A DNA stretch of 64,000 nt from Heptranchias perlo (taxonomy: Eukaryota): the NCBI RefSeq assembly GCF_035084215.1, contig NC_090346.1:4464001-4528000 (forward strand). Direction: 5' to 3'. Numbering within the stretch: position 1 is the first letter of the stretch; every line of letters begins with the position of its first letter. Below, one piece after another: positions 1-64,000 of the stretch. Below the pieces are notes generated by a model. That model searched no databases. It was not told the origin of the DNA and worked only from the letters and a program-made list of their open reading frames with translations. Made by a program: the position numbers and the translations under genes.

Positions 1-148
1 GTGGCGACCAGAACTGCACACAGTACTCCAGCTGTGGCCTAACCAGTGTTTTATACAGCTCCATCATAACCTCCTTGCTCTTATATTCTATGCCTCGGCT
101 AATAAAGGCAAGTATCCCATATGCCTTCTTTACCACCTTATCTACCTA
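1..148 (-). mobile_element. CR1 LINE fragment (RT C-terminal region)
   Basis: Minus strand encodes YKTLVRPQLEYCVQFWSP, as in the other CR1 copies in the window. Confidence 0.85.
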
Positions 149-587
149 AATAAAAAGGATTCTACAACCACTAACAGAGATAGAGACTTTCATCCTATCA
201 ATCTGTGCTGAATTCAAACTTAGGTCCCTGAGTGAAAGGAAGCTTGCTAATGCACTGCGTCACGTAGCTCCCCTTATCAGCTTTTAAGCTCTCTTCAATT
301 ATCTGATTTTGTAGAAATACCTGTGCTACTGGCTATTGAACAGAAAACTCTGCTAATTAAGTCTGACCAAATATCTACTCAGCTGTTTAGCGAGCCACAT
401 TGTGGTTAAAAATCAAATGGAAAATACCATAAATCCATTAATATATCTAGAGTGCAGTAACACAATCGGTTATTGTGATAGGTTCCAGTCCTTATCCGGT
501 GATATATTTAATCATCATTTCACCCAAATATATTGTAATGGATCACTCTGTGAGCTCTCCCAGGTTTTGAAAGCCTATTTAAACATC

Positions 588-2107
588 ATAGCCCAGATAT
601 GTCCTGTCCACAAAAATCAGGACAAATCCAATCCGGCCAATTACCGCCCCATCAGCCTACTCTCAATCATCAGCAAAGTGATGGAAGGTGTCGTCGTTAG
701 TGCTATCAAGTGGCACTTACTCACCAATAACCTGCTCACCGATGCTCAGTTTGGGTTCTGCCAGGACCACTCGGCTCCAGACCTCATTACAGCTCATTAG
801 AGCTGAATTCCAGAGGTGAGGTGAGAGTGTCTGCCCTTGACATCAAGGCAGCATTATGATGGAGGGAAGGTCATTGATAAAGCAGCTGAAGATGGTTGGG
901 CCTAGGACACTGCCCTGAGGAACTCCTGCAGCAATGTCCTGGGGCTGAGATGATTGGCCTCCAACAACCACTACCATCTTCCTTTGTGCTAGGTATGACT
1001 CCAGCCACTGGAAAGTTTTCCCCCCTGATTCCCATTGACTTCAATTTTACTAGGGCTCCATGGTGCCACACTCGGTCAAATGCTGCCTTGATGTCAATCC
1101 GGCCAATTACCGCCCCATCAATCTACTCTCAATCACCAGCAAAGTGATGGAAGATGTCCAACCATATTCAGCTGCTTCATCAATGACCTTTCCTCCATCA
1201 TAAGGTTAGAAATGGGGATGTTCGCTGATGATTGCACAGTGTTCAGTTCCATTTGCAACCCCTCAAATAATGAAGCAGTCGGTGCCCACATGCAGCAAGA
1301 CCTGGACAACATCCAGGCTTGGGCTGAGAAGTGGCAAGTAACATTCGCGCCAGAAAAGTGCCAATGGCCATCTCCAACAAGAGAGAGTCTAACCACCTCA
1401 CCCTTGACATTCAACGGCATTACCATCGCTGAATCCCCCACCATCAACATCCTGGGGGTCACCATTGACCAGAAACTTAACTGGACCAGCCACATAAGTA
1501 CTGTGGCTACAAGAGCAGGTCAGAGGCTGGGTATTCTGCGGCGTGTGACTCACCTCCTGACTCCCCAAAGCCTTTCCACCATCTACAAGGCACAAGTCAG
1601 GAGTGTGATGGAATACTCTCCACTTGCCTGGATGAGTACAGCTCCAACAGCTCTCAAGAAGCTAGACACCATCCAGGACAAAGCAGCCCACTTGATTGGC
1701 ACCCTATCCACCACCCTAAACATTCACTCCCTCCACCACCGGCGCACAGTGGCTGCAGTGTGTACCATCCACAGGATGCACTGCAGCAACTCGCCAAGGC
1801 TTCTTCGACAGCACCTCCCAAACCCGCGACCTCTACCACCTAGAAGGACAAGAGCAGCAGATGAGCACCATCACCTCCAAGTCACACACCATCCCAACTT
1901 GGAAATATATCGCCGTTCCTTCATCGTCGCTGGGTCAAAATCCTGGAACTCCCTTCCTAACAGCACTGTGGGAGAACCTTCACCACACAGACTGCAGCGG
2001 TTCAAGAAGGCGGCTCACCACCACCTTCTCAAGGGCAATTAGAAATGGGCAATAAATGCTGGCCTCGCCAGCGACGCCCACATCCCATGAATGAATAATA
2101 AAAAAAG
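588..2107 (+). mobile_element. 5'-truncated, internally rearranged copy of CR1-group LINE family B
   Basis: NYRPISLLS, FADD, YKAQVRSVMEYS, ...HHHLLKGN*, 3' tail ending in an A-run; inverted block 856-1097. Confidence 0.9.
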
Positions 2108-5100
2108 ATCAAGAATATGGGGTTTATTTCTTTTCAAGTTTTTATTTAAATCATTTGAACACTACACAGAATTATGTCATTGTGATTCCCTGCACCAGAG
2201 CATCTTTACCTCAATTCTTCATCAAACAGTTTCATAGTTCTGCAATATACTTTTATGTTCTGTTAGATAAGAAGTACTTTTAACATTAGCTTAATATTAC
2301 TTGGGAAAATAATCTTTAAATAAGATTTGCTACTCATCTGATAGCTGTAGTTTTGCAATTGCTTAACATGTTCTAAATATATGAAGGAGGCTCCCACACT
2401 GAAATCTACCCAGAAAGACTAAGGGGTAAAATTTCTGAATATGTGCTGGAGGCAGGCAATCTTGCCAGCTGCCGGTCCGGTCCATACTGGACAGGGTGGG
2501 TTTGATCAGTGGTTTGAAGTCTTGCTCTGTAAGAACACAAGAATAATGGGTGTAGAAATGAAGTTGCCGTGATGGTACACTTGGGGCAATTACCTGACAG
2601 GGGGAAAAATTTTAACCTGTGTTGTTTAAATTGAGTACAAAACTATTTGTTGTCCAATAAATTATATCTGTAGTCAATTTTGACTCTGTTCAATGTTCGA
2701 GACCGAAGTCATAATGGTTAATAGCCATATGACTCTATATAGAACAAGCAAGAATCAATACATTACTGTATTTAAGCAATAGTTTACAAAGCACAATTGA
2801 GAATTATATTACCCCGTTGACCTTTGGGTAGAGAGCCGCGACCTTGTTCCCCGTTCCATCATGGACGTACTCTCGTTCTCGTTTACCTGCCTGGTACTTT
2901 TTTTTTCTGTCCTCTACCCTGAGTCTAAGTTCGGATTGGCTACTCATACACTGAGTAAACCCCTAGCCCCCCTTTTCACTGCAGCAAATTTAAGCCACAT
3001 AGATGGTTCCCTTATCAGCACTTTTAGGGGCTTATCAATCGTTCTTCCTTGATTCTGGAATGTAGTTGCTTAGCGACATGTTTGAACATACAGGCCCATC
3101 CTTTGTTTCACTGTTTTTGCCTCAGATAGCAAGGTTGTGTGTGTTTTAACCATGAGTATTACATACTCTAAGGCTGGTTCCTGTTGTTTCTCACCCATAA
3201 CCCCGTTAAGTCTAACCCTTTGAATTCCTCATACATTTGTGTGAAAACTAGATTTACTTACATATCAACTTTATCCAATGTGTCAATTGTACTGGATGTA
3301 AGCATCGGATAAAGCCAAAAATACACCAATGCAAGGACAAATATTCAGGACATTTACTTAGATTACGGCTGGGACTCCTTATCTGGCTGTCACTGGTGTT
3401 GCAAAACTGGATCTCAGGAATTTGATGCAGCATCTTTCTTTCCTTTTAGCATCAAGTAGAAAGGTGATAAGTCATCTGGTATTGTCGAAGTAACTTTGTG
3501 TTGTTTAGTAAGTGCACAGACATCCGTCTCAGCTGGTTGCATTGTCTTTTTAGAGGCACTTCATTGTTTTGTAAACTTGCGGTCACAACGTCAATTGATC
3601 AGAGCTTTCTGGTGAGCTTGATGGTCCATGGTCCAGGATGAAAATGGCTTCATTAAATTCTAATAGATATCAGGTCATTTCTTCTTTAGTTTTCAGATAT
3701 AATTCTAGTGGAACGAAAGTAGAACAGAAAGAGATGTTAGTGACTATATTAATATAAACGTTGACATGTTGGTACCATACAGTGGTAAGAAATAACTTTC
3801 CCCTGCATTTCCCACACCTGGGAGGAATGTTTCCTCTGTATGTTAGGTGTAGCAAAATAGTAACTGTGTTCTTTATAAACACATTTATGACTGTGTTACA
3901 GTTAGTGCACAGAGGATATCTTCCCCTCCTCACCCCTGCCCCCATGATGAGTTTATGTCTTAACTGTATCACTATGGGAAGGTTTGGTTTGGGGGAATTA
4001 TCTCTGATACAGTTGGAGAAGATGTATGGTATATGATCCAGAAAACCCGAAGCTAGAAATTACTGTTGGCAATAATAGTGGTGGAACACATAATGACATT
4101 TCTTTGCCTGATATTTTATTGGAGGCATTAACATATGTTTAAATATCAGACAAAAGGATGACATACGAACCCACTAAGTACCCGTCTGCTATTATCACCA
4201 ACAGTTAATACCAGCCTCTAGTCACTAACATTGATATTCTGATGCTACATCTATCTATTGCTGCAGTGGGTTGCCAATTTTATTGCTATTTTTGAAAGCC
4301 ACAAACCCATTTAGTGAAATCTAACAGACAACATTCCTTAGTTATTGATTGAGATAATGCATTAAAGAAAAAAATTAAGTTGATTAGGTAGCAAAATCTA
4401 TAAGGCACAAAGAACTGGCCTCAAAATGTCAACACTCATTCAGCAAGCACTTTCCTGAGCCTCCTGCTATGTGGGCTTATTTTCATTTAGTACCAGATCA
4501 CTCCACTGAGTTATTTTTCATGCCTCTTTCACCAATGAATTCTAAAAGACACCTTGACTAAGATTCCTGGCTGACATGTCTAAATGTTAAACAGAGTCAA
4601 TGTTCCAATCTAGTCAGCTTAATTTTTTCCTTTTAAAATCTATTAATTGAAACAGCAAATTCAACAAACAAGAACCCTATGAATGGTCTAAGTTCCAAGA
4701 AAACCCTAAGATTAATTGCACTGTGTGCATATCAACCATTGTAGAACATAGCAGGGGTTTAAGTCTCTGAACAAGCTTTTTATATTTGTTTTGTTTTAAT
4801 TCACACCAAGACTTCAAGAAGCACAGCCCTTTGGTCTTTCAATTTCTAATGAATCTGAAGCTTTGAGACTTATTAGACTTTGAGACTTGAAGCTTTTAGG
4901 CCAGAAATTGTGATCCAAATATTGGCCAGTGGCCGTGAAATGACTTGGACAGAGGATAAAGGGCATCCTATGTGCCACTTCCATAGTGCTTTGAGGGGAA
5001 GACCAGATGCCTGGCATGTGCTCCTGTTCTTGAGAAATCGCAATTTAATTGCAGGCTTCTTCCAGCTGTCACCATTCCACTGGGCCCTGGACCTGTGTCT

Positions 5101-6440
5101 CCACTGATCAGTAACCCTGGCTGGTCTAAAATCCCTACAAGACAGCAGCCTGCAACTCAGCCCTTAAAGGCGGTGAAGTGTGCTGTCTAATCTGACCCCT
5201 ACTGCCACCAGAGCTGCAGTCTGTGCTTCAGCGGAGGAGAAGGCACTTCTTTTGGTGCAGAAGTTGGGCACATATCAAACATGTACTGCCTGATTTATGC
5301 TGGGGTGATCATGAGGAGGAAAATCTGCCACACAACCTCAAAGACTTTAACAAGGTCCGCAACAGTCAGGAGCATCTCATTTTTATTGGTTGTGACTCAC
5401 ATGATGATATCAAGGATGGCATTCTTATCATTTTAACTGGGGTGTCAGAAACAAACACTTTCTGAGGGGGTTTAAGTGATACAGTTGCTGCAAGGCCTTT
5501 CGCTAGGACCTTGGTGAAGGAAACTGGGACAACTGGGACTGGTCCCCAGTTGTTAATATCTTTTTGTTCTTCTGTGTCTTTAGGAACAGCAATGCTAATG
5601 ACAACATTGTTAATGTAGAAAAATGCTCCCATGGTGCTTTACAGAGGCATCATAAAAAAAAAGGACGCTGAGCCAAAGAAGGAGGTATTAGGAGAAGTGA
5701 ACAAAGGCCTGGTCAAAGATAATTGAACAGGAAGATACAGGATTTAAAAAATAAATGAAAGTGAAGGAAAATATCATGTTGAAGGAGGAAAAAATGATGA
5801 GATCATTTTAAATGCAAAATATAAATAAAATGTAAATGATGCACAGTAGAAACAATCAAAAAATTATATTGAGAACAATCTCCTTCCTTCCTTTCTCAAA
5901 TGGCTGCATGAAAAAAAATCCATGACAAGTTTAGACATGTGAGGCTGCAAACAGCCTGATGGTTCTTCCAGCAATTCCATCTGCAGCATTCAGCTTAAAG
6001 TACCATGGGCAGCTACAAGAGCCAGAAAGCACTTCAGCATTCAGCCTGAATCTTTATCTTCATGTCACGAAATAAACAGCAGTCTACTGGTGGATTTGCT
6101 GATCACAGATTCCATTGCAGCTGTTCCTGGGGCCTGTCCTGTTCTGAACCCAGCCCCACCCAGTGGAAAAACTCATTCTGCCAATTGGTATATGATTTAA
6201 GTATATGCATTAAGTGTACAAAATATAATTCTGTCACTGGTTCAGAACAGTTATATAGAGCTCCTATATTATGCTGTTTGACAGCAAAATCCAATTTTTT
6301 ACTATAACACTTTAAAGCACCAACATATTGCCAATTCATTTCAAATGGTTTAGTTATTTTCCCATAAAATAGCTTGTTTATTTTATTTCCTTTCTCTAAC
6401 ATAAAGCTACTCCTAAATTAGTTGTATTCAGACATATCTA

Positions 6441-7058
6441 AGGGGGAATTTTAACTCCCATAGCCCAGCAGAAACCAGATGGAACTGGAAATAAAATCCA
6501 AGTGGTGGATTTACCACTCCTTTCCCATCCAGTGGCCATTATAACAGCGCTGTTTTCTTCAGCGGTTGAGGTGCCCGCCTGACTCGAAGCCTATAATCTC
6601 ATTAGGACCCCAATGCAATTTTGACCTACAGCCATGGACACTCCGCTCAGTAAGGCCTGGTGGACACCTAGCACCAGAGCCCTGTCAGGTAAGTTTATAA
6701 TTTATCTTTGTGGGTCCAGGAGTAGGAATGCTCCTCCCGAGCTCAGAAAGAATAATTGAGCCGCAGCCACCTCAGGCTCCCCACCACCCCCCACCACGTG
6801 TGTTTCCGACCCGCAAGACGCTCACGAACCACCCCCTCTCCCACTTTCTTACCTGACCGTCGAACTGGTTGCCTCTGGGCTGCTCAATCTTCGCAGGCCC
6901 AAAGCCGGTGAGCTGCCTCTGAAAGCCCGTTTTGGGAGGGCAGATGGCCAACGGAATGTTAATGAGGCCCAGTCATTAAAATGGCCTCCCACTGCAGCTC
7001 CCGGGCGGGAGTTCTATGTTTCCCACTGGATTTCTGCCCAGGAGTTAGAATTCCCCCT
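6441..7058. mobile_element. MITE (non-autonomous DNA transposon, Harbinger-like)
   Basis: 18-bp TIR AGGGGGAATTTTAACTCC / GGAGTTAGAATTCCCCCT (1 mismatch); 3-bp flanking repeat CTA on both sides. Confidence 0.8.
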
Positions 7059-7304
7059 CTAGTATTTTCATATCTAAAACAGGATTTATATTTAATTAAT
7101 TTACTATTTTGTCACAGGACATATGAAAGGACACAGGTACTGGAAAAGATTCAAAATAGAAGCAAGAATACAGCCAGGTCTCAGATTAATAATCCACAAA
7201 GAGATTTGTATTTTAATATTGTTGCCTGCATGTCTTAGTGTCACTTTGATTGCAAAGTTGAAAGCCAAGAAGCAAATAAAGATATTTGGATATGGATCCC
7301 CACT

Positions 7305-8493
7305 GTGACTTTGCTGAAGAAACAGAGAGGGTTGATGTTGTCTATATGGATTTTCAAAAGGCATTTGATAAAGTACCACATAATAGACTTGTTAACAAAA
7401 TTGAATCCCATGGGATTAAAGGGGTAGTTGCTGCATGGATACAAAATTGGCTAAGGGACAGAAAGCAGAGAGTAGTGGTGAATGGTTGTTTTTCAGACTG
7501 GAAGGAAGTGTGCAGTGGTGTCCTCCAGGGATCAGTGTTGGGACCACTGCTCTTTTTGATATATATTAATGACCTGGACTTGGTATATAGGACATAATTT
7601 CAAAGTTTGCAGTTGACACGAAACCCGGAAATGTAGTAAACAGTGAGGAGGATAGTAACAGACTTCAGGAGAACATAGACAGACTGGTGAAATGGACAGA
7701 CACATGGCAGATGAAATTTAATGCAGAGAAGTGTGAAGTGATTCATTTTGGTAGGAAGAATATAAACTAAATGGTACAATCTTAAATGGGGTACAGGAAC
7801 AGAGAGACCTGGGGGTGTACGTACACAAATCTTTGAAGGTGGCAGGACAAGTCGAAAAGGCTGTTAAAAAGGCATACAGGATCCTTGGCTTTATAAATAA
7901 AAATACAGAGTACAAAAGCAAGGAAGTTATGCTAAATGTTTATAAAACACTGGTTAGGCCTCAGCTGGAGTATTGTGTCCATTTCTGGGCACCACACATT
8001 AGGAAGGATGTCAAGGCCTTGGAGAGGGTGCAGAGGAGATTTACTACAATGGTACCAGGGATGAAAGACTTCAGTTACATGGAGAGACTAGAGAATCTGA
8101 GGTTGTTCTCCTTAGAGCAGGGAAGGTTAAGAGGAGATTTGATGGAGGTGATCAAAATCATGAAGGGTTTTGATAGAGCAAATAAGGAGAAACTGTTTCC
8201 AGTGGCAGAAGGGTCGGTAACCAGAGGTCACAGATTTAAGATAATTGGCAAAAGAATCAGAGGCAAAATGAGGAAAAATCTTTTTACGCAATGAGTTGTT
8301 ATGATCTGGAATTCACTGCCTGAAAGCGTGGTGGAAGCAGATTCAATAATAACTTTCAAAAGGGAATTGCATAAATACTTGAAGTGGAAAAATTTGCAGG
8401 GCTATGAGGCAAGGGCAGGGGAGCGGGACTAATTGGATAGCTCTTTCAAAGAGTCGGCACAGTCACGATGGGTTGAATGGCCTCCTTCTGTGC
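7305..8493 (+). mobile_element. 5'-truncated CR1 LINE (RT and 3' UTR)
   Basis: [49 protein letters not shown]; frameshifted. Confidence 0.93.
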
Positions 8494-8819
8494 AGTCACC
8501 ATGGGCTAGTTAAATAAACTAGACTCATTTTAGACCTATGTTTGGTCTGTAAAGGCTAGGTCTGCACTACCCCTATATATTTACATTAAGCCGCCAATAC
8601 TGCTGAACTGAAAGAATGTACACATCCAATGGAGTAAGGTGAGCAATGCCTATTGATCCTCTCCTTTACATAATACTCTCCCCATAGAGTGACTAGATCA
8701 GAAAAACCAAAACACATTGCTGCTGAAAGTCGTGAAATTTCATTGTATTAAAATAGATTATGCACCGACATGGCATTTTGTTATTCTTTAGATTTAAACC
8801 AAGTTTACTGAGGAAGTTT

Positions 8820-9140
8820 TTAAAAATTTGTTCTTAGGATGTGGGTGACACTTGACAAGGTGGAATTTATTGCCCATTCCTAAATTGTCCTCAGAAGGTG
8901 GTGGTGAGTCTTTGTCTTGAACTGTTGGATTTCTTGTGATGATGGTGCTCCCATAATAATGTTAGACATGGAATTCCAGAATATTTAACCAGCGACAGTG
9001 AAGGAATGGTGATATATGTCCAAGTCAAGATGGCATGTGGTTAGAAGAGAATTTGGAAATGATGGTGTTCCCATGGCATTGCTGCTTCCTTCTTGGTAAG
9101 AGATGTCATGTGCAGGGATGGGGAGAGGATGCCATCTAAG
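8820..9140 (-). mobile_element. Degraded 3' end of LINE family B
   Basis: Diverged match to the tail seen at 24168-24480 (TTTATTGCCCAT...AGAAGGTGGTGGTGAG). Confidence 0.7.
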
Positions 9141-10217
9141 TAAATGGTTAAATAGTCTTAAACTGCAATTTGAAGTATTTAATGTTTCTGAAGTCTAGGA
9201 ACATATGAAAAGAATGGTGGAAAAAGACCATCAGACCCAAAACAGCTTACCCTATCCATTAAACGGTGCAACTGCATTTATCACCCTCCTCAGTCTGGTA
9301 ATGGCAACTTCTGAGGGAAGCAAAAATAAAACGTTTTCATCAGAGGAAAGTCTCTGAGCGTTAAATTACAGAGTCCCCTTGTGGTGGTTTTTGATATATT
9401 GCAAAAATGTAATTTAAGGCTTTTCTGACCAACATCTCCCAATTCTTACCATGCTGCTGGTTGATGCCAAAAATCTGAGTGCTCTGAAGACAAGAATACT
9501 GAATTGTTTAAGTGGATGCAACTTGTATAAATGCCATATACCATACACAGTTAACATTTGTTAATATATTCTGAAGTTGGCATCGCTAGCTGATTATATT
9601 CTGAAGGTCACACAGCTAGCTGATAGTATAAATTCTAGTAACTTCAATATTTAAGATTTGTTAGCATTGAAACAACTACAAGATGCTGAGTTGTACGTTT
9701 AAAAGCTATACAATGTGTGGGAGGGCAGCACGAATCCTGATTAGGTATGGGATCGAAGGTTTTTAGGATTAATGCAGAGATGATCTAAGTACTCCATGCA
9801 ATGTGTTGTAGATTTCTGTGCTTTTGGATCAATGGCATTGTCATCTGTGGAAAGCAATTGCCCAGGTATGAATAATGTAAACACAGATGGGTATCCAGGA
9901 GTTTTATTCAATTATCTTCAGGGGTTAGGGAGAAATTTAGCAGAACTTCTTATCAGGTGATTAAATAAGTGGCTGCAATGATAGAGCATATTGTTCGTGG
10001 TCTGTGGAAGCTGTGGGCCTGATGGACTTTTTCTTCTTCCATGCTTTATGTTCTTAATCTATGGTGCCATCCCCACAGCACCCCAGACAGACACATCATG
10101 CATGATTCGCTACTTCAATGCCCTCCCATTTTGATCTGTGTGTCTTTGGCCTCCTATTTTGTTCCAACATAACTCAATGCTATTTTCACATACTTGTTCT
10201 TTTCACTGTAATGAATA

Positions 10218-10470
10218 TCAGCTTGTCTAAGTAGTAGCACTCAGACTTGTGAGTTATAAAGTTATGGGTTCAAGCTCCACTCTAGGACTTGAACATATAA
10301 TCTATACTGACACCTCAGTGCAGTACCAAGAAAGAACTGCGTTGTAGGAGGTGCTGTCTTTCAGATGAAATGTTAAGCCGAGGCTCCATTTACCGGCTCA
10401 GGTGAACATAAAAGATTTCACGGCACTATATAAACAAGAGGAGGGAGTTCGCCTGCTGTCTTGAAACACT
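10218..10470 (+). mobile_element. Deu-domain tRNA SINE (SacSINE1/AmnSINE1-like), partial
   Basis: GGTTCAAG B-box, then GTGCAGTAC...GAGGTGCTGTCTTTCAGATGA...AAAAGAT...GGCACTAT core. Confidence 0.75.
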
Positions 10471-11043
10471 AGCTTGTCTTTTCACTTTTCAGATTTGACA
10501 AATATTGTGTATTTTCAAAATCATTGACATAAATTGTCTTGTGTTCTGGACTAATGAAGAACGAACTAATTGGGTGGATGATCTCTTTACTTTCTTAAAA
10601 TACTGTGTTGCTGAATCTCCAGTAGATCCAAATCACAGGAATTTAATGCGATCTCACATTTACAATGATCCACACTAGTGTCATCAATTTCCACATAAAT
10701 TTATCACTGCTTCTTTAAGCACTGCTATAGTTATGGAGTTCACTGCATCATTTGTTTGTCAACAAATAAGAAAAGGTTTGCCAACACTTACTTGTGAAGG
10801 CAGTGCCTCATTCGAAGAAAATATTTACCTGAAATGTCTAACCGTTCGGTAACTTTTCATAACAATTGTTGCCCTGCTGAAATTGAACGTGGTCAATGGA
10901 GAGTTGACTATCACTCCCACATCTCTTTTGTCCATACCTAGATCAATGCTATTCGTTAAGTATGTACCCCATTTTTTCTTCCAATGTGCAGGATTTTGCA
11001 CTTAACTGTATTTAATTTCATCTGCCGTATTCCATTAATTTAA

Positions 11044-13790
11044 GGGTACAGTAGCCTAGTGGTTATGATACTGAATTAGCAACCCAGAGGTCATGAGTTC
11101 AAATCCTATCATGGCAAGTCGTGGGCTAGTGCCACGAAAGCTCTCATATTGAGCCGGAAATTGTTTTAAAAAGAACGGTGAACTCAACAGCGTTCACCGT
11201 TATTAGTGGCCAAATGAAAGAGCAAATTCGCACACATGCAGCCAAATGTGGAAATCCGGAACTTGCTCTTCATGGCTCGTCGGCAATCTGACAGGGATAT
11301 CGCCAGCTGCAATCATCATAATCAATGGACCAGCGCCAACTTGCTCTTCTGCCCAGCTGGAAACTAACTAATATCATCACAAAACAGGTACGCTTAAATA
11401 TACCAGGTCTAAACGAAGTTTTAACAGTAAGTCTTAATAATTGCCAAACAACTAAAAATTTACTTTTAAAAATGTGGAGTCTCATTACTATTTATTTTAA
11501 TAATGTTTGGTCATTAAATTTTTTTTAAATTAAAAAATTAAATACTTTTTTTAACTTCTTCCGTCTGTCTCTTTTATTTAATTCGATACTTTGTACTTTT
11601 TTTGCTGTCTATAACTTTTTTTTACAAACGATTTTATTGTAGCTTTCACTTCCTGGTTTTTATGTTGCCACTTGTACTTCGAGATTTGGGGCCCGATATT
11701 ACCAGGGAGGCGGGTTGGCAGCAGGGGGTTGATTGGGCGCGTGAAATCGGTGGGTTTGGCACACGATCGTAAGTAAATTGAAGCCACTTACCTTGGCTTC
11801 CGGGTTTCGCGCTAGAAAGTTGCGCAGCGGGTGGAATGCGCACCCGCATCATAGGCTGTCAGCTGGAGGAGCCCTATTTAAAGGGGCAGTCCTCCACCGA
11901 CAGCATAGAGCAGCATGGGGACGGCTGCTCCCAGGTTTAATGATGCCTCACTCCAGGTCTTACTGGATGGGGTGAGGAGGAGGAGGAGGGAGATCTTCCA
12001 CCCGGCGGACGGGAGGAAGTGGCCTGCCTCTGCCACCATGAAGACCTGGCTCGAGGTGGCGGAGGAGGTCACCAGCACCACCAACATATCACGCACCTGC
12101 ATACAGTGCAGAAGGCGCTTCAATGACCTAACCAGGTCAGCCGAAGTGAGTACACTTACTCATTCCCCTACACTCCGTCTGTCACATCATCGCCCCCAAC
12201 CCACATCTTCTTCTGCACTGCCAACACTACTCTATCACATCACTCCTCACACCCACTGAACCCTCATCCTCATCTTACCTGCACCTACTCACCTCCCCAG
12301 TACTCATCCCACCACTACCACTCAACCCAATCCTCATACAATCTCATGGCTCTGTCTCATACAATCTCATGGCTCTGTCTCATACTCACCCTCTGATGCA
12401 ACTCTTTCACGGTCAGCCTCACCCCACCTGCCACTGCCTGTGTTGCAGCCACAGGGCATGCATCACGTATGTGTAGTAGGAAGCATAAGGCAAACGTGTT
12501 GTGAGCATGAAGGGGATGTACAAGAGTGTTTGAGGGTCTGTCATGGTTTTTACTTTTATTTGATTTCTGATCAACTCACATTACATATTATATTGTCACC
12601 ACTACTGCCACGTCTTGGCCAATCTTGACTGGCTTGTGCAATAATGCCCTTTCATGAGGTTCTCCATGAACACCCTTGATGCCACCAATTGGGTCACCCT
12701 ACAGTGGGTGTATGTGTAGTTGCACGGCTACTTTGTGCAGGTGTCTGTTGCACACCACTGTGATGTGTAGCTCCACGTGGCAGAGGTGGACGGCATGCCT
12801 GGCAATGTTGCTCGTCCTCCAACGGAGTGATGAATGCAGCTATGGAACCTCCCCCCCCCCCATCCTCACGGTGTGAGTGGGAGGGGGTCCACAAAGTAGG
12901 TAAATGTGTTTGGACAGCAGAGTTTAGGGTATGATGTAATAATTTTGAGTGTGGACACAACTGCATGGCAGGCAAAACTTTGTCTGAGGTGACAGAGTGC
13001 CCTGCTGCAATGAATGAGGTATTCCCCTCAATTATCAAGGAATCCTCTGCATCTCCCAATGGCTGCTGACTGAAACACATCTGCAACAACAGGGAGTGTT
13101 TCCCACAGCATGGGAAACACGCTGAGGAGAGTCCAAAATCACATCCCTGCTAAAATCTCTTCCCAATGAGATCTGTCAACGAACTCAAATAACTCCCTAA
13201 CTATCTAAACTGTCATCCAGCAGGCTTTAATTGCCGGTGGGAGTCCCGCATGCAGGGGCTGCGCGTGCACCGATTCGTGTCATTGGGGAACCTGGAAGTG
13301 GGCGGGTTGGCGCCAAGTTCTGGATTCACTGCGGGATTACCCAATTTTAGGAACCCCCCTGCCACGAACGCACCCACTCGGCCATCCCAAAATTGACCCC
13401 TTTGACTCTTCGTGGTGATTCAAGGATGCTAAGCTGATTGGTCAAGGGGAGACATCGATCCTCTTGCTTATTCCACGGGTCCTAGCTTCACTGGAGCAAA
13501 CGCTGGGCTTTTCTCAGCTTCTTATTAGAGGACATTCCCTCAGTAAAGACCACGGTAAGTTAGTGGGTGAGTATAAATCTATGGAGTGGCCAGCGACCTT
13601 GGCATTTATGGAGCAAAGTTGTAAAAACCCAACTGGTTCACTATTTCAGAAGGAAGTTCACCTCCCCTGCTGGCCTACCTGTGACTCCAGTCTCACACCA
13701 CGTGGTCGGCTTTTAGCTCTCCCAGAGCAACCTTGGATGGGCAATAAATGCTGCCTTGCCAGTGCTTCTGTCATCCCAAGATCAAATGTT
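11044..13790 (+). mobile_element. Split tRNA-headed SINE related to LINE family B (11044-11151 and 13619-13790), interrupted by nested DNA elements
   Basis: Head GGGTACAGTAGCCTAGTGGTTATG...GAGTTCAAATCC resembles the LINE B head. The second part carries LINE B 5'UTR motifs (GTAAAAACCCAACTGGTTCAC, GTGACTCCAG) and the LINE B tail GGGCAATAAATGC. Confidence 0.7.
11688..13400 (+). mobile_element. Non-autonomous Harbinger-like element, copy 1, with Myb/SANT exon (11915-12145)
   Basis: Imperfect termini GGGGCCCGATATT / AAAATTGACCCC, flanking TTT/TTT; AAPRFNDASLQVLLDGV...W.EVA...QCRRRFNDL Myb/SANT-like domain followed by a GTGAGT donor; collinear with 38671-41147. Confidence 0.8.
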
Positions 13791-13844
13791 TAAAGAAATA
13801 ACTTGCAAAGAGTTCCTTTTGTGATTTATCAGCTGCTTCCATAC

Positions 13845-13913
13845 AGATCAGCCATGATCTAATTGAATGGCGGTACAGGCTCGAAGGGCTGAATGGCCTG
13901 CTCCTGTTCCTAT
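13845..13913 (+). mobile_element. CR1/HER1-type 3' tail fragment
   Basis: AGATCAGCCATGATCT...GAATGGC...CTCCTG; same tail as 52560-52647. Confidence 0.7.
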
Positions 13914-13976
13914 GCCCCTGACTCCTGACGGTATCCGTGCGGCAGCCTCAGCCCCTTGCCCGGCGCCCGGCCTCTC

Positions 13977-14136
13977 GCGCATGCGCGTGCTCCAACGGTC
14001 GCCGGCGGCGCGTGCGCGTGCTCCAACGGTCGCCGGCGGCGCGTGCGCGTGCTCCAACGGTCGCCGGCGGCGCGTGCGCGTGCTCCAACGGTCGCCGGCG
14101 GCGCGTGCGCGTGCTCCAACGGTCGCCGGCGGCGCG
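13977..14136. repeat. 31-bp GC-rich minisatellite, about 5.2 copies (GCGCGTGCGCGTGCTCCAACGGTCGCCGGCG)
   Basis: TCCAAC recurs at 13991, 14022, 14053, 14084 and 14115; copies identical except one base in the first. Confidence 0.97.
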
Positions 14137-14181
14137 AGCAGGGGTTCCGGACGCCTCGGGCCGTCGAAGTGTGGACGGTAA

Positions 14182-14236
14182 ATGGCGTTCTGTTCGTTTT
14201 TCGGCGGAGAGGTTTACAAGGATCACTTCGAAAGCG
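14182..14236 (+). CDS. MSRB1: MSRB1 coding exon 1 ([19 protein letters not shown])
   Basis: ATG at 14182; 55 nt ending in G|GTAAGT donor; matches the vertebrate MSRB1 N-terminus [11 protein letters not shown]. Confidence 0.95.
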
Positions 14237-15792
14237 GTAAGTCCGGGTGTTGCTGAGACTTGGGGTGAGGTGGGGGAGTTTTATCAGTTCAACTTTTAAA
14301 CGGGATTTAGTTGTTAGTAAAAATGGCGAGTTTAGTTGAAGTGCGCAACAACCCGGCGCCCGACCACACCGTCTGTCTAACTTCATCATTCGTGCACTTT
14401 TATTGCCGAGCGCGGCGATGACGAACTTTCCGCCGGCTGCCCCGCTTCCTTTTTCAGTGTAAAAGCCGCCGCGGTGCCCGGCTCAGTGACCGTCCGCCGA
14501 GGGGCAGGTCCTGGCGGGGGTGTCCGCCGGGCGTTTGACTGAGTCGCTTCTGGTCCAGCTTCGGACCGGACTGTCTGGAAATTTCTAACATGGAAGCCAG
14601 ACACTAAACGTCTGTAAGTATTGGGTAAAGTCTGACACGCACACATTTAATTCAGTAGAGCATATCATTTTAAAAAATAATTCTTGATGTGGACATTGCT
14701 GGCGAGGCCGGCATTTATTGCCCATTCCTAATTACCCTTGAGAAGGTGGTGGTGAGCCGCCTTCTTGAACCGCTGCAGTCCGTGTGGTGAAGGTTCTCCC
14801 ACAGTGCCGTTAGGAAGGGAGTTCCAGGATTTTGACCCAGCGACGATGAAGGAACGGCGATATATTTCCAAGTCGGGATGGTGTGTGACTTGGAGGGGAA
14901 CGTGCAGGTGGTGTTGTTCCCATGTGCCTGCTGCTCTTGTCCTTCTAGGTGGTAGAGGTCGCGGGTTTGGGAGGTGCTGTCGAAGAAGCCTTGGCGAGTT
15001 GCTGCAGTGCATCCTGTGGATGGTGCACACTGCAGCCACAGTGCGCCGATGGTGAAGGGAGGGAATGTTTAGGGTGGTGGATGGGCTGCCGATCAAGCGG
15101 GCTGTTTTGTCCTGGATGAACTACTGGTGTGTTGTCGCTGCACCCATACAGGCAAGTCACGAGTATTCCATCACATTCCTGACTTGTGACTTGTAGGTGA
15201 GCCACTGACCACAGAGTACCCAGCCTCTGACTTGCTCTGGTAGCCATGGCATTTATGTGGCTGGTGAGTTGAGTTTCTGATAAATGGTGATCCCCAGGAT
15301 GTTGATGGTGCAGGATTTGGTGATGGTAATGCCATTGAATGTCATGTTGAGGTGGTTAGGCTCTCGCATGTTGAAGATGGTTATTGCCTGGCACTTATGT
15401 AGTTTGAATGTTATTTGCCATTTATCAGCCCGAGCCTGTATGTTGTCCAGGTCTTGCTGCAACTCTTGCCCAGATCTTGTTGCAATTATTTTTCTTACTT
15501 CCCCTCCCTCTCCTTTTTGCCTGAAAGGGCTGACTCCCTTCAGGGCTATGGTTCCATGGCTGCTGGGGACCTTCCTGGATTTTCTGTATGCCACAGAATT
15601 TTTTGAATCTGGACAGGGAGTGTGGGTATTTATCCATGAAGTGCATCATAGCCAAGCCTGATCTAATCCTCACCCATCATTCACAAACATGTACATCAGC
15701 GGCGCATACTGAATAGCGATCTTGAATGATTTTTCCTCACTCTAACCCAAGAGGCCAATTGTTGTCTTCTAATAAGTGTCAGCTGTGTCTCT

Positions 15793-15823
<31 letters not shown>

Positions 15824-18800
15824 CTGTGTTCAAGTCCCACTTCAGAGACTTGAGCATGTAATCCAGGCTGACACTACAGAGCAGTACTGAGGGAGCACTC
15901 CACTGTCAGAGGTGCGGTCTTTCGGATGAGTCGTTAAACCGAGGCCCCGTCTGCTCTATCAGGTGGATGTAAAAGATCCCATGGCATTATTTTGAAGCAG
16001 AGCAGAGGAGTTATTCCCGGTGTCCTGGGGCCAATATTTAACCCTCAACCAACATCATCTGGTCATTATCGCATTGCTGTTTTTGGGACTTTGCTGTGCA
16101 CAAATTGGCCGCGTTTCCTACATTATAACAGTGATAACACTTCAAAAATATTTAATTGGCTTAAAGCGCTTTGGGACAACCTGAGGTTGTGAAAGATGCT
16201 ATATAAATGCAAGTTTATTAATGCCACGCTAGCTCAGATTAGTTATCTTAGTGCAGAACCAGAATCAAACCTGGGAGATTTTATTCTGTATGACTTCGTG
16301 CTATTCTGATAGCCAAGATTGTTATATGTAATCCTGCGTTATTTGGATTTGCACTTGGCAGGTAATTGAGGCACTGCTGATAACATTGATTTGTTTTAAA
16401 TTGATGAATCTATTTGTGTAGACCAGTTGTTACTATATTTACATCCTGGATGGCAGTATAGCAAAGCAGTGCATTTAAAGCAGTGTCATGCAGCTCACCA
16501 AATTATTTTGGAATAAGTTGAAGGCTGGTGTTTGCTGATTGTCATTTTATGACACCCACTTCAAGATATTTTATTATATTTTCCTAAGTGTGCAATGGGA
16601 TGTAGGAGAAACTGACCATGTAATTTTGTCTTATAGCACATTGTATTTACAGTGATATGGGGACATGTTAATATCTCCTGTCATTGGTCTAAATGTTATT
16701 GGACATGTTGTTCATTTTCAATTTTGTTGACTGAATGTTAGACTCCTTTAAACATTGTTTCTTTTCAATACAGGTAAATACATTTGTTCAAAGTGTGGGC
16801 ATGAATTGTTTTCAAGTCAGGCTAAGTATAACCATTCCTCACCATGGCCTGCTTTTACTGAAACCATTCATCTGGACAGTCTATCTAAAAGCAAGGATGG
16901 CAAAGATGCCCTAAAGGTAGGAGGATGTCATTGTGGTATTAAATGGAAAATGTAAGATTATTTCGTGTGTATCTGTTAGTATTTGCCATTACCTGGCCTG
17001 GACCATAATCAGCAGCAATGCATGGCCAGTGCACTGTGACAGGAAACTGGGTCCATTTTTAATGCACTCCTTTTAACTCCGTTTTACTGCTGTAGCAGTA
17101 AAATAACTTTCTGCTTTTTGGATGGGAATCCTGACAAAGCTTTTGACAGCTACTGATCTGGCTTGCACCTTGACTACTAGATCACTATAAAAGATGGGAG
17201 GGGGAGAGAGAATGTATGATTTAAAAATATACAACCAGTAACCTAATGAGTAATGAACTGAATGTGTGAGCTTTCTGACATCACAGAATTCACAATAAAA
17301 ACACACAGCTTAATGAACTTGGTGCTTTCCTGCTTAATTGCAAAACTTCAGGACAGCTTGACAAATTTCATTGCATCTTTGGAGTACCTACCATCTACTG
17401 GCAAGGCTGCATAAAATGATTGTGATCATTTTGAAAAAGGTGCCTAAGTAGAACATGTTAATTTTAAAATCACTTTATTTCAGGTTTCTTGTGGAAAATG
17501 TGGGAATGGACTTGGTCACGAATTTCTCCATGACGGGCCCAAGCGAGGCCAGTCACGTTTCTGAATATTCAGCAGCTCGTTGAAATTTGTCCCCAAAGGT
17601 ATGTGCATTGTGGCCAATTCAGTTTACAACAGCTCTATAAATGGCTGAAGAAAAATAACTTCTCACTAGTGCATTGTTTTTTCTCTCCCCATTTATTTTG
17701 AATATTCATTTCAGGTTAGTTTTATAAATTTGAATCCAGTCTACCTAAGCCAGTTTGAAGCTGGAACCTACAGTAAGGAACAATAAGATTAACATGAAAT
17801 TATTGCACTTAATAAAATTCCTGTGTCACTGGATCAGAACTGTTTGCAAGCTAGATTTTGTAACATCCCTTTCTGTCCCCAATAAAGTTGAACTTGGCTT
17901 TAAAAATAACTTGTGGACTTGTTATAATATCCTTTATTTCTGCACATTTAAGTTGATGAAGCAATTTTTTAAAAAAATAATTGGGGCACTGTTTTTGATG
18001 GTAAGTTTATTTTCTCCTGCAGTTAGTGTTGACATTTCAACATCCAATCAATTCTGCTTGGTTTTCTGCCATGTTATATTTATCTAGTGTAACTCCTGTG
18101 TTTTGCTGAATCACTAGTTGGGGGAGGGTCAAAACTGGCAATATGACTGTCGTTGGTTTTACACACAAGATACCTAAATCAGTATTGTATAATAAAATAC
18201 ATCATCAAATAATCAATTAAACTGTAATTTGTATGATAAGGCTATTGCATACAATTTTATATTCAGGTTAAAATAAACACCCAAAAAAGAGTGGAGCGGA
18301 GGAAAAGGCTGCAGAATTGGGGAGAATCAGGGGTCCTGACTATGACCATGATCCCCATTTTCAAAATAAGGTGACAAAGCAGACCTAGACAGTTACAGAT
18401 CTATTGTCTTCACAAAAGCACGGGGAATAATGGAATCAACTGTCAATAATAAATTTGATTACCTGTATGATAACTCAGTTATATAGCAGCGAACGTAGAA
18501 TCAGAGAGGGGAATATCCTATTGATCAACTTTCTTGACTTATTTGAGTGTAACATCCCAAGTGAACTGCCTTTAACAAGTATACCTAGACTTCCAAGAAA
18601 TCTTTGATAAAAGTTCCGCGTGAAGGCTTCTTAAGCTTAAAGTTGTGGGGGATTCAAGCTAAGGCATGGAAAGGATAAGAATTTGGCCGTAGGCTAGGAA
18701 GAAGTGGGTGTTTGTTAAGGAAATTATATGGAGGATCGGATGAGTGATGTATGGAGTGCCCCAGGATCAATGTCTGAGCCCTGTTGTCTCTAATTTATAT

Positions 18801-20096
18801 TAACAACTTGGATTCAGAAGTTCAATGTAAATTGGTCAAATTCACAAACAGTACTAAACTGGGAGGGGAAATTGGGTCTGAGAAAGAGAATGTGTGATTT
18901 ACAAACGGGTTAGATAAAATGTGTTAAGTGGATGCAACAATGGCCGATGGAATTTAACATGGACAAGTACAAAGCAGTGCAAACTGGGCAGCATAAGTAT
19001 TTTGTGAAAGGTGTCAAAATAACTAAGGATAAAGCTGAGAGAGATCTTTTGGGTATTAATAGACTTGGTGCATACCGTCAAATCAGTGCAGAGCAACAAT
19101 CAACAAAGCAAAAAGAATACTGGAGTATAAAAGCAAATAGTGTGCTGGATTATATAGCCAAAACAAGAGTGTAAGTCAGAGAAAGTTATTGCTTAAACTG
19201 TACAGTGCCCTAGTCATACTACATCTCGAGTGCCAGCCCTAGCTTTGGTCACAGAGACATAAGGAAGGCATTTAAAGCGCTGGAAATGGTCCAGAGAAGA
19301 GCCAGTGTTAGAGAACTGAGTTATAAGGAAAGACTGAAGAAATCTGGACTTTTCGGCCTTGAAAGGTGTTGACTAAGAGGGGACCTCTTAAAGGCACGCA
19401 AGATGGTATAAAGGAAAATCAAAAGCGACTTCAAATTAAACACATTCTGATGAGCTCCAGCAAATGGTTTGGTGCAACTGACTGACTAACTAAGGGGTTA
19501 AAATAAAGCATTTTGAGAGAAACTCTTATTATCAATAGTTTAGTGTTAACATTTCTGTAGTAGCCTTAAACTTAAGTTTAATTTAATACAGAGCAGTGTA
19601 ACTTTAACTGTATTAAGGTATTAGATAAGAGATGGTATCGAAGCTTGATGTGCAATTTTTTACTTTGTGTTTTGACTTAATTTCATTGCGTCTTTAATTC
19701 TAAATAGTACTATGTTAATATTTTTCAAATGTGAGGAAATACTTAAACTTGTGAAGCCTGATTCATTGAAATTTTTTTGTGTTTATATGTAATGCCATTG
19801 TTTTGAGTAGTAAGTACAGTAATTCAGCAGACTTGATCTAGTTGTCATTTCTAAAGCTATTTGCACATAGTGTAGGTACAGATAAAAGTTTATGTGTTTC
19901 TTGTTTGGCAAATTGGTTTTCATATCCAAATTGGCTGGATTACTTTTATTGGACTTAATTTTAATAGATTTGTAATACTTTTAAATGAACCAGTTATCAA
20001 TAGAGCAAAAATAATGCAAGAAGCTGTTAATGTGTAAAACATGAATTATCTTTTGTTTTTTTATATGCAGTCAACGGACCTCCTGCGGAAAAATAA
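14182..20096 (+). CDS. MSRB1: Methionine-R-sulfoxide reductase B1 (selenoprotein R/X), spliced CDS join(14182..14236,16774..16916,17484..17598,20071..20096), 112 aa
   Basis: Joined translation: [92 protein letters not shown](U)[19 protein letters not shown]. All introns are GT-AG with consistent phases. Two Zn-binding CxxC motifs (CSKC, CGKC), the WPAF and GHEF motifs, RFUIFS catalytic motif, and a downstream SECIS. Confidence 0.97.
14677..15463 (-). mobile_element. 3' fragment of LINE family B in MSRB1 intron 1
   Basis: Minus-strand QQDLDNIQA...[16 protein letters not shown]...HHHLLKGN* plus tail. Confidence 0.9.
15776..16217 (+). mobile_element. Near full-length Deu-domain tRNA SINE in MSRB1 intron 1
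   Basis: tRNA-like head, core GCAGTACTGAGGGAG...TCTTTCGGATGAG..GTTAAACCGAGGCCCCGTCTGC, L2-type tail GCTATATAAATGCAAG. Confidence 0.85.
16774..16916 (+). CDS. MSRB1: MSRB1 coding exon 2
   Basis: Pyrimidine tract plus CAG acceptor at 16771-16773; [14 protein letters not shown]...[12 protein letters not shown]...DALK; AAG|GTAGGA donor. Confidence 0.97.
17484..17598 (+). CDS. MSRB1: MSRB1 coding exon 3 with in-frame TGA (selenocysteine) at 17562-17564
   Basis: TTTCAG acceptor; [40 protein letters not shown]; G|GTATGT donor. Confidence 0.97.
18520..19440 (+). mobile_element. Old, heavily decayed CR1 fragment in MSRB1 intron 3
   Basis: Remnants of YLDFQK.FDK, GVPQGS, W.MEFN..K and LE.VQRRA with many indels. 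Confidence 0.7.
20071..20096 (+). CDS. MSRB1: MSRB1 terminal coding exon 4 (V)NGPPAEK*
   Basis: T-rich tract plus TGCAG acceptor ending at 20070; phase matches exon 3; TAA at 20094-20096; SECIS about 150 nt downstream. Confidence 0.85.
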
Positions 20097-20240
20097 GGCG
20101 AGCATGGAACTGCTTTTTTATTCATCATCTGGAATGTGTGGTGTTTTTTAAATGCCCTGTAACTTAACATATAGAAGAATTACTATTTCCTCTAGAAAAT
20201 AGCAACAAAGGACTCTGTGTTGGTATTTATTTTTGGTGGT

Positions 20241-20310
20241 TAGTCATTGCATGAAGTTTTCTGGATAAAATCTTCCTTGAATGTCCAGGAAATTGATACC
20301 TACATGATTA
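20241..20310 (+). promoter_or_regulatory. SECIS element in MSRB1 3'UTR
   Basis: Helix I TAGTCAT/ATGATTA; core ATGAA (20251) with TGAT (20294); 11-bp helix II GTTTTCTGGAT/GTCCAGGAAAT; unpaired AAAA at the start of the apical region, with a possible mini-stem. Confidence 0.93.
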
Positions 20311-20911
20311 CACTGACAAAAATACTTGCTGTGTTAAGTAAGTGGGGCTTGATTTTTAAATGTTATAATCTAATCTTTTTTGAAAATGTCAAGCAAAACA
20401 CAATGTGGGGGTAGGAAATCATTTGGAAAGGCACATTTTTCACTGGAATTTGTAACAGAAAGCAGTCTTAATCTTTTGTTCAAATAATATGTATTGTGTC
20501 ACAAATGTAACTAAGGTATATCAAGACAAAGTTATAAACTAAAATGTCTTATCAGTTAAAGAAAACTGTACTTGTGATCTTAAGTGAATAATAGCTGTGA
20601 TATCAAATTATGCAATATGATATAAAAACTAAATTGCTTTAGCTGTACATTTATACACTGTAAGAAAGATTTTGTAGAAAAGAAGGAACCTAATAGGGGG
20701 GGGAATCACAGTAGTTGACATGGAATTATGGTCCACCATAAATTTTGGCATGGTAACCAAGGTTGGTGTCATTGCTGACAATTAAGTAGGGAACTAGTTG
20801 CAGTGGGGTACAGTGGATTAGGCAGTGACCTTTCACCTCTGGGACCTAATCTCATATTTTTATTACTCTGCCCACTATTAGTCGCCAGATGTTTTACTTT
20901 AAGGTATGCAG

Positions 20912-20917
20912 AATAAA
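20912..20917 (+). terminator. Candidate polyadenylation signal AATAAA for MSRB1 (ATTAAA alternatives near 21031 and 21088)
   Basis: First AATAAA seen downstream of the SECIS; T/GT-rich sequence follows the later ATTAAA sites. Confidence 0.35.
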
Positions 20918-22062
20918 TAGCAGATTAGTGATCTGGGACTTAATTTTTTTTTGGTGGGGGCAAGAGAGGAATGAAATTAAAGATCGAGGCTTACTTTTTC
21001 ACTGGTTCTTTTAACACTACACTTGACTGGATTAAATGTTTCTGGTTAGATTTTAAATGCACAATATGTGTACTGTAGGTTTTTCTAAATTAAAAATATA
21101 TTTTGAATCTTGCTGTTTATTTACAGTTTGTTTCTTTCACCAACAGGCTTGCTTTCTTTTTATTTATGCATTTGGCCTTTTTAACTTGGAGTAACTTTAA
21201 TCAGAATGGAAAAAATGATTCAGTAATGTTGACATTAGGGATGAACTCATCTGATGGTTGTGGGTAAATTCACTACCTGGTGTATTGAGCAATATGGAGC
21301 ATCACAGCCCCAGTGTTGTTCCCTAGTCTATGCTGACCTCAGTCTGTGTGGGCCATTGGCGAGGATGGAGTCTGTCGGTGCACGTTGTCTGGGTCCTCAT
21401 GAAAAATGACCATGTGGTTAGGTACTAGAGTACTGCTTGCACTTGTGAAACCATACAGCAGCACAAGTCCTCCCCTTGAGGAGATGAGGAGAGAAAATTG
21501 AGGGTGGGGTGGGGGGGGCGGCAAGAAGGATGAACATATCACATGGAATGGAACAAGCCAACTGTATGCAACATCACTTTGTCAATCAAAAACTGATTAT
21601 TCTGCAGGGAAAACATTTATAATGTAAGTGTGTACTTTTGTTGTTTTAGTTGTTCCATTCACTTTTCCTTTCAGACTCAACATCTCACGCTGATCTGAAG
21701 TAACAGGAGCCAAAATGCAAAATGAACATTTATAGTAATGGAAATCAAAAGATTCATTCTGTATATCTGTTTATTTTGATTTTTGTGGAGCCTTCAAAGT
21801 CCAAGTACACAGACACAAAATGAGGATGTCAGTACAATGATGTCTTCACATTTGGAAACCTATGTTTTCGTAGGTGTACAGGGCAAATTATAGGTCTGGT
21901 TTAGACCAGACCTCTGTTAGCTCTGTTAACACTGCCACACCTCTAGATAAATTTTAGATTTTAATACTGGTGAGTTTTCAAATTAATATTTAAGAGGCGA
22001 GAAGGTTGCACTGCAGTGTTTACTACGTCTGTACTAAGTTCACTAGAAAGAAGGGAAATGTG

Positions 22063-22412
22063 CATTTTTCTAGAACCGTAAGCCATCCCAAACTGCTTTT
22101 CATCCAATTAATTATTTTTGAAGTGTAATCAATGTTTTGTAGGCATATGCAGCAGACAATCTGTGCACTGCAAGGTCTCAAACAGCAATGAGATGAATGA
22201 CCAGTGATCAGTTTTTGTGATATTGATTGAGGGATGAATGTTGGCCAGTACACAGGGAAAACTGTCCTGCTGTTCTTCAAATAGTAAGGAATCTTTAACA
22301 TCCACCTGAGATGGTGGACGGAACTGTGGTTTATCATCTCATCCAATGGGCCTTGAGTGCACAACCTTCTGACTCAGATGCAAGAATGTTACTACTGCAT
22401 CAAGGCTGACGC
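22063..22412 (-). mobile_element. Deu-domain SINE (internally deleted)
   Basis: Reverse-complement match to 15776-16217 (ATCTTTAACATCCACCTGAG, AACCTTCTGACTCAGA). Confidence 0.75.
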
Positions 22413-23084
22413 CTACTGTCAGGAATTTGCAGTGCAGACAATGTATATGCATTAAGGTTTGCAGCTGTTTGCCTGGATGCCCAGAGCTATTGTTTGTTCC
22501 CTCACTGATTGGAATTGAGTTGATACCAAAAAAGTTTTATTTTTAAGATAATGTAATTGGAATACATTCAATCCTGATATTTAGCTATAAATGTGGTTCC
22601 TTTCATTTTAAAAAAAAGCTTGCTTTGAAAGTACAATTCCAGTATCCTCTAGGTTATGCCTACTATAATTCATGTATTTTAACTGGTCACCAATTGTCCT
22701 AGAATTTCGGTTAGAAATCTGAAGTTGAGGCAACCTTAGACATATGATTGTCTTGCACCTTGTAATAAAAGCTGTGGACGGGCTTGCTGACAGTGTAGTA
22801 GATCACCTTTTCTCCTCCCGAGTGGGCAAAAGTGGCCATTGTGGAATGCCCTAGAGCAGCAGGTGTCTTTTGGCTAACTGTTAGAAATTTTCTGTAACTC
22901 ACATTGTGTAACTATAAAATGCTCCTTCCACAGTAGTTAAGTTACTTCTGTCAGCAAGTTATGCGGGGCGGTCTGCACCCTTGCAGTGAACCTTTTTTCT
23001 TCTCCTTGGGCTGCTGGAGCCTCTTCCACTTTGCCTGTTTTTTGTGCTTGCATTTCTACCTGCCTTACCCCACTCACCTCATCA

Positions 23085-23660
23085 GCTGTAGCAATCAACA
23101 AAGCCAATGCTATGTTGAACTACGTAGCCATAACAGTAGAATGCAAGTCAGGAGATAATGATCAAACTTCATAGTGTTCTGGTCACACTGCACCTTGAAT
23201 ACTGTATCCAGATCTGGGTCACCAAGAAATGAGAGACATTCAAGTGCTGGAGAGGCAACACAGAGAAGAGCTACTCGGCTGATCCCCAGGTCTGAGTTAT
23301 GAGGAAAAGCTGAAGAAACCTGGACTTTTCAGCCTTGAGAGAAGGAGGGTAAATTGAACTTTGACGGGGGTACAAAACGGACAGTAGAGGATCAACCATT
23401 GACTTCAATGCAAGGAAAATCGGACAAGGTATATAATGGACAGTTGATCCGTTACCCCCCCCCCCCCCCCCCGCCTTTTTCACCCCCAAGGTGTTAGGTG
23501 ATCTTATAAATTGTAAAGAGTATAGAAAAAGTTAACCCCAAATATTACTTTAAATTAAACTGCGGAAGTAGAACTGGGAGATACAGGTTCCAACTAGTAA
23601 AAGGTAATTTTAGGACTGATATCAGGATGGCTAAATGGCTTCCTCTTCCCTAATTATCTT
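23085..23660 (+). mobile_element. Decayed CR1 3' fragment with a small insertion at about 23346-23490
   Basis: AINKANAML, HLEYCIQIW, LSYEEKLKKPGLFSL remnants. Confidence 0.65.
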
Positions 23661-23979
23661 GTGAGCTACTCTTTAAATAATATCTTGGAAAACCATTTTC
23701 TGTTTTTTAATCAAAACACAATATCTTTATGATGCTACCTTTGGTATGAAAGGTAAATGTTCATTCATGTGCTCTCTGCCAGCATGCTTAGTAATAATTG
23801 CAATGGGGTTACAATTCATGTGCATATTTGAAACATTGCATTTATCTGGACCTACCCCCTTTTAACAAAATAGACCTGAATATTTTTAATCTTAAAAAAA
23901 AATCACTTTCACCTTTCTGGGCTGTTATCAGCTGGAAGGTAATGACGGAGTCAGGGCCACAGGATGACTTCCAGTGACA

Positions 23980-24167
23980 GTGTCAGCCTTGATCTGATAC
24001 CATTCTTGGCTCTGAATCAGAAGATTTTGGATTCAAGGTCCACTCCAAGACTTAAGCACATAATCTCAGCTGACATTCCTGAGGGAGCGCTGCACAGGTG
24101 GAGGTGCCATCTTTCGGATGACACATTAAATCGAGATCCCATCTGCCCTCTCGGCGAATGTAAAAGA
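23980..24167 (+). mobile_element. Deu-domain SINE 5' part, interrupted by LINE family B; resumes at about 28014-28135
   Basis: Core breaks at TGTAAAAGA and continues as ATTCTGTGGCACTATTC at 28014. Confidence 0.75.
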
Positions 24168-27100
24168 TTTTTTTTATTCGTTCATGGGATGTGGGTGTCG
24201 CTGGCGAGGCCGGCATTTATTGCCCATCCCTAATTGCCCTTGAGAAGGTGGTGGTGAGCCGCCGCTGCAGTCCGTGTGGTGACGGTTCTCCCACAGTGCT
24301 GTTAGGAAGGGAGTTCCAGGATTTTGACCCAGCGACGATGAAGGAACGGCGATATATTTCCAAGTTGGGATGGTGTGTGACTTGGAGGGGAACGTGCAGG
24401 TGGTGTTCCCATGTGCCTGCTGCTCTTGTCCTTCTAAGTGGTAGAGGTCGTGGGTTTGGGAGGTGCTGTCGAAGAAGTCTTGGCGAGTTGCTGCAGTGCA
24501 TCCTGTGGATGGTACACACTGCAGCCACTGTGCGCCGGTGGTAAAGGGAGTGAATAGGGTGGTAGATGGGGTGCCAATCAAGTGGGCTGCTTTATCTTGG
24601 ATGGTGTCGAGCTTCTTGAGTGTTGTTGGAGCTGCACTCATCCAAGCAAGTGGAGAGTATTCCATCACATTCCTGACTTGTGCCTTGTAGATGGTGGAAA
24701 GGCTTTGGGGAGTCAGGAGGTGAGTCACTCGCCGCAGAATACCCAGCCTCTGACCTGCTCTCGTAGCCACAGTATTTATATGGCTGGTCCAGTTAAGTTT
24801 CTGGTCAATGGTGACCCCCAGGATGTTGATGGTGGGGGATTCGGCGATGGTAATGCCGTTGAATGTCAGGGGGAGGTGGTTAGACTCTCTTGTTGGAGAT
24901 GGTCATTGCCTGGCACTTATCTGGCGCGAATGTTACTTGCCACTTATGAGCCCAAGCCTGGATGTTGTCCAGGTCTTGCTGCATGCGGGCTCGGACTGCT
25001 TCATTATTTGAGGGGTTGCGAATGGAACTGAACACTGTGCAGTCATCAGCGAACATCCCCATTTCTGACCTTATGATGGAGGGAAGGTCATTGATGAAGC
25101 AGCTGAAGATGGTTGGGCCGAGGACACTGCCCTGAGGAACTCCTGCAGCAATGTCCTGGGGCTGAGATGATTGGCCTCCAACAACCACTACCATCTTCCT
25201 TTGTGCTAGGTATGAGTCCAGCCACTGGAGAGTTTTTCCCCCTGATTTCCATTGACTTCAATTTTACTAGGGCTCCTTGGTGCCATACTCGGTCAAATGC
25301 TGCCTTGATGTCAAGGGCAGTCACTCTCACCTCACCTCTGGAATTCAGCTCTTTTGTCCATGTTTGGACCAACGCTGTAATGAGGTCTGGAGCCGAGTTG
25401 CCCTGGCGGAACCCAAACTGAGCATCAGTGAGCAGGTTATTGGTGAGTAAGTGCCGCTTGATAGCACTGTCGACAACACCTTCCATCACTTTGCTGATGA
25501 TTGAGAGTAGACTGACGGGGCAGTAATTGGCCGGATTGGATTTGTCCTGCTTTTTGTGGACAGGACCTACCTGGGCAATTTTCCACATTGTCGGGTAGAT
25601 GCCAGTGTTGTAGCTGTACTGGAACAGCTTGGCTTGAGGCGCAGCTAGTTCTGGAGCACAAGTCTTCAGCACTACAGCTGGGATGTTGTCGGGGCCCATA
25701 GCCTTTGCTGTATCCAGTGCACTCAGCCGTTTCTTGATATCACGTGGAGTGAATCGAATTAGCCAAAGACTGGCTTCTGTGATGGTGGGGATATCGGGAG
25801 GAGGCCGAGATGGATCATCCACTTGGCACTTCTGGCTGAAGATGGTTGCAAACGCTTCAGCCTTGTCTTACGTGCTGGACTCCGCCATCATTGAGGATGG
25901 GGATGTTTGCAGAGCCTCCTCCTCCCGTTAGTTGTTTAATTGTCCACCACCATTCACGACTGGATGTGGCAGGACTGCAGAGCTTTGATCTGATCCATTG
26001 GTTGTGGAATCGCTTAGCTCTGTCTATAGCATGTTGCTTCAGCTGTTTAGCATGCATGTAGCCCTGAGTTGTAGCTTCACCAGGTTGGCACCTCATTTTT
26101 AGGTACGCCTGGTGCTGCTCCTGGCATGCTCTTCTACATTCCTCATTGAACCAGGGTTGATCCCCTGGCTTGTTGGTAATGGTAGAGTGAGGAATATGCC
26201 AGGCCATGAGGTTACAGATTGTGCTGGAATACAATTCTGCTGCTGCTGATGGCCCACAGCGCCTCATGGATGCCCAGTTTTGAGCTGCTGGATCTGTTCT
26301 GAATCTATCCCATTTAGCACGGTGGTAGTGCCACACAACACGTTGGATGGTGTCCTCAGTGCGAAGACGGGACTTCATCTCCACGAGGACTGTGCGGTGG
26401 TCACTCCTACCAATGCTGTCATGGACAGATGCATTTGCGACAGGTAGATTGGTGAGGACAAGTAAGTTTTTCCCTCGTGTTGGTTCGCTCACCACCTGCC
26501 GCAGGCCCAGTCTAGCAACTATGTCCTTCAGGACTCGGCAAACTCGGTCAGTAGTGGTGCTACCGAGCCACTCTTGGTGATGGACATTGAAGTCCCCCAC
26601 CCAGAGTACATTTTGTGCCCTTGCTACCCTCAGTGCTTCCTCCAAGTGGTGTTCAACATGGAGGAGGACTGATTCATCAGCTGAGGGAGGACGGTAGGTG
26701 GTAATCAGCAGGAGGTTTCCTTGCCCATGTTTGACCTGATGCCATGAGATTTCATGGGGTCCAGAGTCAATGTTGAGGACTCCCAGGGCTACTCCCTCCT
26801 GACTGTATATCACTGTACCGCCACCGCTGGTGGGTCTGTCCTGCCGGTGGGACAGGACATACCCAGGGATGGTGATGGACGAGTCTGGGACGTTGGCTGA
26901 AAGGTATGATTCTGTGAGTATGGTTATGTCAGGCTGTTGCTTGACTAGTCTGTGGGACAGCTCTCCCACTTTTGGCACAAGTCCCCAGATGTTGGTAAGG
27001 AGGACCTTGCAGGGTCGACTGGGCTTGGTGTTTTGCCGTTGTCGTGTCCGGTGCCTAGTGGTCCGATGCCGGCTGGTCCATCCGGTTTTATTCTTATTAT

Positions 27101-27451
27101 GACTTTTCGTAGCGAGATTTTACAACTGAGTGGCTTGCTAGGCCATTTCAGAGGGCAATTAAGAATCAACCACATTGCTGTGGGTCTGGAGTCACATATA
27201 GGCCAGACCGGGTAAGGATGGCAGGTTTCTTTCCCTAAAGGACCTCAGTGAACCAGATGGGTTTTTACGACAATCCGGTAGTTTCATGGCCATCATTACT
27301 GATACTAGTATTTTAATTCCAGATTTTTATTTAATTAATTGAATTTAATTAATTAATTGAATTTTTTTAATTCACCAGCTGCCGTGGCGGGATTTGAACT
27401 CATGACTCTGGATTACTAGTCCAGTAACATAACCACTATGCTACCGTACCC
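24168..27451 (-). mobile_element. Full-length (frameshifted) CR1-group LINE family B: tRNA-like head, single APE-endonuclease + RT reading frame, 3' tail with A-run
   Basis: Endonuclease motifs TNIWGL, LTESYL, YRPPS, GDFNVHH, SDH (25857-27000); RT motifs KAMGPDNIP, LDIKAAFDRVWH, GVPQGSVLGP, FADD; A-box TAGCATAGTGG and B-box GAGTTCAAATCC at 27443-27390. Confidence 0.93.
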
Positions 27452-28013
27452 AGTTTATATGGCTGGTCCAGTTAAGTTTCTGGTCAATGGTGACCCCCAG
27501 GATGTTGATGGTGGGGGATTCGGCGATGGTAATGCCGTTGAATGTCAAGGGGAGGTGGTTAGACTCTCTTGTTGGTGATGGTCATTGCCTGGCACTTATC
27601 TGGCGCGAATGTTACTTGCCACTTATAAGCCCAAGCCTGGATGTTGTCCAGGTCTTGCTGCAGGCGGGCTCGGACTGCTTCATTATTTGAGGGGTTGCGA
27701 ATGGAACTGAACACTGTGCAATCATCAGCGAACATCCCCATTTCTGACCTTATGGTGGAGGGAAGGTCATTGATGAAGCAGCTGAAGATGGTTGGGCCTA
27801 GGACACTGCCCTGAGGAACTCTTGCAGCAATGCCCTGGGGCTGAGATGATTGGCCTCCAACGACCACTGCCATCTTCCTTTGTGCTAGGTATGACTCCAG
27901 CCACTGGAGAGTTTTCCCCCTGATTCCCATTGACTTCAATTTTACTAGGGCTCCTTGGTGCCACACTCGGTCAAATGCCGCCTTGGTGTCAAGGGCAGTC
28001 ACTCTCACCTCAC
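27452..28013 (-). mobile_element. Second RT fragment of LINE family B abutting the 5' end of the full-length copy
   Basis: Near-duplicate of about 24771-25335 (VRVTALDTKAAFDRVWH...FADD...QKLNWTSHI). Confidence 0.9.
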
Positions 28014-28289
28014 ATTCTGTGGCACTATTCAACTGCAGGGGAGTTCTCAACTTTTATCCTTCAACCAACACCCCCAAAACAGATTATATTTTAAAGGTAA
28101 TATCATTGGCTGTGAAATGTTTTGGGTAATTTTGTGACTATGTGCAATTGACCACTAGAGGGTACTGTATGGTCATAGTTAGGAAGGTCATAAAAGATGC
28201 ACTACAGATAATGATGTAGAAAATATCCATGCGAAACTCGATTTAATTCTGTTCACCTTCCCTCCCCTGTAGGATTAAAATATGAAAAT

Positions 28290-31200
28290 AGTCATAGAAA
28301 GGTTACAGCATGGAATGAGGCCATTCGGCCCATTGAGTCCATGCCGGCTCTATGCAAGAGCAATCCAGCTAGTCCCACTCCCCCACCCTTTCCCCGTAGC
28401 CCTGCAATTTTTTTTCCTTTCAAGTACTTATCCAGTTCCCTTTTGAAGGCCATGATTGAATCTGCCTCCACCACCCCCTCGGGCAATGCATTCCAGATCC
28501 TAACCACTCGGTGTGTAAAAAAGTTTTTCCTCATGTCACCTTTGGTTCTTTTGCCAATCACCTTAAATCTATGTCTTCTGGTCCCTGATCCTTCCACCAA
28601 TGGGAACAGTTTCTCTCTACTCTGAATAGACCCTTCATGATTTTGAATACCTCTATCAAATCTCCTCGCATCCGTCTCTGTTCCAAGGAGAACAACCCCA
28701 GCTTCTCCAGTCTATCCATGTAACTAAAGTCCCTCATCCCTGGAATCAATCTAGTAAATCTCTTCTGCACCCTCTCTAAGGCCTTCACATCTTTCCTAAA
28801 GTGTGGTGCCCAGAACTGGACACAATACTCCAGTTGTGGCCGAACCAGTGTTTTATAAAGGTTCATCAGGACTTCTATACTTTTACACTCTGCCTCTATT
28901 TATATGCTTTTTTAACCGCTTTCTCGACCTGCCTGCCACCTTTCAACGATTTGTGCACATAAACTCCCAGCTCTCTCTGTTCCTGTATGCCTTTTAGAGT
29001 TGTGCCCTCTAGTTTATATTGCCTCTCCTCATTCTTCCTACCGAAATATATCACTTTGCATTTTTCTGCATTAAATTTCATCTGCCACGTGTCCGCCCAT
29101 GCCGCCAGTCTGACCTTATCCTCTTGAAGTCTATCACTATCCTCCTCACTGTTTACTACCCTTCCAAGTTTTGTGTCATCTGCAAATTTGGAAATTGTGC
29201 CCTGTACACGCAAGTCCAAGTCATTAATATATATCAAGAAAAGTAGTGGTTCCACCACTGTACACCTCCCTCCAGTCCGAAAAACAACCGTTCACCACTA
29301 CTCTCCGTTTCCTGTCCTTAGCCAATTCTGTATCCATGTTGCTACTGCCCCCTTTGTTCCATGGGCCACAATCTTGATGATAAGCCTACCGTGCGGCACT
29401 TTATCAAACGCCTTTTGAAAGTCCATATACATCACATCAACTGCATTGCCCTCATCTAACCTCTCTGTTACCTCATCAAAAAACTCTTATCAGGTTAGTT
29501 AAACACGATTTGCCTTTAACAAATCCGTGCTGGCTTTCACTAATCAATCCACACTTGTCCAAGTGACGGCTAATTCAGTCCTGGATTATCGTTTCTTAAA
29601 GTTTCCCCACCACTGAGGTTAAACTGCCTGGCCTATAGTTGCTGGGTTTATCCTTACACTTTTTTGAAGGGTGTAACATTTGTAATTGTTACTGTTTACA
29701 TGCCTGTAGAAGACTTTTGGATTCCCTTTTATGTTGGTCGTCAGTCTATTCTCATACTCTCTCTTTCCCCCATTATTTTTCACTTCTCCTCTGAACTTTC
29801 TATATTCTGCCTGGCTCTCACTTGTGTTATCAACCTGACATCTGTCACACACCCCTTTCTTTCCCGTTTCATCTTACTCACTATTTCTTTTGTCATCCAG
29901 GGAGCTCTGGCTTTAGTGGCCCTACCTTTCTGCCTCGTGGGAATGTGCCTAGACTGTACCCGAACCATCTCCTCTTTAAAGGCTGCCCACTGTTCAATTA
30001 TAGTTTTGCCTGCCAATCTTTGATTCCAATTTACCCGGGCCAGATCTGTTCTCATCCCATTGAAATTGGCCCTCCTCCAATTGAGTATTTTTATTTTAGA
30101 GTGGTCCATGTCCTTTTCCATAACTATTCTAAACCTTATGATACTGTGATCGCTGCTCCCTAAATGCTCTCCCACTGACACTTGCTCCACTTGGCCCACC
30201 TCCTTCCTCGTTGGGCCGGAAACGTATTGGTCAAGAAAGTTATCCTGAACACATTTCAATAATTTCTCCCCCTCTTTGCCCCTTATGTTATTGTTAACCC
30301 AGTCTATATTAGGGTAGTTGAAGTCCCCAATTATCACTACTCTATGGCTTTTGCACCTCTCTGTAATTTCCCTCCTAATTTGCTCTTCCGTATCTTTCCC
30401 ACTAGTTGGTGACCTATAGAATACACCCAGTAGTGTAACGACACCTCTTTTATTTCTTAACTCTAACCAAATAGATTCTGTCCTTGACTCCTCCAGGACA
30501 TCCTCTCTCTCCAGTACTGCAATATTCTCCTTAATCAATACTGTCAACCCCCGCCCCTCCTTTATTTCCTTCCCTATCTTTCCTGAACACCTTGTATCCA
30601 GGAATATTTAGTACCCATCCTGTCCTGTTTTGAGCCAGGTCTCTGTTATCGCCACAACATCGTATTCCATGTGGCTATTTGTGCCTGCAGCTCACCAACC
30701 TTGTTTACCACACTTCGTGCGTTTACACACATGCACTGCAAACCAGTCTTAAACTTTCTTGTATTCTCTCTTAGTCTGATCCCACCTAATACTGCTTACT
30801 GTACTATCACTTGCTTTAGTGCTATTTTTCTCCTCTGATTCTTTGTGCCTCTTGTTTCTCCTTTTCATTGCTACATCCTGGTGCCCATCCCCTTGCCAAA
30901 TTAGTTTAAACCCCCCCTCCAGCACTAGCGAACCTCCCTGCGAGGACATTGGTCCCAGCTCTGTTGAGGTGCAACACGTCTGGCCTGTACAGGTCCCACC
31001 TTCCCCAGAACTGGTCCCAATGCCCCAGGAATCTGAAACCCTCCCTCCTGCACCATCTCTGCAGCCACGCATTCATCTGCTTTATCCTCCTATTTCTATA
31101 CTCGTTAGCGTGTGGCACCGGGAGTAATCCGGAGATTACTACCTTTGAGGTCCTGCTTCTTAATCTCTTTCCTAACTCCTTAAAATCTGCCTGCAGGACC

Positions 31201-31905
31201 TCATCCTTCTTTCTACCTATGTCATTGGTACCAATATGGACCACGACCTCTGGCTGTTCACCACACCCTCCCCCCCCCCCCCCCCCCAAGAATATTCTGT
31301 AGCCGCTCAGTGATATCCTTGCTCCTGGCGCCAGGGAGGCAACATACCATCCTGGAATCACGTCTGCAGCCGGAGAAACGCCTGTATGCTCCCCTAACCA
31401 CAGAATCTCCTGTCACTATTGCTCTCCTGACCTTTCTTCTCCCCGCCCCGTACAGCTGAACCATTCATGGTGCTGTGGACTTGGCTCTAGCTACACTCCC
31501 CAGAGGAACCCTCTCCCTCACCAATATTCAGAATTGAATACTGGTTAGAGAGTAGAGAGTGAGATGCACTCAGAACTCCTGCACTACCTGCCTGGTCCTT
31601 CTTGTCTGTCTGGTGGTCACCCAGTCCCTCTCTGCCTGCACTCTCAAGCTGTGGGATGACCACCTCCTGAAATCCAGAGCTCGAGCTCCTCCAGCTGACG
31701 ACACTTCCTGCACCTGCAGTTGTCCAGGACACGGGAAGCGTCCTGGAGTTCCCACATAGCACAGGCTTGGGTGTGAGCTGCCCTGCCATGCCTCCATTTA
31801 TTAGATTGTTTACTAACCTTAACAAAAATAAATTAAGCCTTAAAAAAACACTCAACAGAAAAAGAAACACTCACCAGCTACCAGCCAATCAGCTCCTTCC
31901 CCTGT
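28290..31905 (-). mobile_element. Near full-length CR1 LINE: ORF1 (SGNH esterase-like) + ORF2 (APE-RT), disrupted
   Basis: ORF1 remnants GDSVVRG, HIGTNDIG, D.LHLN (30906-31460); ORF2 GDFNYPNIDW, SDH, FADDTKL, YKTLVRPQLEYC; CR1-type 3' tail. Confidence 0.93.
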
Positions 31906-33975
31906 TTATTTAGTTTTATTAGTCTAGTTAATAAACAAGTTCAAGTTACTAAATTTAATAAAACAACAATGTTACGCTCCCAGCTTTTAATTTAACTTCA
32001 CCCACTTCCTTAATTTAAAATGCAGGTGTCCAGTTGTGAAAGGGCCTCCTTATACTACTAAGGAACTGATCAAAGACTGCAGAAAATGGACACGTACCAT
32101 GATGAACCATCTGAAAACTCTGATGAGCCAAATGTGTTAGACTGTTGGGAACTTTGACATTTTGGACCCAGTAGACCCCTGGAAATTGGATGCCATATAT
32201 TAGATGCATTCAACACGGGCAAAGACCACTAAATTGTCAAAGAATGCAGTACACAACAAATGGTTCGATTGTCCATCAGCAGACACAATATTGTCACTGG
32301 AAGTTATCCTGTAGCCCTGCCCCAATAAAATTTAACTATAGTCATCAACTTCCAGCTGACAGCTACTCATAAAGGTGAAAGTGATTTTTTTAACACTAAA
32401 AATATGCAGGTTATTTTTTCAAAAATAGGGTATGGGTAACTCTTGGAAATACCATTTTCCAAGTATGCAGCTAAGGTACTGGCAGAGATCACATGAATGA
32501 ACAGTTACCTTTCAGGTTAAAGGTGACAACATAAAGATACTTTTTTGAGGGGAGAGGGAGTCTGGGTTTAGGACTTGTAAGCCTGGATGGATGGCTTAAA
32601 TCAACATTGTGATATTACTAAAATGGTGGCAATACTGACAATAGCCACTTGGGGGTAATGCTGTACTGAAAAATATGATTATATTTTACTGTTTAGTACA
32701 TGAAACTCTCACTGGTAATGGGATCAAAAAGACTAAACATACTAATTTCATTATAACAAACATGTTGAAAGCATATGCTATATATTTTTTTAATTTATAC
32801 TCTTTACTCTGTTCAGTTGTCTATAAACACTAGTATTCAGTAAGTTAAAACGCTGCACTGAAAGTTAATACCCTGTACAGAAAGTTGAAATGTAATTGTA
32901 ATTGTCACTAACTGTAAATAAACTGTTTAACATTTAATTTTAAAAAATAAACACTAGTATTTCTATCTCCCAAGCTCCTGCACCTTAACAAGCTGCAAGG
33001 AAGTGTTTAAGAGTGGCTGGGCATAACATAGCTTTCAATCTTCTCTCCCACCTTGTGGGGAAGCACCTATCTACATAAAACATGGAGGTTATGGGGTTAT
33101 TTTACCACTTTGTATCATATTACCACTGAACACTTCATTAGAATAAAACTTTTGTCTAGTCTTGGCTAAATGTCCTTATAACTCACTGGAGATGATCCCT
33201 ATTAAAACAAAGTTTTAAAAAAATTAAATAGTGAAGTGGCTCCAAAGGGAAACTTCCATGACCCTGCTCTAATAAAATAAACTATCCAGAAGATTCTGTA
33301 TAATAATGGGTATATAGTTGGGGAAACAAAACTCAGAAAGCAGCCAAAGTAGTAGTGGCTGTATCTAATACTCCTCATGTTGGAATAATTCTGTCTAACA
33401 TGCCAAAAAATTGAGTGAAGCGTTCTATACGCTGCCCCAATTTTGCAAATAAATTTCAATCTAGTCCTGTTCTGCTTTTAGAGTAGCATTTCTGAATTTT
33501 AAAATGTTGCTGCAACCTTCAAGGTGGCTTCTTAAAGTTACAAGAACTGAGGGATGAACAAATTATAGTATGTACTCAATTTGTTTTTCACAATTGTCAG
33601 TCAGAAGACACCTTATAGTACTTTGATGGTACCTAATTAAAACCAAGAACATTCATGCGCATGATAATACAGTCCAGAGGAAAACATTGCTATTTCTTCT
33701 CCCTCCCTTGGACAACCTTTTTAAATTCGCAGAAAAACAATGCAATATATTTTTAAAATTACATCTCCGTGCTTTTCCAATCTACTCGACTTCCGGTTGT
33801 AACATTTTTGTCACGTTTTTGTGTCACTGATTTCCATTAAAAAATTCCTATGTCCACATTGTATGTAAACTCATCAGTCTGATTATGCAACCTAGCCACT
33901 AAATTCTCACAAATTGCTCCAAGTGCTTTAACTTGAAGGCCTCAGTCTCCCCCAAAACCTGGCCTTGGATTTGAT

Positions 33976-34632
33976 GGCCTAGAAATTGGTTGATGCCATG
34001 CCCATTTTACTGGTGTAAAATGGGCACCTAAGCAGCCAATGTGGTGGGCAGTGTGCACGCGCACATTCCGCGCCGCCCGCCCTATTGACGAAGGCAGAAA
34101 AAGAAGCGTCCAGTGGCTGCGCCTGAAACAGGAGTTAGGCTCTTTGCACATGCAAATAAGGGATCTAACACCTGTTTCAGGTCCCCTTCCCGAAATTGGT
34201 CTGCTCTGAATGCTGTCGGTGCCTGGCTGGCTGTGTTCAGGAAAACCAGGTCTACGTGCAGCCTAACCAGAGGGACCGCTTGATGCTGCCATTGAAAGAT
34301 AAGTTTTAAAAAAAATACCTGAATATAGAGCCAGGAGGAGCAGGAGTGCTGCTCCCGGCCCCAATGCAGTGCCGAAGAGTGTTAATGGCCCCAGCTCGGT
34401 CCTCTCCCGATCGCCTCCTCCCTTCACATGACCTATCTGAGGGGTGCTGCCAATGATGCAGCGGCCCAAAATTCACATCTGATTTGCCGGCAAGCTGTGT
34501 GGGGATGCCCAGCAGCCGTCCGCAGCTTGCCGGACTCGTATAAATGAGGCCGAGGCCCATATTGGAGGCCCCTCATGCCTTCCCTGTGCCCAGTTTGTGT
34601 CGGCAGGCCAAAGGAAAACAAATGTCTAGGCC
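33976..34632. mobile_element. MITE (Harbinger-like)
   Basis: TIR GGCCTAGAAATT / AATGTCTAGGCC; 3-bp TSD GAT at 33973-33975 and 34633-34635. Confidence 0.8.
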
Positions 34633-35284
34633 GATATTTTTGCCTAGAGATATGATTCTGAGAGCTGAATCTGGATCGCTCAGTCTGTACATTTGCAATG
34701 TACCTAATCTCCAAGGATGCCTCAGTCCTGTTCAGTCAGCTGTAGTGACGGAATTTTTCTTTAGCTACTAGCACTTTCTTTGCAGTAGCTTTTCTTCAAA
34801 TAATTTTTAAAAAGAGGATTTTAAAAGCTTTATTGCGGTCAAGTTATTATTGAATTTTTTTTTAAATGGCTGTTTGCGTGGGAGAGAAAAACATTATAGT
34901 TCTGAATACATAGCTGTTGTCACTTTTGTTTTGTGTTCTATAAACTTTACAAATGCATTAAGTTGAGAAAGAGAGACTGGGTCAGAGAGAGAGGAGTGAA
35001 TGTCTTTTCATTTAATGTAACTTCAATTTTCAAAAATAAGTTGAATTTTGAAGTGAACTTGTGTTTTGTTGACAGAAAATGTCAATGCTAATCATTGGCA
35101 TGTGAGACAAAGAATCTAATTTCTAACACCAATTAGTCAGACAGCGAGAGAGTGACAAATAAAGCCTCACAGGCAATTTGTTCCCTTATTCTAATTTGTG
35201 TTTTTTTTAAGTTAAATTTTCAAAGGAAAAAAAAAAGCGTTTTTTGTGTAACACATAAGGATTCATTGTTGGGGGGCTGAACAG

Positions 35285-35590
35285 AGGAGGGAAATGGGTT
35301 AAGGCTGAGGGAACTCTGACCTCTCGTCACCCATCCTGTGTGGAGTGGGGCGGGGGGAATGGGAATAGATGGAGGGTTAAGGATGAAGTGAATGACAGAG
35401 GAGCAAGGGGACAATACAGGGGTTGAGTGGATAATTCAAAGAGGTAGAGGTAGTGATGAAAGTGAGGGAATGGTAGGAAGGCGAATGGATAGTGGGAAAG
35501 TGAATGGATCAGGAACTTGGTGGGAATGATAGGGTGGCGGAGAAGCACGTGAGTTGGGGGATGAGGTGGGAAGGGAGCCTTGAAGGCGTC
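35285..35590 (-). mobile_element. Decayed LINE fragment, probably L2 clade
   Basis: Purine-rich plus strand; the minus strand resembles a degraded endonuclease region; no intact frame. Confidence 0.35.
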
Positions 35591-35900
35591 ATTCGGACAG
35601 CAATCCCTACCCCAAATGAATACTGCAGTTAGTGGCTCCTTTCCCCTCCACACATCATACCAACCCATCCCACCCAAAGGAAAAAAGACAAAAAGGCAGA
35701 CAGAAGCAGAAGAAGACAGTGGGAGAAACCGAAAGAAGACTCAGAGAGAAGCAGCAGAAGAGAAAGAGAGACAGAACCAAAGAGAGTGTGACAGAGAAAC
35801 ATCAAAATTAAGTCATCAGAGAGTGATTGACACACCATGTGCTACTCCACAGGTCATAAATTAATATATATATATATAATTTTAATATATTAAAAACAGT

Positions 35901-36244
35901 GGGGGTGATTTTCAACTGTTGGCCACCTGATTCTTGACTGAAAAATGAACAGCTGGCAATTGAAAAATAGGAGTGCCCCTTGGCGACCCCATGGACGCCC
36001 AAGGCCTGCCTGATAGAATTTAAAAGCATGCCTGTAAATGGGCGAGCAGCATGCCTGCCTGTTTCCAGCAGACCTGGTTTGAAATTTTGAGGTAAAAAAT
36101 GGGCGGAGCTTGTGCCCATACACTCCCTGCCCATTTGTGCCAGACATTGACTTCAATGGAAATAAAAATCGGGAGAGATGTGAAACGGGCTGCCGACTCG
36201 TTATCACCCGTTTTACACTATCGCACAAAGTCAACATCTACCCC
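35901..36244. mobile_element. MITE-like element
   Basis: Imperfect TIR GGGGGTGATTTTCAAC / GTCAACATCTACCCC; internal CATTGACTTCAATG palindrome also present at 23397. Confidence 0.5.
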
Positions 36245-36605
36245 AATTTCTCCAATGCCCTCTTTGCTGGCCTCTCATCTTTTACCCTCCATAAACTCCA
36301 AAATTCAGCTGCCCACATCCTGTCCCGCGCTAAGTCCCACTCAACCATCACCCGCTGACTTACATTGACCTACTGCCTGTTCCCATATACATTAAATTTA
36401 AAGTCTGCATTCTCACCTTCAAATCCTTCCACAGTCTTGCCCCACATTACCTCTACAACCTCACTAACCCTATATCCCCTCCCACAGCTTTCAGTGTTCT
36501 GACCCTAACCTTTTGTACTTCCCCCTCCCTTTACACCACCATGGGTGGCAAAGCCATCAGCCCCACTCTCTACTTCTCTCTTCATCTCTTACAACTTATC
36601 TTTTG

Positions 36606-36769
36606 TAAACAATTTTACAACACCAAGTTATAGTCCAACAAATTTATTTTAAATTCCACAAGCTTTCGGAGGCTTCCTCCTTCGTCAGGTGAACGGTGTG
36701 GACTATAAATTGGTGTTGTAAAATTGTTTACAATTGTCAACCCCAGTCCATCACCGGCATCTCCACATC
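36606..36769. mobile_element. Penelope-like element remnant with inverted terminal segment
   Basis: 15-bp TSD ACAACTTATCTTTTG (36591-36605 / 36770-36784); 34-bp inverted repeat 36604-36637 / 36699-36732; hammerhead core between the arms. Confidence 0.75.
36653..36693 (-). ncRNA. Minimal type I hammerhead ribozyme motif
   Basis: Minus strand TTCAC-CTGACGA-A-GGAGG-AAG-CCTCC-GAAA-GCTT-GTGGA: helix I, CUGANGA box, helix II, GAAA box, palindromic AGCT in place of helix III. Confidence 0.7.
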
Positions 36770-38670
36770 ACAACTTATCTTTTGACCAAGCTTTCAATCA
36801 CCCTTCCTAATCCCTGCCCTGTGGCTTTGTATCCCTTCCGTATACCTATTTTTAAATATATTTTTTCTCTCTATAAAGCACCTTGGGATACACCTTCCTA
36901 AGACTAAAAGGCAGAGTTCAGCACTGAATTATGAATCATAATTAATCTTTTACTCTTTTACTCAATCTTTTACTCAACAGACCACCAAAATCATCGGGGA
37001 TGAACCAGGTGGTAGTGATATTAACAATACCACAACCATCCTTTTCCTGAGTTCTTTTGCTTTTATTTTATTGTTGCTGCTTTAATTTTATTTTGTATTA
37101 CTGTATCTCCATTTGTGTCCTTTCCAGTCTCTCTCTTCCAACGTATTGACATTTCTGGCTTACCACTTTTCCATACACAACCGGCCAGGGACTGACAGTA
37201 TTTTTGAACCTCCAGGTGGTTTCAAAAAGTGGCCCAAACATATAAGCCTTTAACTGGTGTCATTTCACGATGTACATGTCTAATTTCTTTTACACAGCAT
37301 TCAGTATTAGTAAAAACTGAACTGTCCTCAGAAAAGTTCGCCCAGCACTGAGCTGTGGATTGCATTGTCTCTGAGCAAAACTTTAATGTAGAGTGATTGT
37401 GGATCTCAGACAAAGCTTTATCTAAGGATATTGGACACCATCAAAATGACATTGGCTATATCTGTGTAGAAAATACATATGCAATACTTAGTGCTTAAAC
37501 TCCAGATACAGCATGTTAGTGTCATGCAATTAATTTTTACACAGTTTTGCATTGTCTGAACTATTCAGCTCAGGCATCAATGGAAAGTTATGGCTATGTT
37601 TCAATCAGTGAATAAGTTGCTTTAAATACAAAGAAATTGACAATTAACCTGATTTGCATACATTCTATTTGTGTATAGGATTAATAAATCCAGAATTGGT
37701 TTCCAATCTCCTACATAAACCTACTGGAATTAGAAACTGCAGATTTAATCTATCCCTATTTTGTAACTGTGTGAGACGACACTGTTCCGAAGGTGTATGT
37801 GTGGCAGTGTGAGGGGTGGGGGGAGGAGATATAATTTTATATTCCTCAAAAAGAAGATAGGCAAAATGAGGGGGCTGGAGCTTTGGGACTCGTTGCTGTG
37901 AGTTCTAGAAATCGATCCTTAACTCCAATACCTCAGATTGTGTACAGCTCACAGATTACTATAGCACACTTTGTATTCAGTCATAAAATATTGTTAGAGA
38001 GCAACAAATGTAAATGTGTAAATAAATACAGACAAACGTACATAACTGATTCTCTAAGGACAAATGATTTTTCCTTACTCTTCTGTGAGCTCATTAATAC
38101 AACTCCAAGCAGCTTTAAAGCCACCATAAATTCTAATAAACATTTAAATCAAAATCAATGAATAGAATATAATAAATTTAAACAGAAACTCAATCCTGTT
38201 GTAAAAATGTTTCATTTGATTAGTAATTCTCTGCCTGGAGCTGTGTTGTAGAGAAATCCAGCTGGTAACATCCCATACTTTTCAATGCATGGGTGGTGAC
38301 ATTTTGACTTCTTTCAACTGATTTAATTGGTGGGTAGTGAAAATGGACACCAGGTGGGACATATTAACTAGCGTACTGGGTTGCAAAATACTTTTGCAGT
38401 CTGGTGCACTGCATAATGTGTCCCACCTGGGATCATGTCAATAGGAAAACCTGCTTGTACTGAAGTCAATAGGCAAACAAAAGAATAGCAAAACGTCAGC
38501 ACTCATTGAAAACTGCAACATTTTAATATGTTTGAGAACTGCAGTAAATCTATCCAAAGAGAGCCCCCACTCCCCTCACCTCCTCCATTACAGTACTACC
38601 CTATACTAAGTATTTTTGCATGGAACAGGTTAACAGATCTGTCTTACCCAGGAGAGATACACAAGACTGA

Positions 38671-41147
38671 GGCCCTGATATTACCAGGGAGGCAGGATGG
38701 CAGCTGGGGGGGGGGGTCGACTGGGCGCGTGGGTAACCTGCCCAGTGAAATCGGTCCGTTCCCCACGCGATCGCGGGTAAATTGAAGGCACTTACCGTGA
38801 CTTCCGGGTTTCCCGTTGTCAACCTGCCCAGCGGGCGGACTGCGCATCGGCATCACAGGCTGTCAGCTGGAGGAGTCCTATTTAAAGGGGCAGTCCTCCA
38901 ATGCTGCTCCTGGAGCAACCAACCAAAAGTGCAGCATGGAGCAGACCAGGGGAAAGGCTGCTCCCAGATTTAACGATGCCTCACTCCAGGTCCTACTGGA
39001 TGGGGTGAGGAGGAGGAGGAGGAGGGAGATTTTCTACCCAGCGGACGGGAGGAAGTGGCCTGCCTCTGCCATCAAGAAAGCCTGGCTCGAGGTGGCAGAG
39101 GAGGTCAGCAGCAGCAGCAACATCTCCCGCACCTGGATACAATGCAGGAAGTGCTTCAATGACCTAACTAGGTCAGCCAAAGTGAGTACACTTCCTCATT
39201 CTCCTACACTCCGTCTTCCACATCACCGCCCCCACCCCACAACTCCTTCTGCACTGCCAACACTCCTCTATCACATCACTCCTCACACCCATTCAAACCT
39301 CATCCTCCACTTACCTGCACTTACTCACCTCCCCAGTACTCATCCCACCACTACCACTCAACCCATCCTCACTTAGTTGGGGTCGCACATGGTGAGTCAC
39401 CACACACGTGCCACGAGCAGACACTGGTGGCAGGGGCAGCTGTGGAGAGTCCGCTCCGGTGGGAGCACTCCTCTCCAGGCTCTGCTCAGCTGGACACAGA
39501 TGCTGAACCCTGGGGGCCATCCTTTAAAAGGAGAACGATTGAGGGGCAGCAGCACATTTGTGAGGTGCTGGATCAGGTGCCACGCGCACTCTCCACAATA
39601 GTACAGAGGATGGAGGAGTCCAACTCCTGCATGAGTAGAATGGTGGCACAGGTACAGGACGGAATCTCTGAGGTAATGTCACAGGGACGTGAGGGCACCT
39701 CTGAGATAGTGTCGCGAGTAAGTACGGGAATGTCTGCGATGGAGGGAAGGCTAGCCTCCATCGAGCTTCAAGCACGGCTCAACAATGAGTCTGTTGAGGC
39801 CCTGACAATGGCCCTTTGGACTCAGGGTGAACAACTTTCCGCCGCCTTTATCAGGCGGGCAGATACACTAGCACTGGCCTTACAAGGCTTCACATATGTC
39901 CTCCAAACTGTCATCCAGCAGGGTGGTAGGAGTGATGTGGGCCTGGCCCAGGAGAGGGATGATGGCGAAAGGGGACATGGAAGTGGGGACGCCACTCAAA
40001 GCGCTCCCACGTCTCACCCGTTGCTCCCCTCTCAACCAGTACCCGCAATGCTGCCTCCCCTCCAGGTGGCCGAGTCTGCCCCTGCACAGGTGCAAGTGGA
40101 GCAGTCTTTGGAAGGGCCCTCACGGGCACCGAAACCCAGAGGGCGTCGGCCCAAAGCATCTAATCGGTCAGGGCATGAACAAGAACAACCTGCCACTACC
40201 TCTGCTGCAGCCACAGGGGAAGCACCACGTAGGAGTACTCGTAAGCATAAGGCGAAGGTTTTGTGAGCACAAAGGGGATGCACAAGGGTGTTTGACAGTT
40301 TGTCATGTTTTTTATTTATATTTGATTTTTGTTAATGGCACATTAAATATTATTATTGTCACCACTACTGCCACATCTTGGCCATTCTTGACTGGCTTGT
40401 GTAAGAAGTCCCTTTCATGAGGTTCTCCATGAACACCCACACTTGATGCCACCCTACAGTTGGTGTAAGTGTAGTTGCACGACTATTTTGTGCAGGTGCC
40501 TGTGGCGCAGCACTGTGTTATGGAGCTCCACGTGGCAGAGGGGGACGGCGTGCCTGGCGAGGCTGGTGATGTTGCTCATCCTCGGATGAAGTGATGAATG
40601 CAGCCATGGCACCCCCCCCCATCCTGACGGTGTGAGTTTGAGGGGGTCCGCAAAGTAGGTAAATGTGTTTGCACAGTAGAGTTTAGGGTATAAATTAATA
40701 ATTTTGAGTGGAAAGACAAAGGTGTTGCAGCCAAAACATTGTCTGAAGTGACAGAGTGCCCTGCTGCAATAAATGACGTTTTCCCCCACCTGTCAAAGAA
40801 TCCTTTGCATCTCCCACTGGCTGCTGGCTGAAACACGTCTGCTCCAACAGGGAGTGTTTCCCACAGCACGGGAAATACGCTGAGGATCCTTCAAAATTGC
40901 ACCCCTGCCAAAATCTCCAGTCAATGAGGTCTGTCAAGTAACCCAACTACCTAAATAACAATGTAAATTATCATCCCGCCGTCTTTAATTGCCGGTGGGA
41001 GTGCGGTATGCGGGAGATGCGCGCGCACCCAATCACATCATTGGGGAACCCGGAAGTGAGCGGGTTGGAGCCGCGCTCCGGGATTCCGCCATTTTAGGAG
41101 ACCCCCCGTCCCCAACGCATCTGCTCGGCCATCCGAAAATCGGCCCC
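38671..41147 (+). mobile_element. Non-autonomous Harbinger-like element, copy 2: Myb/SANT gene (exon 38936-39181; C-terminal frame 39427-40266) and a probable transposase 5' remnant on the minus strand
   Basis: Termini GGCCCTGATATT / AAAATCGGCCCC, flanking TGA/TGA; TATTTAAA at 38879; MEQTRGKAAPRFNDASLQVLLDGV...KKAWLEVAEEV...RTWIQCRKCFNDL then a GTGAGT donor; 279-aa helical/low-complexity frame ending RRSTRKHKAKVL*. Confidence 0.85.
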
Positions 41148-41847
41148 TGAATCTCTCCACAACTCAGCTGCACAGAGCTCAGAACTGGGTTGAGGATTCT
41201 GCTAGTGACTAAACTATGCAAATCCATAACTTTCCTTTAAAAATGTTGAGCTCTCTAATCAAATTATAAAGCAGAAGCACAAGGAAATCAAAGTCCAATT
41301 AGTGTTTCCATTTTAAACGCTGGACGAAATGTTTCAGAAGTAAATTCACTAAATAATTGTTACTCGCATAAACGCTTAGAAACAGTTAATGCAGTCAATA
41401 ACCTGTATTAGAATAGCATCAGAGTACATCCAACAGAATGTTCTAGTAGTATTGATCAACAGTATTTTTTTAAAGTGGAGACAACTTATGAAGATTCAAT
41501 TCCCATGTAACTTTCTGCAGAAGTGACCATCAACTGAAAGCAACAATGTAGAATAGTATTAAATTCATTATAGAAATGATATTGTGCAACTGTATTTCAA
41601 TTACAGGGAGTGATGCATGGGGATAGATATAATAACAGAATAATGGTGCAGAAAGCAGACTTTTTGTTTATTTTTTTTAACACCAATTTTCTTCCCTCCT
41701 TTCCTCTTCTTCTGAAGGCATTGACTTCATGCTAGGAGATGGCTCCCTCGGTGCCATCCAGTGCCTTGCCCAAGTGGTCATTGTTGATGAGTGACCTAAG
41801 ACAATGATTGTGGGGGGAACTGCTATCAACCCTGTTTCAGTTTTCAA

Positions 41848-42510
41848 TTGACCCAGCATCCACAGCCTTTTGGGGGAGCGAGTTCCAGATTTCCACTATC
41901 CGTTGTGTGAAAACATTGCTTCCTGATTTCACTCCTAAATGGCCTAGCTCTAATTTTAAGATTATGCCTTCTTGTTCTGGATTTCCCCACCAGAGGAAAT
42001 AGTTTCTCTGCATCTACCCTTTAACATTTTAAACATCTCAATTGGATCACCCCTCAAGGCATTAAAAGCCACATTTATGCAATCTGTCTTCATAATTTAA
42101 CCTTTTAAGCCCTGGTATCATTCTGGTAGATATGCACTGTACCCCCTCCAAGACCAATAATTCCTTCCTGAGATGCAATTCCCAAAACTGACTGCATTAC
42201 TCCAGATGGGGTCTGACCAAGACTCTGTATAACTGAAGCATCATTTCCTCACTTTTGTATTCCAACCCCTTTAAGATAAAGGCCAACATTCCATTAGCCT
42301 TTTTGATTACTTTTTGTACCTTTTAAGGCAGAGACTGTATCAACATTCAAGATTAGATTGGATAGGTGGATGAAGGAAAAGGTTTTGAAGGGATATAGGA
42401 GCTGGGTGGGTAAATATGATTAGAATTATTTGCTCATGTGGACAGTAAACACTGATACAGACAGGTTGGGCGGAATGGACTGTTTCTTCTATGTTGTAAC
42501 TTCTATGTAT
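41848..42510. mobile_element. CR1 3' fragments (minus 41848-42320, plus 42320-42510)
   Basis: Minus strand LYRVLVRPHLE and RTRRHNLKI remnants; plus strand carries a CR1-like tail. Confidence 0.65.
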
Positions 42511-42570
42511 CTAACCAGCTTTCATATGGAAGCTGTACAATACGTATACAGGAGAGGAGTCAAAAAGCAT

Positions 42571-43236
42571 GGGCATGATTTTAAATGGGAAAAACGGGTG
42601 GGTTATGGGAAGGGGTGGGGAGCAGTAAAAATTTTAAAAATCGAAAACCCGCCCCAACTTGCCTCCACCCACTTCCGGTTTTCATGAAGGCAGATTTTTT
42701 GTTTTTAACTCCTGGAGTCTAGGATTCCTGGGCCTGCTGCTTCACGCCATGTGAGAGGAAGCGAGAAGGCCCGAAACTGCAGGTGAGTTTCTTTATAGCG
42801 TGGCTTGTGGGCCTGGAGGAGCAGGAGTGCTTCCCCCAGGCCCAACAAGTTTACCTGCAGTGACTCTACAAACACGATCAACCCCATCCCCCCACCACGA
42901 TCTCCAACTCCCCCCCACAGTCTCCGACCCCAGCAATGACCCCCGACCCCCCCCGGTGACTGAGCCTCCTGATGACTGACCCCCCCCCCCGATGACTGAC
43001 TCCCCCGATGACTGACCCCCAACCCCACCCCCCGGTCTAACACTTACCTGTTCACATCCTCTTCCTTCCTCTTCCATCCGACTGAGGCCAACCTGTCAAT
43101 CAAAAAAAAAATTAAAAGATGTCCTTATGTCAAAATCCGGTTGGGAAATCCGTACTTCCATGATTCCCAACAGGAACTCCACCAACCCCCCCACCCCCCC
43201 CCCCCCACCTGCTGCACCCCCGATAAAATCATGCCC
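42571..43236. mobile_element. MITE (Harbinger-like)
   Basis: Perfect 13-bp TIR GGGCATGATTTTA / TAAAATCATGCCC; internal GACTGAC(C)n micro-repeats. Confidence 0.8.
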
Positions 43237-43834
43237 AATATGTCCACTTTAAATTTCGGTATAATAGGGAATTGTTATGGGAGCAAGACAAATACCAATT
43301 GTCTGGTCACCGTTTGCCTGCTGTGAACAGTGCATGTTTCAATCAGTTTCTGGACCAGGATGGACAACATTTGCTGCTGGAATCTGGAGTGGGAGAGGCA
43401 ACAGAGCTGGTACAATTGGCTGATGACTTTTACAATAAGTTTCTGAGTTGATACAAATGTACCATACTCTTTCTCCTGCTCCTGCAACACTTTTCCATTA
43501 ACTCAGAAGCACAATGGAAAAACCAACTGTACCAGAACTGCTGCCTCTCCCGCTGCCAATTCTGGCAGCTGCGTTCTCCTCCATCTGCCCCACAATTCTA
43601 GCAGCTCTGTCCTTCCCCCAATTCTGCCAGCTATCTTCCACCTTCCCCCTGCAGATTGTGCATGCTTCTCTTCACCTCCCCCCCCCAACCCTCTCACCCC
43701 AGCTCATAATTCTGACAACCTTCTTTCACCTCCTTCCTGATTTAAAAAATAAATCATTCTCAGAATATTGCTTATCCCCAGATTCTGGCCTCATTGTGGG
43801 GGCACTTGTACCCCCACCCCACTCATTATGCTGC

Positions 43835-44240
43835 AGGTGGCTGGCTGTGGCCTGGCTGGTTAAGAACTGGTAGCTGGTCACTAATGGTTGGCTGCAGACT
43901 GGCTGGTGGTGGTGTACAGCGGCTTGACTGAGGCTAAGCTGGCAGTTCTAGAGGCTAACTACACGTGATGGGTAGTTTTTAGTGACTGGCTACTACTGAT
44001 GGATGGATGTGTTCTAGTGGCTGACTGCTGGTGAATGTTGGCTGGCTTCTAATAGTGGCTGCCTGCTGGTAGTAGCTAGCTGGCTGGCTGTAGCTGGCTC
44101 TGGTGGATGGGTAGCTTCTGGTGGCTAGCTGCTAGTTATAAATGGGTGGCATGCTGGTTGGCATCTGGTGACTAAATGCAGGTGGTGGTTTGGCTGACTT
44201 GGTTATGGCCGGTGGGCTGACTGCAAGCTGGCGTCAGCTA
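43835..44240. repeat. Degenerate GGCTG/GGTG low-complexity tract
   Basis: Repeated GGCTGGCTG, GCTGGTGG and TAGTGGCTG words over about 400 bp. Confidence 0.6.
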
Positions 44241-44399
44241 TTCAGTTTAAACTCACTGAGCTGTAGTTTTGCACATCATGTAATATCATAAGGTATTTTT
44301 TAAAATAGTGGAGTAATGGTGGGGATCACAGCAGCACAGTGGGTCCGAGGATTTTCAGCCCTCTTGTGTCAATATAGTGCCTCATCATACAAATGTAGA

Positions 44400-44895
44400 A
44401 ATTAACAGTACAGAAGGAGGCCATTGGCCCATCGTGTCTGTGCCTGCTCTTTGCTAGACCATTCCAAAACTCATCCCGTTGCCTTGTGCTCTCCCCATTG
44501 TATCTCCCTGCATCTTCCTATGCTTCAAATATTTATCCAATTTTCCTTTAAAAGATCCAATGCTGTCCCTCAACCACTCTCTCATCACCAAATTTCAAGA
44601 CTGTGCTCCCTATGCCCAAGTGCAAAGTATCTATATATACCTTAAGTCTAGGGTCCATCACTTCCAACCCATCTCCAAACTGAGCAATTCCCATATACCC
44701 TAACTCCTGTTTCCTATCCATCAACCAATTTTCTATCCATGCTGTTAAATCTCCTCTTCTACAATGTGCCTGATTTTTTTTTTAACAAGCCTCTTGTGAG
44801 ACTCTCATCAAATGCCTTCTAAAGATCCATATATACTGCACCTACCTTTATCTATCCAATTGGTTACCTCAAAAAACTCTATTAAATTTATCACT
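44400..44895 (-). mobile_element. Decayed CR1 fragments
   Basis: CR1 tail (ACAGAAGGAGGCCATT) and a minus-strand YMDL.KAFD remnant. Confidence 0.55.
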
Positions 44896-45813
44896 TCCAC
44901 AAGGCAGCTCACAGCACTTCACATGCAATGAATTATTTTTTTGCAGTGTAGTCACTGTTATGTAGGCAATTACACTCACGGTGGAACTTTACAAGTAATT
45001 CCCAGCATTTCTCTTGCTTTATTTCACCAGGAGAGCTATCTTAGCATTCACAACATAAACACAGGCCCTATAGTTTTGATGGAGGCATTTACTACCATTA
45101 TCAGTACTCAGATAATCCTGCCTCCATAGCTATCTCTTACTTTCTCTTGTTCCAGCAAGACAAGGAAAGAGAAATCAATCACAAATGTCAACACCTGGTT
45201 CAAGTTCAGGTGTGAATATAGAAAGAGAAATGTAATAAAAGGTTGCTAGAAAAGAGCTATATGGAGGAATAGAGAGATATATGAAGCACTATTTATATAG
45301 TGCCTTTAACGTTTCACTACTTTAAAGGCGCTGTATAAATGCAAGTTGTTGCTGAAAAGGATGAAAAACGTATAAATACTACGTGGCCATCCTCCGTGGC
45401 TCATGTGATAAATGCATTGTGCGTGTTCTTTAGCACAACTATGCCTCGGGTACGTGGCCTGACGTAGAATGTGTTCACTGCTGACACCCATGGTGACAAT
45501 TCAGGAATTGCTTTACGGTTGTAAGGATCCTTCATGAAATGAATTTCTGAAGTTCGTAGTGAACAAGGCCTCACAGTGCAAAACTTCTAGCTGCTAAACT
45601 GAAAAAGAAATTGGCCCTCTCACATAAAGAGAGTAATGGATGGCTGGTGTGGTAAAAGGAAATGTTGCACTGGTGCAGTACTGGTTCTGTATTAATGTTG
45701 GGGCTAAAGTACACATGTGAGACAGAGCAGGAGGAGTTTTACTCAGCAGCTGGCTGCACCATTACCTAACCTGGGAGCACTTGATGCTGGCTTTGGGTGC
45801 CCGAAATGAGAAC

Positions 45814-45984
45814 GGGGCTGATCTTCACTTACAGCGGTGGCGGAAAACTGGCCGTAGCGGATCGGCCATCCATTCCACACCCGGCCTGATTCCTTTTCAT
45901 TGAAGTTAATGGGGCGGGGTCTAGAACGGGCAGCTGATCAGCTACCACCAGTTTTACACCACCGCCAGAAGTGAAAATTACCCC
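45814..45984. mobile_element. Small fold-back MITE
   Basis: Long imperfect inverted arms GGGGCTGATCTTCACTTACAGCGGTGGCGGAAAACTGG / CCAGTTTTACACCACCGCCAGAAGTGAAAATTACCCC. Confidence 0.7.
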
Positions 45985-48891
45985 AAAAGCATTTGTTTCA
46001 TGAGCACTAATATCCTTTATGTCGATAAGCTAAAGTTTGGTGATGAATCAGTGTAATTGCACATATATCTGGGTTCAGTCAACAGTTTAAAGATCTGATC
46101 TTTTCGATTATGCAAATGCCTTGTAATTCACCAAATGCCATTTACTGTAGAGTTAAAGAGAAAACTATGAATCCTAGCACAACTTATTAATGTTTCACTA
46201 CAGTGTGATATTTTATTAGAAAATTACAGCAGACATTTGTCCACATTTTTTGCAATGGAAAATATGCAAAGAAAGTTCTGCAAATAATGCTTCTGAACCT
46301 AAAAGTTCAAGTTGACATTTGTTTGGTGGTTAGTGCGAACACTCTGCTGATTGTTCCTCAAACAGTGTAATGTGGTTCCCAGTTAAAAGAGTCAGATAGT
46401 TGAGGGAGCAGAAAGGTCAGAAGAATATCAGATCATTTAATCCCACCTGCAGTTCTAATGCTGGTTCAATTAGTCTGAGAACAGAAAACATTAGGCCTTT
46501 GATGTGGTAATGAAGTGTGAAGAAAACATCTGTTTTACTGAATGATATTCCAGTTTTGCTGATAGAAATCAAACAATACAGCTGTTGTTGGAAGTATCCA
46601 TCATGAATCTTTATTGCTTAACTCAGGTCACAGTGTGGGCTTTGATACATTTAAAACAAGGTTAGAATGAACTTTAAACTTTTATGTTGAACAATTAGTG
46701 CGTTAGTGATTTTTTGACTCCTCATTTATTGACATTTTTGATGCTCAACACAATCCACAATTTACCCATTTTCTTTGGACAAAATAACAATTTCAGACAC
46801 CCATCAAGAAGTCAAACATATGAAGTTCATCTGCTACTTGAGAGACTGATTTCTCAGACCAAGAAATAGTTGGACCTTCAATTGGCCTATATGTGCTGTG
46901 GTTGGTATATTGATCTGTGTGCTGTCCCATGGGTTTGATGGAAGGTTGTCCTAGTAGGGAGAACCTTGGGAAATGAAGTCTGTGTCAATGTTTCTCTGCA
47001 GATTTATCTGGGGAAATTGAGTCAATTTACATCAATTTTGAGCAAAAATTAAGTTTACCAGGTTCACTTCAGATTGATTCTAGAATACATTAGGAGACCA
47101 GTGATGAAACTATAACATCTAAAGACATATCTACGAACTTTCATGGATTTAGCCCGAGGTTCAGAGTTTCCTTTGGGTAAGGTACAAGAATTTTAGAGAA
47201 ATCACAAGTCTTGATGGACAAGAATGTAAAAAATAAGCTGATTATAGACAGGCAGAGTGAGAGCTTTGGCTAAATGACCCACAGTCTGCATGCATTTGAT
47301 TGAGCAAAACATGACAACCTTTCTCACTCTGCTGATGCCTATACATTACTTGCCCACACAAGCATTGTCCCACATAATCACACAGTGAACAGAACATAAA
47401 TGTTCCCAAGTGTGACTGTGAACAGGAATGCTGCAAACACCATATTCATAGGAAAACTGATCCCCTTTCCTCACAAAGGTCATCTCTGATTGTCCCTTGC
47501 CCGATTGCTCCATTTTCAAAGGCCACTCTTTCAACCATTATGCCCCTACCCTCACATTCTTTTCTAAACCACTTTGTTACCTCTTGCCTCTTAAAAGATT
47601 CCTAAAAGCCTAGAGGGCAGGTTTATCTGCTTCTTCCCCCTCCATCCTGGCAGTGGGCAGGGATATGCTGCTCCTGGCCAGCCCCAGAATCATTGGGATT
47701 TCCTTCCCTGGGCCATTTAATGGCACCTTTTGGCTGCTGATCTCTATCGGCAGCTAGAAGATCCCAACTGACTGAATCATCCTGTGGTGGGGATGGGATG
47801 TGGTGAAGAACAAAGACTTTGGCTTGTGCCCAGGATCCCATGAACCCGCCAGAAGGCAGAGGTCTGGAGGCAGGCCACATTGCCATGTTTTCCTGATATC
47901 CCTGCACTGGGACGCCCAGTCGATGTTCCATCAGAAACAGGAAAATGCCTCCAACTGGCTTATTCCTACTGTAGGCACAGGACAAGCTTCCCCCTGCCAA
48001 CCTCCCCCTTCTTCCCCTCTCTGCTGCCTCCCAGGAAAGGCCCAAAAGTCCTGGGGCAATATTAAAGGAGTGAAGACCCAGCAATCCAGGTCTGGGCTCT
48101 TCCTCAAGGGCGAGGGAGGGTCTCTTTGACCTTACCTTCAGTTTCCCTCTTCACTAAATTCATTATTTCTTAATGTCTAAATCTCCCCATGTAAAGTGCT
48201 CTGAGACTTTTTTTAAACGTAGGCAGAGCTATATAAATTATTGTCTGCAGAGGCCAATAACTGATCAGAAATTCCTTCATCTCTGAAGTACAGGGTGCAT
48301 TTGTTCCTCTCTTAAAAATAAAATTGTATTAGATTGATCTTTACTATTAATGTGTCATTACAGTGCTCTAGAGTGTGCACCAATTAATATTACAAAATCA
48401 ACTTGCATCTGGATGATATTAAAGGGTGTTAGATAGATAATAACTTCATCCATCTTCATTCATCTTCACATCAGTCCCAAAAGAATTCTTATTCACAATG
48501 GTAAACATTATTTTTGTTGCTTCCTCTTAATACACATTAAGAATTATAACATGGAATGGCATGGGAGTAATTTAAGGATTTTACACAATAAAATTAAATA
48601 AAAATAGCTGTTAGAAACATATTATTTCACACTTAATTAATGAGCAGTGAATGATTTGAAAACCAGCTTTCACTAAATTTCTTGGTCTTGTTAGATGAGC
48701 CTCACTAGTTCAATGCAATGGTGAGGTGTTCCAATCCATGGGGCAGGAGGAACTATTAGAATAGTTCAGAAGGAAAATAGCATTTCTTCTTGGCTGATTA
48801 TAGAACACTAATTATGGTGGAAAGTCTGTGGTCCAGGCCATTTCATTTTCCAACCTAATACTGAATCTGTTCCTGTGGGAGATAGTAATTC

Positions 48892-51889
48892 ATAGTATCA
48901 CAGTATGCTACAGCATAGGAGGAGGCCATTCGGCCCATCGTGCCTGTGCCGGCTCTTTGAAAGAGCTATCCAATTAGCCCCATTCCCCTGCTCTTTCCCC
49001 ATAGCCCTGTAAATTTTTTCCCTTCAAGTATTTATCCAACTCCGTTTTGAAAGCTACTATTGAATTTGCTTCCACCACCCTATCAGGCAGCGCATTCAAG
49101 ATCATAACAACTCGCTACGTAAAAAAATGCTCCTTCATGTCGCCTCTGGTTCTTTTGCCAATCATCTTAAATCTGTGTCCTCTGATTACTGTCCATCTTG
49201 CCTCTGGAAACAGTTTCACCTTATTTACTCTATCAAAAGCTCCTGATTTTGAACACCTCTATCAAATCTCCTCTTAACCTTCTCTGCTCTAAGGCGAACA
49301 ACCCCAGCTTCTCCAGTCTTTCCACATAACTGAAGTTCCTCATCCCTGGTACCATTCTAGTAAATCTCCTCTGCAACATCTCTAAGGTCTTGACATCCTT
49401 CCTAAAATGTGGTGCTCAGAATTGAACACAATATTCCAACTGAGGCCTAACCAGTGTTTTATAAAGGTTTAGCATAACTTCCTTTCCTTTGTATTCTATG
49501 CCTCTATTAATAAAGCCAAGGATCCCATATGCTTTTTTAACAGCCTTCTCAACTTGTCCTGCCACCTTCAAAGATTTGTGTGCATATACCCCGAGGTCTC
49601 TCTATTCCTGCACTCCCTTTAAAATTGTACCATTTAGTGCATATTGCTTCTCCTCATTCTTCTTATCAAAATGTATCACTTCATAATTTCATCTGCCATG
49701 TGTCTGTCCATTTCACCAGTCTGTCTATGTCCTCCTGAAGTCTGTTACTATCCTCCTCACTGTTTACTACATTTCCGAGTTTCATATCATCTGCAAACTT
49801 TGAAATTATACCCTGTATACCTAAGTCCAAGTCATTAATACATATCAAAAAGAGCAGTAGTCTTAATACCGACCCCTGGGGAACACCACTGTATACTTCC
49901 CTCCAGTCTGATAAACAATCGTTCACCACTATTCTCTGCTTTCTGTCCCCCAGCCAATTTTGTATCCATGCTATCACTGTCCCTTTAATCCCATGGGCTT
50001 TAATTTTTCTAACAAGTCTATTATGTGGTACTTTATCAAATGCCTTTTGAAAGTCCGTATACACGTCAACCCTCATCAACACTCGCCATTACTTCATAAA
50101 AGAACTCAATCAAGTTAGTCAAACACAACTTTCCTTCAACAAATCTGTGCTGATTTTAATTTATTAGCCCATACTTTTCCAAATGCTAATTAATTTTGCC
50201 CAGATTATTGTGTCTAAAAGTTTCCCCACCACCGACGTTAGGCTGACTACCCTGTAATTGCCGGGTTTATCCCTCTTCCCCCTTTTTTGAACAGGGGTGC
50301 AACTTTTGCAATCCTCCAGTCCTCTGGCACTGCCCCCATATCTAAGGAGGATTAGAAGATTGTGGCCAGAGCCTCTGCAATTTCCACCCTTACTTCCCTC
50401 AGTAACCCAGGATGCATCCCTTCTGGACTGGGTGACTTTTCTACTTTGAGTGCTGGCAATCTTTTAAGTACCTCCTCTTCATCTATTTTTATCCTATCCA
50501 ATATCACCACTACCTCCTCCTTTAATGCTACAATGGCAGCATCCTCTTCTCTATTGAAGACCGATGCAAAGTATTAATTTAGTACCTCAGCCAATCCCGC
50601 TGCCTCCACAAGTAGATCTCCTTTGTTGTCCCTAATCGGCCCATCCTTCCTTTGACTACCCTTTTACTATTTATATATTTATAAAATACTTTTGGGTAAT
50701 GTTAACCGCTAACCAATTGTCATACTCTCTCTTTGCCCCTCTTACTTCCTTTTTTAGATCTCCTCTGTACTTTCTGTTTTCAGCCTGGTTCTCTACTGTA
50801 TTAAGAACCTTACATTTGTCATAAGCCTCCTTTTTCTGTTTCATTTTAATCTCTACATCTTTAGTCATCCAGAGAGCTCTAGCTTTGGATGCTCTTCCTT
50901 TCCCCCTCATGGGAATGTGTCCACTTTGTACCAGAACCATCTCCTCCTTGAAGGCCTCTCATTGTTCAATTACTGTTTTGCCATCAATTTTTGATTCCAA
51001 TCCACCTGGGCAAGATCCCTTTTTAACTCACTGAAGTTAGACCTCCTCCAGTTAAGTATTTTTATGCTTGTTCTTTTCCATAACTATTCTAAACCTGATG
51101 ATATTATGATCACTGTTCCCCAAATGTTCCCCCACTGAAACATACTCCACTTACCCCACTTCATTCCCCAGAACTAGATCCAGCACTGTTTTGTTCCTCG
51201 TTGGGCTGGGAACACACTGATCAAGAAAGTTCTCTTGTACATATTTCAGGAATTCCTCTCCCTCTTTGCCCTTTACACTGTTGCTATTCGAGTCTATACT
51301 AGGATAATTTAAGTTCCCCATTATCATTTCTCTATGGTTATTGCATCTTTCTGTAATTTGCCTCCAAATTTTCTCCTCTATCTCCTTCCCACTATTTGGT
51401 GGCCCATAGTATACACCCAGTAGCGTAATAGCTCCTTTATTGTTCCTTAATTTCAACCAACCAAATTCTTTCTTTGACCCCTCAACTACATCATCTCTTT
51501 CCCGTGCTGTAATAGTGTCTTTGATCAATACTGCCACCCTCCTCCTTTCTTTCCTTCCCTATCTTTCCTGAATATCTTGTAGCCAGGAATATTAAGTTCC
51601 CAATCCTCCCTTTCTTTGAGCAAGGTCACTGTTATTGCCACTATATCATAGTCCCATATGGCGACGTGTGCCTGCAGCTCACCAACCTTATTTACCACGC
51701 TCTGTGCATTTAAGCACATGCACTTCAAACCCATCTTAAACTGCCTTGCATTTGCCCCCTGTCTGATCCCTCTATTTCTGAACTATCCTTTACCCTAGCG
51801 CTCTGTGTCTCTCCCAGTCCTCTGTGCACCTTGTTTCTCCTCTCTAATGTTTCATCCTGGTGCCCATCCCCCTGCCAAATTAGTTTAAA
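48892..51889 (-). mobile_element. CR1 LINE, ORF2 region (APE-RT), disrupted and 5'-truncated at the ORF1 end
   Basis: [39 protein letters not shown]; collinear with 28290-30910. Confidence 0.92.
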
Positions 51890-52096
51890 TTAATTAATGC
51901 AAAACTGTTTAAATATCACTCTTTTCCCCCTCTCTTAATTCTCTTTTCATTAAAGAAGTCACATGGGTAGGAGCAGCAGCCTCGTGGTTCTTTGCCCAAG
52001 TAAACGTTCTTCATTTCAGAGTTTCAACAAAGGAAAGGAAAAGACTTACATTTATATAGCGCCTTTCACGACCTCAAGACGTCCCAAAGCGCTTTA

Positions 52097-52810
52097 CAAC
52101 CCTCCAGGATTGCCATGGAGTCTCCAGGAATTAAAGAATAATCTCCAGGACACTGCTACGAGCAACCCAGGAGAAAAATCATCAGGGCAATAAAAAATTG
52201 TGCTTTTAAAACAATTTTCTTTGAACACACTTGCCTATTATTTATAAAAATATCAGACATGGGGATAAAAGGCTGTTTGACTGACAGTAAAGAATCATTC
52301 AATTCTTAGAGGGCTTGACGGGGTAGATGCTGAGAGGCTGTTTCCCCTGGCTGGAGAGTCTAGAACTAGGGGTCATAGTCTCAAGATAAGGGATCGGCCA
52401 TTTAGGAAAAATTTCTTCACTCAGAGGGTTGTGAATCTCTACCCCAGAGGACTGTGGATGCTCAGTCGTTGAGTATATTCAAGACTGAGATTGATAGATT
52501 TATGGACACTAAGGGAATCACGGGAGATGGGGATAGAGCGGGAAAGTGGAGTTGAGGTGGAAGATCAGCCATGATCTTATTGAATGGCAGAGCAGGCTCG
52601 AGGGGCTGAATGGCCTACTCCTGCTCCTATTTCTTATGTTCTTATGTTCAATCGGGTAATGAAGAGTCTATTCGCTGTCCAATTGGTATGCAAAGGCAGT
52701 GTACCGGGAGTATGGACAAGTTGGCAGGAGTGTGGGGGTGGGGCGGTTGGAGGCAGAGGGTCATGTGATGACAAGTCCAGGTATATGTCCAACTAGTGTT
52801 GGCAATCCTA
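52097..52810. mobile_element. hAT-like MITE remnant with a CR1 3' fragment inserted at about 52306-52647
   Basis: CAACCCTCCAGGA start and TTGGCAATCCTA end (TAGGGTTGCCA-type terminus), repeated CCAGGA subterminal words; the CR1 tail ends TTCTTATGTTCTTATG. Confidence 0.55.
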
Positions 52811-53209
52811 TTTACAACCAATCAAGTACTTTTGAAATGTAGTCACTGTTGTAACATAGGGAAACGTTCCAGCCAATTTGCGCACAGTAAGGCCTGTTTC
52901 AGGCAATAGAGACCTTTTAATATGGAAATCGGGGTCCTACGACATGAATAGGCCCCCCGACTGCTCAGTGCAGGCTCTGACCAGTTCCACAGGCGATGGA
53001 GCTGAAGTGGCCTGCTAAAGGTAAGTGTTGAATCCTGGAGGAGCAGCCTTGGGATCCCCGCCCTCTGCGATTGCATCCCCCTCCTCCCCTCCCCAGCAAC
53101 TTATCTTGCTGGCGGCCACTCCTGTTTGGCGTCCCGCAGCTCGCCAATGAGATTCAAACGAGGCCTCAAAATCTCTGGGGCTTCCGCCCAAAAACCAAAA
53201 TAGATCCCC

Positions 53210-53636
53210 TTGTCTCTTCTTCGACTAGTGCCATGGGATCTTTTACATCCACCTAAGAGGGCTTGTTTAACATCTCATCCAAAAGACGGCACCTCCGACA
53301 GTGCAGCACTGCCTTAGCCCTAAGTATTAATTGTATTCATGTGATTTATATCAATTAGTGTTAATTGTATTCAGGTGGTGCATATCAATTGGGAACGCTC
53401 TTGTATCCATTTATAAGAGAGCTGATGTAGGGTGTGGGTGTAATGTGGATCTCTGTGAATAAAGGCTTGGAAACAACTGAAGACTAAGCTCTAGTGTTCT
53501 ATCCTTCACCACCTGGCTATCCAAATTATAACACTAAGGTGTCAGCCTAGATTTTGTTCTCAAATCTCTAGAGTGGGACTTGAACCCACGACCTTCTGAC
53601 TCAGAGGCGAGAGTGCCACCACTGAGCCACGGCTGA
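53210..53636 (-). mobile_element. Deu-domain SINE (5' part; 3' pieces at about 52810-52885 and 52040-52097)
   Basis: GTGCCATGGGATCTTTTACATCCACC...CTCATCCAAAAGACGGCACCTCCGACAGTGCAGCAC and a tRNA-like head. Confidence 0.8.
53325..53533 (+). mobile_element. Solo LTR inserted in a DeuSINE
   Basis: 5-bp TSD CTAAG (53320-53324 / 53534-53538); ends TATTA...TAACA; internal TTTATAA and AATAAA. Confidence 0.7.
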
Positions 53637-54189
53637 TGCTTTTGAGTTTTGGCAGCGTGTTTGACCATTGGGGAGCATCACAGTGAAATCTCACCCTTTA
53701 ATCGACTGATATTCAACTCACAAACCCCTTCAGCAAGGGTCACTGGTTAGACGTCCTCAGCATAAATTCTGGCTAACTATTTCCTTCCCTAGTCAACCAC
53801 ACAGATCAGAGATCAGCGATCCATCATTCCTAGAATTTCCCAAATATCTAATTTTTATGATCAGGCTCAGTGTTGCATTTTGCAACCGAGCAAAAAACTA
53901 AAGTGCTTCATAATCTTTAATAGATAAATCTATAAGTGAAGTGGTAGCACAAGCACTAATGCAACCTGCTTCTAGAGTGCAGGAACATTACAGAAGCTCT
54001 ACTGTCCTCTCACACATACATCATTCTTGGAATACAAGCAGAGCCTGCAACTCAAAATATATTTTTTAATTTATGCAAACAAAAAATGCACGAGTCCCAC
54101 TCAATACAATATTTATTTTCTGAGCAGATTTAGCTTTAATAACAAACTCATGCATTATCTAATCAGGACTAATTGTTGGATAAATGTCT

Positions 54190-54778
54190 GAGTACAAATT
54201 CGGTATGACCCATTTTCAGGTTCATTAATGACAGGGCACCCAAACTGGAAGGTTTGAGGCTGACCTGAAAGTAGGCCTCAGGCCTCATTGTAATAATTGG
54301 GCAAGCTGCTGACGCCTCCAGAGGCAGCTCATTCATGTCAATCCATCCAATTTTAGCCTTCAGTAGGTCCCAGGAGGAGGGTGGGGGCAGAAGAACAGGA
54401 GGGGGGCAAACGGGGCCAGCAGTGGCCCTCAGGAGTGTTGTGGAGCCGGGAGGGGTTTAAAAAAATGGTACTTTTTGTTGGCGGCCGCTTGTTAGACCCC
54501 AATCACCGCAGGAAAACCTGGTGCCTGCTCCGCTCAGGGCAGCCCAATGTCAGGGAGGAGTCCTAAAACAAGCGTTAGACACCTCATTAGCGTATGGAAG
54601 AGGTCTAACCTCTGTTTTAGGCAGCTGCCAGGAATGCCTGAAAAATCACCTGACCCAATATGGGGTCGGGTGGATTTCAGGCGCCTTTGAGGCGCGAGAC
54701 ATAGCCCCACAAAATTGGACCTTTTTGCCCCCATTTTCTGCCCAGGAAACAAGCATAACGAGGTCCAATTTCTACCCC
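54190..54778. mobile_element. MITE-like element
   Basis: GC-richer block ending CCAATTTCTACCCC like the other MITE termini; left terminus degenerate. Confidence 0.4.
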
Positions 54779-55019
54779 ATTTTATCCAGTCAGAACATGA
54801 GGTGTACCCTCTAAATACAGAAAAGTAAATTTATATAACCGCTGGAAAACTATCTGTAATTGCTTCAGGGAATTCACAGCGGCTATTTTCAGCTTTTTGA
54901 AGTCAGAAATAGATAAATCTATAAAATAAATTGAAGTAAAATCCAAATGGTACAAGTCAATAAGTGAAGTACTAATTTTGGAAAGTTTGGATAACATTGT
55001 TTGGGTGATACACTTTAAA

Positions 55020-55550
55020 AAAAAATCTTTTGTACCTAAAACAAATTAATAGAGCAATAAAATTCCACTCAAAAGAGGGCATTCTGTATAAGGCATTGAT
55101 CAGATGTTATTTGGAGTACTGTGGCAGTTCTGGGCACCTAATCACATGAAGGGTTGTTTATTGCCTCTGAGAAGGCACAGAGGCAAGCAACAGAAAATAT
55201 TCCAGGAATTTAATTTATAAGGAAAGATCAGTTGGGCTTGTCCTCTTGGTGAAGAGGAGGCTTTGAGGTACCCTAATTGAAATTCCTAATGTTATGAGAG
55301 GGATCCAGGCAAATTGTGCACTGCAGCAAAGAGTTCAAATACCAGGGGACACAAGTTAAACATTAAGAAGTTAGGAGTAAGAAGGGAAGCCAAGTGAAAC
55401 TTTTTTTGCGCAGAGGGTAATAGGGTTGTGGAATAAGTTATCAGGGATGGCCACTGAAGCAGACAACATAAATGGATTCAGGAGGCAATTAGATACATTT
55501 CTGGAGAGAGAGAAGGGATATGTGGGATTGAGATCTCTCAGAAAGGGATG
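55020..55550 (+). mobile_element. Old CR1 3' fragment
   Basis: LYKALIRCYLEYC, TRGHKLNI and RVIGLWNKL remnants. Confidence 0.65.
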
Positions 55551-57929
55551 CAGTTGTTGATTTAAGGGTCTTTGCATGTTTTTGAAAATTCTTTTGTTCT
55601 TAAGCCCTTACTTAATGAGGCACTCAGTTTTATTTCTTAAGAGATCTACTAGAAAAACAAAATGGTGAACATGGAAATACAGACCGCATAACAAAGTATA
55701 TGGAAGACTTAGCACAGGAAGTGGGTTTCCTGAAGGTTAATTTCCCGCTCTCTTTCACACTCTAATCATATTTCATTAAATCTTGCTACATACTGAAGTG
55801 TCAGTCAGTCGTTTGAGAAAATCTGGTGTTGCAAGAACTTTACCTTTTATGACTCGAAATTATGTACTGCTGTCCTTTCTCCATGATTAATGTGAGTCTG
55901 AGTTGTACAAAATACATAGATATTCTTATATAATCTGCTTTTAGAAATCTTATTTCAGGCTTGCAGCAAGAAAGGCCAAAGAGAGAGATACAAATAAACT
56001 ATTGCTCTTTTTCTCCACTCTAAATTACACAATTGTAACAAATCCTTTCATTTACAGTTTTCTTCTTCTGCTGAAAGCTAGTTACATCCAACGCTTTTTC
56101 AGCAAGGTAAGTGGTTGAGTCTTGCAGATTTCTCCATGACCACCATCAGCATTGTCACTGTGTGCTCAGCTAACACGAGAGGCAGTTACTGTGGAGCAAA
56201 AATAAGACACTTCTCTGTAAAGCAGTCACGCAAAGAATGACCACTTAGATGAGGTTGCAAAAGGCGGCTGGGACTGGTGGAGCAATGCCCCAGCGTAAGT
56301 TGCTGCCTTTGGGCGAGGAATGAAATAAAAACAAACGGGTGAGAAAAAAAATCTTCTTAATAACAGATCTTGTGCATATGGGGCAGAGGTACACTGAGCT
56401 CTTTCTCAACATTCTCTTTTGCTTCATGATTCACTATGGCGGTAGAATGAGAAATGTATGACAGCAAAAGTAGAGGTTAGAGCGTTTGGGGGCCTATCGT
56501 TTCACTATGCTAACTATTGACAACGGTATGAGCAAAAGGCATCTGACTAAGGCACAAACAATTGTATCAATGATAGGTGTAATTTGGTATTCAAACTTTG
56601 CAATTCTTTTAAAAATGTTGAAATGGGTCTCATTACTTGTAGGAGCACTAACTCTCATTACTGTGTCTATTATCAATATTACCCATTTGTTGAGGTGATG
56701 GTGCTTTTCCGACCAGTAGTGACTGTTGATTAGGATAATTAAGGTGATGATCTGGTCCATTATTTTCAAAAAATCAATTGGAATTAGAATACAGGGAACA
56801 AAGGGTTAAGTGCAGGGTTGTAATGTAATGTGCACACCTGCACAATTAGTTAATCAAATTGAAATGAACCAAATTGGCCCAGGATCAGGGGTGGCAGAGA
56901 ACAGTGTTCTGGTTACAGCAAATGTTTCATTAAATAAGCACAGGAGAAACTTTTGTCCACTTACAATTATTAAAAGTAGATCTGCTAGTAAAAGCATCTC
57001 AGCACTTCAGTAAGGAGGTGATTGGATAAACTAAGCAACAAGACTGAAGATTAAGCTAAAATGTTCCTTCGACTGTTTTATATTGCCAGCAATTACCTGG
57101 GTGTACCAGCAATTAACCTTTCTAAATGGATAGGCTCTAGTAAGTTCTGAGTTGAATTTTATACTGAATAAACTCATACTAGATTTTGCAAGTAGATGCA
57201 TATGCCTTGTGAAGAATTTATCCACTATCAAAGTCAGGGGCTGTTAGATTTATATAATCGATAAATAATTCTGTTTTTTTATGTTCTTAAATATTTGTTT
57301 AGAGAAAAACCTAAAGAATTGGAGGACTTACTTTATATTGATGTCCGTTAGTGTGCAGAGATATTATCGTGTATGTGGTGATTCATTCAGTCACAGAGCC
57401 AGTAGCTGAATTCGATTCTTGTGCTGTGGACAAAAATCAGCCTAAAACTTGGAGCTGGGGCTTTTTAAGTGTTTAACTTTATTTCTGTGTTTAACTTTAT
57501 TTCTGTGTTTTAGTGTTTATGTGTTTGTGTTTTTTTATATACAGGGGAGGGAGAGGAAGAGAAATACAAATGGAGTAGTGACAGCAGCAGTCTGATGCCT
57601 AACCATGTGATACAGTTAAAATGGTCCTGTAAATGAAGTGTCATCACAGTGCTCCTGAGCCCACACCCATTCTATAAGTACATGTATGTTGTGATTTTTA
57701 CTCTGATGTTCCAACAAAGTACTATTTGTACCAATAAGCACAAACTCCGCAACGAGGCTATACTGTTATAAAGTTCATAGTGTAAGGCTCGGTAGAATAA
57801 ATACATATGCATGAACTTAGCATTACAGTCGTCACAGAATTTGTTGTGGGTAATGTCTGAAGCTCCCTTTTTTTATTCATTCTTGGGATATGGGCATCAC
57901 TAGCAAGGCCAGCATTATTCAACAGGGTA

Positions 57930-58510
57930 AAGACCTAGCTAAAATTCTTGCAAAGTATTATCAAAAGTTATTCTCTTAAACTGAGTGCACTTTACAACAA
58001 GTAAGTTTTCACTTGATGATACCAGGAATTCATGAAGTGATTCAATCCGGCTACACACACTGTACACTTCAATGGCTGCAGCTTTCATCAATAAAGAGAA
58101 GGCCTTTGACAGGTTGGATGTTAGTACTTAATATAAACTCTGGTTCCAAATCTGGTTTAAACCACTAATAATAAAATGAAAAGTCCATTTCTTATCAGTA
58201 TTAATTCTGTGTTGAGGAATGTCCATCAAACAGGAGTTTCTATATCATAGAACTAAAAATATAAGCATTGTACAATTCACAATAAATTGAAATGTTTGAA
58301 ACTTATTGCATTATCTTGACATGGAAATCTTCAGTACTCAAGGGGTTAAAGGTGGAAAGTGTTTTTTTTAGCAATCGAACAATAACATTTCTTCACACAT
58401 TGTCAGGTCTCCTTCTAGAGCAACTAATGGAGCACTCAAGGGCTTAACAAAATTGGTCCATCAGATCTCTGCTCCCTCCGCCATTAACCGTGAGATCTAG
58501 GCAGAGATAC
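57930..58510 (+). mobile_element. Ancient L1/Tx1-like RT remnant
   Basis: AKILAK and AAAFINKEKAFDRL (cf. LDAEKAFDRV) plus a degenerate TRQG-like segment; no intact frame. Confidence 0.4.
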
Positions 58511-59047
58511 TCATACTTCCCAAAGCACTTGCTCCATCATTTGAACTTTGTGGTCACAGCAGCAAAGATTCCATCAGATCACATGTAGTCCACTTTAATC
58601 AGGGATTCTGTAGTTTCAGTCTTATGGATGAAAGACTTTACTTGTGCCTAACACCATTGTGAGGTATATTAATATGCTTCAGAGGAGGTGAAGTACCCAT
58701 GCTACACATATTGCCTTTCATAGACTGAAGTTTAATCAGATTTAGACTGGTTAGGTACTTATTTTACATGCTGTGACAGATTTTGAGATTTAAATCCAAG
58801 GCTTCGAGCCTAAAGGAAAACTCAAAATTATCCGAATGGTGGGAAGAAGCCCTGAGATAATGCAATCAAGGTAAGTCACACTCTTGCTCCTCCTGGATCC
58901 ACTAAGGAAAATTTTTGACTTACCTTAAAGAGCCACCTCATCTTTGCTGCCAGGTTTTACTGAGCGGAGTGCTCGTGGTGGTCGCCCTGCTCAGTAGGCC
59001 ATTAAATTGCTATTGGTATCCTAATGACGAATTTGATGAATTCATGT

Positions 59048-59278
59048 CGGAATTTTAACTCAGCCTGCCCGGTGGGAACGGGGCAGGAGCACAGTTAAAA
59101 TAGCTGTGCAAAAACTCACCGCCCCATTCCTGTTTGATTCCCGCCTGCTGGCATCTTAACTGGACCTAGATAGGATGGTGTTGGACAAGAATACAGCAGG
59201 GAATGTAAGTCTTTGTACAGCTATTTTAACTGCACTCCTGCCCTGTTCCCACTGGTCAGGTTGTGTTAAAGTTCCCCC
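59048..59278. mobile_element. Fold-back MITE with about 65-bp inverted arms
   Basis: GGAATTTTAACTCAGCCTG..GTGGGAACGGGGCAGGAG.CAGTTAAAATAGCTGT mirrored by ACAGCTATTTTAACTG.CTCCTGCCCTGTTCCCAC..GTTAAAGTTCC. Confidence 0.75.
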
Positions 59279-59721
59279 AATTCTCTCCACATTTTTCTAA
59301 TCCCCTATTGTTAGAAGTGTCAAGAACGCTTTGTTAGCATTACTGGAATACACTGCAAGTGAATTCTTGAATAAATACTCTATTGTAAGTCCTAACACAC
59401 TAACTAATTCCTCTTTATACAACTTCTTGAAATACCACAGTCTCATTCATATCACTCAGTGAGCTAGTAGTAATAAATAAGTAACTCTGTCACAAAGCAC
59501 AGTTCATTAAAATGTGGATTTTGTGTGTTGATACAGCACTGGGATAGGGAGGTAGTACAACAGGTCATAACGAATCAGATGCAGCAAGAAAAGAAAAAAA
59601 AAGAATCCATGAAGGACCAGCGATGGAAGAATAAACACGTTGATGCAACTTGTAAGCATGTAAGCTATTTTGATAAGGTCAGCAAAGCCGAAAAAGTAAA
59701 TTGCTCTTGGATGAAAAAGAA

Positions 59722-60202
59722 TGAACTTGCATTTAGATCATGCTTTTTATGTCCTCAGGATGTCCCAAAATGCTTCAGTCAATTAATTATTTTTGAAGTG
59801 TAGTTACTGTTACGTAGGCAATTGTGGCAGCCAATTTTTGAACAGAAAGATCTCACAAAAAACAAATGAGATGAATGACTAATTAATGTATTTTTGGTGG
59901 TGTTGGTTGAGGGAGGAACATTCACAGGACAATATCCTAACCTTCTGGAAGAGACAGAGAAAGCCTTAGTCTAACTTAATCTAAGTCCAATCTAATTTAA
60001 TCGGTGTCAAATTTTGTTTGATAACGCTCCTGTGAAGCTCCTTGGGACATTTTACTATGTTAATGCAAGTTGTTGTTGTAATTTAAAAGACTGCTCCTCT
60101 CAACAATGCAGCACTCAGCCTGGGTTATGTGCTGAAGTCTAATGTGGGGCTTGAATCCGCAACCTCCTGACTCAGAGGTATTGATGCTACCAACTGCCAA
60201 GC
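59722..60202 (-). mobile_element. Deu-domain SINE pieces (with an L2-type tail fragment at about 60000-60080)
   Basis: Reverse-complement matches to the head and tail of 15776-16217. Confidence 0.65.
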
Positions 60203-61857
60203 TGCTTTCGGGGTAGATTTGAAAATCCAATTTGAGTAAGCAACCTTCAATCTGTTTCACTAGTTTATCTCCTTTCAACGGAAAACAATCAAATAAAATG
60301 ATTAGCGATTTTTCAGCTCATCCTTAGTGACAATTAAGGTTGCATTTTCCTGTTAGACTTGACGATGAATGACTTCATCCATTTTGTGGATCTTCAAATT
60401 GCTACTTCCTGTATGTTCATATTTAAAAATATTGATGTGAAAAAATGCATAGAATGTGCATTAAATGTGCACTGATTGTAAAATGCATTTTCTGTATTGC
60501 CTCCAAAAACTAAAACATTGTTTGCTATCACTAAGAAACATCAAAACAGTGTGATCTCTCTGAAAATGTTGATCAAAAACTAGCAAACTAACAGGATGCC
60601 CTTCAGGCCAATTACTCACGGAAGGGCTGATCTAACCTAATTACTTCCATTAAAATGGCACTACCACACCTGGAAGGGTTGGTTGGATGATTTTTGTAGT
60701 AATTATTTTCATTTGTTTTGGCCGTCAGTTCAAATAATTAATTTGGGGCGCAATTGCTGTAAATTTTGGAGGTGTTGAACCCTGTTTCCTTTCTCTGTTC
60801 CTAAACACCCGGAGTAAGAGCCCTTGTCAGATCAAAGGATGCCCAGAAAGATTGGTAATGCAAGATAGTGCAGAGAGAAAATACTGCTTTCAGAGTAAAG
60901 CCAGACTGAATATGAGCCAGGACATACCATAAATTCTTTTTATGTGCACTAATACCATCCCCTTTCAAGCCCTGTCTCTTATTACATAATTGCAAGCCAT
61001 TAAAGATGCACTATATTTTATTTCTCACTTATGAGATACAGGAAGGGCTGGTGCATTTTTAAAAATGTATTTTAAAAAGAGTTTGAATTTTCAAGACCTA
61101 ATTCACCAAATCATTGAAATATACATATGAAAAATATAAGAACAATGGTAAGCATCCCTTATTTTACTTCATGAATAATAGAATCAGTTGAATACCAAAT
61201 ATTAATGTTCAAACTGTTGAATGGAAAAATACCAATGTAATACAACCTGAAATATGGAAATGGCAAGAACTTGAGAGATACATGATGTAATGTCAAAGCA
61301 TCAAAAAAGAACTGTTGAAATGGCAACACTAGAACTAATATAATCCTTTAGGCATTTTGTTTTGTTAAGACATTCCTAATATAGTAACCAACAGATGTAC
61401 TTGTCAGTGAAGAAATCTCCAAATTGCAGATACATAATACATTTATCATGTGTAACTAAATGCACTTGGGCTGCAATTTAAATGAGATTGTAGTGTTCAT
61501 TTTTGTTGGACTGAGCTTTACAAAATGGGGTATATGGCAAAATATGTTTCTTTGAAGGATTTACATGTTTTTAAGTTAATTCACTTTGATTTTTTGTGGC
61601 CTGTCAATGCTCAGAATGGAACATTGCACTTTATTTCTTCTCACCATCTTTCTCCCCACCCCTCCTCTCCTGAAGCCATTGACTCCTAATTGGGGTTTGG
61701 TTCTGCAGGCACTGCTCATCCTCTGTAACCGCCTCCAAGTGACCACTACTCATTTGTGAGTCTTGACAGAGATATTCAAGAGTGGCCATGGGGACTTCAA
61801 AAAATGGCTGATCTAACCTAATTATGTGAATGAAGATCGCACTACCACACCTGGAAA

Positions 61858-62245
61858 GTGTCAGCTTTGCCTCCGTGGTAGAACTCTTGCCTGTGAGTCA
61901 AGAAGATTGTGGGTTCAAGTCCCACTCCAGGATTCGAGCACATAATCTAGGCCCTGACTCTCCAGTGCAGTACTGAGGGAGTGCTGCTTTGTCAGAGATA
62001 TTGTTTTTCGGATGAGACTTTAAGCTAAGGCCCTGTCTGCCTGCTGGGCTGGATATAAAACATCCCACGGCACTACTCGAAAAAGAGCAGGTCAGTTCTC
62101 CTGATGTTCTGGCCAACATTTATCCCTCAACTAACACCACCAGATTAACTGGCTGCTGTTTGTGGGTGCAATTTGGCTGCCATGTTTGCCTACAAAACAA
62201 GAGTAACTACATTTCAAAAGTAATTCAATGGTAGTAAAGTACTTT
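61858..62245 (+). mobile_element. Deu-domain tRNA SINE
   Basis: GGGTTCAAGTCCCACTCCAG, GTGCAGTACTGAGGGAGTGCTGC, CATCCCACGGCACTA. Confidence 0.85.
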
Positions 62246-63489
62246 TGACTTATTTCTTTCCCTTCCTTTGTTCCTTCCTTCTCATTTATTTCAGCCGATA
62301 GTTCAAATGACTCAGTACCGGCACAATTACTGTAAATTTGGAAGATGTTGAACTCTTTATCAGAGGAAGAGCCACTGTCAGATCAAAGAACGGGCAGAAG
62401 GATTGGTAATGTAGGATGGAGAAGAGCCTAGACTCACCTGACAGCCACACGTACACAATTCCAATAGGAAGCACTAGATAGGAATCAGGAGGAGGAACCT
62501 TCTCTGATGTTTTCCCCTCCCCAACCCAGGCACTGAGGCCAATTGTAGAAATCTTACTGCTGCACCGGATGAGATCAGTTAACTAAAGTATTAGATGCCA
62601 CAGTGCTTGATGCGGCCCAAAGTACCTGTAACAAGAACTTCTGATCAATTTTGCCCTGTGGTTGCTGGAGGAATTGTATTGGGATTCAAACAAACATGTC
62701 ATAGGTTCACACAGACAAGCAAATGCTCTAGCAAACCTGATTCACTAATCAATCATTACCTTTGCACTTGAACTTTTTCAAACAATCCGATATCTTTCCG
62801 TTGCAGGACAGGCCAGATGCATTCTATATCTGCTCTGCACTGTTCACACAGTCTCCTTCACCTGAAAACAACTAAAGGTGTGACGCTTAGCCCACATAAT
62901 GGACCAGAATGCAACTTTTAATTTCACACACTTTTCTGAGTTAGATTCGTAAATAGTGTAGAATTATAGGCAGTTCTGTCCTCTGAAATTATCGAGTATT
63001 TTCTATGAAATATATCTGCTGGAAACCGGATCGTGATCAGCAAAGCTCATTTTACTTAGAATATCCATCAGAAAGAGAAAACATTTATCCCATCTTTCTA
63101 ATCTGGCCTTTAATTTGGATCAAGAGCTAACAGTACAATATTCCGACTCTACGGTGCTATCATCTACTTTGGAGTTTTTAATAAACTGATAACAGATGGT
63201 AATTTGTAATGAAATAATGACAGACAGAGTTTCAAATTAAGATAATTGGTTAAAATTTTTAAATTAAAAGCATTTGCATTTTTAAATGAGTTTTGTATTT
63301 TAAATTAGATTGTTTCACACATGGACAAGCCAACAGGAAATTCACTTCATCAAATATACTCATTTGACGTTAAGTCCCAGTCCAAGGGATTATTGTGAGC
63401 CAGTGGGATATGGGAGTGTGTGAAAGGCTCACGATTTGTGATGTAATTGGAATGGCATAATAAAGTAAAACAGAATACTTTATTTATAA

Positions 63490-63985
63490 AATCATACAAT
63501 TTGACAGCTTTGAAGGAGGCCATTTGGCCCATCAGGCCTGAAAAAGCTATCCATTCAATCCCGTTCTGCTGCTCTTTCTTCATATCCTTTTAAATTCTTC
63601 TTTTCCAACTATTTACCCACTTTCCTCTTAAAAACTATTATGGATTCTGCTTCCACCATTGTTTCTGGTAAGCATTTCATGTCCTCACAACGCTCAGTGT
63701 AAAAAAAACTCTCACTTCATTCTTTTAGTAATCATCTTAAATTTCTGCCCTCTAGTTACGGACTCACCAACTAGTGGAAAATAGTTTTCCCTATTTACCT
63801 AATTAAAACTCTTAACATTTTGAACACCTCTATCAGATTTCCTCTTAACCTTCTAAGTTCTGGTGAGCCCTAGTTTCTTTTGTCTGTCCTTATCCCTGGT
63901 ATCATCTTAGAAAATCTGTTCTGTACCCTCTCCATGACCTCGACATATTTCCTAAAGTAGGGCACCCAAATGTCAAACAACTATG
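63490..63985 (-). mobile_element. CR1 3' fragment
   Basis: CR1 tail GGAGGCCATTTGGCCCATC and decayed RT C-terminus on the minus strand. Confidence 0.75.
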
Positions 63986-64000
63986 GGGCAGAATTAACTG

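What the first reader, a model, noticed from the sequence alone, without database searches (positions are those of the whole stretch)
24168..27451. Candidate RNA polymerase III-transcribed protein-coding LINE: tRNA head, no ORF1, no TTTT on the sense strand
Seen: the element starts (minus strand, 27451) with GGGTACGGTAGCATAGTGG...CTGGA-CTAGTAA-TCCAG...GAGTTCAAATCC, i.e. an A-box, an anticodon-like arm (AGT, Thr-like) and a B-box. About 330 nt later the APE-RT frame opens, with no ORF1 and no in-frame ATG before the endonuclease NIWGL motif. Reading by eye I found no run of 4 or more T on the 3.28-kb sense strand, against about 19 runs of 4 or more A, and even the very AT-rich 5'UTR avoids TTTT. 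The sense parts of the sister copies (1160-2100, 14690-15460) also appear to lack TTTT, whereas the neighbouring CR1 copies contain several. Established: T4 or longer terminates vertebrate Pol III, and LINEs normally use internal Pol II promoters. Inference: an autonomous SINE-headed LINE under selection for Pol III read-through, needing cap-independent or non-AUG translation. I cannot tell whether this family is already catalogued.
Basis: partly seen in the sequence, partly recalled or inferred. Interest (0 to 1): 0.8.

Follow-up and report, generated by a model that had tools for sequence, protein, structure and literature searches.

The report
Shark LINE: tRNA promoter, IRES-like start
This is a broken copy of an abundant shark and ray jumping gene (a Zenon LINE) that begins with a tRNA-type promoter, has no AUG start for its only protein and lacks the stop signal of RNA polymerase III, so it is likely copied by that polymerase and likely translated from a tRNA-mimicking RNA fold of a kind described in some RNA viruses.

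Summary
Observation confirmed: 0 T4 runs against 20 A4 runs. The head is a family trait: 3,136 exact leader-ORF junctions in the genome, and 16 of 29 endonuclease-selected copies start within its first 14 nt. The family is catalogued as elasmobranch Zenon (PMC13343379). All 7 shark and ray consensus rows begin with this head, yet that paper's main text never mentions tRNA, Pol III or IRES. The lack of ORF1 is a known Zenon trait.

T4=0 alone is modest (P 0.007-0.08). T3 depletion is stronger (P 0.002-0.004), recurs in older layers, and is absent from CR1 and headless relatives.

New here: a conserved ~160-nt fold ends in a hairpin with a tRNA-Ala-like loop (C-N-AGC-N-A), followed by an in-frame GCT. 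It recurs in five elasmobranchs and two metagenome relatives about 42% identical in protein, and resembles pseudoknot I of dicistrovirus IRESs. Neither polymerase nor IRES activity was tested. This scan had already noted the tRNA head in other genomes.

The parts
24168..27451 (-). Full-length but frameshifted copy of the elasmobranch Zenon LINE (family length about 3,333 nt)
   Evidence: 2.2% from the majority line of 34 aligned copies; 5' 400 nt match published Zenon rows by reading
27386..27451 (-). tRNA-derived head; about 18 nt deleted in this copy
   Evidence: Rfam tRNA E 0.018; family start at this G
27433..27443 (-). A-box-like element
   Evidence: sequence; kept in 7 of 7 published elasmobranch rows (read by eye)
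27390..27401 (-). B-box-like element
   Evidence: sequence; canonical GGTTCGAATCC in 3 of 7 published rows, variants in the other 4
27276..27385 (-). AT-rich, fast-evolving spacer
   Evidence: 73% identity between young and old majority lines
27127..27275 (-). Conserved non-coding core, shared with the genome's SINE; candidate IRES body
   Evidence: 94% identity young vs old, equal to the endonuclease coding region; SINE copies in L069, L109, L237
27185..27257 (-). Predicted long-range helix (arms 27257-27248 and 27195-27185) with one compensatory change
   Evidence: MFE in both layers; T-A in 33 of 33 young copies, A-T in 13 of 15 old copies scored
27127..27150 (-). Hairpin with 7-nt loop C-T-AGC-A-A (loop 27141-27135), predicted anticodon-loop mimic
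   Evidence: same loop triplet in L150, L153 and in 6 of 7 published rows
27111..27122 (-). In-frame TAA (27122-27120), then the in-frame GCT (27113-27111) that is complementary to the loop AGC; predicted start region
   Evidence: frame kept downstream of GCT but not upstream, across lineages
24230..27113 (-). Single ORF2: basic N-terminal peptide, APE endonuclease (about 26993-26388), RT (about 25552-24901); 973 aa stop-to-stop in intact copies, five pieces here
24168..24229 (-). Short 3' UTR with AATAAA and A tail, shared with the SINE; T4 lies 2 nt downstream in the flank
27454..28013 (-). Fragment of a sister copy directly upstream (host site, not part of the element)
   Evidence: 97% identical to element positions 2117-2677

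Best explanation
This is an autonomous Zenon LINE of sharks and rays whose 5' end is a tRNA-type A/B-box head; it is likely transcribed by RNA polymerase III as an uncapped 3.3-kb RNA, and its single AUG-less ORF is likely translated from a conserved RNA fold predicted to mimic a tRNA-Ala anticodon loop paired to a GCU codon. SHOWN: the head, fixed start, single ORF, no AUG ahead of the endonuclease, T-run depletion, conservation of core, loop and in-frame GCT, and a SINE that shares both ends. INFERRED: TFIIIC/Pol III would start at the first G, read through the T4-free body and stop at the first flanking T4 (median 102 nt past the tail). The hairpin loop AGC would pair with the GCT 21 nt downstream and set the frame, as pseudoknot I does in type 6 IRESs, with decoding starting at or right after GCT. 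ORF2 protein would then prime reverse transcription at the 3' tail. Order of events (inferred): the leader fold is older than the head, because headless relatives carry it, and cap-independence would have let the LINE adopt a Pol III promoter. My odds: Pol III about 0.7; structure-driven start at GCT about 0.55.
For: HEAD. 10 of 29 endonuclease-selected copies start at nt 1 and 16 of 29 within nt 1-14; the other 13 start at nt 33-376. Of 47 upstream flanks, only 4 pairs share sequence up to the head: one duplicated locus and three pairs matching in opposite orientation. There are 3,136 exact junction matches, control 0. 45 of 150 endonuclease hits lie in open frames of 968 aa or more (hand count). 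The 40 old copies were picked on the leader-ORF junction, and those that reach the 5' end carry the same head. 7 of 7 published shark and ray rows have the head, with A and B boxes kept while the arm between them differs; 0 of 3 hagfish and coelacanth rows have it in their first 400 nt, and those show T4 runs (by eye). T-RUNS. Young line: T4 0 (expected 4.3), T3 7. Old line: T4 0 or 1, T3 5-6. Oldest layer (1,269 nt called, 87% identical): T4 0 (1.6), T3 4 (8.1). CR1 of the same genome: T4 11 (7.4), T3 51 (34). Headless relatives L150 and L153: T4 7 (6.5) and 4 (2.5). START. The linker before GCT is 12 or 13 nt and holds an in-frame TAA in two lineages. The codon after GCT varies (ACA, ACG, AAA, AGA). 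From GCT on, the frame is kept in 4 of 5 published species and in both layers here. Loop position 2 varies (T 21, C 9, G 2 of 33 young copies) while AGC is kept in 32 of 33. L150 and L153 each have one strong 7-nt-loop hairpin in the leader, with AGC in the same register and an in-frame GCT 23-24 nt on. The motif arises in 5 of 4,000 shuffles (rule set after seeing it). Type 6 IRES facts come from PMC10275262 and PMC12221177.
Against: There is no direct evidence of polymerase or translation. T4=0 is not significant under two of four nulls (P 0.075, 0.081), and 2 of 32 relatives examined also have no T4 (L165, L170). The layers share ancestry, so they are not independent tests. In old copies one spacer site has 4-6 T in 7 of 21 copies scored, and one majority method calls T4 there. 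The folds are not unusually stable (z -0.1 to -1.7), and RNAalifold on 61 copies returned almost no structure. Only one compensatory event was found. There is no Rfam IRES hit at E<=10, and the L1.1 motifs of type 6a-c IRESs are not in the core (read by eye). L150 has an in-frame ATG at the endonuclease start and an upstream in-frame GTG, and many distant relatives are called with a start a short way before the endonuclease. SquAca_Zenon-1 is off frame by one base after GCT, and SquAca_Zenon-3 lacks the loop. The element has an AATAAA and an A tail, as Pol II LINEs do.
Confidence: 0.48

Rival explanations
1. Pol III makes the RNA, but translation starts by a more ordinary route: scanning or re-initiation after the upstream ORFs at a near-cognate codon (ACG right after GCT here, TTG in other lineages), or a frameshift from the overlapping 76-codon ORF. 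The hairpin would then serve RNA stability or packaging.
For: ACG in a fair context follows GCT in the young family; uORFs exist. The core is also kept in non-coding SINEs, so it may have a role other than translation.
Against: No single near-cognate codon is shared. TTG is blocked by TAA in two lineages and is out of frame in whale shark; ACG is ACA or AAA in four species. The ATG of the 76-codon ORF is ACG, ACA or another triplet in 23 of 34 old copies. I saw no canonical slippery heptamer (by eye). An uncapped RNA scans poorly (established knowledge, recalled).
Confidence: 0.2
2. The captured SINE leader now works as a Pol II promoter, the RNA is capped and polyadenylated, and the lack of T4 is a by-product of a T-poor, C-ending codon style.
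For: LINEs are taken to be Pol II-transcribed (PMC5786205). T4=0 has P about 0.08 when codon counts are kept. AATAAA and an A tail are present.
Against: T3 depletion survives the codon-preserving null (P 0.002). A and B boxes are kept from rays to sharks while their spacer changes. CR1 and headless relatives show no depletion. Many upstream ATGs would hinder scanning.
Confidence: 0.2
3. The element has no promoter of its own: it is cut out of host read-through transcripts at the tRNA-like head (RNase P-like or ribozyme cleavage), which gives the exact 5' end and an uncapped RNA, much as self-cleaving ribozymes do for R2 and RTE elements.
For: Precise 5' end. Self-cleaving 5' ribozymes are known in six LINE clades (PMC5786205). 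RNA-guess runs cover the whole element.
Against: It gives no reason for T-run depletion. What is conserved is the A and B boxes, not an acceptor stem (Rfam matches model positions 7-64 only). There is no ribozyme hit in Rfam; no dedicated HDV pattern search was run.
Confidence: 0.08
4. The head is a chance neighbour: an independent SINE next to a truncated LINE.
For: SINEs with a related head are abundant.
Against: 3,136 identical junctions; same architecture in old copies and in five other species.
Confidence: 0.01

Closest known systems
Elasmobranch Zenon elements (CR1 group; Stuart et al. 2026, PMC13343379)
   Same: No ORF1, APE-RT ORF, poly-A tail, about 3.3 kb; the first 400 nt of SquAca_Zenon-1 read almost letter for letter like this family
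   Different: No difference in identity. The paper's main text does not mention the tRNA head, Pol III, T-run avoidance or the start mechanism (0 hits for tRNA, polymerase III, IRES)
tRNA-derived SINEs with LINE-derived body and tail (Bov-tA, SINE2-1_ACar, CoeSINE4; Kojima 2018, PMC5786205)
   Same: tRNA head plus LINE 5' part plus LINE 3' part; the SINEs of this genome have that layout
   Different: There the head is added to a deleted, non-coding LINE, and the paper states that SINEs cannot encode a protein. Here the coding LINE itself carries the head
Tx1 LINEs with U1/U2 snRNA heads in crocodilians (Kojima 2015, PMC4494074)
   Same: LINEs whose 5' end is a small-RNA-derived head shared with a SINE
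   Different: snRNA heads have no internal promoter, and the paper excludes Pol III for SINEU because of internal oligo-T. Here the A and B boxes are present and oligo-T is absent
Type 6 (dicistrovirus IGR) IRESs (PMC10275262, PMC12221177)
   Same: About 160 nt of conserved structure ending in an anticodon-loop/codon-like pairing next to a non-AUG start; GCU and ACA/ACU are their usual first codons
   Different: No L1.1 motifs, no Rfam match and no second or third pseudoknot shown. The predicted pairing is to GCT itself, not to the triplet before it. The 2025 survey searched RNA viromes and has 0 hits for retrotransposon
R2/RTE/Ingi LINEs with 5' HDV-like ribozymes
   Same: LINE RNAs with a defined 5' end not made by ordinary Pol II initiation; uncapped, AUG-poor translation of R2 is recalled, not read
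   Different: They self-cleave from co-transcripts; this element has a tRNA-type promoter
HE1 V-SINE / HER1 LINE of sharks (listed in PMC3747384)
   Same: Shark tRNA SINE with a LINE partner
   Different: The V domain as printed for a V-SINE in PMC5804259's supplement is not in this leader; my first guess of HE1/HER1 was dropped

Membership tests
Zenon (CR1 group) | No ORF1 | tested here: met
   Single long ORF in the majority line; no upstream extension
Zenon (CR1 group) | Poly-A tail | tested here: met
   The 35 of 39 head-selected copies that reach the 3' end finish in an A-rich run
Zenon (CR1 group) | Sequence identity to described elasmobranch Zenons | tested here: met
   First 400 nt of 7 consensus rows read by eye; the stored cells are cut at 400 nt. 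Only 27% protein identity to the neighbouring CR1
Zenon (CR1 group) | RT falls in the Zenon clade of a tree with reference elements | not tested
   No named reference proteins were available as tool sequences
Pol III type 2 (tRNA-type) transcription unit | Internal A and B boxes at workable spacing, start a few nt before the A box | tested here: met
   A box at nt 9-19, B box about 50 nt later in the majority line; Rfam tRNA E 0.018
Pol III type 2 (tRNA-type) transcription unit | No internal T4+ terminator; terminator downstream | tested here: met
   0 in the young majority line; 3 T4 in 112,951 nt of young copies against 148 expected; flanking T4 found after 35 of 35 copies. One uncertain site in old copies
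Pol III type 2 (tRNA-type) transcription unit | Pol III/TFIIIC occupancy, uncapped triphosphate RNA | not testable with these tools
   Only contigs of RNA-guess runs were available
Type 6 IRES | PKI: anticodon stem-loop mimic paired to a codon-like triplet at a non-AUG start | tested here: inconclusive
   Conserved loop AGC and in-frame GCT; pairing predicted only, and no covariation in these three pairs
Type 6 IRES | L1.1a/L1.1b motifs (6a-6c) or a match to the Rfam model | tested here: not met
   Motifs from PMC10275262 absent from the core by reading; no IRES family at E<=10
Type 6 IRES | PKII/PKIII nested pseudoknots; factor-free ribosome binding | not testable with these tools
   Too few independent lineages in hand; needs probing and toeprinting
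V-SINE (HE1) | V domain in the body | tested here: not met
   A 13-nt V-domain word from PMC5804259's supplement has 0 exact matches in 382 loci; leader unlike the printed domain by eye
Vertebrate CR1 | Esterase ORF1 and microsatellite tail | tested here: not met
   Present in the neighbouring CR1, absent here

The most novel reading that the evidence does not exclude
Elasmobranch Zenon is a fully Pol II-independent, cap-independent autonomous retrotransposon: Pol III transcribes a 3.3-kb mRNA from a captured tRNA promoter, and a factorless tRNA-mimic IRES, inherited from invertebrate Zenon-like ancestors, starts its only protein without Met-tRNAi. It would be the first such IRES outside RNA viruses, and the genome's SINE body would be the remnant of that IRES.
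Probability: 0.35. Interest if true: 0.93.

Novelty: new variant of a known kind. Interest (0 to 1): 0.8.

Why it matters
It would break the working rule that LINEs are Pol II products and that Pol III retroposons cannot code, in a family with thousands of copies and dozens of intact ORFs, conserved from rays to sharks. It offers a natural long Pol III mRNA. It also offers a cellular candidate for the factorless IRES mechanism, whose origin PMC12221177 calls unknown, and an explanation for why a SINE body stays conserved. Each step can be tested with a short reporter.

Tried and rejected
(1) HE1/HER1 and 'V domain' were my first, recalled reading; dropped. (2) A frame difference between young and old layers seen was a projection artefact; direct alignment shows the same frame. 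(3) Target-site duplications: no consistent TSD in 35 full-length copies, only scattered short matches. (4) A search with the decayed copy at 14690 returned mainly young copies (20 of 42 places fetched, 93-99% to the majority line). (5) Expression: two RNA-guess runs cover all 30 bins, but contigs show neither strand, start nor level; raw-read run X24 had nothing laid and X23 only 160 reads. No conclusion drawn. (6) In four DNA-guess runs of other organisms, listed contigs bridge the leader-ORF junction with 31+ nt on both sides in X5 and X14, but not among the pieces listed for X6 and X13. (7) Low-threshold ARAGORN on relatives gave only noise. (8) Scans of viral and prokaryote collections gave 3 distant loci each, no useful leaders. 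(9) N-termini of 36 protein relatives added no support for the Ala-Thr start beyond the L150 cluster. (10) RNAalifold on decayed copies was uninformative. (11) Ogiwara 2002 and Ruminski 2011 are not held; Ogiwara 1999 was not looked up; all three were seen as reference titles only. (12) Supplement searches for leader motifs in PMC6887750, PMC11481361 and PMC4824008 gave no hits (one file not searched); PMC5499810's supplement could not be read. (13) An alternative pairing of GGTTG with the bases just before GCT fits several species but not this family; left open.
Full report
1. OBSERVATION. The minus-strand element at 27451-24168 has no run of four T and 20 runs of four or more A. It starts with a tRNA-like stretch (Rfam E 0.018) carrying A- and B-box words. 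It encodes an APE endonuclease and an RT in five frame pieces and ends in an A tail. It sits directly behind a 561-nt fragment of a sister copy.

2. THE HEAD BELONGS TO THE FAMILY. A search of the own genome with head plus ORF start gave 40 best places; 35 of the 39 other copies fetched reach the 3' end. To avoid selecting on the head I searched with the endonuclease alone. Of 29 other copies, 10 begin at nt 1, 16 within nt 1-14, and 13 at nt 33-376. None of 47 upstream flanks reveals a longer element. The 27-nt leader-ORF junction occurs exactly 3,136 times, its reversed control 0 times. The majority line of 34 aligned copies (the window copy included; L061 and L069 were left out for large insertions) is 3,333 nt long. 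It holds one 973-codon stop-to-stop frame, whose first ATG lies about 250 codons in, and copies differ from it by 0.6-2.2%. Of 150 endonuclease hits, 45 lie in frames of 968 codons or more (hand count), so the family is young and probably active (inference). Forty older copies, selected on the junction, give a line 94% identical with the same layout. No consistent target-site duplication was found. SINEs made of the same head, core and 3' tail lie in fetched loci and appear as joints in two runs.

3. IDENTITY. PMC13343379 (seen: parts 1-2 of 8, term passages, supplement rows cut at 400 nt) reports Zenon elements in five elasmobranchs, coelacanth and hagfish, all without ORF1 and with a poly-A tail. 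All 7 elasmobranch consensus rows begin with this head and core; the 3 hagfish and coelacanth rows do not, in the part shown (read by eye). The main text has 0 hits for tRNA, polymerase III and IRES. The whale-shark preprint (passages) names CR1-Zenon-like LINEs once and has no tRNA hit. My recalled label HE1/HER1 failed: the V domain printed in PMC5804259's supplement is not in the leader. Ten literature searches (listings only unless named) showed no paper describing a tRNA-headed coding LINE or an IRES of this type in a LINE. The library lacks most subscription journals and Repbase/Dfam, and some supplements could not be read, so this is no proof of absence. This scan's earlier notes record the same head in other genomes. 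A sequence look-up and a word look-up for the IRES idea returned nothing.

4. T-RUN TEST. With 20% T, about 4 T4 runs are expected. Zero has P 0.010 (mononucleotide shuffle), 0.075 (dinucleotide), 0.081 (synonymous shuffle) and 0.007 (synonymous resampling). T3 is depleted under all four (P 0.004 or less; 0.017 for the ORF alone under dinucleotide shuffling), and TTTT is the only absent 4-mer. Old layer: T3 5-6 against 20, T4 0 or 1 depending on method. The doubtful site is a T/A slippage run in the spacer, with 4-6 T in 7 of 21 copies. Oldest layer: T4 0, T3 4 against 8 in 1,269 called bases. Controls: the genome's CR1 (20 copies) has T4 11 against 7.4 and T3 51 against 34. The two closest metagenome relatives that show their leader (L150, L153; L150's cluster is about 42% identical in protein) have 7 and 4 T4, as expected or more, and no recognisable head; 2 of 32 relatives scored also have none. 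The signal is real and lineage-specific but moderate, and the layers are not independent. A T4 follows within a median of 102 nt after 35 of 35 full-length copies.

5. HOW COULD IT BE TRANSLATED? Between young and old lines the non-coding core (nt 194-346) is 94% identical, as high as the endonuclease, while the spacer is 73% and the 9 nt before GCT are 44%. A predicted long-range helix shows one compensatory swap (T-A in 33 of 33 young copies, A-T in 13 of 15 old). The core ends in a hairpin with the 7-nt loop C-T-AGC-A-A, which has the layout of a tRNA-Ala anticodon loop (layout recalled). The complementary GCT follows 21 nt later, in frame with ORF2 and two codons after an in-frame stop. 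L150 and L153 have 11-12-bp hairpins with loops C-C-AGC-T-A and C-T-AGC-G-A and an in-frame GCT 23-24 nt on. In published rows the loop is kept in 6 of 7. The linker is 12 or 13 nt and the next codon varies. The frame from GCT onward is kept in 4 of 5 species, and in the ray row it is readable through to the endonuclease Asn. The motif appears in 5 of 4,000 shuffles (defined after the fact). In type 6 IRESs, PKI sets the frame by mimicking an anticodon stem-loop paired to a codon, and GCU, ACA or ACU are typical first codons (PMC10275262, PMC12221177; passages). Against this reading: weak folding z-scores, no Rfam IRES match, no L1.1 motifs, an ordinary ATG available in L150, and start codons called near the endonuclease in more distant relatives. 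I therefore say that it likely works like PKI, and do not file it as a type 6 IRES.

6. MECHANISM AND RIVALS. Best reading (0.48): Pol III transcription plus a structure-set non-AUG start. The fold would be older than the head and would have made capture of a Pol III promoter viable. Rivals: Pol III with near-cognate start or re-initiation (0.2); Pol II with chance T-poverty (0.2); processing out of host transcripts (0.08); chance adjacency (0.01, refuted). The public runs could not decide this. The element is in five coded organisms, the junction is bridged in two further ones, and RNA-guess contigs carry no strand or start information.

7. COMPARISON. Kojima 2018 (PMC5786205, passages) treats LINEs as Pol II and SINEs as non-coding Pol III units, with heads added to deleted LINEs. 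Kojima 2015 (PMC4494074, passages) describes Tx1 LINEs with snRNA heads but no internal promoter. PMC3747384, PMC5499810 and PMC11481361 were seen as passages, PMC6887750 as part 1 of 5, and PMC4824008 only through a supplement search; none showed this architecture in what I saw.

8. VERDICT. A known family with an unannotated and surprising anatomy: new variant of a known kind, interest 0.8. The boldest reading (a fully Pol III-made, factorless-IRES LINE) has probability 0.35.

Noticed in passing
L072, L076, L079, L082, L088, L093, L097 (family nt 160-200): 7 of 29 endonuclease-selected copies begin at nt 160-200, just ahead of the conserved core: a truncation hot zone, a second 5' end, or removal of the head.
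   Followed up: no
L043, L049, L091, L094, upstream of nt 1: 4 of 47 copies carry an inverted copy of 9-30 nt of the head directly before the 5' end, suggesting fold-back or template switching at integration.
   Followed up: partly
window 28300-31900 (-): Near full-length CR1 with esterase-type ORF1; used as control, 11 T4 in its majority line. A second, older CR1 lies at about 48900-51900.
   Followed up: partly
window 11044-11120 (+): Lone related tRNA-like head; belongs to an old SINE subfamily with the same core and tail.
   Followed up: partly
window 588-2104 (+/-): Rearranged sister copy with inversions.
   Followed up: no
window 23979-24167: The element's 3' end abuts a different repeat that recurs at about 15775-16170 and 61850-62230; probably another SINE.
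   Followed up: no
L069:2263-2628 (oriented): A young SINE (head, core to nt 319, 3' tail) inserted inside a full-length copy of its own LINE.
   Followed up: partly
L150:450-660, L153:366-500: The metagenome relatives share a short leader starting GGGTAGTGG with no ORF1; L153 lacks about 70 nt that L150 has.
   Followed up: partly
PMC13343379 supplement, EptBur_Zenon-1 and -2: Both hagfish rows show GCTACC near nt 385-395; it may be the same start motif, but the rows are cut at 400 nt.
   Followed up: no
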